DNA of 59,639 bases from Chloroflexota bacterium (GTDB lineage: Bacteria > Chloroflexota > Limnocylindria > Limnocylindrales > CSP1-4), in assembly GCA_031431395.1 (NCBI GenBank), contig JANPDJ010000026.1, positions 1 to 59,639 of the forward strand, in the 5' to 3' direction. Numbering within the stretch: the stretch's first letter is position 1; each line of letters begins with the position of its first letter. The position numbers and the translations under genes are program-made. This document shows, in pieces, positions 1-59,639 of the stretch. The notes under the pieces are model-generated. The model ran no database searches and was not told the DNA's origin. It saw only the letters and a program-made list of their open reading frames with translations.

Positions 1-1005
1 GCCGCCGTCGCATGCGCCGGGCTCTTCGTCGTTGTCGTCGCGCCATGGTTCGCCCGCCAGCTGTCGGTCTTCGGGAGCCTGCTTCCGTCATCCCAATCCG
101 GGCGCGTGCTGTACATCCGGGACATCGCCGAGTGGAACAGCATCACCACGCCCACCACCCTTGACTACCTGCTGGGCCAGGGCATCGGCCCCCTGCTGCT
201 GAGCCGGATCGGCGGCCTTGTAGCCGGGATCGAGATCTACAGCGTCCTCGTGGGGTCGGTGTTCCTGGTCCCGCTCATGGTGATCGGTGCATGGCTGCGA
301 CGGCGATCGGCGGACTTCGGGCCGTTCTTCGTCTACGCCGTCATCCTTTTCGCCTTCTCCGCCATCGTCTCGGCGGTCCACGTCCCGGGCGGCACGTTCA
401 TCCACTCGGCCGTGGCGCTTGCCCCGCATTCGTACGTACTTGCGATGGAGGCGATCGTCATCGTCGTCGCCTGGGCCGCGCGCCGGCGCCCGTCCTGGCA
501 CGAGGCCACAGCCAACCGGGTGTTCGTGGGGGGTGCGGTGGCGCTCGCGGTCGCGACGAGCGTGGTCTTCGGCCTCGTCGTGGTCCGCGGCTGGGACGCG
601 ATCCGGCAGCAGCGTCTCACCGTTGCGCGAGAACTCGTCGCACTCGGCGCCTTACCCGATGACCGGCTGATGTCGATCGATTCGGGCGGGTATCGCTACT
701 ACACCGGGCATGGAGGTGTGGTCACGCCGGATGACCCCATCGATACCATCCGGGACGTGGCGCGCGCGTACAACATCCGCTGGCTGATCCTTGAGCGGCG
801 CGAGATCGTCCGCGCGCTGGCATCGGTCCTGAGGGGCGGGCCGCGCCCAGCGTGGATCGGCCCGCCTGGCTTCTCTCAGGATGGCCCCACGGCTGATCCC
901 ATCCTTGCCGGCTACCCGGCGGTCGCGATCTTCCCGGTCTGCTTCGAACCCTCGGACACGCGCTGCTCGGCGACCGGCAGCCTTCCCGTGGAGGCCGCGC
1001 AATGA
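1..1005 (+). CDS. Integral membrane protein, 5'-truncated by the window edge (possible GT-C/ArnT-PMT-like glycosyltransferase C-terminal part)
   Basis: Frame 1 is open from base 1, with no stop before the listed ATG at 106. Several hydrophobic helices are followed by a soluble C-terminal domain. The stop overlaps the start of the next membrane protein (ATGA at 1002-1005). Confidence 0.5.
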   Translation, partial: AAVACAGLFVVVVAPWFARQLSVFGSLLPSSQSGRVLYIRDIAEWNSITTPTTLDYLLGQGIGPLLLSRIGGLVAGIEIYSVLVGSVFLVPLMVIGAWLRRRSADFGPFFVYAVILFAFSAIVSAVHVPGGTFIHSAVALAPHSYVLAMEAIVIVVAWAARRRPSWHEATANRVFVGGAVALAVATSVVFGLVVVRGWDAIRQQRLTVARELVALGALPDDRLMSIDSGGYRYYTGHGGVVTPDDPIDTIRDVARAYNIRWLILERREIVRALASVLRGGPRPAWIGPPGFSQDGPTADPILAGYPAVAIFPVCFEPSDTRCSATGSLPVEAAQ

Positions 1006-2666
1006 TCCGGCGCGAGCTGTGGCTGAGCGCCGCCCTGGTCGGGTCGATTGCCCTCGTCGTCCGCGTGGTCGCAGCGTCGTTCGTGCCGTTCCCCATCCCC
1101 GAGGACACCGCCTATTACTACGGGGTCGCGCGAAACCTCGTGGAAGGCCGCGGCCTCGTGAGCGACGCCGCATGGAGCTTCCAGTCCTCCGCGAGCGCCC
1201 TGCCGCGGCCCGCCTTCGAGGTCTGGATGCCCCTGCCGACGCTGCTGGCGGCCATCCCGATGGCGATCCTCGGGACCGACTATCGGGTCGCTCAATCGGT
1301 TGCTGTCCTCATCGGCGCGCTGGTCCCGGTGCTCACCTGGCGCCTGGCGCTGGACGTGGCCCTGGAGCGCGGACTGACGGTCACCCGCGCGCGGGTCCTG
1401 GCGCTGGGCGCGGGGCTCACGGCGGCCGTGGAGTTGCCACTGCTCGTCCATTCGACGCTGCCCGATTCCACCGCGCTGTTCGCGCTCTTCGTGCTCGGTG
1501 CCTGCCTCCTGATGCCGCGCCTGCTCCGGGGTCCGCGGGCGGACCGCTGGCGCGACGAGCTCCGCGATCCGCGACTGATCGGGCTCGGCCTCGCGATCGG
1601 GTTCGCGGCTCTCACCCGGAACGAGGCGATCTGGCTGGCCGGCACCTGGGTGCTGCTGGTCGCGCTGCGCCTCCGGCCTGCCGGCAGCGACGGCGCGATC
1701 GGCCTCTCCTGGGCCATCCGGCTCGTCGCAGTTCCGGCGCTCGTGGCGGCGGCCGTGTTCGCGCCGTGGGCCGTGCGGAACTGGCTCGTCCTGGGAAGCG
1801 TGCTGCCCGGCCAGACCATCACGAACGCGTTTTCTGTGACCGGATTCGACATCTTCGCGTTCCAGGATCCGCCGACCCTGTCGCGCTACCTCGCGGTCGG
1901 CCCGGCCCGGCTGCTCCAGATGCGCGTGGACGGGTTCTCGCACAACCTGCTGACCGTCCTCGTGCTGCCATCGTTCCCGATCGGGCTTCTCGGCCTCTTC
2001 GCGCTGGCAAAGGTCGGCCGTGGCGCGGTCCTCCGCCCGCTGGTCATCGTGAGCGTCGTGATCTTCGCCTTCACCACGCTCGTGTTCCCCGTCGCGACAA
2101 CCTGGGGCACGTACCTGCATGCGGCCGGGGCGGCCCACGTCCTGTTGATCGTCGGCTGTCTGTTCGCGCTTGATGGGCTGATCGTTCGCATCGGCCGCTT
2201 CCGCGGGTGGACTCGGCCAGTGGCATGGCTGGGGCCCGCTCTGACCGTCTTCGGCGCTGCGCTCTTCAGCCTCGCGTTCGTGCCGCAGTTCGGTGCGCAG
2301 TCGCGTGACGTGGCAGCCCGGTACAGGGCGCTGCCGGCCGCCATGACGGCTGCCGGGCTCCCGGCCGTGGCCCGGCTGGGACCGGTGATCTCGGACTTCC
2401 CGATCTGGTGGGCGGAAGGCGAGCGGGCGCCGGCACTGGGCCTGCCCGACGAGTCACCGTCCAGCATCCTCGCCCTGGCCCGAGCGTACCCCGGCACGCG
2501 GTATCTCGTCATCAGCTCGAGCGACCACGGGCGGTGGCCGGGCGTCCTGGCCGAGGGCGGCTCCGATGCCGCATGCTTCCGCGAGGTGGACATCGGCACA
2601 CCGGCAGACGCTGCGACGCGGGCAGCGCTGCAGGGCACGCGTGTATTCGAGTTGATCTGCCGATGA
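1002..2666 (+). CDS. Polytopic membrane glycosyltransferase, GT39/ArnT-like (GT-C fold)
   Basis: 554 aa with many TM helices. The N-terminal loop PIPEDTAYYYGVARNLVEGRGL resembles the acidic first-loop motif of ArnT/PMT-type GT-C enzymes. There is a soluble C-terminal domain. Confidence 0.6.
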   Translation: MIRRELWLSAALVGSIALVVRVVAASFVPFPIPEDTAYYYGVARNLVEGRGLVSDAAWSFQSSASALPRPAFEVWMPLPTLLAAIPMAILGTDYRVAQSVAVLIGALVPVLTWRLALDVALERGLTVTRARVLALGAGLTAAVELPLLVHSTLPDSTALFALFVLGACLLMPRLLRGPRADRWRDELRDPRLIGLGLAIGFAALTRNEAIWLAGTWVLLVALRLRPAGSDGAIGLSWAIRLVAVPALVAAAVFAPWAVRNWLVLGSVLPGQTITNAFSVTGFDIFAFQDPPTLSRYLAVGPARLLQMRVDGFSHNLLTVLVLPSFPIGLLGLFALAKVGRGAVLRPLVIVSVVIFAFTTLVFPVATTWGTYLHAAGAAHVLLIVGCLFALDGLIVRIGRFRGWTRPVAWLGPALTVFGAALFSLAFVPQFGAQSRDVAARYRALPAAMTAAGLPAVARLGPVISDFPIWWAEGERAPALGLPDESPSSILALARAYPGTRYLVISSSDHGRWPGVLAEGGSDAACFREVDIGTPADAATRAALQGTRVFELICR

Positions 2667-2682
2667 ACACGCTCCGTATACT
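2652..2682 (+). promoter_or_regulatory. Candidate promoter TTGATC-19 nt-TATACT, leaderless-type, for the kinase/regulator/flp operon
   Basis: -35-like TTGATC at 2652-2657 and -10 TATACT at 2677-2682. The ATG at 2692 lies 9 nt after the -10, with no Shine-Dalgarno. The spacer is 19 nt, which is long. Confidence 0.35.
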
Positions 2683-2691
2683 CCGAACCTG

Positions 2692-3780
2692 ATGAACGTT
2701 GCGCACGAAAGCACAACGCTTCGTGACGGCCGGTTCGACGGTCTGCACGCCGAGGCAAAGTCCGCCCTCGAATCCGCCCGGAATGTCCTGCGTGACATCC
2801 GTGAGCAGTACGGCAACGACTACCGCCGCGAGTTCGCGAGCTGGCAGTCGTTGCGCAACGAACTCGATGCCGGCATGGGTACTCTTCGGCCGGCGTCCGT
2901 TCGGAACGGCAGTTCGGTGGGCCTTCACCCGGATGCGGACATTCCGGATGCGCGGGCGGGCGAACTCCGAATTGACGTGGAGCGCCTCGCCGCTGCAATC
3001 GGCCGGCATGAGGCCGAGTTGAGCCGCCTCGAGCTGGCCCAGGGCACCATGGACCAAGCGCTGCGCTTCCTGGAGGGTGGCGACGGGACCCCAGCGGCCG
3101 AGGGTGCCCAAGCTCCGTTGTCTGCGGAGGTTGCCCTCCGGATTGTCGAGGCCCAGGAGCACGAGCGGTCGCGGCTTGCGCAGGAGGTCCACGACGGCCC
3201 CGCACAGGCGCTCACGAATGCGATCTTCCAGGTGGAGTACATCGAGCGGGTCATCGATCACGACACCCGGCTGGCCCAGACCGAGCTGGCCTTCCTCCGC
3301 CAGCTGCTCCGCCGCGAGCTGGGCGACGTGCGGACCTTCATCAGCCAGCTCCGGCCGCGGGTGCTGGACCAGCTGGGACTCGACGGGTCCATCCGCGAGA
3401 CGGTGGCGAACATGGCGGCTCTGACGGGCCTTCAGATCGAGGTGGACCTCGACGCTCCCGGCGGGAGCCTGAACGAGGCCGAACAGACCGTGGTCCTCCG
3501 GATCGTCCAGGAAGCGCTCCAGAACGTGCGGAAGCACGCGGAGGCGTCACACGCGATTGTGAGCAGTCGCCTTGACGGCAGCGCATGGATGCTCGAAATC
3601 CGCGACGATGGACGCGGATTTGACGCGAACGACGTCAGCGCCCGGAGCCGGCGGAATTTCGGCCTCCAATTCATGCGCGAGCGGGCTGAGCTCATCGGCG
3701 CCCGCTTCGAGGTCCGGTCCCGTCCGGACGACGGTACGGTCGTCCGGCTGGCCATCCCGTTGCGAGAGGAGAGCAGATGA
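2692..3780 (+). CDS. Soluble DegS-like sensor histidine kinase (HisKA_3 + HATPase_c)
   Basis: H-box EHERSRLAQEVHDGPAQ, N-box QEALQNVRKHA, G1 RDDGRGF, G2 FGLQFMRERA. No TM segment and a coiled-coil-like N-terminus. Confidence 0.85.
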   Translation: MNVAHESTTLRDGRFDGLHAEAKSALESARNVLRDIREQYGNDYRREFASWQSLRNELDAGMGTLRPASVRNGSSVGLHPDADIPDARAGELRIDVERLAAAIGRHEAELSRLELAQGTMDQALRFLEGGDGTPAAEGAQAPLSAEVALRIVEAQEHERSRLAQEVHDGPAQALTNAIFQVEYIERVIDHDTRLAQTELAFLRQLLRRELGDVRTFISQLRPRVLDQLGLDGSIRETVANMAALTGLQIEVDLDAPGGSLNEAEQTVVLRIVQEALQNVRKHAEASHAIVSSRLDGSAWMLEIRDDGRGFDANDVSARSRRNFGLQFMRERAELIGARFEVRSRPDDGTVVRLAIPLREESR

Positions 3781-4520
3781 GCATGGAATATGGCGGCGCG
3801 GATCGTCGTCGGGGTGGACCCGACCGTCGCGGGCCGGACGAGCAGACGAGGATCCTCCTCGTGGACAACCACGCCCTGTTCCGCGTGGGCATGCGCAACA
3901 TCCTGGAACGCGAGCCGGATTTCCTCATCGTGGGAGAGGCATCAGACAGCCGCGGTGCCATCGACCTCGCGGTGAACCTCAGCCCCGACATCATCCTCAT
4001 GGATCTCAACCTGGGCGCACCGGGCGGAATCGAGACCACCCAGCGGATCAAACGTGAGTTGCAGCCGGCCGGGATCATCGTCCTGGCCGTCACCGAGGAC
4101 GAGGAAGCGCTGTTCGACGCCATCAAGGCGGGGGCGGCAGCCTTCATCCTCAAGGATGTCGGGCCCGACGACCTCGTCACGATCATCCGGCGCGTGTCCG
4201 ACGGCGAGTACCTGATCAACGACAAGGTCTTCGCCAAGCCGGCCGTCGCGTCGCGCGTCCTGAAGGAGTTCCGCGAACTCGCGGTCTACGGCCAGGATGC
4301 GGCGCCCATCTTTGCGCCTCTGTCACCGCGCGAGGTCCAGATCCTCGACAACATCGCCCAGGGCATGACAAACAAGCAGGTGGCCTACGCACTGTCAATC
4401 AGTGAGCAGACCGTCAAGAACCACATGAGCTCGATTCTGCGCAAGCTGTCCGTGAACGACCGGACGCAGGCCGTCGTGTATGCGATGCGCCAAGGCTGGA
4501 TCAGGATGCCGGACGATTGA
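3777..4520 (+). CDS. NarL/LuxR-family response regulator (REC + HTH_LuxR)
   Basis: The receiver is RILLVDNHALFRVGM...IILMDLNLGAPGG. The C-terminal LuxR HTH is LSPREVQILDNIAQGMTNKQVAYALSISEQTVKNHMSSILRKL. The start overlaps the kinase stop (ATGA). Confidence 0.9.
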   Translation: MSMEYGGADRRRGGPDRRGPDEQTRILLVDNHALFRVGMRNILEREPDFLIVGEASDSRGAIDLAVNLSPDIILMDLNLGAPGGIETTQRIKRELQPAGIIVLAVTEDEEALFDAIKAGAAAFILKDVGPDDLVTIIRRVSDGEYLINDKVFAKPAVASRVLKEFRELAVYGQDAAPIFAPLSPREVQILDNIAQGMTNKQVAYALSISEQTVKNHMSSILRKLSVNDRTQAVVYAMRQGWIRMPDD

Positions 4521-5893
4521 ACGAACGTAGCGACGGTCACGGGGAGCCTGCCCCGGCCGGTGAGAGGCCGGTGGGAGACGGACCGGCAGATGACGGAGCG
4601 GCCGGCACCCGCCGCACCCAGCCCGGCGGCAACCCGCCAGGCGGGGCTTCGATGGCGGACCTTGCGGGGCGGGTCCGCGCGGAACACCACCTGCTGGAAA
4701 CGGAGCTCAGCGAGATCGAACTCCTGGTCCAGCAGGCCAGGACGGAAGCCACGCGGCACGAGGCGAAGCGGTCAGCCGCGGCCGACCGCTTCGCGGCGCT
4801 GAGCCCAGGGACCAGCCCAGCGGATGTCGCAGATCAGAGCAAGCAGCTCGTCACGCTCACGCGACGCGCCGTGGTGATGCAGACGCAGGTGGACGTGCTC
4901 GAGGGCAAACTCAAGGTCCTCCAGCGCTTTCGCGATGCGTCCGCTCGAACGGCCGCGGACCTGGACGCATTGGGCGGCGACGGCGCCGGCGGCCGGGCGG
5001 CCGGAACGAGACCTCCTCGGGGGTCCGGCCGCGCGGCCGGCTCCGGTCAGGGCTTTGAAGCCGACGGTGGGGGTGGCGCCGTCATGCCGCTGGCGATGTC
5101 GCGCATGCTCCTCGGCGCGCAGGAGGACCTGCGACGCGAGATTGCCCGGACGATGCACGATGGTCCGGCCCAGAGCCTCACGAACATCGTGCTCCAGGCC
5201 CAAATCGTGGATCGACTGTTTGCCCGGGACCCTGCCAGCGCGGCAGCGGAGGTCCGGCAACTGATCTCGATGGTCCAGCAGACCCTTGACGCCACCAAGT
5301 CCTTCATCTTCGACATCCGTCCCATGGTCCTCGACGATCTCGGCCTCGTCCCCACGATCCGTCGCGCGGCGAGGGAGCGCGGCCGTCGCGCCCAGATCCC
5401 GGTGGAGTTCGAGTCCTACGGCACCGGTCGGCGCCTCACGATGGAGCTTGAGAGCGGTCTCTTTCGCATCATCGACGAGGCACTCGCCGCATACCTCGCC
5501 GGCCGGCCGGACCTCGTCACGATCCGGCTCGACTGGACCGACGGGCTGGAGGCACGGATCGCGGCCCGCCGGCCCGCTTCGGCACCGTTCGAAGCCGATG
5601 CGCCGTCGCCTGCGGCTTCAGCAGCCGACGCGGCACGCGACGAGGGCTCCCGCCGTCGGAGCAGGAGCACGGCCTCTCAGCAGCCGCCGGAGGCGATGCC
5701 GGCGGCGCTCGTCGCCATGATCGAGGACCGCCGCGTGGCGGACACGGCTGCCAAGCGGGCCGTCGGCGCGATCCCGGTCGCGATCCACCGCGAGATCCAG
5801 CAGCGGGCCGACGCCCTCGACATCGTCCTGGAGCTGGCCGAGGACGGTCGCGAGATCCGGCTCGTGATCGAGGCGCCGGCCGACGCGGGATGA
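4517..5893 (+). CDS. HisKA_3-containing kinase-like protein with a degenerate catalytic domain (pseudokinase / phosphotransfer candidate)
   Basis: The H-box EDLRREIARTMHDGPAQ and the following FIFDIRPMVLDDLGL parallel the upstream kinase. The N-box position reads IIDEALAAYLAG, and no DxGxG or GxGL boxes are visible. The N-terminus is coiled-coil. The TTG start overlaps the regulator stop. An alternative ATG exists at 4652. Confidence 0.7.
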   Translation: MNERSDGHGEPAPAGERPVGDGPADDGAAGTRRTQPGGNPPGGASMADLAGRVRAEHHLLETELSEIELLVQQARTEATRHEAKRSAAADRFAALSPGTSPADVADQSKQLVTLTRRAVVMQTQVDVLEGKLKVLQRFRDASARTAADLDALGGDGAGGRAAGTRPPRGSGRAAGSGQGFEADGGGGAVMPLAMSRMLLGAQEDLRREIARTMHDGPAQSLTNIVLQAQIVDRLFARDPASAAAEVRQLISMVQQTLDATKSFIFDIRPMVLDDLGLVPTIRRAARERGRRAQIPVEFESYGTGRRLTMELESGLFRIIDEALAAYLAGRPDLVTIRLDWTDGLEARIAARRPASAPFEADAPSPAASAADAARDEGSRRRSRSTASQQPPEAMPAALVAMIEDRRVADTAAKRAVGAIPVAIHREIQQRADALDIVLELAEDGREIRLVIEAPADAG

Positions 5894-6090
5894 AGATGCT
5901 CCCCCCGGGCGTGATCGGCGGACAGCTGCGATGGCCGGCCGGCCGCGGCGACGCGGGGCAGGGCATCGTGGAATATGGCCTCATCCTCGGGCTCGCGGCA
6001 CTCGTCACCGTCATCTCGCTGGTGTTCTTCGGAGGCGCGCTGGCGGTGGCGCTGAGTCTGCTCGGCCAGGCAATCGATTCATCGAGCTGA
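5890..6090 (+). CDS. flp: Flp-family type IVb prepilin 1
   Basis: The motif G/QGIVEYGLILGLAALV fits the Flp signature G-XXXX-EY followed by a hydrophobic helix. The ATGA overlaps the stop of the upstream gene. An alternative ATG exists at 5896. Confidence 0.75.
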   Translation: MKMLPPGVIGGQLRWPAGRGDAGQGIVEYGLILGLAALVTVISLVFFGGALAVALSLLGQAIDSSS

Positions 6091-6233
6091 CCGGCACGGA
6101 TGCGTGACGCGTCGCGCCCATGACCAGCGAGCAAGACCGTCCCGTACGAAAGACCTAGTGCGTTTCCGAGATTCCCGTTGGACAGTGATGCCGTCCTCGA
6201 TCGAGGGCACTGCACTTATCGGGAGAACCGGAA

Positions 6234-6404
6234 ATGACACTCGTGAACACGCTCCTCGCCAAGTTCCGCCGGGATGAAGACGGCCAGGGTCTCGCCGAGT
6301 ACGCGCTGATCCTCGCCCTCATCGCGATCGTTGCGATCGTCGCGCTGATCTTCCTGGGCGGCCAGGTCAGCACGATCCTGAGCAAGGTCGGCACCTCGGT
6401 CTAG
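6234..6404 (+). CDS. flp: Flp-family type IVb prepilin 2 (56 aa, absent from the ORF track)
   Basis: My translation is MTLVNTLLAKFRRDEDGQGLAEYALILALIAIVAIVALIFLGGQVSTILSKVGTSV. It has the Flp motif G/QGLAEY. A GGGAG sits 8 nt upstream of the ATG, and the TAG stop is at 6402-6404. Confidence 0.85.
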   Translation: MTLVNTLLAKFRRDEDGQGLAEYALILALIAIVAIVALIFLGGQVSTILSKVGTSV

Positions 6405-6528
6405 GACCGTCAAGCGAGGGGCGCCGGGGATCCCCCAGGGACCTCCGGCGCATTCTCGTTCTTGACGACCCGGGGGAGGCCCGCCGGCCCACGCGCCGGC
6501 CGAGTCGATCCCGAAGGGAGCCCCGATC

Positions 6529-6696
6529 ATGCCCTTGCTTCGGCGCCTCATCCGCGAATGGGGCAGCGAGCGGGGTCAGGGCCTCGTCGAGTACGCGCTC
6601 ATTCTGTCGCTCATCGCGATCGTGGCCATCGTCGCCCTGGCCTTTCTCGGGAACACAGTATCCGCAGAACTCAGCAAGATCGGCGTCGCGCTCTGA
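6529..6696 (+). CDS. flp: Flp-family type IVb prepilin 3 (55 aa, absent from the ORF track)
   Basis: My translation is MPLLRRLIREWGSERGQGLVEYALILSLIAIVAIVALAFLGNTVSAELSKIGVAL. GAAGGGAG lies upstream of the ATG, and the TGA stop is at 6694-6696. It is a close paralogue of flp2. Confidence 0.85.
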   Translation: MPLLRRLIREWGSERGQGLVEYALILSLIAIVAIVALAFLGNTVSAELSKIGVAL

Positions 6697-6710
6697 CGCC
6701 AACAGCACTC

Positions 6711-6739
6711 ACGGGGTCGTGGCTCAGCCACGGCCCCGT
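6711..6739 (+). terminator. GC-rich hairpin 15 nt after flp3 (terminator/attenuator candidate)
   Basis: A 13-bp stem ACGGGGTCGTGGC / GCCACGGCCCCGT (one G-U pair) with a 3-nt loop, followed by TCGCATTTCCC. The U-tract is weak. Confidence 0.4.
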
Positions 6740-6898
6740 TCGCATTTCCCGGGCCAGCCGCTGCAAGCCCGATGCGGATTCGGACGGACAGGGCCCGATC
6801 ATCCCCTCCCCACGGCTCTCGCAGGAGCTTCCGCGGGGAGCACAGCCGGGCGGATCTGGACACCAGGGCGCCGTCCGACCGCCGGCCGGTGCGATTTC

Positions 6899-6926
6899 TT
6901 CCTAGCGGGTCCTAGCCCTTTAGTAT
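6899..6926 (+). promoter_or_regulatory. Candidate promoter TTCCTA-16 nt-TAGTAT upstream of cpaB
   Basis: This is the only AT-rich island in the 296-bp flp3-cpaB spacer. The -10-like TAGTAT is at 6921-6926. It is embedded in CTAG-containing repeats. Confidence 0.3.
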
Positions 6927-6992
6927 AGGTGCCGGACCCTAGGCCCGGCCCTACGCTGGTGCCACCTGTCACACCACTCGGGAGCAATCGCC

Positions 6993-7886
6993 TTGAAGCG
7001 GTCCAATCGCCTCGTTCTGTTCGTCGGCATCCTGCTCGCGGTCGTCGCGTTCGGCAGTGTGATCGTCCTGTTCAACCAGAAACCTGCGCCCGTCAGTACG
7101 GCTCCAACGGAGCTGCCGACGGTCTACGCCAGGCAGGACATCGCACTCGGGACGGTCATCACCAGGGACATGGTGGAAGCCCGCAACCTCGCCATCCCCG
7201 TCCGCCCCACGGACGCGTTCGGTGACATCGGCGTCGTGGTCGGCAAGACCGTTCGCACGGAGATCAAGCAGGGAGCCCTGCTGCTGCCGGCGGACTTCTC
7301 TGCCGGCGCGGGCGGAGGATCGCAGGACGTCGCCCGCCTGCTGGAGCCCGGGCTTCGCGCCATCGCGGTCCAGGTGGACCAGGCAACGGGCGTCGGCACA
7401 CTGATCAACGTGGGCGACCGCGTGGACATGGTGGTGGGCTTCACCGCGGACAAGGTCCCGCTCGTGACCATAGACCCCACGACGAAGCTGCTGACAAGCG
7501 TGACCGGCTACAACCCGACCACGACGAAGGTCCTCCTCCAGAACATGCAGGTCATCGGCACGCTCCTGCCGCCGGCGCCCGCCGCGGCTGCGACCGGGAC
7601 CGGCACAACCGCCCCCGCGACGGGAGCCAGCCTGACCGGCCAGCAGGAGCTCGTGATCCTCGCGGTCACTGCCCAGCAGGCCGAGGTGATCAAGTTCGCC
7701 CAGATCGACGGGCTCATCAGCCTGGTGCTGCGCTCGCCCAAGGACTTCGTGGACGCGAATGGCAACCCCATCGTGCCCGAGGCGGTCAAGACGAACGGCG
7801 TCGTGCTCAAGACCCTCATCGACAAGTTCGGGGTGCTGCCGCCGGAAGTGATCCCGGCCCAGAACCTCCCCACCGCCGCCCCCTGA
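6993..7886 (+). CDS. cpaB: Flp pilus assembly protein CpaB/RcpC (SAF domain)
   Basis: An N-terminal TM anchor (LVLFVGILLAVVAFGSVIVL) is followed by the SAF-like segment ARQDIALGTVITRDMV...GKTVRTEIKQGALL. TTG start with GGGAG upstream. Confidence 0.8.
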   Translation: MKRSNRLVLFVGILLAVVAFGSVIVLFNQKPAPVSTAPTELPTVYARQDIALGTVITRDMVEARNLAIPVRPTDAFGDIGVVVGKTVRTEIKQGALLLPADFSAGAGGGSQDVARLLEPGLRAIAVQVDQATGVGTLINVGDRVDMVVGFTADKVPLVTIDPTTKLLTSVTGYNPTTTKVLLQNMQVIGTLLPPAPAAAATGTGTTAPATGASLTGQQELVILAVTAQQAEVIKFAQIDGLISLVLRSPKDFVDANGNPIVPEAVKTNGVVLKTLIDKFGVLPPEVIPAQNLPTAAP

Positions 7887-7941
7887 ACCCGCGCTATTCC
7901 TCCACCCAGCCCGACACCACGAACGGACCGAACGGCCGAGC

Positions 7942-9189
7942 ATGCCTGACCAGATCCGCGTTCTGATCGTCGACGACATCCCCGAGACCCGGGACCACCT
8001 GACCAAACTGCTCGGCTTCGAGTCCGACATGCTGGTCGTTGGCGCGGCATCCTCCGGGCTGGAGGCGATCGCGCTCGCAACCTCGCTCCTGCCCGATGTG
8101 GTCCTGATGGACATCAACATGCCGGATATGGACGGGATTGCCGCGACGGAGCAGCTCTCATCGACCGTCCCCACGACTGCCGTGGTGATGATGTCGGTCC
8201 AGGGCGAAGCGGACTACCTGCGGCGGTCGATGCTGGCCGGGGCGCGTGAGTTCCTCGTCAAGCCCTTCAGCAGCGACGAACTGTCGTCATCCATTCGCCA
8301 GGTCTGGGCTCGCGAACGCGACAAGGTTTCCCGCCTTGCCCCGCGGGCACCGGTGGCAGCGCCGGCCAGTGGGCCTCGGACGCACCGGCGGGGCCAGATC
8401 GTGGCGTTCTTCAGCCCCAAGGGTGGCGTGGGCCGGACAACGATGGCGGTGAACTCGGCGGTGAGCGCAGTCACCGAGCTCGGCAAGAGGGTCTGCCTGG
8501 TGGACGCGTCGTTCCAGTTCGGCGACGTGGGCGTCATGCTGAACCTCAACCCGAGGAACATGTCCATTGCCGATCTCGTGCCGGAACTGACGGCCGGCGC
8601 GGAGATGGACGCGGTGGATACGTTCGTCGTTACGCACTCCTCCGGCGTGCGGGTCCTGCTCGCGCCGCCGTCACCCGAAATGGCCGAGCTGATTACTGCT
8701 GCCAACATCAAGCAGATCCTCGAGGCCCTGGCTGCGGAACACGACCTCGTCTTCGTGGACTGCGCGCCCGGGATCACCGATGCGAACCTGGCGATCCTCG
8801 ACCTCGCCGACGTGATCCTTGCGATGCTGACGCTGGAGATCACCAGCATCAAGAACATGCGCCTCTTCCTCGAGATCAGCGAACGGCTGGGGTACGAAGA
8901 GGGCAAGGTCAAGCTGGTCCTCAACCGCGCGGACGGCAACCTGGGTATTCGCGTGGCCGATGTCGAACATTCGATCGGGCGCAAGGTGGACTACACGATC
9001 GTCAGCGACGGCCGCAGCGTCGTCTACGCCCTCAATCGCGGCATTCCATTCGTCCTGACCAGCAAGGAGACGCAGGTCTCTCAGGACGTCTTCAGCCTGA
9101 CCCGTGCGGTCGCCGGCGAGCTCGATCTGCCCAGCAGTGAAGAGATCCAAAAGCCTGCTCCCCGCAAGTCACTGTTCGCGTGGCGCTGA
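7942..9189 (+). CDS. cpaE: CpaE/TadZ: receiver domain fused to a MinD/ParA-type ATPase
   Basis: The REC domain is RVLIVDDIPETR...VVLMDINMPDMDG...FLVKPF. The deviant Walker A is FFSPKGGVGRTTMAVN. Confidence 0.85.
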   Translation: MPDQIRVLIVDDIPETRDHLTKLLGFESDMLVVGAASSGLEAIALATSLLPDVVLMDINMPDMDGIAATEQLSSTVPTTAVVMMSVQGEADYLRRSMLAGAREFLVKPFSSDELSSSIRQVWARERDKVSRLAPRAPVAAPASGPRTHRRGQIVAFFSPKGGVGRTTMAVNSAVSAVTELGKRVCLVDASFQFGDVGVMLNLNPRNMSIADLVPELTAGAEMDAVDTFVVTHSSGVRVLLAPPSPEMAELITAANIKQILEALAAEHDLVFVDCAPGITDANLAILDLADVILAMLTLEITSIKNMRLFLEISERLGYEEGKVKLVLNRADGNLGIRVADVEHSIGRKVDYTIVSDGRSVVYALNRGIPFVLTSKETQVSQDVFSLTRAVAGELDLPSSEEIQKPAPRKSLFAWR

Positions 9190-9284
9190 CCATGCATGCC
9201 ATCCGGTCGAAGTGCCGGCAATTGCTCACCAGGGTCCAAGGCGGAGCCGTGCGACGCCGTTGGCCCGAGGTAGAGGAGTAACCA

Positions 9285-10703
9285 ATGTCCCTCCTGAAGC
9301 GGATCGAGAGCGCCCGACCCGGCATGGGTCCGGCCGGTGTGCCCGGCACCCCCACACCGGTCACGACGGGAGTCCCGTCCTCACCGGGAGGCGCGCCGCC
9401 CACGCTGACCCAGGCTCAGCGGATGGTCACCCAGGCCCCGGTCCGCGAGTCGTTCCGGGATGTGAAGTTCCGCATCCAGGGCCGCGTCATTTCCGACCTG
9501 GACCCCAAGCTCGACCTGTCCAACCAGGTCGAGGTTCGCCGCCAGATCGAGGAGATCTTCGGCAAGGTCGTCGACGAAGAAGGCCTGGCCCTCACGCGCG
9601 CCGAGCGCGTGCGTATGCTCGAGCAGATCACCGACGAGATCATCGGCCTTGGTCCGCTTGAGCCGCTCCTCCGCGACGAGAGCGTCACGGAAATCATGGT
9701 CAACGGCCCGCGCCAGGTCTTCATCGAGCGCAGCGGCAAGATCGAGCTCACGAATGTCGTGTTCCAGAACGACGACCACGTGATGCGGATCATCGACCGG
9801 ATCATCGCCCCCATCGGCCGGCGGATCGACGAATCCAGCCCCATGGTTGACGCCCGGCTCACGGACGGGTCGCGGGTGAACGCGATCATTCCCCCGCTGT
9901 CGCTCATCGGGCCGGTGATCACGATCCGGAAGTTCTCCGCATCGCCCTTCACGGTGGACGACCTCGTCCGCTTCGGCACTGCGACGCCCGAGATGTTCGA
10001 CTTCCTGAGGGCCTGCGTGGAAGCGCGGCTGAACGTCTTCGTGTCGGGCGGCACGGGCTCCGGCAAGACCACCACGCTGAACGTGCTGTCCTCGTTCATC
10101 CCCACGGACGAACGGATCGTGACGATCGAGGACGCCGCTGAACTCCAGCTGCGCCAGGAACACGTGGTCACGCTGGAGAGCCGCCCGCCCAACATCGAGG
10201 GCAAGGGCGCGATCCCCATCCGCGAACTGGTCCGCAATGCCCTGCGCATGCGCCCCGATCGCATCATCGTCGGCGAGTGCCGGTCCGGCGAAGCCCTGGA
10301 CATGCTCCAGGCCATGAACACGGGCCACGATGGCTCCATGTCCACCGGCCACGCGAACAGCCCGCGCGACATGCTCGCCCGTCTCGAGACGATGGTCCTC
10401 ATGGCCGGCGTGGACCTGCCGCTGCGGGCCATCCGCGAGCAGGTGTCGTCCGCCGTGGACGTGATCGTCCAACAGAGCCGCCTCAAGGATGGCACCCGCC
10501 GGATCGTCGCCATCACGGAGGTCCAGGGCATGGAGGGCGACACCATTGTGATGCAGGACGTCTTCTCGTTCGAGCAGACGGGCTACGTCGACGGAATCAT
10601 CCAGGGCCGCCTCAAGCCAACCGGCATCCGGCCCAAGTTTGTCGAGAAGTTCGAGGCGATGGGAATCCGTCTGCCCCCGGGCCTGTTCGGCTTCAGCTAC
10701 TAG
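9285..10703 (+). CDS. cpaF: CpaF/TadA secretion ATPase
   Basis: Walker A VSGGTGSGKTTTLN, Walker B RIIVGECRSGEA, His box GHDGSMSTGHAN. GAGGAG lies upstream of the ATG. Confidence 0.92.
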   Translation: MSLLKRIESARPGMGPAGVPGTPTPVTTGVPSSPGGAPPTLTQAQRMVTQAPVRESFRDVKFRIQGRVISDLDPKLDLSNQVEVRRQIEEIFGKVVDEEGLALTRAERVRMLEQITDEIIGLGPLEPLLRDESVTEIMVNGPRQVFIERSGKIELTNVVFQNDDHVMRIIDRIIAPIGRRIDESSPMVDARLTDGSRVNAIIPPLSLIGPVITIRKFSASPFTVDDLVRFGTATPEMFDFLRACVEARLNVFVSGGTGSGKTTTLNVLSSFIPTDERIVTIEDAAELQLRQEHVVTLESRPPNIEGKGAIPIRELVRNALRMRPDRIIVGECRSGEALDMLQAMNTGHDGSMSTGHANSPRDMLARLETMVLMAGVDLPLRAIREQVSSAVDVIVQQSRLKDGTRRIVAITEVQGMEGDTIVMQDVFSFEQTGYVDGIIQGRLKPTGIRPKFVEKFEAMGIRLPPGLFGFSY

Positions 10704-10724
10704 TCAGGAGAGGAAACGCCCGAC

Positions 10725-11735
10725 ATGGAACCCACAACGCTCGTCATCGCAGGGGTGGCAGCGCTGGCGATTCTCCTGATCGCCTTCGGCGCGGCAAGCT
10801 CCGGCGGCGGCGCCGGCATCAATGCCCGCCTGGAGCGGTACGCCTCCAGCAAGGACGACGTCACCCGCCCGGCCTCACAGCAGAACCTTGGCGAGCTGAT
10901 CTCCGGGAGCGAGGCGATCAGCACCTTCAACAAGGCGATGGAGCAGCGGGACTTCGGCGCCAACCTTGCCCGCGATATCGCTCGCGCCGACCTTCGCCTC
11001 AAGGTCAGCGAATACCTGATGATCTGGGCCGGGTCCACGGTTGCCGTGCCCCTCATCTTCCTGCTGCTGGGCTTTGTCCTGCCTGCCCTCGGTAGCCCGA
11101 TCGCGCTGCTGTTCGGGCTCTTCGTCGGTTTCATCCTCCCAGGCAAGTGGCTCGGCCGGCGCAAGGGCAGCCGCCACAACGCGTTCAACAAGCAGCTTCC
11201 GGACACGATCATGCTGATCGCGAACGCGTTGCGGGCCGGCTCATCCTTCCTCCAGGCCATCGAGCTGGTCGTGCGCGAGGCGCGCCCACCGATCTCCACC
11301 GAGTTCAGCCGGGTGATCCGCGAGGTCAACCTGGGTCTCCCGTTCGAGACCGCGCTCGAGAACATGGTTCGTCGTGTCCGCTCCGACGACCTGGAGCTGA
11401 TGGCCACAGCCATCAGCATCCAGCACACGGTCGGCGGGAACCTGGCCGAGATTCTCGACTCCATCGCGTTCACGATCCGCGAGCGGATCCGGATCAAGGG
11501 CGAGATCCGGACGCTGACGGCGCAGCAACGCCTGTCGGGCTACGTGGTGGGCTTCCTGCCCATCAGCCTCGCCGGGTTCCTCTTCGTCGCCGCTCCGGGC
11601 TTCATGGAGCCCATGTTCGCCAACCCACCTGCCGTCCTGGGTCTTCCGGCCGGCGTCGTCGGCCTGTGCTTCGGCGGCTTCATGATGTTCATTGGCTTCA
11701 TGTTGATCCGCAAGATCGTGGACATCGAGGTCTAG
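10725..11735 (+). CDS. tadB: TadB (type II secretion system F-family inner membrane protein)
   Basis: An N-terminal TM helix, a cytoplasmic T2SSF-like domain (LPDTIMLIANALRAGSSFLQAIE) and C-terminal TM helices. It sits directly after cpaF. Confidence 0.85.
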   Translation: MEPTTLVIAGVAALAILLIAFGAASSGGGAGINARLERYASSKDDVTRPASQQNLGELISGSEAISTFNKAMEQRDFGANLARDIARADLRLKVSEYLMIWAGSTVAVPLIFLLLGFVLPALGSPIALLFGLFVGFILPGKWLGRRKGSRHNAFNKQLPDTIMLIANALRAGSSFLQAIELVVREARPPISTEFSRVIREVNLGLPFETALENMVRRVRSDDLELMATAISIQHTVGGNLAEILDSIAFTIRERIRIKGEIRTLTAQQRLSGYVVGFLPISLAGFLFVAAPGFMEPMFANPPAVLGLPAGVVGLCFGGFMMFIGFMLIRKIVDIEV

Positions 11736-12665
11736 TTGATGGCTCTACTGCCGATCCTCGTCGCAGGCGTCGCGGGCGGCGCCATCCTCCTGATCGTCCT
11801 CGGGCTCGCGGGCAACGCGCCCATGGACCCTGTCAGGGCCCGGCTCGTCCAGCTCGGGTCGATGCAGGCCCGAAACCTGGAGGAGCTGGAGCTCCAGCAG
11901 CCGTTCTTCGAGCGCACCATCCGGCCGCTCGCAACGAGGCTGTCGGGCACGGTCAACAAGATCACCTCGGCGTCCTTCGTCGCGACCACCCAGAAACGGC
12001 TGGCCATGGCCGGCAACCCGGCCGAGCTGTCCGTCATGGACTGGCTGGGAATGAAGGCGGTATTCGCGATCATCTTCGCCGGCATCGGTGGCCTGCTCAC
12101 CCTCGTCCTCGGGATGCCGATCGTGATGACTCTGGCCTTTGGCGGCCTCGGCCTCGGGATCGGCTACATCGGCCCCGAATTCTGGCTTGGCAAGCGGGTG
12201 AAGGGCCGGCAGAAGGCCATCCTGCGCATGATCCCGGACTCACTGGACCTGCTCACCATCTCCGTCCGCGCCGGGCTCGGCTTCGATGCCGCGCTGGCCA
12301 AAGTGGTGGAGAAGGTCAAGGGGCCCCTGTCCGACGAGTTCCGTCGGGCCCTGGCCGAGGTGCGCGTGGGCAAGCAGCGCCGCGAGGCCCTGCGGGACAT
12401 CGTTCCCCGAACGGACGTCGCACCGCTCACCAACTTCATCGGGGCGATCATCCAGGCCGAGCAGTTGGGCGTTTCGATCAGCAAGGTGCTACAGGTCCAG
12501 TCGGAGCAGCTTCGCATCGAGCGGCGCCAGCGAGCGGAGGAAATGGCCGCGAAGGCGCCGATCAAGATGCTGTTCCCGCTGGTCGGCTGCATCTTCCCGT
12601 CCCTGTTCATCGTCATCCTGGGTCCGGCGGTCATCCTGATCGTGCAGAACTTCTCGCAGTCGTGA
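11736..12665 (+). CDS. tadC: TadC (type II secretion system F-family inner membrane protein)
   Basis: A paralogue of the preceding gene (IPDSLDLLTISVRAGLGFDAALAKV) with TM helices at both ends. Confidence 0.85.
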   Translation: MMALLPILVAGVAGGAILLIVLGLAGNAPMDPVRARLVQLGSMQARNLEELELQQPFFERTIRPLATRLSGTVNKITSASFVATTQKRLAMAGNPAELSVMDWLGMKAVFAIIFAGIGGLLTLVLGMPIVMTLAFGGLGLGIGYIGPEFWLGKRVKGRQKAILRMIPDSLDLLTISVRAGLGFDAALAKVVEKVKGPLSDEFRRALAEVRVGKQRREALRDIVPRTDVAPLTNFIGAIIQAEQLGVSISKVLQVQSEQLRIERRQRAEEMAAKAPIKMLFPLVGCIFPSLFIVILGPAVILIVQNFSQS

Positions 12666-13048
12666 CGACCGCTGCTCCCGGCAGCGCACACAACGTCACC
12701 CGGAACGCACCGCTGGCGACCTCCCTGGAGGTCGCCACGTCGTTCTGGGCGAAGTTCATGGGGCTGATGGGGCGCGCGACGCTGCCACCGGGGGCCGGTC
12801 TCTGGCTCGGCGGCACCAACAACATCCACATGATGTTCATGCGGTTTCCCATCGATGCCGTGTTCCTGGGCGCCGCCGCCACGGACGGCACGCGGCAGGT
12901 GGTCCAGCTCCGGCGGTCCATGCGGCCCTGGACCGGCGTGGTCTGGTTCGCACGCGGAGCGGAGGGCGTGATCGAATTGCCGGCCGGCGCGATCGATGCG
13001 TCCGGCACGGCCATGAGCGACTCGATCCGGCTCGCCGGCGTCGCGTAG
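12662..13048 (+). CDS. DUF192-like protein
   Basis: The GTG overlaps the tadC stop (GTGA). The segments ATSFWAKFMGLMGR...GLWL...IHMMFMRFPIDAVFL...ELPAG fit the DUF192 pattern. The start is uncertain. This is the C-terminal part of a longer track ORF whose upstream portion overlaps tadB/tadC. Confidence 0.6.
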   Translation: MTTAAPGSAHNVTRNAPLATSLEVATSFWAKFMGLMGRATLPPGAGLWLGGTNNIHMMFMRFPIDAVFLGAAATDGTRQVVQLRRSMRPWTGVVWFARGAEGVIELPAGAIDASGTAMSDSIRLAGVA

Positions 13049-13122
13049 ACCCAAGGATCATCGGTGACCGCCGGATACGTCCCCGATGAGTCGCGGATAC
13101 GTGCCGGTGTTGTGCCGCCCGA

Positions 13123-13128
13123 TACCGT
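13123..13128 (+). promoter_or_regulatory. -10-like TACCGT 6 nt before the comF ATG (leaderless-type)
   Basis: A TAnnnT hexamer sits 6 nt upstream of the ATG at 13135, with no SD. Confidence 0.25.
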
Positions 13129-13134
13129 TCGCCC

Positions 13135-13845
13135 ATGCCAGCTGCTTCATCCGTACAGCCTCGGGGCCCGTTCGGGCGTGCGCGCCGGATCGGAGGACAG
13201 CTCCTGGACCTCGCGCTTCCGGCCCGGTGCCCGGGTTGCGGCAGTGAGGGTGCGCCCATCTGCGCCGGCTGCCGTCCGCAACTCTTCGAGCGGCTCCGGC
13301 GGCCCGGTGGAACCCTCCTCGGCCTCCCGGCCGGGATTCCGGAGCCGCTGATTCAGCTCGAGTGGTGCGCGCCGTTCGAGGGCCTGGTGAGAACGGCCCT
13401 CCACGCCCTCAAGTACGGTGGGGAACGCCGCCTGGCGTGGGTCCTGGGTGAGGCGATTGCGCAGCGGTGGCGATCTGCCGGGTCCGGCGGGAGCGTGCTG
13501 GTGCCGGTGCCGGTCCACCGGGATCGTGCGCGTGAGCGCGGCTACGACCAGGCCGTGATGCTCGCCCGGCCGGCCGGAATCGGGCTGGGGCTGCCGGTGA
13601 CAACCGCGCTGGAGCGGACGCGCGCGACCACCGCACAGTTCCGTCTGGACCGGCGCGACCGGTCGGCGAACGTCGCTCGGGCGTTCGCCGTGCGGCCGGG
13701 CGCGGAAGCCGGCGTCGCGGGCCAATGGGTCGTGCTGGTCGACGACGTGGCCACCACGGGCGCCACGCTGGCCTCGTGCGCACGGTCACTCCTTGAGGCA
13801 GGCGCCATGGCGGTGTCGGCCGTGACCGTCGCGAGGGAGCAGTAG
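13135..13845 (+). CDS. comF: ComF-family phosphoribosyltransferase-domain protein
   Basis: An N-terminal zinc-finger-like CPGCGSEGAPICAGC and the PRTase motif VVLVDDVATTGATL. Confidence 0.8.
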   Translation: MPAASSVQPRGPFGRARRIGGQLLDLALPARCPGCGSEGAPICAGCRPQLFERLRRPGGTLLGLPAGIPEPLIQLEWCAPFEGLVRTALHALKYGGERRLAWVLGEAIAQRWRSAGSGGSVLVPVPVHRDRARERGYDQAVMLARPAGIGLGLPVTTALERTRATTAQFRLDRRDRSANVARAFAVRPGAEAGVAGQWVVLVDDVATTGATLASCARSLLEAGAMAVSAVTVAREQ

Positions 13846-14187
13846 TCGCCGAGGGAAGGAGCGATTCGCGGCCTCATCGGTCCGTGGATGGGCGGCTGTG
13901 CCCAGGGGTCCAGCGCGCTTTCGTCCAGGCGTCCTGCGCGTTCGGGAGGGTTGACCACACGGGGCCCGTGCCATGTGGCCCGCTCGTTGGCGTGGAGGCC
14001 GGCGCTATGATTCGAACGGGCAAGGGCCCATGCGGATGGACGTTTCGAGATCGGCTCGTCCGCCGCAGGCGGTCGGTCGCACGCCCGGGTCAGGGAGCGG
14101 TTCCAGCCACGCCGCCTTCCGATCCGGTGGGCAGACGCCGGTGACCCGAACAGGTTGCCGGTACGGCGACGACACGGGAGGTGACGC

Positions 14188-14778
14188 GTGAGAACGGTCG
14201 TCAAGGGCAAGAACATCGAGATCCCGGAGCGTGTTCGCGAGTACGGCGAACGGAAGCTGAGCCGCATCGAGCGTTTGCTGGACGACCGCAGCGATGCGCT
14301 GCTGGAGTTGTCGGTAGAGCAGCATCGGAGCGTGGATGCCTCGCACATCGCCGAGGTGACGCTGGTCATCGACGGCCAGACGCTGCGCAGCCATGCCGCC
14401 GGGCCGACGCACCAGGCGGCCATCGACATTGTGACGGACAAGGTGGAACGCCGCGCCGTTGACCACCAGCAGAAGCCCCTCAGCGAGCGCGGCCCGGAGG
14501 GCCGCCAGGTTCTGGAGCGCCTGGCCGATGGCACCACGGATGGCGTTGCAGACCGGCGGATCGTCAAGACCAAGCGGTTCGGGATCAAGCCGATGTTCGA
14601 TGAGGACGCCGTCGCGGAGATGGAGGAGCTCGGCCACGCCTTCTATATCTTCGTCAACGCCGAGAACGAGCGGATCAACGTCGTGTACAGGCGAGCCGAT
14701 GGCAATTACGGCGTCATCGAGCCGATGATCGAAGGCCACGCGCCGGCCCGCGCCGCTCGGGGCACACAACGAGCCTGA
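14188..14778 (+). CDS. hpf: Ribosome hibernation promoting factor, long form
   Basis: The N-terminal S30AE domain is VVKGKNIEIPERVREYGERKLSRIERLL. The C-terminal dimerisation domain is KTKRFGIKPMFDEDAVAEMEELGHAFYIFVNAENERINVVYRR. GTG start with GGGAGG upstream. Confidence 0.85.
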   Translation: MRTVVKGKNIEIPERVREYGERKLSRIERLLDDRSDALLELSVEQHRSVDASHIAEVTLVIDGQTLRSHAAGPTHQAAIDIVTDKVERRAVDHQQKPLSERGPEGRQVLERLADGTTDGVADRRIVKTKRFGIKPMFDEDAVAEMEELGHAFYIFVNAENERINVVYRRADGNYGVIEPMIEGHAPARAARGTQRA

Positions 14779-14899
14779 CGATGCGAACGCGGCAGGCGGC
14801 CGAAATCCCCCGGCCCGGTCCACTGCGGCGAGGCAATCGCACGGCTCGCGCCCACGCCCACGTTCACGGGCCCGCACCTGCGAGCCGGCAGGCCGCGGG

Positions 14900-15985
14900 A
14901 TGCTGCGGGGGACGCGGCACCTCCGCGTGTTGAGGAAGCTCGCGGACCGTGCGGGCCGGATAGGCCTGCCACTCGCACTGCCGCTCTGGTTCCTCGCCTG
15001 GTCCGCCAACCGCGTCTACCAGCTGAGCTGGGACGGCTTCGGATGGGACACCACGTTCCTCGGACGCGACTTCCGGATCTATCGCGACGGCGCAGTCGCC
15101 CTCCTCAACGGCGGCAACCCCTGGGCGGCATCGGACCGCTGGAATGGCACGGACTGGCACTTCGCCGCCCTGCCGCCCGCCGCGCAGCTGTTCGTCCCGT
15201 TCGCGCTCATCCCGGAGGGAGCCGGCATGGCCGCGTTCGTGGCGGTCAGCGCCGGGGTGGCGTGGCTCGCCCTCCGTCGACTCGGCCTGCCCTGGTGGTG
15301 GCTGCTGTTCCCGCCGATGACGGAGGGGCTCTTCGCCGCAAACCCGCAGATCGTGCTGTTCGGTCTGCTGATCGTCGGTGGCCCCGCGGCCCGCGCGCTT
15401 GCCACCGCAATGAAGGTCTATGCGATCGTGCCCGTCCTTGCGCGCCGCGAGTGGCGCGCAGTTGCTGCAATCGCCGCATTGCTGGGATTGTCCGTCGTCC
15501 TGGGAGCGGGCCTGTGGGCCACCTGGATCTCGGAGTTCGGTGCCATTGCGACGCGGGTCACGCAGGAATCGCACGGCGGGACCTCTGCGACCCTCCTGCT
15601 GGACCCACGGATCTTCGGGAACGCCCTCCCGCGCGACGGGCTCATCCGGTGGTTGCCGGGGATTCTCCTGTACGCCCTTGTTGCACTGCTCGTGCTGGCG
15701 GCCGCCCTGCGTGACGTGCGCGCCGCCGGCTGGGTTGTCGTGCCCCTGCTCTGGCCGGCTGCGGAGTACCACCTGGCCACAATGGCCATCCCGGCCGCAC
15801 GACGGCTGTCGATTTGGGTGATCGCGATTGCCACGCCGCCCACGTACCTCGTGGGGCTCATCCTGCTCGCCTGGGAGATCTCTGCGGGACGGCGGGCGAT
15901 CACTGACGAGCCACCTCCGGTGGGCCTGATCAGCTGGGTGCGGTCACTGCGGAGACCGGCGACGGGCCCCCAGCGACAGCGGTGA
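14900..15985 (+). CDS. Polytopic membrane protein, DUF2029/GT87-like
   Basis: Multiple TM helices. The N-terminal loop LGRDFRIYRDGAVALLNGGNPW resembles the DUF2029 signature. The family assignment is tentative. Confidence 0.5.
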   Translation: MLRGTRHLRVLRKLADRAGRIGLPLALPLWFLAWSANRVYQLSWDGFGWDTTFLGRDFRIYRDGAVALLNGGNPWAASDRWNGTDWHFAALPPAAQLFVPFALIPEGAGMAAFVAVSAGVAWLALRRLGLPWWWLLFPPMTEGLFAANPQIVLFGLLIVGGPAARALATAMKVYAIVPVLARREWRAVAAIAALLGLSVVLGAGLWATWISEFGAIATRVTQESHGGTSATLLLDPRIFGNALPRDGLIRWLPGILLYALVALLVLAAALRDVRAAGWVVVPLLWPAAEYHLATMAIPAARRLSIWVIAIATPPTYLVGLILLAWEISAGRRAITDEPPPVGLISWVRSLRRPATGPQRQR

Positions 15986-15996
15986 CGCGGTCCGCG

Positions 15997-16002
15997 TAGC
16001 AT
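15997..16002 (+). promoter_or_regulatory. -10-like TAGCAT 6 nt before the nfo ATG (leaderless-type)
   Basis: A TAnnnT hexamer sits 6 nt upstream of the ATG at 16009, with no SD. Confidence 0.3.
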
Positions 16003-16008
16003 CCAGCG

Positions 16009-17088
16009 ATGCCTCCCATCTCCCGTCGCGTCGGCGCTCACCTGCCTCTTGGCGGCGGCATGGTGAAGGCAGCCGACCGGGCGGCAGAGATCGGGGCGGA
16101 CGTGCTGCAGGTGTTCAGCGACAACCCCACGGCGTGGCGCCGTCGATCGTCCGCGCCGGCCGAGCTCGGTGCCTTCAGGCGACGGCTCGAACTCCTCGGA
16201 ATTGGACCCCTTGCGATCCACGCGTCCTACCTGATCAACCTGGCGGGGCCAGACGACGAGTTCCACGAGAAATCCGTGGCGGTGCTCACTCACGAGCTGC
16301 TCACAGCGCAGGCCTACGGCGCGGCCTTCGTGAATGTCCACATCGGTTCGCATCGCGGCACCGGCGCGGTCGAGGGCGCCCGGCGGGCGGCAGTGACGGT
16401 CGCCCGAGCCTTTGAAGCGGCCGGCGACGGCGCGACGGAGCCCATCCTTGCACTCGAGAACTCGGCGGGCGGAGGCTTTGGACTGGGAGCCACATTCGAG
16501 GAGCTGGCCATGGTCCTCGAGGCGGTCGAATCCCTGGGCGTGCCTCGTGACCGCGTCGGCCTCTGCCTGGACACCGCGCACCTCTGGAGTGCCGGGCACG
16601 ACATCTCGAGCCCCGAGCGGCTGGACCTGGTCCTGGACGCGTTCGACTCCCGGATCGGCCTGGCTCGGCTGGCGATGATCCACCTCAACGATTCCCGTTC
16701 GGAGCTGGGCTCCGCAGCGGATCGTCACCAGCACATCGGGGCCGGACAGATCGGCGCGGCCGGCCTGGCGGCCGTCCTCCGCAGCCCACGCCTGTTCCAC
16801 GCCCCCTGCTATCTCGAGACGCCCGGGATGGACGACGGCTACGACGCGATCAACATGGCACGCTGCAGGGACCTCCTGGACGGCCGGGCGCTCACGGACC
16901 TGCCCGAGGAAGCGCTCACGATGCCCGGTAGCCGGTCGCGCACCGCGCCCGCCCGGGAGCCCGGGGACGAGGACGAGGAGGTCCTCGGCCGGGGGCAGCG
17001 CAGGCAGATGGCGAAGGATCAGGCCTCTGCCGCGCGAGGAGCGGGGCCGACCGCAGGGACAGGATCCGGGGACGAATCGCCGCCCTAG
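16009..17088 (+). CDS. nfo: Deoxyribonuclease IV (endonuclease IV) with a roughly 70-aa charged C-terminal tail
   Basis: Endo IV motifs IHASYLINLAG, HIGSH, LENSAGGG, LDTAHLWSAGHD, IHLNDS, DRHQHIGAGQIG. Confidence 0.85.
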   Translation: MPPISRRVGAHLPLGGGMVKAADRAAEIGADVLQVFSDNPTAWRRRSSAPAELGAFRRRLELLGIGPLAIHASYLINLAGPDDEFHEKSVAVLTHELLTAQAYGAAFVNVHIGSHRGTGAVEGARRAAVTVARAFEAAGDGATEPILALENSAGGGFGLGATFEELAMVLEAVESLGVPRDRVGLCLDTAHLWSAGHDISSPERLDLVLDAFDSRIGLARLAMIHLNDSRSELGSAADRHQHIGAGQIGAAGLAAVLRSPRLFHAPCYLETPGMDDGYDAINMARCRDLLDGRALTDLPEEALTMPGSRSRTAPAREPGDEDEEVLGRGQRRQMAKDQASAARGAGPTAGTGSGDESPP

Positions 17089-17199
17089 CAAACCCGGGGA
17101 GCGGCGGGGCAGTCCGGGTGGCCGCGCACACACACGTTGCGGCCCGGAACCTCGTGATTGGGCACCGCGACAGGGGCCGGGCGTGCGGCCCCCAACCCG

Positions 17200-17712
17200 C
17201 TAGTAGTGGCCCGGGCGACTGGGGCGCGCGAGCGGCCTGACCGCCGGTTGCTCGGTGCCGCGGACCACGGCACCTGCGGGTACCGGTCCCGCGCTGTACG
17301 CGCGGATTGCCGGGCGCGGCTGCATGCGCTCGACGGGTTCGGACGCATGCGACGGGCGTCCCAGGCGGCCGATCCGGACGGCGAGGTAGTACTCCATGAT
17401 CTGGCGGACCTGGGCCTCGGTCAGCCAATCATCGGCGCGCAGCGCGTACTCCACGCGAGTGGTCGGGTTGACGGCGCCGGCCGAAACCAGGCGCAGGTAC
17501 TGGGGCGTGTCGGCGTCGTCGCGGAGTTCGCGCAGGCCGCGCGCGAGCTTTGTCGCCGTGCCCAGGGACGGCATGCGATCGCCGCGGATGAGACGCGAGA
17601 TCGTGGAGTGGTCCACGCCCGATTGCTGCGCCAGCTGCCGCTGGGACATCTTCTTGATCTTGAGTTGGGCGCGCAGCCATTCGTTGAATGCCCGACCGTT
17701 CTGGGTCGTCAT
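17200..17712 (-). CDS. XRE-family helix-turn-helix transcriptional regulator
   Basis: HTH_3 motif MSQRQLAQQSGVDHSTISRLIRGDRMPSLGTATKLARGL. Confidence 0.8.
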   Translation of the reverse strand: MTTQNGRAFNEWLRAQLKIKKMSQRQLAQQSGVDHSTISRLIRGDRMPSLGTATKLARGLRELRDDADTPQYLRLVSAGAVNPTTRVEYALRADDWLTEAQVRQIMEYYLAVRIGRLGRPSHASEPVERMQPRPAIRAYSAGPVPAGAVVRGTEQPAVRPLARPSRPGHY

Positions 17713-17930
17713 CGTCTGGGGGAATCTCCACTTGGTCGCCGCTGCGAATCCGCCGCAGTGACCGCACTATCGCCCAGGAGACCCGGTTTCCGACATCACC
17801 CGTTCGTACCGGAGTAACCGCCGTCGTGCACCGCCCCCAGGGACACTCTTGTGCGGTTGAGGGCCGTGAGGAACCCGGACCTCCGGGGCTGCGGACGGCG
17901 GGTGGACGGCTCGCGCCGCCCGGTGGCAGC

Positions 17931-19106
17931 TCAGGCGGGGGCGCGACGGGACGGGGGGACGGTATCCGGCGGGTTCGCGTTGCGGAGGCCACGCCCGCGC
18001 CGCAGCGGCGAGACCACGTAGGCGACCGCCCCGAGCACGATGATCGAGAGCACGCTGATCGCGCGATCGACGAGGATGATCGCCCCGGCCTCCGTGGCCG
18101 GCAACCCATAGACCACCGTCAGAAGCCCGGCCACGCCAAGCTCCACGATTCCGAGACCCGCCGGCGTGAGCGGCACGGCCGTGAGCAGCGACCCGGCCAG
18201 CGCGACGAAGAACGCGCCGCTCACCCCAAGGTGAACATCCCGGAATCCCAGCGCCTCGATCACGAGGTAGAGGCGCATTCCCTCGGTCGCCCAGACAAGG
18301 CCGGTGATGACCACGAGCCCGGGCAGGGCGCGGAGCCCGATCGCCCCGAACACGCCCTCCTCGAACCGGTCATAGAGGTCCAGGACGCGATGCGGAAGCG
18401 GCAGCCGCGTGATCAGGCGCCGCCCGAAATTCCGCAGGGTGAGGAGGCCCGCGAGGAGGAGGATCACCACCCCGATGCCCACCGCAAACACGATGCGGAC
18501 CTCGTTCGTGAGGCCCTCCCTGAAGCTCACGAAGCCGGACGCGAGGGCGAGCAGCACGATCGCGAAGAGATCGAGGATGCGCTCGATGAACACGGTCCCG
18601 AACGTCCGGCTCAGCGACACCTCGCTGTTGATCTTGAGCAGGTAGGCCCGGTAGATGTCCCCCAGCTTTGCCGGAACGAGACAGTTGACCAGCCACGAGA
18701 TGAAGATGATCTCCGTAGCGTCCCGGGTTCGGAGTCTTGACCCGGCACCGCGGATCAGCATCGCCCACCGCAGGCCGCGCAGCGGGAAGCCCATGTAGTA
18801 GATCGCGAATGCCGCGCCGAGCAGCAGCGGGTTTGCAGCGAGAATCTTGCCCGGCAGCTCGCCGAGCTTGAAGCCCGGCAGACTCACGACGACCAGCAGA
18901 AGGAGCAGCAGTGGGACGGCGATCGAGATGATCGTCCGCGGCCGGCGAAGGCGGCTGACCAGCGACAGCTGGTCAGCCATCTCCTCGCGCGAGACTTCGC
19001 CCGGCGGATGGTCGATGACACCAAGGACCGATTCGCCGGTCAGCAGCTCCTCATCGGGCCGGTGAAGGTGCGGTCCATCCGCTCCCAGGCCAGTCGATCC
19101 GGTCAC
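17931..19106 (-). CDS. Lysylphosphatidylglycerol-synthase TM-region (flippase-like, UPF0104) membrane protein
   Basis: Roughly 8 TM helices with the segments FPLRGLRWAMLIRG and WLVNCLVPAKLGDIYRAYLL, typical of LPG_synthase_TM proteins. Confidence 0.65.
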   Translation of the reverse strand: MTGSTGLGADGPHLHRPDEELLTGESVLGVIDHPPGEVSREEMADQLSLVSRLRRPRTIISIAVPLLLLLLVVVSLPGFKLGELPGKILAANPLLLGAAFAIYYMGFPLRGLRWAMLIRGAGSRLRTRDATEIIFISWLVNCLVPAKLGDIYRAYLLKINSEVSLSRTFGTVFIERILDLFAIVLLALASGFVSFREGLTNEVRIVFAVGIGVVILLLAGLLTLRNFGRRLITRLPLPHRVLDLYDRFEEGVFGAIGLRALPGLVVITGLVWATEGMRLYLVIEALGFRDVHLGVSGAFFVALAGSLLTAVPLTPAGLGIVELGVAGLLTVVYGLPATEAGAIILVDRAISVLSIIVLGAVAYVVSPLRRGRGLRNANPPDTVPPSRRAPA

Positions 19107-19840
19107 TGTGCGGCCTCCGGACCCGCGGCGAATGCTACCGGCCGGCCGTTGCCGCGTGACCGCTGGATCACCTTGGCGACCGGGGTGATCAGGCGGACGA
19201 GGTACGAAGATCGACCGGGGACCACGGTCACGCCCGCCGCAAGGGCGGTACGAAGGCCCTCGGGCGTACCCGGGTCGCCGGTGAGAATGGAGTAGGCGTC
19301 GGCCACCTCAAGGACTGTATGCGCGTCGGACACGGCGACCCCCGGGAGCCCGTGGGCGAGGGCGAACTCGGCGGCGCGATCGTTGCCGCGCCCGACCAGG
19401 CGCGCGTTGAAGGATTCCACCCAGTCCACCCGGCCGGCGAGACCGGCCAGACCGGCGTCGCGCAGGATCGAGTTCCGGAAGCGGTCGAATGGATGGGGAA
19501 TGCCCACGAGCCCGCCCTGCGCCCGGACCTCGGCGATCGTCTCCAGGGCCGGCCGCCCTGGGGCGATGGGCCGTTCCAGGAACAGGCAGATGAGATCGCC
19601 GTCCGCCGTCCGGCATTCCTCGCCCACGATCACTGTGAGCCCCGCGGGTGCGACGTCGCGCGCCCGGAGGGCCCCTTCGATGCGGTCATGGTCCGTGATG
19701 GCGATGTGCGTGAGGCCGCGGGCCGCCGCCGCGCGAACGACGGACCGGGGATTCGCAAGCGAATCGAAGCTGGCCGAGGTGTGGCAGTGCAGGTCCACGA
19801 AGGCCCGCGGCCCGGGCAGATCCCCCGTTTGGGCCATCAT
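19103..19840 (-). CDS. PHP-domain metal-dependent phosphoesterase
   Basis: Motifs FVDLHCHTSASFDS and HIAITDHDRIEG. The stop overlaps the start of the downstream gene. Confidence 0.75.
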   Translation of the reverse strand: MMAQTGDLPGPRAFVDLHCHTSASFDSLANPRSVVRAAAARGLTHIAITDHDRIEGALRARDVAPAGLTVIVGEECRTADGDLICLFLERPIAPGRPALETIAEVRAQGGLVGIPHPFDRFRNSILRDAGLAGLAGRVDWVESFNARLVGRGNDRAAEFALAHGLPGVAVSDAHTVLEVADAYSILTGDPGTPEGLRTALAAGVTVVPGRSSYLVRLITPVAKVIQRSRGNGRPVAFAAGPEAAQ

Positions 19841-19849
19841 CGCCGCGGG

Positions 19850-20845
19850 TCAGACGGCGAGCGTGAGCGACTTCTTGAAGAAGTCGAAGTGCTCCAGGGC
19901 GAGGCCCGTTCCCAGCGCAACGCAATTGAGCGGGTTCTCGGCGACGTGGCACGGCACGCCGGTCACCTGGGTCAGCAGCTTGTCGATGTTGCGCAGGAGC
20001 GCGCCTCCGCCGGACATCACCATGCCCTTGTCGATGATGTCGGAGCTGAGCTCCGGCGGCGTCTGTTCCAGGACCAGCCGGACCGCGCTTACCAGCTGCT
20101 GCAGGGGTGACTCGATCGCCTCCATGACTTCGGAGCTGGTGATGGGGATCGTACGCGGCAGGCCGGCAATGAGGTCGCGGCCGCGGACCTCCATCTGCAG
20201 TTCCCGCTCCAGCGGCAGCGCCGTGCCGATCTGGATCTTGACCTCCTCGGCCGTGCGCTCGCCCACCATCAGGTTGTACTTCCTGCGGATGTAGGTGGCG
20301 ATGGCATCGTCGAACCGGTTGCCGCCCACTCGCAGGCTGTGGGACACCACGATGCCGCCGAGCGCGATCACCGCGATCTCGCTGGTCCCACCGCCGATGT
20401 CGATGATCATGTTCCCGGACGGCCCGCTGATGGGCACGTTCGCACCGATCGCCGCGGCAAGCGGCTCCTCGATGAGATACGCGGCGCGGGCCCCCGCCTT
20501 CAGGGCTGCGTCGCGGACGGCACGCTTCTCGACACTGGTCACGCCGGCAGGAACGCTGATCATCACGTCCGGCTTGCGGAAGCTTGCCCGACCACGGACC
20601 TTCCCGATGAAGTGGGTGAGCATGGCCTCCGTGATCACGTAGTCTGCGATCACGCCGTCCTTCATGGGTCGGATGGCCTGGATGTTGCCGGGGGTGCGGC
20701 CGATCATCTGGCGCGCTTCCTCCCCCACCGCAACGATCCGGTTGTCGTCGCTGACGGCGACGACGGACGGCTCCTGGATGACGATGCCCTTGCCCTCGAC
20801 GTAGACCAGGACGTTGGCCGTGCCGAGATCGATGCCGATCTTCAT
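19850..20845 (-). CDS. mreB: Rod shape-determining protein MreB
   Basis: Actin-fold motifs [13 protein letters not shown] and [14 protein letters not shown]. The start overlaps the murA stop. Confidence 0.92.
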
Positions 20846-22188
20846 GAAGTGGTGGCCGGGACCCCTTCCGCGACGCGTTCGATCCGGGCGCCCAGATCGA
20901 GGAACTTGCGTTCGATGTTCTCATACCCCCGGTGGACGTGATGCGCACCGTGAATCGTGGTCCGCCCGGTGGCGGCGAGGGCTGCGAGGATCAGGGAAGC
21001 GCCAGCCCGGAGGTCGCCGATCTCAACTTCCGCTCCGCGGAGCCGGCTGCGGCCGGTGATCGCCGCGTGATGCCCGTCGATGATCCGGACGTCGGCACCC
21101 ATTCGCGCCAGTTCGGTCAGCCAGTCCAGGCGATCCTCGAAGATGGTCTCCTCGATGTGGGATGTCCCGGCGGCCTGGCTCAGCAGGACGCCCAGGGGCG
21201 GCTGGAGGTCCGTGGCAAGGCCAGGATAGGGCGCGGTGCGGATGTCGCGCGCGCGATAGCCGCCACGCTCCAGTGCGGTGCCGTCAACGTGGATGGAGTC
21301 GCCGTCGCTCCGGACCGGCAGCCCGATCGCGTCGAGGGTCTCCAGCATGGCGGCGAGATGGGCCTGTGGCGCGCCATGGAGCGTGACCTGGCCGCCGGTC
21401 ACACCGGCCGCCACGATGAAGGTGCCCGCTTCGATCCGGTCCGGCACGACCGCGTGATCCGCACCGCGAAGGCGTCGCCGGCCCTCGATTTCGATCGTGT
21501 CGGGTGCCGTCCGCTCCACCTCGGCGCCCATCCTGCAAAGGAACGCGATCAGGTCGTCCACCTCTGGCTCCCGGGCGGCCGGACGGATCGTCGTGTGGCC
21601 CTCGGCGAGCGTCGCCGCGAGCATCGCGTTCTCCGTGCCCATGACGGTCACCTGGGGGAACGTGATCGCGGCGCCGCGCAGGCGCCCAGGGGCCTGGACG
21701 AAGTAGTAGCCGTAGCGGTACTCGATCTCGGCCCCCAGGGCGCGCATGGCGTCAACATGGAGGTTGACCGGCCGCCGGCCGATCCGGTCGCCGCCCGGGT
21801 TGCTGATGATCACCCGCCCGAAGCGACTGAGCAGCGGTCCCAGCAGGATGAAGCTGGCACGCATCTGCGCGGCAGCTTCGAGCGGGACGAACAGCCAGTC
21901 CACGTCGCCCGACGCGATCTCGTACACGTTCGGCGCCGGATGGTCGACGACGACACCGAGGTGACGCAGTGTTTCGGCCATCACGCGCACGTCCTCGATC
22001 TCGGGGACGTTCGTGAACCGGCAGCGCTCGCCCGTCAGGACGGCCGCCGCCATCAGCTTCAGTGCGGCGTTCTTCGCACCGCTGATCTGCACGGATCCTG
22101 CCAGGGGCAGACCGCCGTCGATCCGGAAGACCTCCCGGGCGACCGGTTCCGGTCGGTACTCCCAGTGGAACGGTCGCGCCTCGGCCAT
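20842..22188 (-). CDS. murA: UDP-N-acetylglucosamine 1-carboxyvinyltransferase
   Basis: Full-length MurA pattern ([17 protein letters not shown]; [15 protein letters not shown]; TEDRLDW-type C-terminus). Asp occupies the active-site Cys position. Confidence 0.93.
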
Positions 22189-22258
22189 ACGCTGGCAACC
22201 TCCCCGAAGAACTGGCTATCGCCCTCCGAGGGCCGGGGCGACGCGCCTGTCAGCCATC

Positions 22259-22687
22259 CTACCCGCGGTGTCGCGGACCCTCCCGGTGCCGCCGTTCAGC
22301 CACGCGGATGCGCAGCAGTGCGTGCTGGAGGGCAGCTCGCGCCGCTGCCAGGTCCGCGGGCTCGTTGGCCGCGGTCTCGAGGGTCCGCTCGGCCTCGCGA
22401 CGCGCCTGCTGGGCGCGCTCGAGATCGATGTCCGAGGCAAGGTCGGCGGTCTCGGCCATCACCACCACCTTGTCCGGCCGGACCTGGAGAAAGCCGCCGA
22501 CGATCGCGAACGACTCCTCCGTTGTGCCCTTCCGGATGCGCAGTTCGCCCACGCCGAGCGTAGTGAGCAGCGGGGCGTGATGTGGCAGGATGCCCAACTC
22601 GCCCTCGATGCCGGGCACCACCACGATGTCCACGTCGTCGGAATACGCCAGGCGTTCCGGCGTCACGATTTCAAGATGCAGCGTCAC
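22259..22687 (-). CDS. atpC: F1 ATP synthase epsilon subunit
   Basis: LEIVTPERLAYSDDVDIVVVPGIEGELGILPHHAPLLT. It is the last gene of the atp cluster. Confidence 0.9.
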   Translation of the reverse strand: MTLHLEIVTPERLAYSDDVDIVVVPGIEGELGILPHHAPLLTTLGVGELRIRKGTTEESFAIVGGFLQVRPDKVVVMAETADLASDIDLERAQQARREAERTLETAANEPADLAAARAALQHALLRIRVAERRHREGPRHRG

Positions 22688-22772
22688 TGGACCAACCTCA
22701 GCAGGGCCGTCGCCCGACGATGTGTTCGCACGTCACGGACGCCGGGCGGCACGCTGCCGCGCCGGACCGCGC

Positions 22773-24311
<1,539 letters not shown>

Positions 24312-25163
24312 CTAACGGGCGCGTGCGCCTGTGGCGATCTCGATCATTTCGCGGGTGATGTTGGCCTGGCGGACCTTGTTGTACGAGAGCGTCAGGTCTT
24401 CGATCAGTTCCTCGGCATTGTCCGTGGCGTTCTTCATCGCGACCATCCGGCTGGACTCCTCGCTCGCCTTCGCCTCGAGGACCGCCTGGTAGAGACGGGT
24501 GGCCACGTAGCGCGGCAGAAGCTGCTCCAGGACCGCCGCCGGATTGGGCTCGAAGATGAACTGGTTCCCGGGGATGCCTGAGGTGTCGCCCGACGCCTGG
24601 ATGGGCAGCATGCGGTACAGCGTGGGCCGCTGCGTGAGCGTGGACACGAAGTGGCTGTAGACGATGTCGATCCGGCCGGCCGAGCCGGACAGGAAGTCAT
24701 CCGTGACGAGTCGCGAGAGCGGGACTACATCGGCGAACGTCGGCCGATCCCCGAAGCCGTCGAAGTGCGCCTCGATCGGCACGCCGGCGCGGCGCATCGC
24801 GTCGCGACCCTTGCGGCCCACGGTGACCAGCGACAGGTTCCCGCGGTCCTCGATGATCTGCTGTGCCGTGAACCGGACGAGGTTCGAGGTGAACGGTCCG
24901 GCCAGTGGCCGGTCCGTGGAGATCAGCACGATGAGGCGCTTGCCCTCGGACCGCTGGGCCAGGAGCGGGTGCTCCTCGCCGCTCAGCACGGTGGCGAGGT
25001 CGGCAAGGACCTCGTCAAGCTTCTCGGCGTACGGGCGGGACGCCAGCGTCGCATCCTGTGCGCGCCGCAGCTTGGACGCTGCCACGAACTGCATCGCCCG
25101 CGTGATCTGGCGGATGTTCCGGACCGACCCGATGCGGCGCCGGATCTCCCGCTGACTAGCCAT
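24312..25163 (-). CDS. atpG: F1 ATP synthase gamma subunit
   Basis: The conserved N-terminus MASQREIRRRIGSVRNIRQITRAMQFVAASKLRRAQ begins at the internal ATG (25163). The track ORF extension to 25241 was trimmed. Confidence 0.9.
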   Translation of the reverse strand: MASQREIRRRIGSVRNIRQITRAMQFVAASKLRRAQDATLASRPYAEKLDEVLADLATVLSGEEHPLLAQRSEGKRLIVLISTDRPLAGPFTSNLVRFTAQQIIEDRGNLSLVTVGRKGRDAMRRAGVPIEAHFDGFGDRPTFADVVPLSRLVTDDFLSGSAGRIDIVYSHFVSTLTQRPTLYRMLPIQASGDTSGIPGNQFIFEPNPAAVLEQLLPRYVATRLYQAVLEAKASEESSRMVAMKNATDNAEELIEDLTLSYNKVRQANITREMIEIATGARAR

Positions 25164-25306
25164 TCTGAACGCCCCATGTTGCGCGCGGCGACGTTGCGGC
25201 GGCCCGAGGCAAGGCGCCGGCGAGCACGCGGGCGTGCGCACTCGGTCGTGCGTGAGCGAGTGAGCGGAGGCGGCAACGCCGTATCGGGGCGATCACAGCG
25301 TTGCCG

Positions 25307-26839
<1,533 letters not shown>

Positions 26840-26879
26840 GCGTTCTCCGATCGGGTGCAGGCGCTCGCTGGGGCGGCGA

Positions 26880-27434
26880 TCAGCCGCCGACGCGGGCTCC
26901 TGCCAGAAGCTGCTCCCGGAGCCGCTCCAGGCGGCCCCGCACACTTGCGTCGATGAGGCGATCGCCGATCTTCACGGTGAGACCGCCGATGAGCGCGGGA
27001 TCCACGGCGGTCTGGACATCGACCGTGGTGCCGGTGAGTTGCGCGACGCGAGCCCGGATGGCCGTGTCCTCGTCGCCGGTGAGTGGTGTGGCGCTGGTGA
27101 CGAGCGCCGACACGATGCCGCGCTCCCGGTTGAGCAGCCGCTGGTATTCGGCCGCGATGGGCCCCAGCAGGTCGAGATTGCCGCGCTGCACAAGCAGGCG
27201 GACCAGGTTGAATGCGGGCTTCGAGATGCGGCTGGCGAGCAGCTGCTCAACGATCGTCTCGCGCTCGGAGAGCGGTTTCATCGGGCTCTTCACGACACGG
27301 GCGACCTGCTCGTTGGCCGTGACCTCGGCCGCAAGTCGCAGGTCGTCGCGCCAGCGATCCAGCGCGTTGTCACGACCGGCGATCTCGAAGACCGCCTCGG
27401 CGTAGCGACGGGGCGCGCTCCCTCCGCGGGCCAT
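26880..27434 (-). CDS. atpH: F1 ATP synthase delta (OSCP) subunit
   Basis: [12 protein letters not shown]...[23 protein letters not shown]. The start is at the internal ATG 27434. Confidence 0.85.
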
Positions 27435-27453
27435 CAGCGCCTCTCCCCGGCCA

Positions 27454-28035
27454 TCAGCTCTTCGAACCTGCGGACGGGGTGGCGGTCTCGCGGAGGAACT
27501 CCTCCACGAGCCGGCGCTGGCGCGGTTCGTCCATGGACTCGCCCACGATCTTGCCCGCGGCCTCGAGCGCAAGGCTCGCAACTTCGGCACGCAGGTCTGC
27601 CATCGCACGCAGCTTCTCGGCCTGGATGTCCTCCGCGGCCCGATGCCGCATCCGCTCCAGTTCGTCGCGGGTGGCGGCGATGTCGGCGTCCCGGGTCTCC
27701 TGAGCCACCTTCTGAGCGCGGTTCAGGATGTCGTTCGCTTCCCGGCGCGCCTCGCTGAGAGCGGCGACACGCTCGGTTTCGGCCTGACCACGGTCACGCC
27801 GCGCCTGTTCGGCATCGCGCAGTCCCGTTTCGATCCGTACACGACGCTCGTCGAGCATCTTCGATACGGGCTTGAAGGCGAGAGCCCACAGGGCGACCAG
27901 CAGCAGCGCGAAATTGAGGGCCGCGACGATGATCCAGAACAGGTTGATCTGGAGACCGCCGCCTGCGCCTTCTTCCGCGGCGAGGGCTGCCCTCGCCGCC
28001 CCGGCCGCGTCGACGGCGACGGCTAGCAGATCCAC
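27454..28035 (-). CDS. atpF: Fo ATP synthase subunit b
   Basis: A single N-terminal TM helix (LFWIIVAALNFALLLVALW) followed by a long charged coiled coil. Its position is between atpE and atpH. Confidence 0.8.
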   Translation of the reverse strand: MDLLAVAVDAAGAARAALAAEEGAGGGLQINLFWIIVAALNFALLLVALWALAFKPVSKMLDERRVRIETGLRDAEQARRDRGQAETERVAALSEARREANDILNRAQKVAQETRDADIAATRDELERMRHRAAEDIQAEKLRAMADLRAEVASLALEAAGKIVGESMDEPRQRRLVEEFLRETATPSAGSKS

Positions 28036-28053
28036 GTTGACGATCCGCCTGCG

Positions 28054-28266
28054 CTACTTGAGGACGATTGCCAGGATGCCGACGACGATCGCCAGCACGC
28101 CCAGGCCTTCGGCGAATGCCGCGCCGAGGATGAAGGTGGCGCGGATCGACGCCGTTGCCTCGGGATTGCGCCCGATTGCGGCGGTCGAGAGGCCGGTGAG
28201 GATGCCGATGCCGATGCCCGGTCCAATGACCCCCAGGGCGGCAAGGCCGGCGCCGATGTGCTCCAT
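28054..28266 (-). CDS. atpE: Fo ATP synthase subunit c
   Basis: 70 aa: MEHIGAGLAALGVIGPGIGIGIL...RNPE...FAEGLGVLAIVVGILAIVLK. AGGAGG sits upstream of the internal ATG at 28266. The track extension was trimmed. Confidence 0.9.
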   Translation of the reverse strand: MEHIGAGLAALGVIGPGIGIGILTGLSTAAIGRNPEATASIRATFILGAAFAEGLGVLAIVVGILAIVLK

Positions 28267-28348
28267 GTGCTGGTTCTCCTCCTGTGTCGTCCGGGCGGGT
28301 GCCCGGATCAGCGCTGGAATGGACGAAGACGGTCGATGGGACCCGTGA

Positions 28349-29440
28349 TCAATGGTGCGCGGCCGGCTCCATCCCGGCGAGAGGCAGGCCCATGGCCCCC
28401 TCGCGATCGTGTTCAACGGCCGGAGCGGCGTGCTCCTCGTCTCCGTGGCTCTCGATCGCGATCAGGGTGTACATGAGCGTCAGCACGCTGAAGATCAGCG
28501 CCTGGACGAAATTGAGCAGTACCTCGAGGCCGAGGAGGGCGACCGGGACGACGGCGATGGTGAGTGCGGTGATGACACCAATGGCCAGCTCGCCACCGAA
28601 GATGTTGCCGAAGAGGCGCATCGCCAGCGTGACCGGCTTGATGAACTCGAGCATGAACTCGATGAAGCCCACGTAGAGGGCGATGAAGCCCGCGGCGGGT
28701 CCCTCCTTGAAGCCCTTCAGGCTGAAGAACTTGCCCAAATAGCCGCGCACGCCGAGCCTTCGGAACCCCTCGGCCTGGAAGATCACGAAACTGACCAGGG
28801 CAAGGCCCAGCGTGACGTTGACGTCGCTCGTTGGGGCGCGGAGGAACTCCAGCTTCCCGACGAACGGCAGGAGGCCGGTCCAGTTCGACAGCAGGACGAA
28901 CAGGAACACGCCGGCAAACAGCGGGACGTATCGCCGCGCGCCCGGGCCACCCAGCGAGATGGCGAAGTTCGAGAGCATCTCGTACACGAGCTCGAACGCG
29001 TTCTGGACCCCGCGCGGCACCATCTTCAGGCCGCGAGTCGCGAGGAAGGCCAGTACGAGGATCAGGCCCATGACGATCCACATCGTCAGGAGGGATGCCG
29101 TGATGCTGGGATGGAAGAAGACGATCGCACCAGCGGCTACGGGATCACCCGGGGCAAGGTCCAGGACGACGTGCGGGGCCGGAAGCTCAAAGTTCGCCCC
29201 GATGAGATCTGCGATCCCGCCGACGGGCTGGCCCGGTTTGCCGGGCGCGTAGGGCGGTACCACCAGGAACGCCACGATGTCGAGCAGGACGACGGCACCG
29301 ATGAGAGCCAGCGCGACATTCCGCCGGCTGCGGGGCGCGCCGGACTGCGGTGGGTTTGCCGCGGGGACCTGGGGCGCTGCGTCGGTCTCACGTTGACCGG
29401 TCGTCGCGCGCTCGTCACTCGACAAGACGTTGCTCCACAC
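28349..29440 (-). CDS. atpB: Fo ATP synthase subunit a (with N- and C-terminal extensions; start uncertain)
   Basis: The conserved core is RLFGNIFGGELAI (essential Arg), with TM helices typical of subunit a. About 60 extra N-terminal residues include one additional TM helix. Confidence 0.85.
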   Translation of the reverse strand: MWSNVLSSDERATTGQRETDAAPQVPAANPPQSGAPRSRRNVALALIGAVVLLDIVAFLVVPPYAPGKPGQPVGGIADLIGANFELPAPHVVLDLAPGDPVAAGAIVFFHPSITASLLTMWIVMGLILVLAFLATRGLKMVPRGVQNAFELVYEMLSNFAISLGGPGARRYVPLFAGVFLFVLLSNWTGLLPFVGKLEFLRAPTSDVNVTLGLALVSFVIFQAEGFRRLGVRGYLGKFFSLKGFKEGPAAGFIALYVGFIEFMLEFIKPVTLAMRLFGNIFGGELAIGVITALTIAVVPVALLGLEVLLNFVQALIFSVLTLMYTLIAIESHGDEEHAAPAVEHDREGAMGLPLAGMEPAAHH

Positions 29441-29478
29441 ACAGGAAGCGCGGCGACCATCGCCGCGCCACCGATCAG

Positions 29479-29700
29479 TTAGTCGAACCTGGCCAGGAAC
29501 CTGGTGATGAGCCGGTAGGCGGCCCGAGCACCGATGCTCGCTCCACCCAGAAGACCGACCAGGACAAACACGGGGAGGGTCCCGACCTGCTTGTCCAACC
29601 AGTAACCGGCCAGGGTGCCAACCAGAGTCGTGACCAGGAGAACGAGGCCGATTTCGGAGAAGAGGGCGAGATAAGCCCCGCCCTTTCCGGGCTCGATCAT
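29479..29700 (-). CDS. atpI: AtpI/AtpZ-family small membrane protein
   Basis: 73 aa with two TM helices (YLALFSEIGLVLLVTTLVGTLAGYWLD; LPVFVLVGLLGGASIG), directly upstream of atpB. The start is at the internal ATG 29700 of a longer track ORF. Confidence 0.7.
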   Translation of the reverse strand: MIEPGKGGAYLALFSEIGLVLLVTTLVGTLAGYWLDKQVGTLPVFVLVGLLGGASIGARAAYRLITRFLARFD

Positions 29701-29723
29701 GGGCGACCTGACAAGGCGGGGGT

Positions 29724-29753
29724 AGTGTAGCAGGTGGTCTTTCGGCTGATCAA
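29724..29753 (-). promoter_or_regulatory. Candidate atp operon promoter TTGATC-18 nt-(TGc)TACACT
   Basis: The minus strand reads TTGATCAGCCGAAAGACCACCTGCTACACT. The -10 has an extended TGn. It ends about 24 nt upstream of the atpI ATG. Confidence 0.45.
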
Positions 29754-29781
29754 ACCCGTTGCCACGGCTGATCAAACCCGT
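29743..29781. repeat. Perfect 17-nt tandem direct repeat CGGCTGATCAAACCCGT, two copies separated by 5 nt
   Basis: The copies at 29743-29759 and 29765-29781 are identical (22-nt period). Copy 1 carries the -35 of the atp promoter. Copy 2 spans the wecA stop codon (29772-29774). Confidence 0.95.
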
Positions 29782-30890
29782 CGCGCATCGCCGCCCCGGC
29801 GACGATCCGGTGGCGCAGGCGGCAGCGAGCCGCCGGACCGGCGCGAAACGGCGTAGAAGGCGAGTCCGGCGACCACGACGAAGGCCGCGAAGGCGGATAC
29901 CTGCGCCGCGCCCGAGAGCACGAATGCCAGGACTGCCAGTCCCACGCACAGCGCGTAAATGAGCAGCACGGTCTGGGTGTGCGAGAGCCCCAGGTCCAGC
30001 AGGCGGTGGTGAATGTGACCGCGGTCCGGCGTGAACGGCGACCGGCGGGCGGCGAGACGCCGGACGATGATCCAGAACGTGTCGATGATCGGGACGCCCA
30101 GGACCAGCATCGCGACGGCCACCTTGGCGGTCCCAAGGATTGACAGCACCGCGAGGGCGTAGCCGACGAACATCGTGCCGCTCGTGCCCATGAAGATGGT
30201 CGCCGGGTGGAAGTTCCAGCGGAGGAACCCGGCCAGCGCTCCGGCAAGCGCGAAGCACAGCACAGCGACGTACGGCTGGCCGACCGCCACGGTGAGCGAG
30301 ATCACGCCCAGGGTGACGGCCGCGATCAGCCCTACGCCGGACGACAGGCCGTCAAGACCGTCGATCCAGTTGATGCTGTTGATCATCCCGAGGATCCAGA
30401 ACATGGTGAAGACGCCCGCGAACCCGTCGAGGAACAGCAGCCCAGGTCCCAGCGGGTTGTTCACGAAGGCCACGGTGATGCCGATGAGGACCGTGCCGAG
30501 GGCGAGAAGGACTTGGCCCAGGCCCTGCCAGCGCGCCCGGAGCTGGAAGTAGTCGTCTGCGGCGCCGATGACGGCGGCCGCCGCACCGCCGCCCAACAGG
30601 GCGACCATCTCCGGAAGCCCAATCGATTCGGGCATCGGGATGAGGTCCAGCTGCTGGTTCACCAGCGTCAGCGCAATGACGACGCCAACGAACGTGCCCG
30701 CAATGGCCAGGCCGCCGCCTCGCGGGATCGGGGCGACGTTCACCCGACGTTCGCCCGGCAGATCCACGACCGAGTACCGGTGCGCCAGCCGCCGCACGAG
30801 CGGTGTGAGCAGCACGGTCGCCAGGGCCGCCAGGAGGAACGCGACCGCCATCAGGGGAACCGCGTCCTGCCAGCTGGCGATGAGCCTCAT
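29772..30890 (-). CDS. wecA: MraY/WecA-family (GT4) undecaprenyl-phosphate GlcNAc-1-phosphate transferase
   Basis: About 10 TM helices and the motif NSINWIDGLDGL. It holds the conserved position between glyA and the atp operon. The start is set at the internal ATG 30890 (MRLIASWQD...). Confidence 0.8.
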   Translation of the reverse strand: MRLIASWQDAVPLMAVAFLLAALATVLLTPLVRRLAHRYSVVDLPGERRVNVAPIPRGGGLAIAGTFVGVVIALTLVNQQLDLIPMPESIGLPEMVALLGGGAAAAVIGAADDYFQLRARWQGLGQVLLALGTVLIGITVAFVNNPLGPGLLFLDGFAGVFTMFWILGMINSINWIDGLDGLSSGVGLIAAVTLGVISLTVAVGQPYVAVLCFALAGALAGFLRWNFHPATIFMGTSGTMFVGYALAVLSILGTAKVAVAMLVLGVPIIDTFWIIVRRLAARRSPFTPDRGHIHHRLLDLGLSHTQTVLLIYALCVGLAVLAFVLSGAAQVSAFAAFVVVAGLAFYAVSRRSGGSLPPAPPDRRRGGDARRV

Positions 30891-30945
30891 ACCCGGCGGT
30901 TCGCCCGCCAGTCGGCCGGAGCGGTGGGGCGACCGTCGCTCAGGA

Positions 30946-32271
30946 TCATGCGTTCGGGAGGCCCGGCACAGGGAAGCGGCCACAGATCTCGCGGACCTCG
31001 GCCGCGAGGCGCGCCTGTTCCGCCGGTTCGTCGCGCGCGCTGATCGCTTCGATGATCATGCGGCCGATCTCGCCGATCTCCTCCGGCCCGAACCCGCGGG
31101 TCGTGATCGCAGGGGTTCCCACCCGGATGCCCGATCCCACCGTGGGCGGGTTGGCGTCGAACGGGATCGTGTTCTTGTTCACGGTGATGCCGATCTCGTC
31201 GAGGAGTCGTTCCGCGTCGCGGCCGGTGACGCCGAGGGGGGTCACATCAACAAGCATGAGGTGGTTGTCGGTGCCACCCGAAACCAGTCGAGCGCCGTTC
31301 TTCGCGAGTGTCTCGGCGAGCAGACGCGCGTTGTCCACCGTCCGGCGCTGATCGGCCCGAAAGTCGTCCGTATCGGCCAGAAGGAGCGCGACGGCCTTCG
31401 CGGCGATGACGTGCATCAGGGGGCCGCCCTGGAGACCCGGGAACACGGCCCGATCGATGGCGGCTGCCAGCGTGGTCTTCACCTGCGGGAACCGAGTCCG
31501 GTCGATGCCCTCCGGCAGGTCGCGACGGCTGAAGATCAGGCCGCCCCGCGGCCCACGCAGCGTCTTGTGCGTGGTGGTGGTCACGATGTCCGCGTGACCG
31601 AACGGCGTGGGATGCAGCCCAGCGGCAACGAGGCCGGCGATGTGCGCCATGTCCACGAACAGGAGCGCGCCCGCGGAGTGCGCGATCCGGCCGAGCCGTT
31701 CGAAATCGATGATGCGCGGGTAGGCCGTGGCGCCGGCGACGATCATCTTGGGGCGGACCTCGCCGGCCATCCGCTCGATTTCGTCATAGTCGAACCGTTC
31801 CGTCTCGCGGTCCACCCCGTATGCATGGATGTCGTACAGGCGGCCTGAGAAGTTCAGGCCCATGCCGTGAGTGAGGTGTCCGCCATGGGAAAGATTGAGA
31901 CCCATGACGCTGTCGCCGGCATCAAGTACGGCGAAGTAGGCCGCGAAGTTCGCCTGCGCTCCGGCATGGGGCTGCACGTTCACATGTTCGGCGCCGGGGA
32001 ACAGGGCCAGCGCGCGATCCTGCGCGAGGCGCTCCACCACGTCCACGAACTCGCAGCCGCCGTAATAGCGCTTGCCAGGCAGGCCCTCGGCGTACTTGTT
32101 CGTGAGCCAGGAGCCCTGGGCTTCCATGACCGCCGCGAACGTGTAGTTCTCGCTGGCGATCAACTCGATCTTCCAGCGCTGGCGGTCACGCTCGCCCACC
32201 ATCGCGGACCAGAGAGCGGGGTCGACGTCGGCGAGCTGCGCCCAGGCGAGGCGCGAGGAATTCGCGATCAC
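30946..32271 (-). CDS. glyA: Serine hydroxymethyltransferase
   Basis: Motifs [11 protein letters not shown] and [14 protein letters not shown] (PLP Lys). The GTG at 32271 is preceded by GGAAAGGAGG 8 nt upstream. The track ORF extension to 32781 was rejected. Confidence 0.92.
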
Positions 32272-32459
32272 GAGGTCGGCCTCCTTTCCGGGTCCGCCGC
32301 GGTGCCATCCGGGCGCCCATCGCCCGGCGATGCCGACCGCATTCGGATCGGCGCCGGCCAATCCTCCCACAACCGGGCGCGGGGCGGCATCGCCGCTCCC
32401 AGCCGCTGCTGCTGCTCCCACGGCTCCCGGCCCTCCCGCGGCTGGAGGATGATCTGCCG

Positions 32460-33317
32460 GTGACAACGCGGTTTCGCCTTGCCCTCGCCATTGCGACAGC
32501 GCTGTTCGCGACGATCGGTGCCGCCGTCGTGCCCGCCGGCGCGATGCCGACTGCCGCCGCGGGCCCTCCGGCCGCTCTGGCAGGTGCGGCAGCCCGGACG
32601 TGGCACCTCGTGGCCCTTGGCGACTCCATCCCCTACGGCGGCTCGTACTGCGGGTACTGCCGGCCGTACCCGTCGTTCCTCGCGGCGTCACTCGCCCGCC
32701 AGAGCGGGCATCCGGTGTCGGTCGCCAATCTTGCAGTGCCCGGGCTGACCACGGCCCGGCTGCTCGAGAACCTCCGGACACGCGCCACTCTCCGGCGCGC
32801 GATCGCGGGCGCAGACATCGTGACGATCACCATCGGCCACAACGGCACGCCGTGGAACAGCCGCCACGATTCGTGCGACGGCCGGCGCGCGTTCTTCCCC
32901 CCGTACCGGGACGCCCGGTGGTCCACCTACGCCGGCCCGTGCCTGGCCCGGGAGGCCGACGCGCTGAAGGCCCGCCTCGGATCAATCCTGGCCGTGATCC
33001 GCGCCCTGCGGGCGGGCCTGCCCACGCTGATCGAGGTCACGACCGACTGGAACCAGGTGATCGGGCAGGCGGGCGTGACGACATCGGCCCGACGGGCATC
33101 GAAAACCGTCCTCGAACGCTTCGCGGAGGTGACCTGCGCGGCCGCACGGGCTGCCTCGGCCCGCTGCGGCGACGTGTACCACGCGTTCAACGGCCCAAGC
33201 GGCACCCTCAGCGCCGGCTCATTGCTCGCAGCCGATCACGACCACGCCTCCCAGGCCGGTCACCGCGAAGTTGCGGGGCTCCTGGCCCGGTTCGGATACG
33301 CACCGCTGGTCCGATAG
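32460..33317 (+). CDS. Secreted SGNH/GDSL-family hydrolase
   Basis: A signal-peptide-like N-terminus, block [13 protein letters not shown], and a C-terminal DHDHAS (block V-like DxxH). Confidence 0.75.
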
Positions 33318-33340
33318 CGGGACGCGGAACGATCCCTTCG

Positions 33341-34042
33341 TCAGGTGCGGGGCTTGTGCCGCCTGGACGGGCCCCGATCCGGTGCGACATCGCTGCCGGG
33401 CAGTTCGTGCGGCAGGCCCGCAGCATCGAGAAGGGCCGCGAGGGCGGCCGCCGCGATCGCGCCCTCGCGCAGGAGGCGCGGCAGGTCCGTGGAGCAGTCA
33501 ATGACAGTGGATGGCTGGTCGCTCCGGGCAGGCCCCCCGTCCAGCACAAGGTCCAGCGCGTGACCCAGCACGGCCACCACCGCGTCCGCCGTCCCGGCGG
33601 TGGGCGAGCCCGAGCGATTGGCGGACGTGACGGGCAGCGGCCCGACGGCGGCGGCGAGGGCGCGCGGCGCCGGATGATCGGGCAGGCGGACGCCGATGGT
33701 CGGGACTCCGGCCGTCAGAACGGGCGGAAGCGCTGCGCCGGGCTGCTGCCGAAGGACCAGCGTGAGGCCGCCCGGCCAGCAGGCCGCAGCGAGCACCCGG
33801 GCCGCCGTCCCGAAGACGCCGACCTCGCTCGCCTGTTCGAGTTCGGCCAGGAGGAGCATGATGGCCTTATCGGGCAGGCGGCCTTTGGCTTCGAACAGCC
33901 GCTCGATCCCCCGGGGCGCATCAAGGGCGACGCCGATCCCGTAGACGGTGTCCGTGGGGAGCCCAACGAGGCCCCCGCCGCGCAGCACGGCGATCGCGTC
34001 GCGGCGACCTGCCGCATCGTCGATGACCAGGCGCGCAGTCAC
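33341..34042 (-). CDS. tsaC: L-threonylcarbamoyladenylate synthase (Sua5/YrdC/YwlC family)
   Basis: Motifs PTDTVYGIG, FEAKGRLPDKAIMLL, VRLPDHP, TSANRSG, STVIDC. Confidence 0.85.
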   Translation of the reverse strand: MTARLVIDDAAGRRDAIAVLRGGGLVGLPTDTVYGIGVALDAPRGIERLFEAKGRLPDKAIMLLLAELEQASEVGVFGTAARVLAAACWPGGLTLVLRQQPGAALPPVLTAGVPTIGVRLPDHPAPRALAAAVGPLPVTSANRSGSPTAGTADAVVAVLGHALDLVLDGGPARSDQPSTVIDCSTDLPRLLREGAIAAAALAALLDAAGLPHELPGSDVAPDRGPSRRHKPRT

Positions 34043-34908
34043 GCCGATGCCTTCGCCACCCCGCGTCGACGGCCGGGGTGGAGGATGAGGTCCTCGATCA
34101 TCTGGGCGGCGCCTTCGTCGGCGAGTGGCGGGGCGATGTACCGCGCGACTGCCTGGACTGGCGCCGGGGCACCGGCCATCGCCACTCCGTGGCCCGCTTC
34201 GGCGAGCATCTCGAGATCGCCGTACTGGTCGCCGATGGCCATCGTCTGCGAGAGCGCAACCCCGGCTCGCCGGGCAAGCCAGCGCAGCGCGCGGCCTTTC
34301 GTGACCCCGGGCGCCACGAATTCCAGGTACCGGGGGTGGCTGACCGTCGGCTGCGCTCGCGCCCCGAACAGCGCTCGGGCCGGGCCGAGCGCGTCCACGG
34401 GCCCCGGCTCGTCACCCACGGCAATGATCTTCGTGACCGGCCCGGAGATCCAGGCCGCAAGGTCCGGTGCGAGGACGGCACGCACACCGAGGAAGGCCGA
34501 GTAGTCGTCCGCCCGGGGATCGTCGGCACGGATCACCAGCCGCTCAAGGTGGTTGATGTGCGGGTCGAACCCGCGGACGTCGCGCGACCACAAGAGGGCT
34601 TCGCGGGCGACGTCCGCCGCGAGCGGCGTGTGCCGGAGCAGACGGCCCGGTCCGCGAACCCCGGGCCCCGGCATCTCGCGGATCACAGCGCCTTGCTGCG
34701 CGACGATGGGCTCCGTGAGACCCAGCACCAGGGCAAAGTCCCTCGCACTCGTGGCCATACGACCGGTCACGAGTGACACGGAGACGCCACGCTCCATTGC
34801 GCCGCGGATCGCGGCCACCGTCCGGTCCCTCAGCGCGAGATCGCCCCCCACAAGCGTCCCGTCGATGTCCAGCGCCAGCAAGCGGATCGGAAAGACCGGC
34901 GCCGGCAC
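34039..34908 (-). CDS. Cof-type HAD-IIB phosphatase
   Basis: Motifs LALDIDGTL, VSLVTGR, AIGDQYGDLEML. The GTG start at 34908 lies next to the prmC stop. The longer track ORF overlaps prmC and was trimmed. Confidence 0.7.
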   Translation of the reverse strand: MPAPVFPIRLLALDIDGTLVGGDLALRDRTVAAIRGAMERGVSVSLVTGRMATSARDFALVLGLTEPIVAQQGAVIREMPGPGVRGPGRLLRHTPLAADVAREALLWSRDVRGFDPHINHLERLVIRADDPRADDYSAFLGVRAVLAPDLAAWISGPVTKIIAVGDEPGPVDALGPARALFGARAQPTVSHPRYLEFVAPGVTKGRALRWLARRAGVALSQTMAIGDQYGDLEMLAEAGHGVAMAGAPAPVQAVARYIAPPLADEGAAQMIEDLILHPGRRRGVAKASA

Positions 34909-34909
34909 C

Positions 34910-35809
34910 TCAGGCGACCCCGCGGGACACGATGGCCACCCGCGGATGGTCGGCGAGGTCCGGCTCCACTCGACAGGTCCAGCCGGGCAGCACGCGCCCC
35001 ACGAGCCCTCGCATGTCCTCGGCCTGATCGGATCCGATCTCGAACATCGCCACCCCGCCCGCGGCCAATGCATCCGGGAGCTGCCGCATCAGCCGTTCGA
35101 TGATCGAGAGCCCCCCGTCGCCGCCATCGAGCGCCACCACCGGCTCAAACGACGCGGCGACCGGAAGCGTCGGGACCACCTCCGAACGCACGTACGGAAG
35201 GTTGGCCACGATGACGTCGAGGGGCGCGATCCCCGCCGGGAGCAGGTCGGCCACGTCGAAGCGGATCACATCGGCCACGCCGTGGCCCACGGCATTCTCC
35301 TTCGCCAGTTGCAGGGCATCCTCCGAGATGTCGGTCGCGAAGAGCGACACCTCGGCCGCCGCACCCCGGCGTCGCAGAGTGACGGCCAGGGAAACCACGA
35401 TCGTGCCCGCACCGGTACCCACGTCGGCCATTCGCAGCGCAGGCGTGCCCGGCGGCCGAGGTGCGGCTGTCAGCCGCCGCACGGTTTCCTCGAGGGCGAG
35501 TTCGACCAGGACCTCCGTCTCCGGACGGGGGATCAGCGCGCGTGAATCCGCCGAGAAGGCAAGGCCGTAGAACTCCTTGACGTTCCGGATGTAGGCCACC
35601 GGCTCGCCGCGGAGCCGGCGCACGAGGTTGCGCTCGAAGGCCGCCGCGGCATCGACGCCGACGGGAGCCTCGGGGTGCGCCACGATCGCCGTCCGGCCAA
35701 CGCCGACGGCATGGCCCAACAGGAGCTCCGCGTCCAGGCGTGGGCTCTCCGAGCCGGAATCGCGCAGCCTCGCGACAGCGTCCGCGAGGAGCTGCCCCAC
35801 CTTGACCAT
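34910..35809 (-). CDS. prmC: Release-factor glutamine N5-methyltransferase
   Basis: SAM motif ADVGTGAGTI and catalytic IVANLPYV (NPPY-type). It lies directly downstream of prfA. Confidence 0.88.
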   Translation of the reverse strand: MVKVGQLLADAVARLRDSGSESPRLDAELLLGHAVGVGRTAIVAHPEAPVGVDAAAAFERNLVRRLRGEPVAYIRNVKEFYGLAFSADSRALIPRPETEVLVELALEETVRRLTAAPRPPGTPALRMADVGTGAGTIVVSLAVTLRRRGAAAEVSLFATDISEDALQLAKENAVGHGVADVIRFDVADLLPAGIAPLDVIVANLPYVRSEVVPTLPVAASFEPVVALDGGDGGLSIIERLMRQLPDALAAGGVAMFEIGSDQAEDMRGLVGRVLPGWTCRVEPDLADHPRVAIVSRGVA

Positions 35810-35828
35810 CGTCAGGATCGACTCGCTG

Positions 35829-36941
35829 TCACGCGGCCCCCTCGACCAGCGTCCGCAGACGCTCGGCCTGGTCAGTGGTGATGAGCGCGTCGATCAACTC
35901 GTCGAGCCCGCCCTCCAGGACGGCCGGAATGTTGTGGACCGTGAGGCCGATCCGGTGATCCGTGACCCGATCCTGCTGGAAGTTGTAGGTGCGGACCTTA
36001 TCGGCTCGCTCGCCCGCTCCAACCATGCTGCGCCGGGCAAGTGAATCTGCCTCACGCTTCTTCTTCTGCTCCATTTCCAGGAGGCGCGACCGGAGCACGG
36101 CCATCGCCTTCGCCTTGTTCTTGTGCTGGCTCTTCTCGTCCTGGATCTCCACCACGAGGCCTGAGGGGAGGTGGGTGATCCGCACCGCCGAGTCCGTGGT
36201 GTTCACCGATTGGCCGCCGGGTCCGGACGACCGCTTGACATCGATCCGGAGATCGCGCTCCTCGTCGATGGCGATCTCGACTTCATCTGCCTCGGGCATC
36301 ACGATCACGGTGACGGTGGAGGTGTGGAGGCGCCCGCTGGATTCCGTGGTGGGCACCCGCTGGACGCGATGCACGCCGCCCTCGAATTTCAACCGGCTGT
36401 ACGCCCCATCGCCGTTGATCTGGACGATGGCTTCCTTCACGCCGCCGATGCCGGTCTCGTTGAGGTTCAACACCTCCGCCTTGAACCGTCGTCGTTCCGC
36501 GTAACGGAGGTACATCCGGAGCAGTTCGGCCGCAAACAGGGCCGCTTCTTCGCCACCCGCGCTGCCGCGGATCTCCATGATCACGTTGCGGTCGTCGTTC
36601 TGGTCGCGCGGCAGCAGGAGCACCTTCAGCTGCTCGATCTGCCGCTTCTCGTCGGTCTCCAGCCGCTCCATCTCGTCGCGCGCCATGTCGCGCAGCTCGC
36701 CGTCGCTCTCCGTGTCACGCACCTCTCGCGCGCCCCGCAGCTCATCGCGAGTTGCCTCCAGCCGCCGGAATGCGTCCACGACCGGCTCCAGCTGCGCGGC
36801 TTCCCGACCCAGCCGGCGCAGGGCATCGGGGTCACCCGAGACCTCGGGTTGGGACAGCTCCACGTTCAGCGCGTCGTACTGGCGGGCAACGTCGAGCAGC
36901 TTGGCGTCGATATCCGTGCGCGGACGATCTCCGTCCGTCAT
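35829..36941 (-). CDS. prfA: Peptide chain release factor 1
   Basis: GGQ motif SSGPGGQSVNTT and recognition loop RVPTTESSGRLHTS. Confidence 0.95.
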   Translation of the reverse strand: MTDGDRPRTDIDAKLLDVARQYDALNVELSQPEVSGDPDALRRLGREAAQLEPVVDAFRRLEATRDELRGAREVRDTESDGELRDMARDEMERLETDEKRQIEQLKVLLLPRDQNDDRNVIMEIRGSAGGEEAALFAAELLRMYLRYAERRRFKAEVLNLNETGIGGVKEAIVQINGDGAYSRLKFEGGVHRVQRVPTTESSGRLHTSTVTVIVMPEADEVEIAIDEERDLRIDVKRSSGPGGQSVNTTDSAVRITHLPSGLVVEIQDEKSQHKNKAKAMAVLRSRLLEMEQKKKREADSLARRSMVGAGERADKVRTYNFQQDRVTDHRIGLTVHNIPAVLEGGLDELIDALITTDQAERLRTLVEGAA

Positions 36942-37900
36942 GACCCAGCGGCGGGAGGCTGCACCTGCACACTGCTCGGGCTGCTCAACGCATCGAGCCG
37001 TTCACGCGGCAGATCCGCGCTCCCCTCGGGGATCGACTCGCCGTCGGCCAGGAGCGCCTGCTCCATGGACACGATGGCGACCTCGATCTGATCGTCCGTT
37101 GGCTGCTTGGTGGTGATCATCTGGACCCAGATGCCCGGCAGGTACAGCGCCCGGATCAGCGCGCTCCCGCGATGCCTCGCGCCGAACCGCAGGATCTCGT
37201 AGCCCACCGCCGCGATCGCCGGGATCAGGGCGACGCGACTGAGGATCATGAAGATGGGGTCCTGCCGCCCGATCAGCGAGAACGCCACGATGGACAGGAT
37301 GATCACGATGACAAGGAATTCGGTCCCACAGCGCGGATGGGCCGTGGGATACCGGCGCACGTTCTCCGTGGTGAGGGCATCGCCACGCTCGAGGGCGTGG
37401 ATCGTCATGTGCTCCGCGCCGTGGTACTGGAAGACGCGCCTCACGTCGCCGGCCTGTGAGATCAGCAGCAGGTAGCCGATGAACAGCACGACCCGCACGA
37501 GTCCCTCGACCAGGTGCTGGGCGAGGTCGCCCTGGCCTCCGGTGGCCGCGCTCGCCACGAGCAGGGGAAGCAGGAAGAAGATGCCAATCACGGCCACCAT
37601 CGTGATGAGCAGCATGATCGCGACGCTGCCCTTGCCCAGTTCCACGCCCTCTTCCTCGGCCTGGACTCCGGCCGAGCGGACGAGCCACCGCGAACCGACG
37701 ATCAGGGTTTCGTAGAGGACAACGAGACCGCGGACGAACGGCAGCTTCGCCGCCCGCGAGCCGTGAAAGCCCGAATCGAGTCGCTCTTCGGCCCAGACGA
37801 TCCGGCCGCTGGGGTGGCGGAGGGCAACCGCGATCGCGTCACGACCGCGCATGAGGACGCCCTCGACCAGGGCCTGGCCGCCGTAGGTATATCGAGCCAT
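36938..37900 (-). CDS. DUF1385-domain membrane protein
   Basis: YGGQALVEGVLMRG...YHGAEHM pattern. It holds the conserved position between rpmE and prfA. Confidence 0.8.
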   Translation of the reverse strand: MARYTYGGQALVEGVLMRGRDAIAVALRHPSGRIVWAEERLDSGFHGSRAAKLPFVRGLVVLYETLIVGSRWLVRSAGVQAEEEGVELGKGSVAIMLLITMVAVIGIFFLLPLLVASAATGGQGDLAQHLVEGLVRVVLFIGYLLLISQAGDVRRVFQYHGAEHMTIHALERGDALTTENVRRYPTAHPRCGTEFLVIVIILSIVAFSLIGRQDPIFMILSRVALIPAIAAVGYEILRFGARHRGSALIRALYLPGIWVQMITTKQPTDDQIEVAIVSMEQALLADGESIPEGSADLPRERLDALSSPSSVQVQPPAAGS

Positions 37901-37962
37901 GCCCGGAAGTCTAGCGGGTGTCGCCCGGTGGACCCGTCAGCCGATGGTCCCGTTACGAGAAC

Positions 37963-37984
37963 GACCCCCGGCAGGCCGGGGGTC
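37963..37984 (-). terminator. 9-bp GC hairpin 26 nt downstream of rpmE (terminator/attenuator candidate)
   Basis: GACCCCCGG / CCGGGGGTC with a 4-nt loop and no clear U-tract. Confidence 0.35.
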
Positions 37985-38009
37985 GTGGGGATTCCTGTCG
38001 GGTCCTGGG

Positions 38010-38222
38010 TCAGGCGCGGGCGGAACGCTCCAGCCGCCGGTGGAAGCGCTCCACCTGGCCGGCCGTGTCCACGATGGTCTGCTTGCCGGTGTAGAACGGG
38101 TGGCAGTTGCTGCAGACGTCCACGCGGAGTTCCTGCCGGGTGCTGCCCACCGTGAAGACGTTGCCGCACGACGCGCAGTGGACGGTTGCCTGGTAGTACT
38201 TGGGATGCCCTTTGGGCTTCAC
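38010..38222 (-). CDS. rpmE: 50S ribosomal protein L31 (Zn-binding type)
   Basis: [23 protein letters not shown]...[15 protein letters not shown] start with GGAGGAG upstream. Confidence 0.92.
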
Positions 38223-38311
38223 GGTGATCTCCTCCGCGCCGTCGGTCGAGGTCTGCGCCCCGCCGTGGTCGTGGCTATGGCCGGCACAGTCCGGCCGGGA
38301 TGGAAGCGCCG

Positions 38312-38617
38312 CTACGCCTCGGCTGCGGCCGCCGGGGCGGTCTGACTGGCCTGCGAGGCGGCCTCGACGGTCTCGATCCGGACACGCTTCTTGTCGCGCC
38401 GGGCATGTTCGAAGCGAACCTTGCCGGTGGTCGTCGCGAAGACCGTGTAGTCGCGACCCAGCTGGGTGCCGGTGCCGGCGAGGAACGTCATGCCGCGCTG
38501 TCGGACGAGGATGGAGCCGGCGTTCACGAGCTGGCCGTCACCGACCTTGACGCCGAGGCGCTGGCCGACGCTGTCGCGGCCGTTCTTGACGCTGGAGCCT
38601 GCCTTCTTGTGTGCCAT
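38312..38617 (-). CDS. rpmA: 50S ribosomal protein L27
   Basis: [24 protein letters not shown]...GSILVRQRG. Confidence 0.95.
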
Positions 38618-38626
38618 ATGCGGCTC

Positions 38627-39259
38627 CTAGGTCTCTTTCTTGGGCCGCGCCGCACGGGCGGGCTTGGTGGTTGTCTCGGCGGGAGCAGCCTTGGGGGTGC
38701 TCCGAGTCCGCTTCGGTGTCTCTGCCGCGGCGCTACCCGAAGCGGCCGGAGCAGCGTCGCTGCCCGCACGTCCCCTGCCACGCGCCGGCTTCGCCTGGGC
38801 GGCTGGAACGGCTGGGGCCTGGGCGGCCAGCCGGGCGGCCAGCTCCTGGTCCGCGGCGGCCTGCCGGGCGGCGACCTCGCGCAACTGCTGCGCCTCCGCC
38901 TCCCGCTGCTCCTTCGCCAGGCGCGCGTCTTCCGCGGCGCTCCGGTCACCAAGGCGCACGTCGGTCACGCGCAGGACGGTGAGCTCCTGCCGATGGCCCT
39001 TCTTGACGCGGCTCCGGGCCTTGGGCCGGTACTTGAACGAGATCAGCTTCTCCCCGCGGTCCTGGCGGAGCACCTCCGCGCTGACCACCGCTTCCGTGAC
39101 GAGCGGTCGGCCGACCGATGCCGTGGCACCGTCCGCAACCAGCAGGACGCGGTCCAGCGTGATGGCCTGGCCCGGCTCTACCTCAAGACGCTCGACTTCG
39201 AGCTCGGTGCCGACCTCTACGCGGTACTGCTTGCCGCCGGTCTCGATTACTGCGTACAT
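38627..39259 (-). CDS. rplU: 50S ribosomal protein L21 with a roughly 105-aa Ala/Glu/Arg/Lys-rich C-terminal extension
   Basis: MYAVIETGGKQYRVEVG...KLISFKYRPKARSRVKKGHRQELTVLRV, followed by a low-complexity tail. Confidence 0.9.
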   Translation of the reverse strand: MYAVIETGGKQYRVEVGTELEVERLEVEPGQAITLDRVLLVADGATASVGRPLVTEAVVSAEVLRQDRGEKLISFKYRPKARSRVKKGHRQELTVLRVTDVRLGDRSAAEDARLAKEQREAEAQQLREVAARQAAADQELAARLAAQAPAVPAAQAKPARGRGRAGSDAAPAASGSAAAETPKRTRSTPKAAPAETTTKPARAARPKKET

Positions 39260-39358
39260 GGATCCTCAGGAAGGTGACAGCTGGACGCTCGTGGTGAGCC
39301 TGCGCCCGCGCCGCGTGGGCAGCATGGAGCGTCCGGGACGGCCCGGGCGCGAAGCGGC

Positions 39359-39387
39359 AGTGTAGATTCCGCGCCGACAGGCGTCAA
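39359..39387 (-). promoter_or_regulatory. Candidate rplU promoter TTGACG-17 nt-TACACT
   Basis: The minus strand reads TTGACGCCTGTCGGCGCGGAATCTACACT. It predicts a 5' UTR of about 90 nt with mutually exclusive GC stems. Confidence 0.55.
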
Positions 39388-39443
39388 CTGACCCACTGGG
39401 CGCCTGGGAATGGCCGGCCTGGGATTGGCCCGGGACATGGCCG

Positions 39444-40169
39444 TCACCCCGGTCCAGCCGCATCGTTTCGTACGGGTCCCGGCGTTGGCTGCTCGCCCTT
39501 CAGCCACAGGCGCTCACGATGGCGTCGGACGGTGGACAAAGGCACGCCCGCGAACTGGCCCAGGGCGGCGACCACCTCTTCGGGCCTGCCGGTTCCCAGG
39601 GCCGGATCGAACCGCAGGCGCATCCACAGTTCACCCTCGGACAGCACGGCGACGTCGTCCACCAACCGGCGCAGATCGCCGTCGCGGGGTTTGCTCGACC
39701 GCGGATTGGGCCGCTCGACCGTGGTCGCGGCCAGAAGCATCGCCACGGCAGAGCGAAGGACCCCGGATCGTGGCAGTCCCGTGGTTGCTTCGCTCGCGCC
39801 GGCCGCCGCCACGCCCACTTCGACGCGGTAATCGCCGGCCACCACGAGCCCGGGCAGCGCCGGCTCCCCCAGCCAGACGTCATGCAGGTCCACGAGCGAG
39901 TAGCCGGACGGCAGGTGGGCAGCGATCCGGGTACGAACATCGGCCGCCGCCCGGCGCTCAGGCAGGAACAAGTCAACGATCTCCCGGTCGGCTGTCAGGC
40001 CCGCCTGGATCGGCGCTGCGAATGCCAGCTTCGGCTGCTCGGGAGCCATGCGATCCCTGAGACCGGCCGCTTCCAGCATGTCGACCCATGCGGCAGCAAG
40101 CTCTCGCTGGGCAAGGTCCGGGGCATCGCCGGAACGCGCGACGATCAGGCGCCAGCGTTGGAGCGGCAT
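39444..40169 (-). CDS. DUF2344 (TIGR03936-like, radical-SAM-associated) protein
   Basis: The pattern QRWRLIVARSGDAPDLAQRELAAAWVDMLEAAGL...PKLAFAAPIQAGLTADREIVDLFL...LPSGYSLVDLHDV matches the DUF2344 layout. It holds the conserved position upstream of rplU. Confidence 0.55.
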   Translation of the reverse strand: MPLQRWRLIVARSGDAPDLAQRELAAAWVDMLEAAGLRDRMAPEQPKLAFAAPIQAGLTADREIVDLFLPERRAAADVRTRIAAHLPSGYSLVDLHDVWLGEPALPGLVVAGDYRVEVGVAAAGASEATTGLPRSGVLRSAVAMLLAATTVERPNPRSSKPRDGDLRRLVDDVAVLSEGELWMRLRFDPALGTGRPEEVVAALGQFAGVPLSTVRRHRERLWLKGEQPTPGPVRNDAAGPG

Positions 40170-40201
40170 CGTGATTCATCGGTAGGGGCGCAGTACACGT
40201 C

Positions 40202-40210
40202 TGCTAGTCT
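40202..40210 (+). promoter_or_regulatory. Extended -10 TGcTAGTCT, 8 nt before the ATG (leaderless-type)
   Basis: TGCTAGTCT at 40202-40210, with the ATG at 40219 and no SD. Confidence 0.35.
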
Positions 40211-40218
40211 CGCCTGCA

Positions 40219-40785
40219 ATGACCGGGCCGCGCGACGCCTACAAAGTCCTCCAGGTGGACGCCGAGGCGGACCTCGAGGTCATCCAGGCGGCGTACCGGC
40301 GGCTGGCGCAGAAGTATCACCCAGACCGGGCCGAAGCCGGGGCCGGCGTGGACGCAGCGCTCCGCATGGTCGAGATCAACGCTGCGTGGGCGGTGCTCCG
40401 CGATCCGGTCCTGAGGAGCGCATACGACAGCGAGCGTGCCCGTGTCGCGCCAGGGTCATCCGCGGCGCCGATGCCCTCGCCCGCAGCGGGGACGCCGGCA
40501 TCCTCTTCGACCGCCGGGACGCGCGCTCCGAGCGACGGCAGGACTGGATCGGCGGGCCCGCCGCCCGGGCGTCCTTCGGGCAGTGTCCTGAACTTCGGCC
40601 GGTACAGCGGCTGGTCGCTGGGCGAGATCGGTCGCATCGACCCGGCCTACCTCGAGTGGCTGGACCGCACGCCGATCGGGCGGCCGTATCGCGCCGAGCT
40701 CGATGCGCTCCTCCGGCGCATGGGCGCGCGGCTGGGCGAACAGGCCGAGGCAGACGCACGACGCGGTCTGTTCCGGCGGCGCTGA
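40219..40785 (+). CDS. J-domain protein with a C-terminal DUF3820-like module
   Basis: J domain DAYKVLQVDAEADLEVIQAAYRRLAQKYHPDR, and C-terminal FGRYSGWSLGEIGRIDPAYLEWL. Confidence 0.75.
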   Translation: MTGPRDAYKVLQVDAEADLEVIQAAYRRLAQKYHPDRAEAGAGVDAALRMVEINAAWAVLRDPVLRSAYDSERARVAPGSSAAPMPSPAAGTPASSSTAGTRAPSDGRTGSAGPPPGRPSGSVLNFGRYSGWSLGEIGRIDPAYLEWLDRTPIGRPYRAELDALLRRMGARLGEQAEADARRGLFRRR

Positions 40786-40871
40786 CGAACTTCGGACGCT
40801 TCGTCAGGTGGCGGTGGACGTCCACCCAGTCGCGCGTATCGTCCGTGGGACGGTCCGCTCCTGCGGTTGGA

Positions 40872-42023
40872 TCACCACGCCGCTCGGGACTGGTGCATGT
40901 TGATGCTCTGCAGCAACCCAAGGCCCAGTGCCAGGCTCACCAGCGACGCGCCGCCGTGCGTCACGAATGGGAGCGGGATCCCTGTGATGGGCATGATCCC
41001 CAGCACCATCCCCACGTTCACCACGAGCTGGAACAGGATCATCGAGGCGAGGCCGGCCCCCATGATCAACCCGAATGGATCGCGCGATCGCCAGGCGGAC
41101 GTCATCACGCGCCACAACAGCGCGACGAACAGGGCGAACACCACGAGGCCGCCAACGAAGCCCAGCTCCTGGGCGAGGATCGCGAAGACGAAGTCCGTTG
41201 ACTGCACCGGCAGGAGGTCGGCCTGGGCCTGCGTTCCGCTGGCAAGCCCTTTGCCCAGCAATCCCCCGGACGACACGGCGGCCTGGGACTGGAGCAGCTG
41301 GTAGCCGGAGCCCTGAGGGTCGGCGGTTGGATCGAGGAAGCTCAGCAGCCGCTGCTTCTGGTAGTCACGCAGGACGTGTGTCCAGACCACGGGAACGGCC
41401 GCGACGACCGAGCCGGCCAGGATCCCGAGCCATTTGAGGCTTGCGCCCGACATGAAGAGCATCCCCACCAGGATGGCCCCGAACACCAGGGACGTGCCGA
41501 GGTCGGGCTGGAGCAGCACGAGGACGGCAGCCGGCGCGACCAGCAGGCAGGCGCCCAGGATGGATGAGAGCGCATCCAGCTGCCGCTCTCGACGCGACAG
41601 GAAGTTCGCCAGCACGACGATCATCAGGATCTTCGCCAGTTCGCTGAACTGGAACTGCACGCCGGCCAGGCTGACCCAGCGTGATGCCCCGCCCACGCCC
41701 TTGCCGATCGCGAGCGTGATCACGAGCAGGCCGAGATTGGTGAAGTAGATGGGCCATGCGAGCGTCTTCAGCCACTTGTAATCGAAGACTGCCGCTGCCG
41801 TGAAGACGACGATCGCGATCCCTGCCCACATGAGCCCGCGCAGGAACGTGGATCCACCCTGGAGCACGGACTCGTCGCTGTTGCTGTAGGCCATTGCCAG
41901 GCCGATGCAACCGAGCAACAGCGCGTAGATCGTCAGCTGCCAGTCGAACGCACGCCACGCCGCACCCATCGGGCGCGTTGCCCAGTTGTGGAGCCTGGTT
42001 CGTTCAATCCGGAGGACACCCAT
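40872..42023 (-). CDS. rodA: SEDS-family peptidoglycan polymerase RodA
   Basis: FtsW/RodA/SpoVE pattern (GGASRWVSLAGVQFQFSELAKI; TDFVFAILAQELGF; PLPFVTHGGAS). It lies directly downstream of PBP2. Confidence 0.88.
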   Translation of the reverse strand: MGVLRIERTRLHNWATRPMGAAWRAFDWQLTIYALLLGCIGLAMAYSNSDESVLQGGSTFLRGLMWAGIAIVVFTAAAVFDYKWLKTLAWPIYFTNLGLLVITLAIGKGVGGASRWVSLAGVQFQFSELAKILMIVVLANFLSRRERQLDALSSILGACLLVAPAAVLVLLQPDLGTSLVFGAILVGMLFMSGASLKWLGILAGSVVAAVPVVWTHVLRDYQKQRLLSFLDPTADPQGSGYQLLQSQAAVSSGGLLGKGLASGTQAQADLLPVQSTDFVFAILAQELGFVGGLVVFALFVALLWRVMTSAWRSRDPFGLIMGAGLASMILFQLVVNVGMVLGIMPITGIPLPFVTHGGASLVSLALGLGLLQSINMHQSRAAW

Positions 42024-42068
42024 CAGTCGGTGGTCCGTCCGGCGGTGGCGTCGCGCACGTACCTGCCC

Positions 42069-43964
42069 TCAGTCGCCAAAGAAGTTGCCGCGCTGGAGCA
42101 ACTCCGGCTTACGGTAGTCCTTGCTGATGTCGTAGTGAAGCTGCATGTAGTACTTCACGATCTCGGTCGCCGCGTTGCCGACGGTTCGGGAGTTGTTGGC
42201 GAATGCCAGCACCAGCAGCTGGGAGTCCGTGCCACTGAAACTGCCGTTCACGGCGTCGCGCGGCGTGAAACCCACGAACCACGAGTGGAACGGCAGGCGG
42301 CCCTCCGCGTCGCGGTTACCGAACTCGGCCGTGCCGGACTTGCCGGCAACCAGGATCGGGAGATCCACCAGGTTGTACGTGTGCCGGATGGTGACCACCG
42401 TGCGCGCCGCCTCGCGCATGATCCTCAGTGTGTCGGGCCGGACATCCATCTCGTGGATGAGCTTCGGCTCGAATGGCCGCACGACGTTGCCATCCGCCCC
42501 GATGACCTCGCGAACCACCTGTGGCTGGTACAGGTTGCCGCCGTTGGCCAATGCGGTGTAGGCGTTGATCAGCTGGATCGGCGTCACCACGTCGTAGCCC
42601 TGGCCGATCCCGGCCTGGTAGGTCTCCCCCGGGAAGAACGGCACCCCGAAGGTGTCCTCCTTCCACTGGTTGCTTGGGACGATTCCGGAGGCCTCACCGG
42701 GCAGGTCGATCCCAGTGGGCGCGCCGAAGCCGTACTGGTGCGCCCAGTAGGCGAGCCGGTCGATGCCCAGCATCCCCGCGACCTGGTAGAAAAACGTGTC
42801 GCTGGAGTGCCCGAAGCCCGTCTTGATGTCGAGCGGGCCCCAGCCTGCATGGTTCCAGTCGTAGTACTTGTACGGGCCAATGGAGAGATACGCCTTTGTA
42901 AGGAGGGTCTGGTTCTCGGTCAGCTTGCCGTCGGCCAGCCCACCGGTTCCAGTGACGACCTTGTACGTGGAGCCGGGCGGGTACTGATCCCCGATCGCAT
43001 GGTTGACCAGTGGACGCCCGCTGGCCTTCAGCAATCCCTGGTAGTCGGCCGTGCTGATCCCGGTTGCGAACAGGTTGTTGTCGTAGGTGGGCAGGCTGAC
43101 CATCGCCAGCACCTCCCCCGTCTGGGGGTTCATCACGATGAGCACGCCGCTCTCGAGGTCCGCCGTATCGATCCCCCACTGGATGGCCTGCTGGGCGAGC
43201 TTCTGCTCTCGGCTGTCGATGGTCAGCTGGAGCGACGAACCAGCCTTCGGGTCGCTGACCGTGGACACCACCTGCACGACGCGCCCCGAGGCGTCGCGCT
43301 CCACGTTCTGGGATCCGTACGTTCCACGCAGATACGACTCGTACGAGGCTTCGACGCCGGTCTTGCCGATCCAGTCGTCGGGCAGGTACCCCTTCGTCGA
43401 GAGGTCCCTGATCTCCTCCGGGCTGACCGGGCCCGTGTAGCCGAGGATCTGCGAGAACAACGGTCCGCTGAGGTACTGCCGGTGGGATTCCACCACTACC
43501 TGGACGCCCGGCAGGTCGGCACTTGCCTCGGAGATCAGGCGGGCCGTGGGTTCCGGGACGTCGTTGGCAATGCGGACCAGGTCGAACCGTGAACCCGGAT
43601 TGGCATCGATCGCGGTCCTGATGTCCGTGGCGGACATCCCGAGGAGTCCGGACAGCCGGGTCACCACCGTGGCGCGTTGCGATACCGGCAGGTCGCCCGG
43701 TCGGATCTTGACCGCGAAGCTTGGGATGTTGGTGACCAGCAGGCGACCCGCCCGGTCGTAGATGAGGCCGCGCGTAGACGGGACGGCCTCCGCGACGATG
43801 TGGTTCGGATCCGTTCGCTGGATGTACTGGCTGCCGTTGGCCAGTTGCATGTACGCCAGCCGTCCGGTGAGGACCGTCATTCCGACGAGAACGGCGAGTC
43901 CGAACGCGAGGAATCGCAGGGGCCGGCGCTGCGCGGCCACGCGCTCTTCGAGCGGCCCGATCAC
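42069..43964 (-). CDS. mrdA: Penicillin-binding protein 2 (class B transpeptidase)
   Basis: An N-terminal TM anchor and a PBP dimer domain. Motifs STYK, HSSD (SxN-type position) and KSGTA. Confidence 0.9.
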   Translation of the reverse strand: MIGPLEERVAAQRRPLRFLAFGLAVLVGMTVLTGRLAYMQLANGSQYIQRTDPNHIVAEAVPSTRGLIYDRAGRLLVTNIPSFAVKIRPGDLPVSQRATVVTRLSGLLGMSATDIRTAIDANPGSRFDLVRIANDVPEPTARLISEASADLPGVQVVVESHRQYLSGPLFSQILGYTGPVSPEEIRDLSTKGYLPDDWIGKTGVEASYESYLRGTYGSQNVERDASGRVVQVVSTVSDPKAGSSLQLTIDSREQKLAQQAIQWGIDTADLESGVLIVMNPQTGEVLAMVSLPTYDNNLFATGISTADYQGLLKASGRPLVNHAIGDQYPPGSTYKVVTGTGGLADGKLTENQTLLTKAYLSIGPYKYYDWNHAGWGPLDIKTGFGHSSDTFFYQVAGMLGIDRLAYWAHQYGFGAPTGIDLPGEASGIVPSNQWKEDTFGVPFFPGETYQAGIGQGYDVVTPIQLINAYTALANGGNLYQPQVVREVIGADGNVVRPFEPKLIHEMDVRPDTLRIMREAARTVVTIRHTYNLVDLPILVAGKSGTAEFGNRDAEGRLPFHSWFVGFTPRDAVNGSFSGTDSQLLVLAFANNSRTVGNAATEIVKYYMQLHYDISKDYRKPELLQRGNFFGD

Positions 43965-44461
43965 CAGTCCAACCTCTCGCGGTTCTCTCGTCGCGACATC
44001 ACCGCCACCGCCACTGGCCCCACGATGGCGGCCACGATGCCGTTGTATGCCGCCGCGGGCAGGACCGTCGACAGTGGGTCAGCGGCGGGGATGGGTCCTC
44101 GCAGGGCACCGTACACGACAAGAAAGAGCAAGGCATTCACGACCGAGAACAGAACCACCGCCACAACAGGGATGAGGAGCCGGAGGCGGAGCGTGAGCCG
44201 GGCGAGAAGCAGGGCTCCGCCGACGCACAGGAGCAGCGTGAAGGCAGTCGAACCGAGCGGACGCGGTGACAGGAGATCGATCATCAGCCCACCGATGAAG
44301 GCCCAGGCAAGGCCGCCCTCGATCCCGATGGCGACCGTCCACACGACTGCGCCGATGAGGACGAAATCCGGCTGCGCCGCGCCGATTCGGAGAAGCGGCG
44401 CGATGGTGAGGTTCAGGAGTGAGGTCGCAACCGCGCCGACCGCGGCCAGAATGAACTTCAT
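43961..44461 (-). CDS. mreD: Rod shape-determining protein MreD
   Basis: 166 aa with about 5 TM helices, immediately upstream of and overlapping mrdA. The start is at the internal ATG 44461, with GAGGA 10 nt upstream. The Arg-rich upstream extension of the track ORF was rejected. Confidence 0.7.
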   Translation of the reverse strand: MKFILAAVGAVATSLLNLTIAPLLRIGAAQPDFVLIGAVVWTVAIGIEGGLAWAFIGGLMIDLLSPRPLGSTAFTLLLCVGGALLLARLTLRLRLLIPVVAVVLFSVVNALLFLVVYGALRGPIPAADPLSTVLPAAAYNGIVAAIVGPVAVAVMSRRENRERLDW

Positions 44462-44540
44462 GACGGTCGATCCTCGGCGGAGGGCCAGGGTCGCACGCGC
44501 AAGTTCGGGCCGGCGACGACCGATTCGGCGACGTACGGGC

Positions 44541-44568
44541 AGTATACCGGCGAGTGGAAAACCGGCAA
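44541..44568 (-). promoter_or_regulatory. Candidate mreD-mrdA-rodA promoter TTGCCG-16 nt-TATACT
   Basis: The minus strand reads TTGCCGGTTTTCCACTCGCCGGTATACT, about 80 nt upstream of the mreD ATG. Confidence 0.4.
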
Positions 44569-44702
44569 TCGGGCGCGGGCGGCGGGAACCCGCAAGGATG
44601 TCGCGACGTCGGCGCAGCCGGAGGGCTCGGCCTCCGACGAAGGGCGGTCGAGAGCCACGCCTTTGCGCCACCCAGTGCCGCAACCCACCGGTCAGCGGCC
44701 GG

Positions 44703-44718
44703 CGTTTCACGTGAAACA
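44703..44718. promoter_or_regulatory. parS: parS centromere-like site
   Basis: cGTTTCACGTGAAACa matches the tGTTNCACGTGAAACA consensus at 15 of 16 positions. The 14-bp perfect palindrome is at 44704-44717. It lies about 140 bp upstream of parA. Confidence 0.8.
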
Positions 44719-44817
44719 ACGTAGCGAGGAAGCGCGAGATACGTCGCGGTAGAGCCTCATACAGGACACTGCGAACACGCCGTCGCCGCCACGGATCCGA
44801 AGGAATCGGGGGCAAAC

Positions 44818-44826
44818 TGCTAGAAT
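44818..44826 (+). promoter_or_regulatory. Extended -10 TGcTAGAAT upstream of parA
   Basis: TGCTAGAAT lies 35 nt upstream of the parA GTG. No convincing -35. Confidence 0.4.
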
Positions 44827-44860
44827 TTGGACCGTGCACGTGTTCGAACGGTCGGCCTGA

Positions 44861-45693
44861 GTGGGTCAAACCATCGCCTGCGCCAACCAGAAGGGAGGCG
44901 TGGGGAAGACCACGACCGTGGTCAATCTGGCCACCTACCTCGCGCTCGCCGGCGAACGCATCCTCGTCATCGACCTCGACTCACAGGGCAACGCCACCAG
45001 CGGCTTTGGCCTCGACAAGTCCGCCCTGGAACGCTCTGTCTACGACGGGATCATCGACGCCGTCGCGCTGAGCGAACTGGCCCTGCCAACACCCATCCCG
45101 GGACTCCGTATCGTGCCTGCGTCTGTCGCTCTGGCAGGTGCCGAGGTGGAACTCGCGCCCGTCGAGCAACGGGAACGCCGGCTCGCGAAGCTGATCCAGG
45201 GCGTGGCCGGTGACTACGACTACATCTTCCTTGACTGCCCACCGTCTCTCGGCTTGTTGACCGTCAACGCGCTCACGGCCGCCGATGCCGCACTGGTGCC
45301 GCTCCAGTGCGAGTACTACGCACTGGAAGGACTGACACAGCTGATCTCCACGATCAACCTGGTCCGCGACCACCTGAACCCGAGCCTCATCCTCAAGGGC
45401 GTGGTGCTCACGATGTACGACCCCCGCACGAATCTGTCCTCCGAGGTGAGCGCGGAGGTGCGCCGCCACCTGGGTGACGTGGTCTACGAGACCGTGGTGC
45501 CGCGGAGCATTCGGCTGGCGGAAGCTCCCAGCTATGGACTGCCCATCGCGCTGTACCGCGACGATTGCAAGGGTGCTGAGGCATACCGCGCCCTTGCCCA
45601 GGAGTTCCTGCGACGTGATGGCGGCGGACATCGAGGTGCGGCCCCCGGCGCGCCCGTCCCCGGCTATCCAGCCACCGCGCTTGAGGTGGCCTG

Positions 45694-45694
<1 letters not shown>
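44861..45694 (+). CDS. parA: Chromosome partitioning ATPase ParA/Soj
   Basis: Deviant Walker A CANQKGGVGKTTT and DLDSQGNATSG. The GTG is the first start after an in-frame stop. Confidence 0.92.
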
Positions 45695-49115
<3,421 letters not shown>

Positions 49116-49119
<4 letters not shown>

Positions 49120-50135
49120 CCACGACCTCAGCTCCGCCCTCGCCTGTCTCGGCCGCCGCGAATGTCTTCGTGGACGCGCATCGCGCCCGGGCACTCAAGC
49201 TGGGCACGACCATCGGCGATCTCGTGGACGACCCGGAGGCATTTGTCCAGGCACTCCGCGACGGAATGACGGACCTGATCGACGAGACGTACCGGCGGGA
49301 GCAGTCGCGAGTGGCTCCCGGCCTCGGTGATTCGATCGGCATCCGCCTGCCGCTGCTCGCCGCGATCCGCCGGGGGTTTGGCCGGGCTTCGCGCTGGGCG
49401 AGCATCGACTCGCTGCTCTGGCTCGCCGAGCGACTCCTCCGCGAGGAGAGCCTCGAAATCCGCGTGCTCGCGTTCGGCATCCTGGACCGCGTCCTGCCGA
49501 CGGACCCCGAGCGGGGCTGGCAGGTATTGCGACAGGCCGCGCGGGACGCTCACGAATGGATCACCGTGGACACGCTGGCCCACAGTTTCGGCCTTGGGAT
49601 TCTGCTCGAGCCCGTCCGCTGGTCGGAGATCGAACAGCTGGCATACGCCTCTTCGCCCTGGGAGCGGCGCCTCGTGGGATCCACGATTGCCACCATCCCG
49701 TTCGTGAAGCGTCGGGCGGGCCGTGAACCGGAGATCGCCAGGCGCGGCCTGGCCGTGATCGGCAACCTGATCGGCGATTCGGATCCGGACGTCCAGAAGG
49801 CCCTCGCCTGGGCGCTCAGGTCGCTCGGCCGGGTTGACCTCACCGCCCTGACGCGGTTCGCCGAGGAACAGAGCATCCGGGCGGCGCAGGCCCACGACGG
49901 TCATCGGGCCTGGGTGATTCGCGACGCACTGCCGGCGCTCCCGCCGGACGACGCATCCCGGATTCGTGCTCGTCTCGCCGCCGTCCGTCGCCGGTCGGGC
50001 ACCCCGTCCACCTCGGATGCCGCCGAGATGGCCCGGCGCTTCCACGGCCTCGTTGAAGGCACCCCGCATGCCCGCGGTCCCCGCGGGACGACATCCCCTG
50101 ATGCGCACCGAACCACCACCGGAGTGACAGCGTGA
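49116..50135 (+). CDS. HEAT-like repeat protein resembling the DNA alkylation repair (AlkD/AlkC, PF08713-like) family
   Basis: [14 protein letters not shown]...[13 protein letters not shown]...[16 protein letters not shown] parallels the W..VD / W..R / QKAIGW.LR pattern of AlkD-family proteins. It has an ATGA overlap upstream and a GTGA overlap with gyrA. Confidence 0.5.
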
Positions 50136-52693
50136 CCGACGACCTGGGCGACATTCAAGCCGTCCACATCGAGGACGAGATGAGGGTGAGCTACCTCGAT
50201 TACGCGATGAGCGTGATCGTGGCACGCGCGCTGCCGGACGTCCGCGACGGCCTGAAGCCGGTCCACCGCCGGATCCTCTACACGATGGGCGAGATGGGGC
50301 TCTCGGCCACCAGTTCGTTCCGCAAGTGCGCGGCCATCGTCGGCGAAGTCATGGGCAAGTACCACCCGCACGGGGACGTGGCCCTCTACGACGCGCTGGT
50401 CCGCCTCGCCCAGGACTTCTCGATGCGCTACCCGCTCGTGGACGGGCAGGGCAACTTCGGGTCCGTGGACGGCGACTCCGCGGCCGCGATGCGCTACACG
50501 GAAGCGCGCATGACGGCCATCGCTTCCGAGCTTCTGGCCGACATCGACAGGGAGACCGTCGACTTCGCCGATAACTACGACGGCACGCAGAAAGAGCCGC
50601 AGGTCCTGCCCGCGAAGCTGCCGAACCTGCTCATCAACGGCTCATCCGGCATCGCCGTTGGCATGGCCACCAACATCCCGCCGCACCATCTCGGCGAAGT
50701 GGTGGATGCCACCATCGCGCTGATCGACGACCCGGACATCACGGTCGACGACCTGTGCCGGTACGTCAACGGCCCAGATTTCCCGACGGGCGGCACCATC
50801 TTCCGGTTCGAGCAGCAACGCAATTCGATCACCGGTGAGACAGAGCGGGTGGATGCGATCCGCCAGATGTACGCCCACGGCCGCGGCCGCGTCGTGGTGC
50901 GCGCGCAGGTCGCGTTCGAGGAGGTGCGTTCGGGGCGCATGGCCATCGTGGTCACCGAGCTGCCCTACCAGGTGAACAAGGCCGCCCTCACGGAGAAGAT
51001 CGCCGAGCTCGTCACCGGCAAGAAGATCGACGGGATCGCGGATCTCCGTGACGAAAGCGATCGGGACGGGATGCGCATGGTCGTCGAGATCAAGCGCGAC
51101 GCGAACCCGCACAAGGTGCTCAACAACCTCTTCAAGCACACGGCCATGCAGACGGCGTTCAACCTGAACATGCTGGCACTCGTGGACGGACAGCCCCAGA
51201 CGCTGTCCCTCAAGTCGGTCATCCAGCACTACCTCGAACACCGGCGCGAGGTCATCCGGCGCCGGACGGAATTCGATCTCCGAAAGGCGCGCGCCCGGGC
51301 CCACATCCTCGAGGGCCTGAAGATCGCGCTCGACCACCTGGACGCGGTGATCCGCACGATTCGTGAATCGACCGACGTCGAGAATGCGCGCAACAACCTC
51401 ATCACCCGGTTCGACCTTTCCGAGCTGCAGGCCCAGGCCATCCTTGACATGCGGCTGGCGCGCCTGGCAGCCCTCGAGCGCAAGAAGATCGAGGACGAGT
51501 ACCTCGAGGTCATCCAGCTGATCGCGGAACTGGAGGACATCCTCGCCAATTCGGCACGTGTCCTGCAGATCATCAAGGACGAGCTCACGGAGCTGAAGCG
51601 CAAGTACGCCGGCGAGCGCCGGACCCGCGTCCAGGAAGATTCCAGCCGCGAGATGACCGATGAGGACCTGATCGCCGACGAGGACGTCGTGGTCACGATC
51701 AGCGGGCGCGGCTACATCAAGCGCCAGCCCGTCGCCACCTACCGCCGGCAGCATCGGGGCGGCAAGGGAATCATCGGCCACGTGACCCGCGAGGAGGATG
51801 CGGTCGAGCACCTCCTGGTTGCGAACACGCATGACTGGGCGCTCTTCTTCACGAACCGCGGCCGCGTGTTCAGCGCCAAGGTCCACCAGATCCCCGACGC
51901 AAGCCGCCAGGCGAAGGGCATCCCCGTCATCAACCTGCCGGGCATCCAGGTGGAATCGGGCGAAGTGCCCATGGCCACGATCATGCTGCCGGACTTCACG
52001 CCGGGCAGCTACCTGGTCATGGCCACGCGCACGGGCATCATCAAGAAGACACCGCTCGAGCAGTTCGACCGCGTCCGATCCAGTGGAATCATCGCGATCA
52101 CGCTGCACGGTGACGATGAACTCGCCTGGGTTGACATCTCGACAGGACACGACGACGTCATCGTGGCAACCGCGCTGGGCAAGATCGCGCGCTTCTCGGA
52201 GGACGAGGTGCGGCCAATGGGCCGCGGCGCCGCCGGCGTGATCGGGATCCGGCTGGCTCGCAAGGGCGATGCAGTCGTGTCGATGAGCGTGGCCGACCCG
52301 GGCGCGGACCTCCTCGTGCTGACGGAAACGGGTTACGGCAAGCGTGTCCGGTTGAGCGAGTTCCGCCGCACGCACCGCGGCAGCCAGGGCGTGAACCTCA
52401 TCGCCCTCGAGGGCCGGAAGACGGGCAATGTCGCGGCGGTGCAGCAGGTCACAGACCGGGATGAAGAGCTGCTCCTGATCAGCGCCGGAGGCCAGGTGAT
52501 CCGGACGGAGACCAACTCGATCAACCGCTACTCCAGCAGCGCACGGGGCGTGATCGTGATGCGGCTCGCCGACGGCGACCGGGTCGTCGCCATCGCCGCA
52601 TTCCGCGCAGGGCTGGCAGACCGCAATGGCATGGGCGACAATGACGTCCCCGACGGCCAGACCCCCGGACCCGGCAGCGGTTCCGGCGCCTGA
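50132..52693 (+). CDS. gyrA: DNA gyrase subunit A
   Basis: Motifs [48 protein letters not shown] (catalytic Tyr), and C-terminal beta-pinwheel repeats. Confidence 0.96.
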
Positions 52694-52735
52694 CGACCCG
52701 CGGAGACCGGCGGGGCCGGGGCTGAGGAGACGTCC

Positions 52736-53824
52736 GTGTACGCGGATCAGTTCGACATCTACACCGGCAACGCCAACCCGGATCTGACCCGGAAGATCTG
52801 TCGCTACCTCAACGTCGAGTTGGGCGCGGCAGAGGTCTTCCAGTTCGCCAACGAGAACATCTTCGTCAAGATCCTGGACAACGTCCGCGAGAAGGACGTC
52901 TTCGTGGTGCAGCCCACGAGCCACCCCGTGAACCAGTCGATCATGGAACTGCTGATCATGATCGACGCCTTCAAGCGGGCGAGCGCCGGGCGGATCACCG
53001 CAGTCGTGCCGTACTACGCCTATGGCCGGTCGGACAAGAAGGACCAGCCGCGGGTGCCCATCACGGCCCGCCTCATCGCCGACATGATCACGGTCGCCGG
53101 GGCGGACCGCGTGCTGACGATGGACCTCCACCAGGGCCAGATCCAGGGCTTCTTCAACATCCCCGTGGACGAACTGACGGCCGTCCACCTCCTGTCGAAC
53201 TACTTCCGGTCCAAGCACCTCGAGGATCTCGTGGTTGTGACGGACCTCGGCTTTGCCAAGCGCGCCCGGTCGTTCGCGGAGATCCTGGACGCGCCGCTCG
53301 CGATTATCGAGAAGCGGCGGATCGGCAATCTCGACCGGGCCGAGCTGATGAACGTCATCGGCGACGTCCGCGGGAAGCGCGCGATCATCGTGGACGACGA
53401 GATCGACACGGCCGGCACGATGATGGAGATCGTGCGCGCCCTGGAGCGCGAGGGCGTCACGGAGATCTACGCCTGTGCCACCCATGGGGTGCTGTCAGAC
53501 CCGGCCGTCGAGCGCATCCGCGACTCGAGCATCCTCGAGGTCGTCCTGACGGATTCCATCCCGTTGCCGCCATCCAAGCGGATCAGCAAGATCAAGACCA
53601 TCGGCATCGCCGGACTGATCGGTGAAGCCATCAAGCGGATCCATCGCGGAGAGTCCGTGGGCGCCCTCTTCTCGTCCGAGGTCTCGCTCACACAGGAACT
53701 GCTCCTCTGGGAAGATGGCTACGCGCGCACCCTCGACACTCGTGCCGACGGCGACGAGGACCAGATCGGGATCGTGCCGGCAGCCGGCGCGGTCCAGCTG
53801 GCCACCACACCAGGAGACCGATGA
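52736..53824 (+). CDS. prs: Ribose-phosphate pyrophosphokinase with a roughly 40-aa C-terminal extension
   Basis: Motifs VVPYYAYGRSDKK, DLHQGQIQGFF, IIVDDEIDTAGT. GTG start with GAGGAG upstream. Confidence 0.93.
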   Translation: MYADQFDIYTGNANPDLTRKICRYLNVELGAAEVFQFANENIFVKILDNVREKDVFVVQPTSHPVNQSIMELLIMIDAFKRASAGRITAVVPYYAYGRSDKKDQPRVPITARLIADMITVAGADRVLTMDLHQGQIQGFFNIPVDELTAVHLLSNYFRSKHLEDLVVVTDLGFAKRARSFAEILDAPLAIIEKRRIGNLDRAELMNVIGDVRGKRAIIVDDEIDTAGTMMEIVRALEREGVTEIYACATHGVLSDPAVERIRDSSILEVVLTDSIPLPPSKRISKIKTIGIAGLIGEAIKRIHRGESVGALFSSEVSLTQELLLWEDGYARTLDTRADGDEDQIGIVPAAGAVQLATTPGDR

Positions 53825-54072
53825 GCCTGCAGCTGCACCGCCCGGACGGCCGCGGCGGCATTGAACGCCGGACGGTTCGCGAAGACGCGTGGCGCAAGTC
53901 CCTGCGGTCTCCGCGATGGGGCTCGGCCCGCAGGGGCGGCCAGCTTCCGGAGCTGAAGAATCCCGAGATGAACCCCACGTCCACCGTCATGTCCGTGTTG
54001 CTCTGGGTCGCGCTGGCGGGCGCAACGTTCGTGTCCCTGGTGGCCGGGTACACGATCGGGCTCTGGAAGTAG
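53821..54072 (+). CDS. Hypothetical small protein with one C-terminal TM helix
   Basis: ATGA overlap with the prs stop. The only recognisable feature is the hydrophobic helix VMSVLLWVALAGATFVSLVAGYTIGLW. The real start may be the internal ATG (MNPTST...). Confidence 0.3.
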   Translation: MSLQLHRPDGRGGIERRTVREDAWRKSLRSPRWGSARRGGQLPELKNPEMNPTSTVMSVLLWVALAGATFVSLVAGYTIGLWK

Positions 54073-54089
54073 GGCGGGCGCTCCCTCGC

Positions 54090-54323
54090 ATGGTGAAGAA
54101 GCGCGGCTCCGTGGCATCCGGCCTGACGTCGGTCGTCGGCGGGATGCTGGTTGGGCTCGACGAGCAACTCCTCCGCTCGACACCGCGCGCGGAGGTCCTG
54201 GTCAAGCGCGGGGACACCATCCGCGGACTGAGCGCCGAGGGCGGCACGCTGACCGTTGTCCTGCCCGACGCCCCGGTCAATCTCCCCACGAGCGACGGCC
54301 CCACACCCGCCGGCAGCCGCTGA
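54090..54323 (+). CDS. Hypothetical small protein (77 aa)
   Basis: An internal ATG of a longer track ORF. GC3-rich frame with an N-terminal hydrophobic segment. No family was recognised with confidence. Confidence 0.3.
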   Translation: MVKKRGSVASGLTSVVGGMLVGLDEQLLRSTPRAEVLVKRGDTIRGLSAEGGTLTVVLPDAPVNLPTSDGPTPAGSR

Positions 54324-54369
54324 ACCACGCCGGCGTTGCTGCGCGAGGAGGCGGCGCGGGACCCTCACC

Positions 54370-54375
54370 TATACT
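54370..54375 (+). promoter_or_regulatory. -10 TATACT 9 nt before the secA ATG (leaderless-type)
   Basis: TATACTGGCCGTCCCATG has the same geometry as the kinase promoter at 2677-2694. No SD. Confidence 0.35.
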
Positions 54376-54384
54376 GGCCGTCCC

Positions 54385-57405
<3,021 letters not shown>

Positions 57406-57474
57406 CCGGCGGCACGAGGTGGAGACCTGCTGGCTAAGGGCGAGTCCAGAAGCCTGACGACGCGAAGCCGCCAC

Positions 57475-58128
57475 GTGATGCGCGACCTGCTGGTGCTCGC
57501 CATCGCCACTGCAACCGGCGTGGGAATCTTCGTCGGTTACGCGGCGTTCCGGGTGGACGAACAGGGCCGGCGCGACGAGCGGCGCCCCGCCGGTGCGATC
57601 GTCGTCCTGGGAGCTGCGCAATACGACGGGCGTCCATCAGGGGTCTACGCCGCGCGCCTGGACCATGCGGTCCAGCTCTACCTCGCCGGCATTGCGCCCT
57701 GGCTCGTGGTGACCGGCGGCAAGCTGCCCGGCGACCGGACAACGGAAGCTGCCGTGGGGCGTGCCTATGCGCTGGAGCGCGGCGTCCCGCCGGATCACAT
57801 CCTCGTGGAGGATGCCGGCCGATCCACGCTCGAGTCGCTCCGCTCCGTCGGCTTCATCCTGCGGGAACGCGGGATCGTGGATGCGGTGTTCGTCTCCGAC
57901 CGGACGCACATGCTCCGCGTTCTGCGTGTCGCCCGCGACGAAGGGATCGTCGCGTTCGGATCTCCCACGTCCACCGGCCCCAGCGACGCTGACCCCGAGC
58001 GCCGGCTGGCCGCCACGGTCCACGAACTGGGAGCACTGGGCGTGTACTTCCTGGCCGGCAACGCAGCGGGCGACGATTTCGGGCGGGCGGCCGACGCCTC
58101 AGCGGTCCGTGAGTCGGCTGTTCCGTAG
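57475..58128 (+). CDS. DUF218 (YdcF/ElyC/SanA-like) protein
   Basis: An N-terminal TM helix and IVVLGAAQYDGRPSGVYAARLDHAVQLYLAGIAPWLVVTGG, typical of DUF218. Confidence 0.75.
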   Translation: MMRDLLVLAIATATGVGIFVGYAAFRVDEQGRRDERRPAGAIVVLGAAQYDGRPSGVYAARLDHAVQLYLAGIAPWLVVTGGKLPGDRTTEAAVGRAYALERGVPPDHILVEDAGRSTLESLRSVGFILRERGIVDAVFVSDRTHMLRVLRVARDEGIVAFGSPTSTGPSDADPERRLAATVHELGALGVYFLAGNAAGDDFGRAADASAVRESAVP

Positions 58129-58161
58129 CGCGGAATGGCTCGCGTCTGGTGCTGAATCAGG

Positions 58162-58192
58162 GGCTGTTGTGCACAAAACAGCCACATTTTTG
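58162..58192 (+). terminator. Weak intrinsic terminator candidate after the DUF218 gene
   Basis: A 7-bp stem GGCTGTT / AACAGCC with an 8-nt loop, followed by ACATTTTTG. Confidence 0.35.
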
Positions 58193-58215
58193 TCCATCAG
58201 CGGCCCTTCGACCTC

Positions 58216-58244
58216 TTGGCTAGGCGGAACGTCGCCCGTATACT
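58216..58244 (+). promoter_or_regulatory. Candidate promoter TTGGCT-17 nt-TATACT for the small-ORF/prfB transcript
   Basis: The hexamers are at 58216-58221 and 58239-58244, in a locally AT-richer island. Confidence 0.45.
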
Positions 58245-58356
58245 TCCGATAACGCACCGCGTCCCGTCGCCCCCGGGGACCGGCCCGGCACTCACCGCCA
58301 TACACGCCCGCCACCCGCACCATCCTTCGCCACGCGCACCTGAGAGAGAGGGATTC

Positions 58357-58581
58357 GTGAAGCAGGCCGAGGAAGCATCGTTCGTCGACCTGATCGCGTG
58401 CGAGCGCGACTGTCGGACGTGCAGCTACGCGGCCGCACTCGATTGCGACGGAAACTGTGGAGTCTGTCCTCACAATGCGTACTGTCCCTGCGTGAACCCC
58501 GTCGTCGCCCGGAGCAAGACAGCGTTGCGGCTGATCGAGCTTCGTCCGATCCTGCTGCAAGACCTCCGGGTCCGGACCTAG
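58357..58581 (+). CDS. Cys-rich small protein candidate (74 aa, 8 Cys)
   Basis: The GTG is preceded by GAGAGAGAGGGA. The sequence is VKQAEEASFVDLIACERDCRTCSYAAALDCDGNCGVCPHNAYCPCVNPVV..., with two CX3CX2C motifs. I counted 58 of 74 third-codon positions as G/C. The TAG stop directly abuts the prfB GTG. No family was recognised. Confidence 0.4.
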   Translation: MKQAEEASFVDLIACERDCRTCSYAAALDCDGNCGVCPHNAYCPCVNPVVARSKTALRLIELRPILLQDLRVRT

Positions 58582-59639
58582 GTGGACGCGTCCGCCGTCC
58601 GGGACCTCGTCCAGCGGATCCGGTCGACCTCGGGGCGTCTTTGACCTTGCCGTAAAGGAACGGCACATCGCCGAACTCGAGGCGCTGACATCCGCCCCCG
58701 GGTTCTGGGACGACCAGCGGGCAGCCCAGAAGGTCCTTCGTCAGGCTGACGGACTGCGCACGGAGATCGCGACGTGGCGCGACCTCGAGGGTCGGGCGGA
58801 CAACCTCGTGGCGCTGCTGGAGTTGCTCGCCGAGGACGATGACCCGGAGCTCGTTGCGGAACTCGGCGGCGAATCCCGGGAGCTCGCCGGCGCCTTCGAG
58901 CGTGAGCGCACAGCGCTCCTGTTCTCCGGTGACTACGACGAGCGTGGCGCGCTCCTGATGATCAGCGCCGGCGCCGGCGGCACGGAGGCCACGGACTGGG
59001 CCGAGATGCTGTTGCGGATGTACCTCCGCTGGGCTGAACGGCACCGGTTCCGGACCGAGATCCTCGACCAGCAGGAGGGCGAGCAGGCCGGTCTCAAGAG
59101 CGTGACTGTCGCCATCGACGGGCGCGCGGCGTATGGCTGGCTGCGCGCAGAACGCGGCGTCCACCGCCTGGTGCGCATCTCGCCCTTCGACTCCCAGAAG
59201 CGTCGGCAGACGACGTTCGCGCTCGTTGAACTGCTGCCCGAGGCGGAGGACGACGTCGAGATCGAGTTGAACTGGGACCTGGTCCGCGTCGACACGTTCC
59301 GCGCCCAGGGAGCCGGCGGCCAGCACGTGAACAAGACCGATTCCGCGGTCCGCCTCACCCACCAGCCGCCGGGCATCGTCGCGCAGAGCCAGAACGAACG
59401 GTCGCAGACGCAGAACAAGGAGACGGCGATCAAGGTCCTGAAGGCGCGTCTGCTGGAGCGCGCGCTGGAAGAGAAGGAGGCCGCGCTGCGGACCCTGAAG
59501 GGCGAGCACGTGGAGGCCGGCTGGGGCAACCAGATCCGCAGCTACGTCCTCCACCCCTACCAGATGGTGAAGGACCTGCGCACGGGGTACGAAACCTCCA
59601 ATACCGCCGCGGTCCTCGACGGCGACCTCGACGTCTTCA
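58582..59639 (+). CDS. prfB: Peptide chain release factor 2, programmed +1 frameshift, 3'-truncated by the window edge
   Basis: Frame 0 (58582-58641) encodes VDASAVRDLVQRIRSTSGRL and is followed by an in-frame TGA. The +1 frame from 58643 encodes DLAVKERHIAELEAL...SPF...GAGGQHVNKTDSAVR and stays open to the window end. Confidence 0.9.
58632..58645 (+). other. RF2 +1 frameshift site: GGGG-CGU-CUU-UGA-C
   Basis: A canonical CUU UGA C slippery/stop context (CUU at 58639-58641, UGA at 58642-58644), with an SD-like GGGG 3 nt upstream. Confidence 0.85.

Follow-up and report, generated by a model that had tools for sequence, protein, structure and literature searches.

Does a signalling module that directly precedes a set of Flp/Tad pilus genes control them, and what would its third, kinase-like member contribute? 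The question is raised by a locus from an uncultured soil Chloroflexota bacterium of the class Limnocylindria, in which the signalling genes lie directly 5′ of the pilus genes (the whole 59,639-nt stretch of DNA that was analysed is hereafter called the window). That is, a soluble kinase with HisKA_3 and HATPase_c domains, a regulator with REC and LuxR domains, a protein whose only domain match is HisKA_3 and a small gene of Flp-like type were found exactly where the original prediction had placed them:

2692..3780, forward strand: soluble histidine kinase, 362 aa, with an N-terminal region, a HisKA_3 DHp domain (H-box VHDGPAQ) and an intact HATPase_c domain
3777..4520, forward strand: NarL/LuxR-family response regulator, 247 aa (Response_reg 78.3 bits, GerE 79.8 bits)
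4517..5893, forward strand: pseudokinase, 458 aa, TTG start, with a DegS-like helical hairpin, a HisKA_3 DHp domain in which MHDGPAQSLTNI is invariant, and a degenerate CA-like domain
5890..6090, forward strand: flp1, divergent Flp-like prepilin paralogue, 66 aa, with a hydrophobic helix after GQGIVEYGLIL; coupled in translation to the pseudokinase gene

The start/stop overlaps between these genes are also exactly as predicted: ATGA at 3777-3780 joins the stop of the kinase gene to the start of the regulator gene, TTGA at 4517-4520 joins the regulator stop to the TTG of the third gene, and a second ATGA at 5890-5893 contains the stop of the third gene and the ATG of flp1. Third-codon-position GC is 0.82-0.85 across the four frames, which supports all of them as coding. 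Profile searches (HisKA_3, HATPase_c, REC, LuxR HTH) on the three signalling proteins returned the domain architecture that had been expected. The kinase, scoring 55.9 bits for HisKA_3 and 47.8 bits for HATPase_c, keeps its N box (QEALQNVRKHA), G1 box (DDGRGFD) and G2 box (GLQFMRERA), and has no NCBIfam equivalog at its own cut-off. No TM segment was detected in the kinase or the third protein (maximum KD19 0.74 and 1.13, respectively), in agreement with the predicted solubility of both. In the regulator, an Asp aligns with CheY D57, and the conservation of this protein across Limnocylindria loci (typically 82-93% identity) would fit a conserved DNA target.

The third gene had been read as a DegS-like pseudokinase, and both parts of that reading were borne out. 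Its only Pfam match is HisKA_3 (49.5 bits), its CA-like domain contains no ATP-binding motifs, and a disordered low-complexity insert replaces the ATP lid. In a 21-sequence pseudokinase alignment the H-box HDGPAQ is invariant and the N and G1 boxes are absent; in the hhalign comparison with intact DegS-type kinases N289 pairs with Ala and G1 has no counterpart, i.e. the N-box Asn has been replaced. Pfam DegS gave no match at E<=0.01 in the kinase or pseudokinase of the window, and the pseudokinase family aligned with Anaerolineae kinases of Pfam architecture DegS+HisKA_3+HATPase_c with probability 100 (E 2.8e-51), the N-terminal coil being covered. An AF2 model (pLDDT 75) has a long helical hairpin at the N-terminus (residues 46-155), and the best Foldseek matches were DesK cytoplasmic domains (E 1e-6), isolated ATP-binding domains of DesK, DosS and VraS and also DivL being among the other fold matches. 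At the level of sequence, the third protein is thus shown to be a DegS-derived paralogue that has kept the phospho-accepting histidine box and has lost ATP binding.

The missing ATP-binding motifs and the low-complexity insert would also fit a duplicated kinase gene that has lost its function and is decaying, with the four-gene string being ordinary packing in a high-GC genome, 4-nt gene overlaps being common in compact operons. However, full-length copies occur in at least 540 species genomes, and the family forms 365 clusters at 50% identity with E<1e-30, which indicates a gene under selection and not one in decay. Moreover, the reading frame is intact at every locus examined, and about 100 columns are invariant among pseudokinases only about 50% identical, mostly in the DHp domain (they cluster at residues 195-292). 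Decay is strongly disfavoured on these grounds and has hardly any probability left.

A homologous module is present at four Anaerolineae loci. Three of them (L088, L089 and L090) encode two membrane proteins, the kinase, the regulator, which is 49-51% identical to that of the window, and an intact DegS-type kinase. In the fourth (L086) the first kinase is missing, and the regulator and a DegS-like gene are accompanied by a single PMT_2-like membrane protein whose gene is transcribed divergently. As the third gene in these loci is usually an intact DegS-type kinase, the ancestral third gene is predicted to be an ordinary intact kinase. TadE/Tad-domain genes lie immediately 3′ of the module in L086, L088 and L090, the rest of the neighbourhood being different, and L089 keeps the membrane-protein pair and the triad with no Tad gene downstream. 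In the window, the module is followed beyond the Flp genes by a pilus gene cluster without a secretin gene:

6993..7886, forward strand: cpaB/RcpC (RcpC 56.6 bits and SAF; TIGR03177 pilus_cpaB 108 bits, cut-off 71)
7942..9189, forward strand: TadZ/CpaE-type ParA/MinD ATPase (Response_reg 99.4 bits plus AAA_31/ParA) with an N-terminal receiver that is canonical by residue content
9285..10703, forward strand: tadA (T2SSE 218.9 bits)
10725..11735, forward strand: tadB (T2SSF; tadB and tadC at 70 and 74 bits)
11736..12665, forward strand: tadC (T2SSF)

The order membrane proteins–kinase–regulator–pseudokinase–flp–cpaB–tadZ–tadA–tadB–tadC, scored across 80 Limnocylindria genomes in sufficiently long loci only, was found in all such loci, so that the predicted synteny of triad and tad genes in relatives withstood the comparison. 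The signalling module is lineage-conserved in Chloroflexota and heads the tad/flp pilus locus. Since the whole block of about 20 kb is syntenic in Limnocylindria, including unrelated comF-like and hpf genes, synteny within the class is nevertheless a weak guide to function. The gene overlaps themselves are above chance in a comparative sense, from their recurrence at related loci: the 4-nt kinase/regulator overlap occurs in 60 of 77 loci, and third gene and flp1 overlap by 4 nt in 27 loci and meet at between -4 and +15 nt in 57 of 84. The regulator/third-gene junction is -4 in only 7 loci and elsewhere mostly +5 to +53, usually a short gap.

Where the operon begins bears on what the module might serve, and the region 5′ of the kinase contains the following:

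106..1005, forward strand: up2, membrane-protein gene matching the C-terminal part of relatives' PMT_2-like GT-C-type proteins
1002..2666, forward strand: up1, 554-aa polytopic membrane protein, stop 25 nt before the kinase ATG
2652..2682, forward strand: promoter-like TTGATC-N19-TATACT (TTGATC 2652-2657, TATACT 2677-2682), ending 9 nt 5′ of the kinase ATG

Neither Pfam nor NCBIfam gave up2 a match of its own, PMT_2 being carried by the relatives' counterpart, to which it is 44-70% identical in about 70 loci (tblastn). up1 has 78 hydrophobic 19-residue windows and is 25-30% identical to Anaerolineae counterparts; third-position GC is 0.86 in up2 and 0.89 in up1. The up1 and kinase genes overlap in 58 of 70 related loci (-4 in 47, -1 in 11), the two closest relatives among them, and the operon therefore probably begins further upstream than the kinase. 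The promoter proposed in front of the kinase does have the described sequence, 19-nt spacer and 9-nt distance to the ATG, but as an operon start it did not hold. Its TTGATC lies inside coding sequence and is not conserved, TTGAY-N-TAnnnT was found at this position in 0 of 60 related loci, and a consensus promoter scan of 2300-7300 called none, the spacer being outside 16-18 nt. Only two further loci, L012 and L056, have a 24-25 nt up1/kinase spacer, and these alone share the TATACT, as CCCGTATACTCGA. This suggests that the element is probably not the operon start and, at most, could be an internal promoter giving a near-leaderless kinase mRNA.

The coupling of up1 to the kinase, which is tighter than the regulator/pseudokinase junction, and the persistence of the membrane-protein pair and triad without Tad genes in L089 imply that the primary target could be envelope or protein glycosylation. 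That is, the triad would serve the upstream membrane glycosyltransferase-like genes, its adjacency to flp/tad being inherited gene order; the class-wide synteny of the entire block and the GT87/GT2/GT87 genes that diverge from the operon in relatives would be in line with this. Yet three of the four Anaerolineae loci keep TadE/Tad-domain genes right after the third kinase gene, the pseudokinase gene is closely coupled to flp1 in 57 of 84 loci, and TadZ carries a NarL-like canonical receiver. We regard glycosylation as the unlikely target, and the two readings are compatible, in that GT-C proteins could modify pilins.

If the module controls the pilus, how would it reach the pilin genes? The original prediction had them co-transcribed with the regulators, and the region 3′ of flp1 speaks to this:

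6144..6233, forward strand: conserved non-coding block before flp2, with a candidate activator site, promoter and 5′ UTR
6234..6404, forward strand: flp2, major-type Flp pilin, 56 aa (Flp_Fap 30.2 bits, under the cut-off of 32.2 bits; 60-88% identity to relatives' pilins)
6408..6467, forward strand: strong terminator-like hairpin after flp2 (-42.2 kcal/mol, z = -5.5, 0/200 shuffles fold as well)
6529..6696, forward strand: flp3, major-type Flp pilin, 55 aa (Flp_Fap 23.9 bits, likewise under the cut-off)
6711..6739, forward strand: hairpin after flp3 (-30.6 kcal/mol, z = -2.9)

Of the Flp genes, only the first and atypical one, flp1, shows coupling to the regulators. It has no Pfam match, carries G-x4-EY before its hydrophobic helix, and is a distinct paralogue (GQGxVEYG..., C-terminus IGxAIDxx) and not the major pilin. 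In most loci a gene of this type directly follows that of the pseudokinase, and a strict pattern search found at least 55 copies. The flp2 block comprises GTAC (6144), CTAGTG (6155-6160), a -10-like GACAGT (6181-6186), a small hairpin (6195-6206) and a Shine-Dalgarno GGGAG (6221-6225), and the consensus of 25 aligned upstream regions reads GGTACCATC..GCTAGTG-N~21-C.TATA.TGGC..AGCCCTC..GAGGG..ACTCATCCAGGAGG. Such a block was found in 20 of 144 upstream regions, window flp2 included, against 0.0 in shuffles, and TTGACR-N16-18-TAnnnT precedes another 59 of the 144 major flp genes, in relatives, at a constant distance (median -84 relative to the ATG; shuffles 0.1). The noted absence of TAnnnT in front of flp2 and flp3 is literally correct for the window: the -10 hexamers of both are weak or missing, and at flp2 GACAGT occupies the place of TACAGT or TATAGT in relatives. 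No clear dyad symmetry is seen in the GTAC...CTAGTG block, which has not been assigned to a known NarL-family site. Hairpins 3′ of major flp genes fold below -30 kcal/mol in 84% of cases versus 22% of background windows, the one after flp2 overlapping TTGACG (6462-6467); flp1 has no such hairpin (z = 0.25), and flp1-type genes generally lack a strong one. The promoter-like blocks and 3′ hairpins thus make it likely that the major pilin genes have their own promoters.

A further element, absent from the original prediction, is the TadZ receiver. All 63 sequences compared share, without exception, the residues that correspond to CheY D12, D13, D57, T87 (as Ser) and K109, and by this residue content the receiver is canonical and predicted to be phosphorylatable. 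It is closest to NarL-family receivers, its best solved-structure matches being VraR, CheY, Spo0A, NarL and DesR.

Taken as a whole, the explanation that this module, part of one compact run of genes (the upstream GT-C-like membrane-protein genes, kinase, regulator, DegS-derived paralogue and flp1), controls the adjoining pilus seems to us reasonably probable; control of flp/tad we infer from gene position alone. The kinase would phosphorylate the NarL/LuxR-type regulator, which would then activate the separately promoted flp2 and flp3 through the candidate GTAC...CTAGTG block, which precedes the -10-like hexamer by about 20 to 40 nt, and may also act on assembly genes. In bifunctional kinases the DHp domain alone is enough for phosphatase activity, and the HisKA_3 DxxxQ motif beside the His is required for it. 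The pseudokinase, presumably unable to autophosphorylate, would through its near-invariant DHp domain most likely be a signal-gated phosphatase for, or binding partner of, the phosphorylated regulator, and possibly also act on the TadZ receiver, thereby setting the output level; the phosphatase role is one among several possibilities. The TadZ receiver would be a second, post-translational input to pilus assembly.

A self-contained phosphorelay would assign these parts differently: the pseudokinase, as a Spo0B/ChpT-like phosphotransferase or trans-phosphorylated in a heterodimer with the kinase, would relay phosphate between regulator and TadZ and so control pilus assembly directly. Its histidine is invariant, its CA-like fold lacks ATP motifs, as do those of Spo0B and ChpT, His-bearing proteins and canonical receivers number exactly two each in the locus, and among receivers it is the partners of HisKA_3 kinases that the one on TadZ resembles most. 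There is, however, no sequence or fold preference for Spo0B/ChpT, the top structural match being the bifunctional kinase DesK, and from an intact ancestral kinase it is a simpler step to lose kinase activity while keeping phosphatase activity. We consider a relay improbable and retain modulation of the regulator by the pseudokinase as the preferred reading.

Regulators that adjoin pilus genes have precedents in other bacteria (PprAB, Pectobacterium). PprA is a PAS-containing HisKA-type kinase. PprA-PprB lies inside the P. aeruginosa flp-rcp-tad locus and positively controls flp and tad units with their own promoters (PMC3510237, citing Bernard et al. 2009); ECA0785/ECA0786 of Pectobacterium flanks the flp/tad cluster, and expression of flp, rcpA and tadA depends on its regulator (PMC3767616). 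The claim that regulators of tad loci are encoded elsewhere is therefore not general, and both systems provide a precedent for locus-linked two-component control of Flp pili. PprA-PprB, compared by arrangement and not by sequence, is likewise a kinase/regulator pair within a Flp pilus locus, but has no third kinase-like gene and no pilin-gene coupling, and belongs to a diderm locus with a secretin. The Pectobacterium pair also sits beside flp/tad, but in a Gammaproteobacterium, with an OmpR-family regulator, a BaeS-type kinase and no pseudokinase. Bacillus DegS-DegU shares the soluble kinase with coiled-coil N-terminal sensor and HisKA_3 DHp domain and the NarL/LuxR-family regulator, whereas here two kinase-like genes flank the regulator, one catalytically dead by sequence. 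Spo0B, ChpT and DivL resemble the pseudokinase in combining a DHp four-helix-bundle element with a CA-like alpha/beta domain without ATP binding; no homology to Spo0B or ChpT emerged, the closest folds being DesK, and the HisKA_3 H-box with DxxxQ is fully kept here. In DivL, Tyr replaces the His of the H-box. Finally, the TadZ of this locus resembles TadZ/CpaE proteins with an atypical receiver in its receiver-fold N-terminus, its ParA/MinD-type ATPase and its gene position between cpaB and tadA. Such receivers are typically described, in the discussion of a preprint (bioRxiv 10.64898/2026.07.08.737194), as atypical and non-phosphorylatable, whereas here all five residues of the phosphorylation chemistry are kept in every one of the 63 sequences.

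The coordinates and start/stop overlaps originally predicted for the four genes at the front of the pilus locus agree exactly with the ORF table and the sequence, and third-codon-position GC values of 0.82-0.85 indicate that all four are coding frames. The genes are:

2692-3780: kinase gene (gene 1), 362 aa
3777-4520: regulator gene (gene 2), 247 aa, ATGA overlap with the kinase gene at 3777-3780
4517-5893: pseudokinase gene (gene 3), 458 aa, TTG start, TTGA overlap with the regulator gene at 4517-4520
5890-6090: flp1, an Flp-like paralogue, 66 aa, ATGA overlap with the pseudokinase gene at 5890-5893

Pfam searches recovered the domains that had been expected, that is, HisKA_3 and HATPase_c in gene 1, Response_reg and GerE in gene 2, and HisKA_3 only in gene 3. 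The kinase scored 55.9 bits against PF07730 (HisKA_3; cut-off 24), with the conserved His present in the H-box VHDGPAQ, and 47.8 bits against PF02518 (HATPase_c), its N, G1 and G2 boxes reading QEALQNVRKHA, DDGRGFD and GLQFMRERA when aligned to intact kinases. The regulator matched PF00072 (78.3 bits) and PF00196 (79.8 bits) and carries an Asp aligned with CheY D57. Judged by their domains, kinase and regulator form a NarL-type two-component pair, with putative phosphotransfer between them. As proposed, neither kinase-like protein has a TM segment: 19-residue hydropathy peaks at 0.74 in the kinase and at 1.13 in the third protein, and no window exceeds 1.6. None of the triad proteins fell into a named NCBIfam equivalog, every match being far below cut-off.

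Databases contain more than 3,400 relatives of the third protein. The 120 best are without exception HisKA_3-only, 268-470 aa in length (mostly about 400-470 aa), and none has a HATPase_c match; the few named sequences among these 120 are from Limnocylindrales/Chloroflexota. In an alignment of 21 pseudokinase sequences (about 50% overall identity), invariant columns are concentrated in the histidine-bearing (DHp) domain, MHDGPAQSLTNI...FIFDxRPMVLDDLGLVPT, the N-box position reads FRxxDEALAAYL and lacks the Asn, and the G1/G2 region is a variable low-complexity insert. Being almost invariant, the DHp domain offers too little variation for covariation with receiver specificity residues to pair kinases and receivers. 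In contrast, all catalytic boxes are kept across the family of the first kinase. Profile-profile alignment (hhalign) of the pseudokinase family with intact Anaerolineae orthologues (probability 100, E 2.8e-51) extended from the N-terminal coil through the DHp domain into the beginning of the catalytic (CA) domain; it placed an Ala of the pseudokinase opposite the orthologues' invariant N289 and ended before their invariant DDGxGF (G1). On this motif-level evidence, the idea that the pseudokinase call reflects limited Pfam sensitivity was rejected. The AlphaFold (AF2) model of the pseudokinase (pLDDT 75 overall, low in the insert) consists of the following elements:

46-155: helical hairpin
192-267: DHp hairpin
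277-451: alpha/beta domain
about 352-395: disordered insert

The best Foldseek matches of the model were DesK cytoplasmic domains, with DivL also listed, and isolated ATP-binding (CA) domains of DesK, DosS and VraS matched it as well (TM normalised to target 0.51-0.71). A CA-like fold is thus predicted to persist despite the lost ATP-binding motifs. The DegS-likeness suggested for both kinase-like proteins holds in part: they are soluble, and in the third gene's family residues 41-155 align to the N-terminal parts of kinases bearing PF05384, but neither window protein itself matches PF05384 at E<=0.01. The third gene therefore derives from a DegS-type kinase and is ATP-blind yet under selection, having kept the phospho-accepting His (His214) and the adjacent DxxxQ. 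Since DHp domains can dephosphorylate cognate regulators without a CA domain, the simplest guess would be that the pseudokinase is a kinase-minus, phosphatase-plus modulator. Possible alternatives are phosphotransfer as in Spo0B/ChpT, to neither of which specific similarity was found among the Foldseek matches, or inhibitory heterodimerisation. In an Anaerolineae-like genome (45% GC, 6.1 Mb), a DegS-type third gene (P0265, 10001-11086 of locus L086) has lost the HATPase_c motifs independently, so that a regulator and a HisKA_3-only protein are what remains of the triad there; the 119 nearest relatives of P0265 are all intact kinases.

A scan using one genome per species identified 540 genomes with a relative of the third protein, and the best 80 were compared by tblastn of all window proteins against their loci. 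All of these 80 carry Chloroflexota labels; most are assigned to Limnocylindria/Limnocylindrales or 'uncultured Chloroflexia', and four to Anaerolineaceae. The order up2-up1-kinase-regulator-pseudokinase-flp(1-5 copies)-cpaB-tadZ-tadA-tadB-tadC-comF-like-hpf, in which up2 and up1 encode GT-C-like membrane proteins, was kept in every locus long enough to display it, and the synteny of triad and tad genes on which the original prediction depended is therefore present in relatives. Typical identities to the window proteins were 82-93% for the regulator and about 85-90% for TadA, about 55% for the kinase and about 50% for the pseudokinase. Synteny extends over the entire ~20 kb block, unrelated genes included, which indicates a general conservation of gene order in the class and weakens functional inference from synteny within it. 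After tadC, the conserved order comprises a DUF192-like ORF (about 12690-13050, absent from the ORF list), a ComF-like phosphoribosyltransferase/zinc-ribbon gene (13135-13845) and hpf (14188-14778).

A profile search of 1.8 billion representatives with the third protein's family returned 365 clusters at E<1e-30; the matches at around E 1e-50 are intact kinases, in which Pfam recognises DegS, HisKA_3 and HATPase_c domains. The contexts of four such Anaerolineae proteins, from genomes of 43-50% GC, were examined; two divergent representatives (P0243 and P0163) are on contigs of <=2 kb with little context, P0243 being apparently frameshifted. In three of the four loci (L088, L089 and L090), a pair of membrane proteins (PMT_2-weak, with 25-30% identity to up1/up2) is encoded together with a HisKA_3 kinase, a regulator sharing 49-51% identity with that of the window, and a DegS-type kinase. 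The fourth, L086, has one divergently transcribed PMT_2-like membrane protein, a regulator and a DegS-like gene, the first kinase being absent. Since Anaerolineae loci carry both the kinase-regulator-kinase triad and the membrane-protein pair, this arrangement is older than the divergence of at least two classes of Chloroflexota.

Giant TadE-domain proteins are encoded downstream in three of the four Anaerolineae loci, with a Tad/VWA protein also in L088 and L090. The giant TadE-gene regions directly follow the triad genes:

L086, 11366-20118: giant TadE-gene region
L088, 11411-21057: giant TadE-gene region
L090, 11393-20990: giant TadE-gene region

The giants are 1,400-1,800 aa long with an N-terminal TadE (pseudopilin-like) domain, and their companions are Tad/VWA proteins of about 900 aa (L088, L090) or a 1,092-aa CLIPPER-weak protein (L086). 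A rival reading is that the glycosyltransferase-like membrane genes are the triad's primary partners; it draws on L089, which keeps the triad while its downstream genes are unrelated to Tad, and on the very tight coupling of up1 and kinase. Tad-type prepilin N-termini are nevertheless the usual downstream neighbours of the triad even where the remaining neighbourhood differs, and this recurrence is the best available evidence for the putative functional link between triad and pilus. The membrane-protein pair (window 106-2666) is GT-C-like and polytopic, PMT_2-weak in relatives, and usually overlaps the kinase gene; in relatives it faces a divergent GT87/GT2/GT87 cluster (region 852-8158 of locus L001 and 1466-8164 of locus L091), and in Anaerolineae it stays with the triad. 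Taken together, pair and cluster resemble a gene set for polyprenyl-phosphate-sugar glycosylation, for which pilins or the envelope might be the targets.

Along the gene string, the up1/kinase junction is -4 in 47 of 70 loci and -1 in a further 11, the kinase/regulator junction is -4 in 60/77, the regulator/pseudokinase junction is mostly +5 to +53, and the junction between pseudokinase and first Flp-like ORF is -4 in 27/84 and within -4..+15 in 57/84. The window's 25-nt gap between up1 and kinase is an exception, because its two closest relatives (73% and 67% identity) and most loci have an overlap here. The promoter-like TTGATC-N19-TATACT predicted ahead of the kinase (2652-2682) does exist, but its spacer lies outside 16-18 nt and its '-35' is unconserved coding sequence. 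A consensus scan of 2300-7300 found no promoter, and a terminator scan of the same region gave a single terminator-like site, weak and antisense, whereas shuffled sequences gave more. TATACT recurs, as CCCGTATACTCGA, only in L012 and L056, the sole other loci with such a gap; all others, the closest included, have a 4-nt or 1-nt overlap in place of the spacer. At best, the TATACT element would be an internal promoter producing a near-leaderless kinase mRNA. The 24-25 nt spacer with CC(C)GTATACTC (window 2667-2691) is common to the window and to L012 and L056, relatives that are not especially close.

Two major-type pilin genes follow flp1:

6234-6404: flp2, Flp_Fap-like
6529-6696: flp3, Flp_Fap-like

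Each of the three flp genes encodes a G/XXXXEY processing motif together with a hydrophobic helix. Flp_Fap matches flp2 and flp3 at scores under the gathering cut-off and does not match flp1. The pseudokinase-coupled gene is a distinct paralogue (GQGxVEYG..., with C-terminus IGxAIDxx) and not a major pilin; major-type flp genes carry GQGLAEYALILALIAIVAIVALIFLGGQVS... The pilins had been proposed to be co-transcribed with their regulators, with no TAnnnT before flp2 or flp3. This absence is literally true, but the rule missed the window's flp2 hexamer GACAGT (6181-6186). TTGACR-N16-18-TAnnnT occurs in 59 of 144 major flp upstream regions (0.1 in shuffles), in a fixed position relative to the ATG (median -84), and 20 further regions, the window's flp2 among them, have a block GGTACCATC..GCTAGTG-N~21-TATAGT-like hexamer, a hairpin and a Shine-Dalgarno sequence. 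TTGACG (6462-6467) precedes flp3, like the -35-like hexamers before many relatives' major flp genes, and sits inside the flp2 hairpin; no TAnnnT was found 16-18 nt after it.

Hairpins directly follow flp2 (6408-6467; -42.2 kcal/mol, z = -5.5) and flp3 (6711-6739; -30.6 kcal/mol, z = -2.9), and no strong hairpin follows flp1. Folding of 70-nt regions below -30 kcal/mol was seen for 84% of those downstream of major flp genes, 25% downstream of flp1-type genes and 22% of background windows, and T-runs often accompany the hairpins after relatives' major flp genes. Given the promoter-like blocks before the major flp genes and the terminator-like hairpins that follow them but not flp1, it is probably flp1 that is co-transcribed with the regulators, as had been proposed, whereas flp2 and flp3 would be transcribed as separate units. 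The conserved GTAC...CTAGTG element is found some 20 to 40 nt ahead of the -10-like hexamer, a candidate activator position for which the near-invariant regulator would be the obvious candidate activator; we infer every regulatory step of this pilus-gene control. The sequence ACTCATCC upstream of flp was also considered as a NarL heptamer (TACYYMT) and dropped as indistinguishable from chance. At E<=1, Rfam matched the stretch 2300-7300 just twice, both times at chance level, so the conserved flp 5' regions correspond to no known riboswitch or RNA family.

Downstream of flp3 are cpaB, tadZ (a receiver fused to a ParA-type ATPase), tadA, tadB and tadC, matching pilus_cpaB (108 bits, above cut-off), REC and ParA/AAA_31 (TadZ), T2SSE (TadA/CpaF, 218.9 bits) and T2SSF (TadB and TadC, 70 and 74 bits). 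In Micrococcus, the Tad pilus is the driver of DNA uptake (PMC8467076 deals with that system), which would make a competence role conceivable for the Limnocylindria pilus. The receiver domain of TadZ is located as follows:

7942-8340 (of gene 7942-9189): TadZ receiver, Response_reg 99 bits

Its nearest solved structures are VraR, CheY, Spo0A, NarL and DesR, and the NarL family has the receivers most similar to it. Across 63/63 Limnocylindria sequences, the positions equivalent to CheY D12, D13, D57, T87 (as Ser) and K109 do not vary, and the receiver is canonical and looks phosphorylatable; the usual description of TadZ receivers is atypical and non-phosphorylatable (bioRxiv 10.64898/2026.07.08.737194). 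With two canonical receivers and two DHp proteins that carry a His all encoded in the locus, a self-contained four-part phospho-network (kinase His, pseudokinase His, regulator Asp, TadZ Asp) can be imagined, although we consider it rather unlikely. The pseudokinase would then be a phosphotransferase or dedicated phosphatase toward the TadZ receiver, and pilus assembly at the TadZ/TadA platform would be switched post-translationally, parallel to the transcriptional control of the pilins. With a Spo0B/ChpT-type phosphotransferase system the window locus shares the parts list only, that is, an invariant His and two canonical receivers. To our knowledge, switching of pilus assembly by phosphorylation via TadZ has not been described for Tad pili.

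No dedicated prepilin peptidase (TadV/CpaA, Peptidase_A24) is annotated in the relatives' clusters, and none was found by motif search and Pfam among ten further genes from part of the window. Elsewhere the window carries housekeeping genes:

22773-29440 (- strand) and 44861-45694: ATP synthase delta/OSCP and gamma, Sua5/YrdC, ribosomal protein L21, a ParA-type ATPase, a PHP-domain protein and an MprF-like LPG_synthase_TM protein

Limnocylindria, Chloroflexota that are abundant in soil and freshwater, are uncultured, and we know of nothing reported on their surface appendages. For their Flp pili, the analysis provides an inventory of regulatory parts that holds across the class: a predicted active kinase, a highly conserved regulator, an ATP-blind, His-invariant paralogue, candidate promoters/operators, and a TadZ with a phosphorylatable-looking receiver. 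Two questions become testable, namely the role of a HisKA_3 pseudokinase keeping only its DHp, with the intact Anaerolineae orthologue as natural comparison, and the gating of Tad pilus assembly by TadZ phosphorylation. The searchable literature yielded no description of a Chloroflexota kinase-regulator-DegS-like triad, of its third member turned pseudokinase in Limnocylindria, of its coupling to a specialised Flp paralogue or of a canonical receiver on TadZ, nor any paper naming both Limnocylindria and pili. Two-component systems embedded in tad loci are established in Proteobacteria, and no new principle is introduced here. The original prediction that tad loci have their regulators encoded elsewhere is true only for the two models it named, and is contradicted by P. 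aeruginosa, where the two-component system PprAB lies within the tad locus and activates it (PMC3510237), and by Pectobacterium, where a two-component system flanks and activates the tad locus (PMC3767616).
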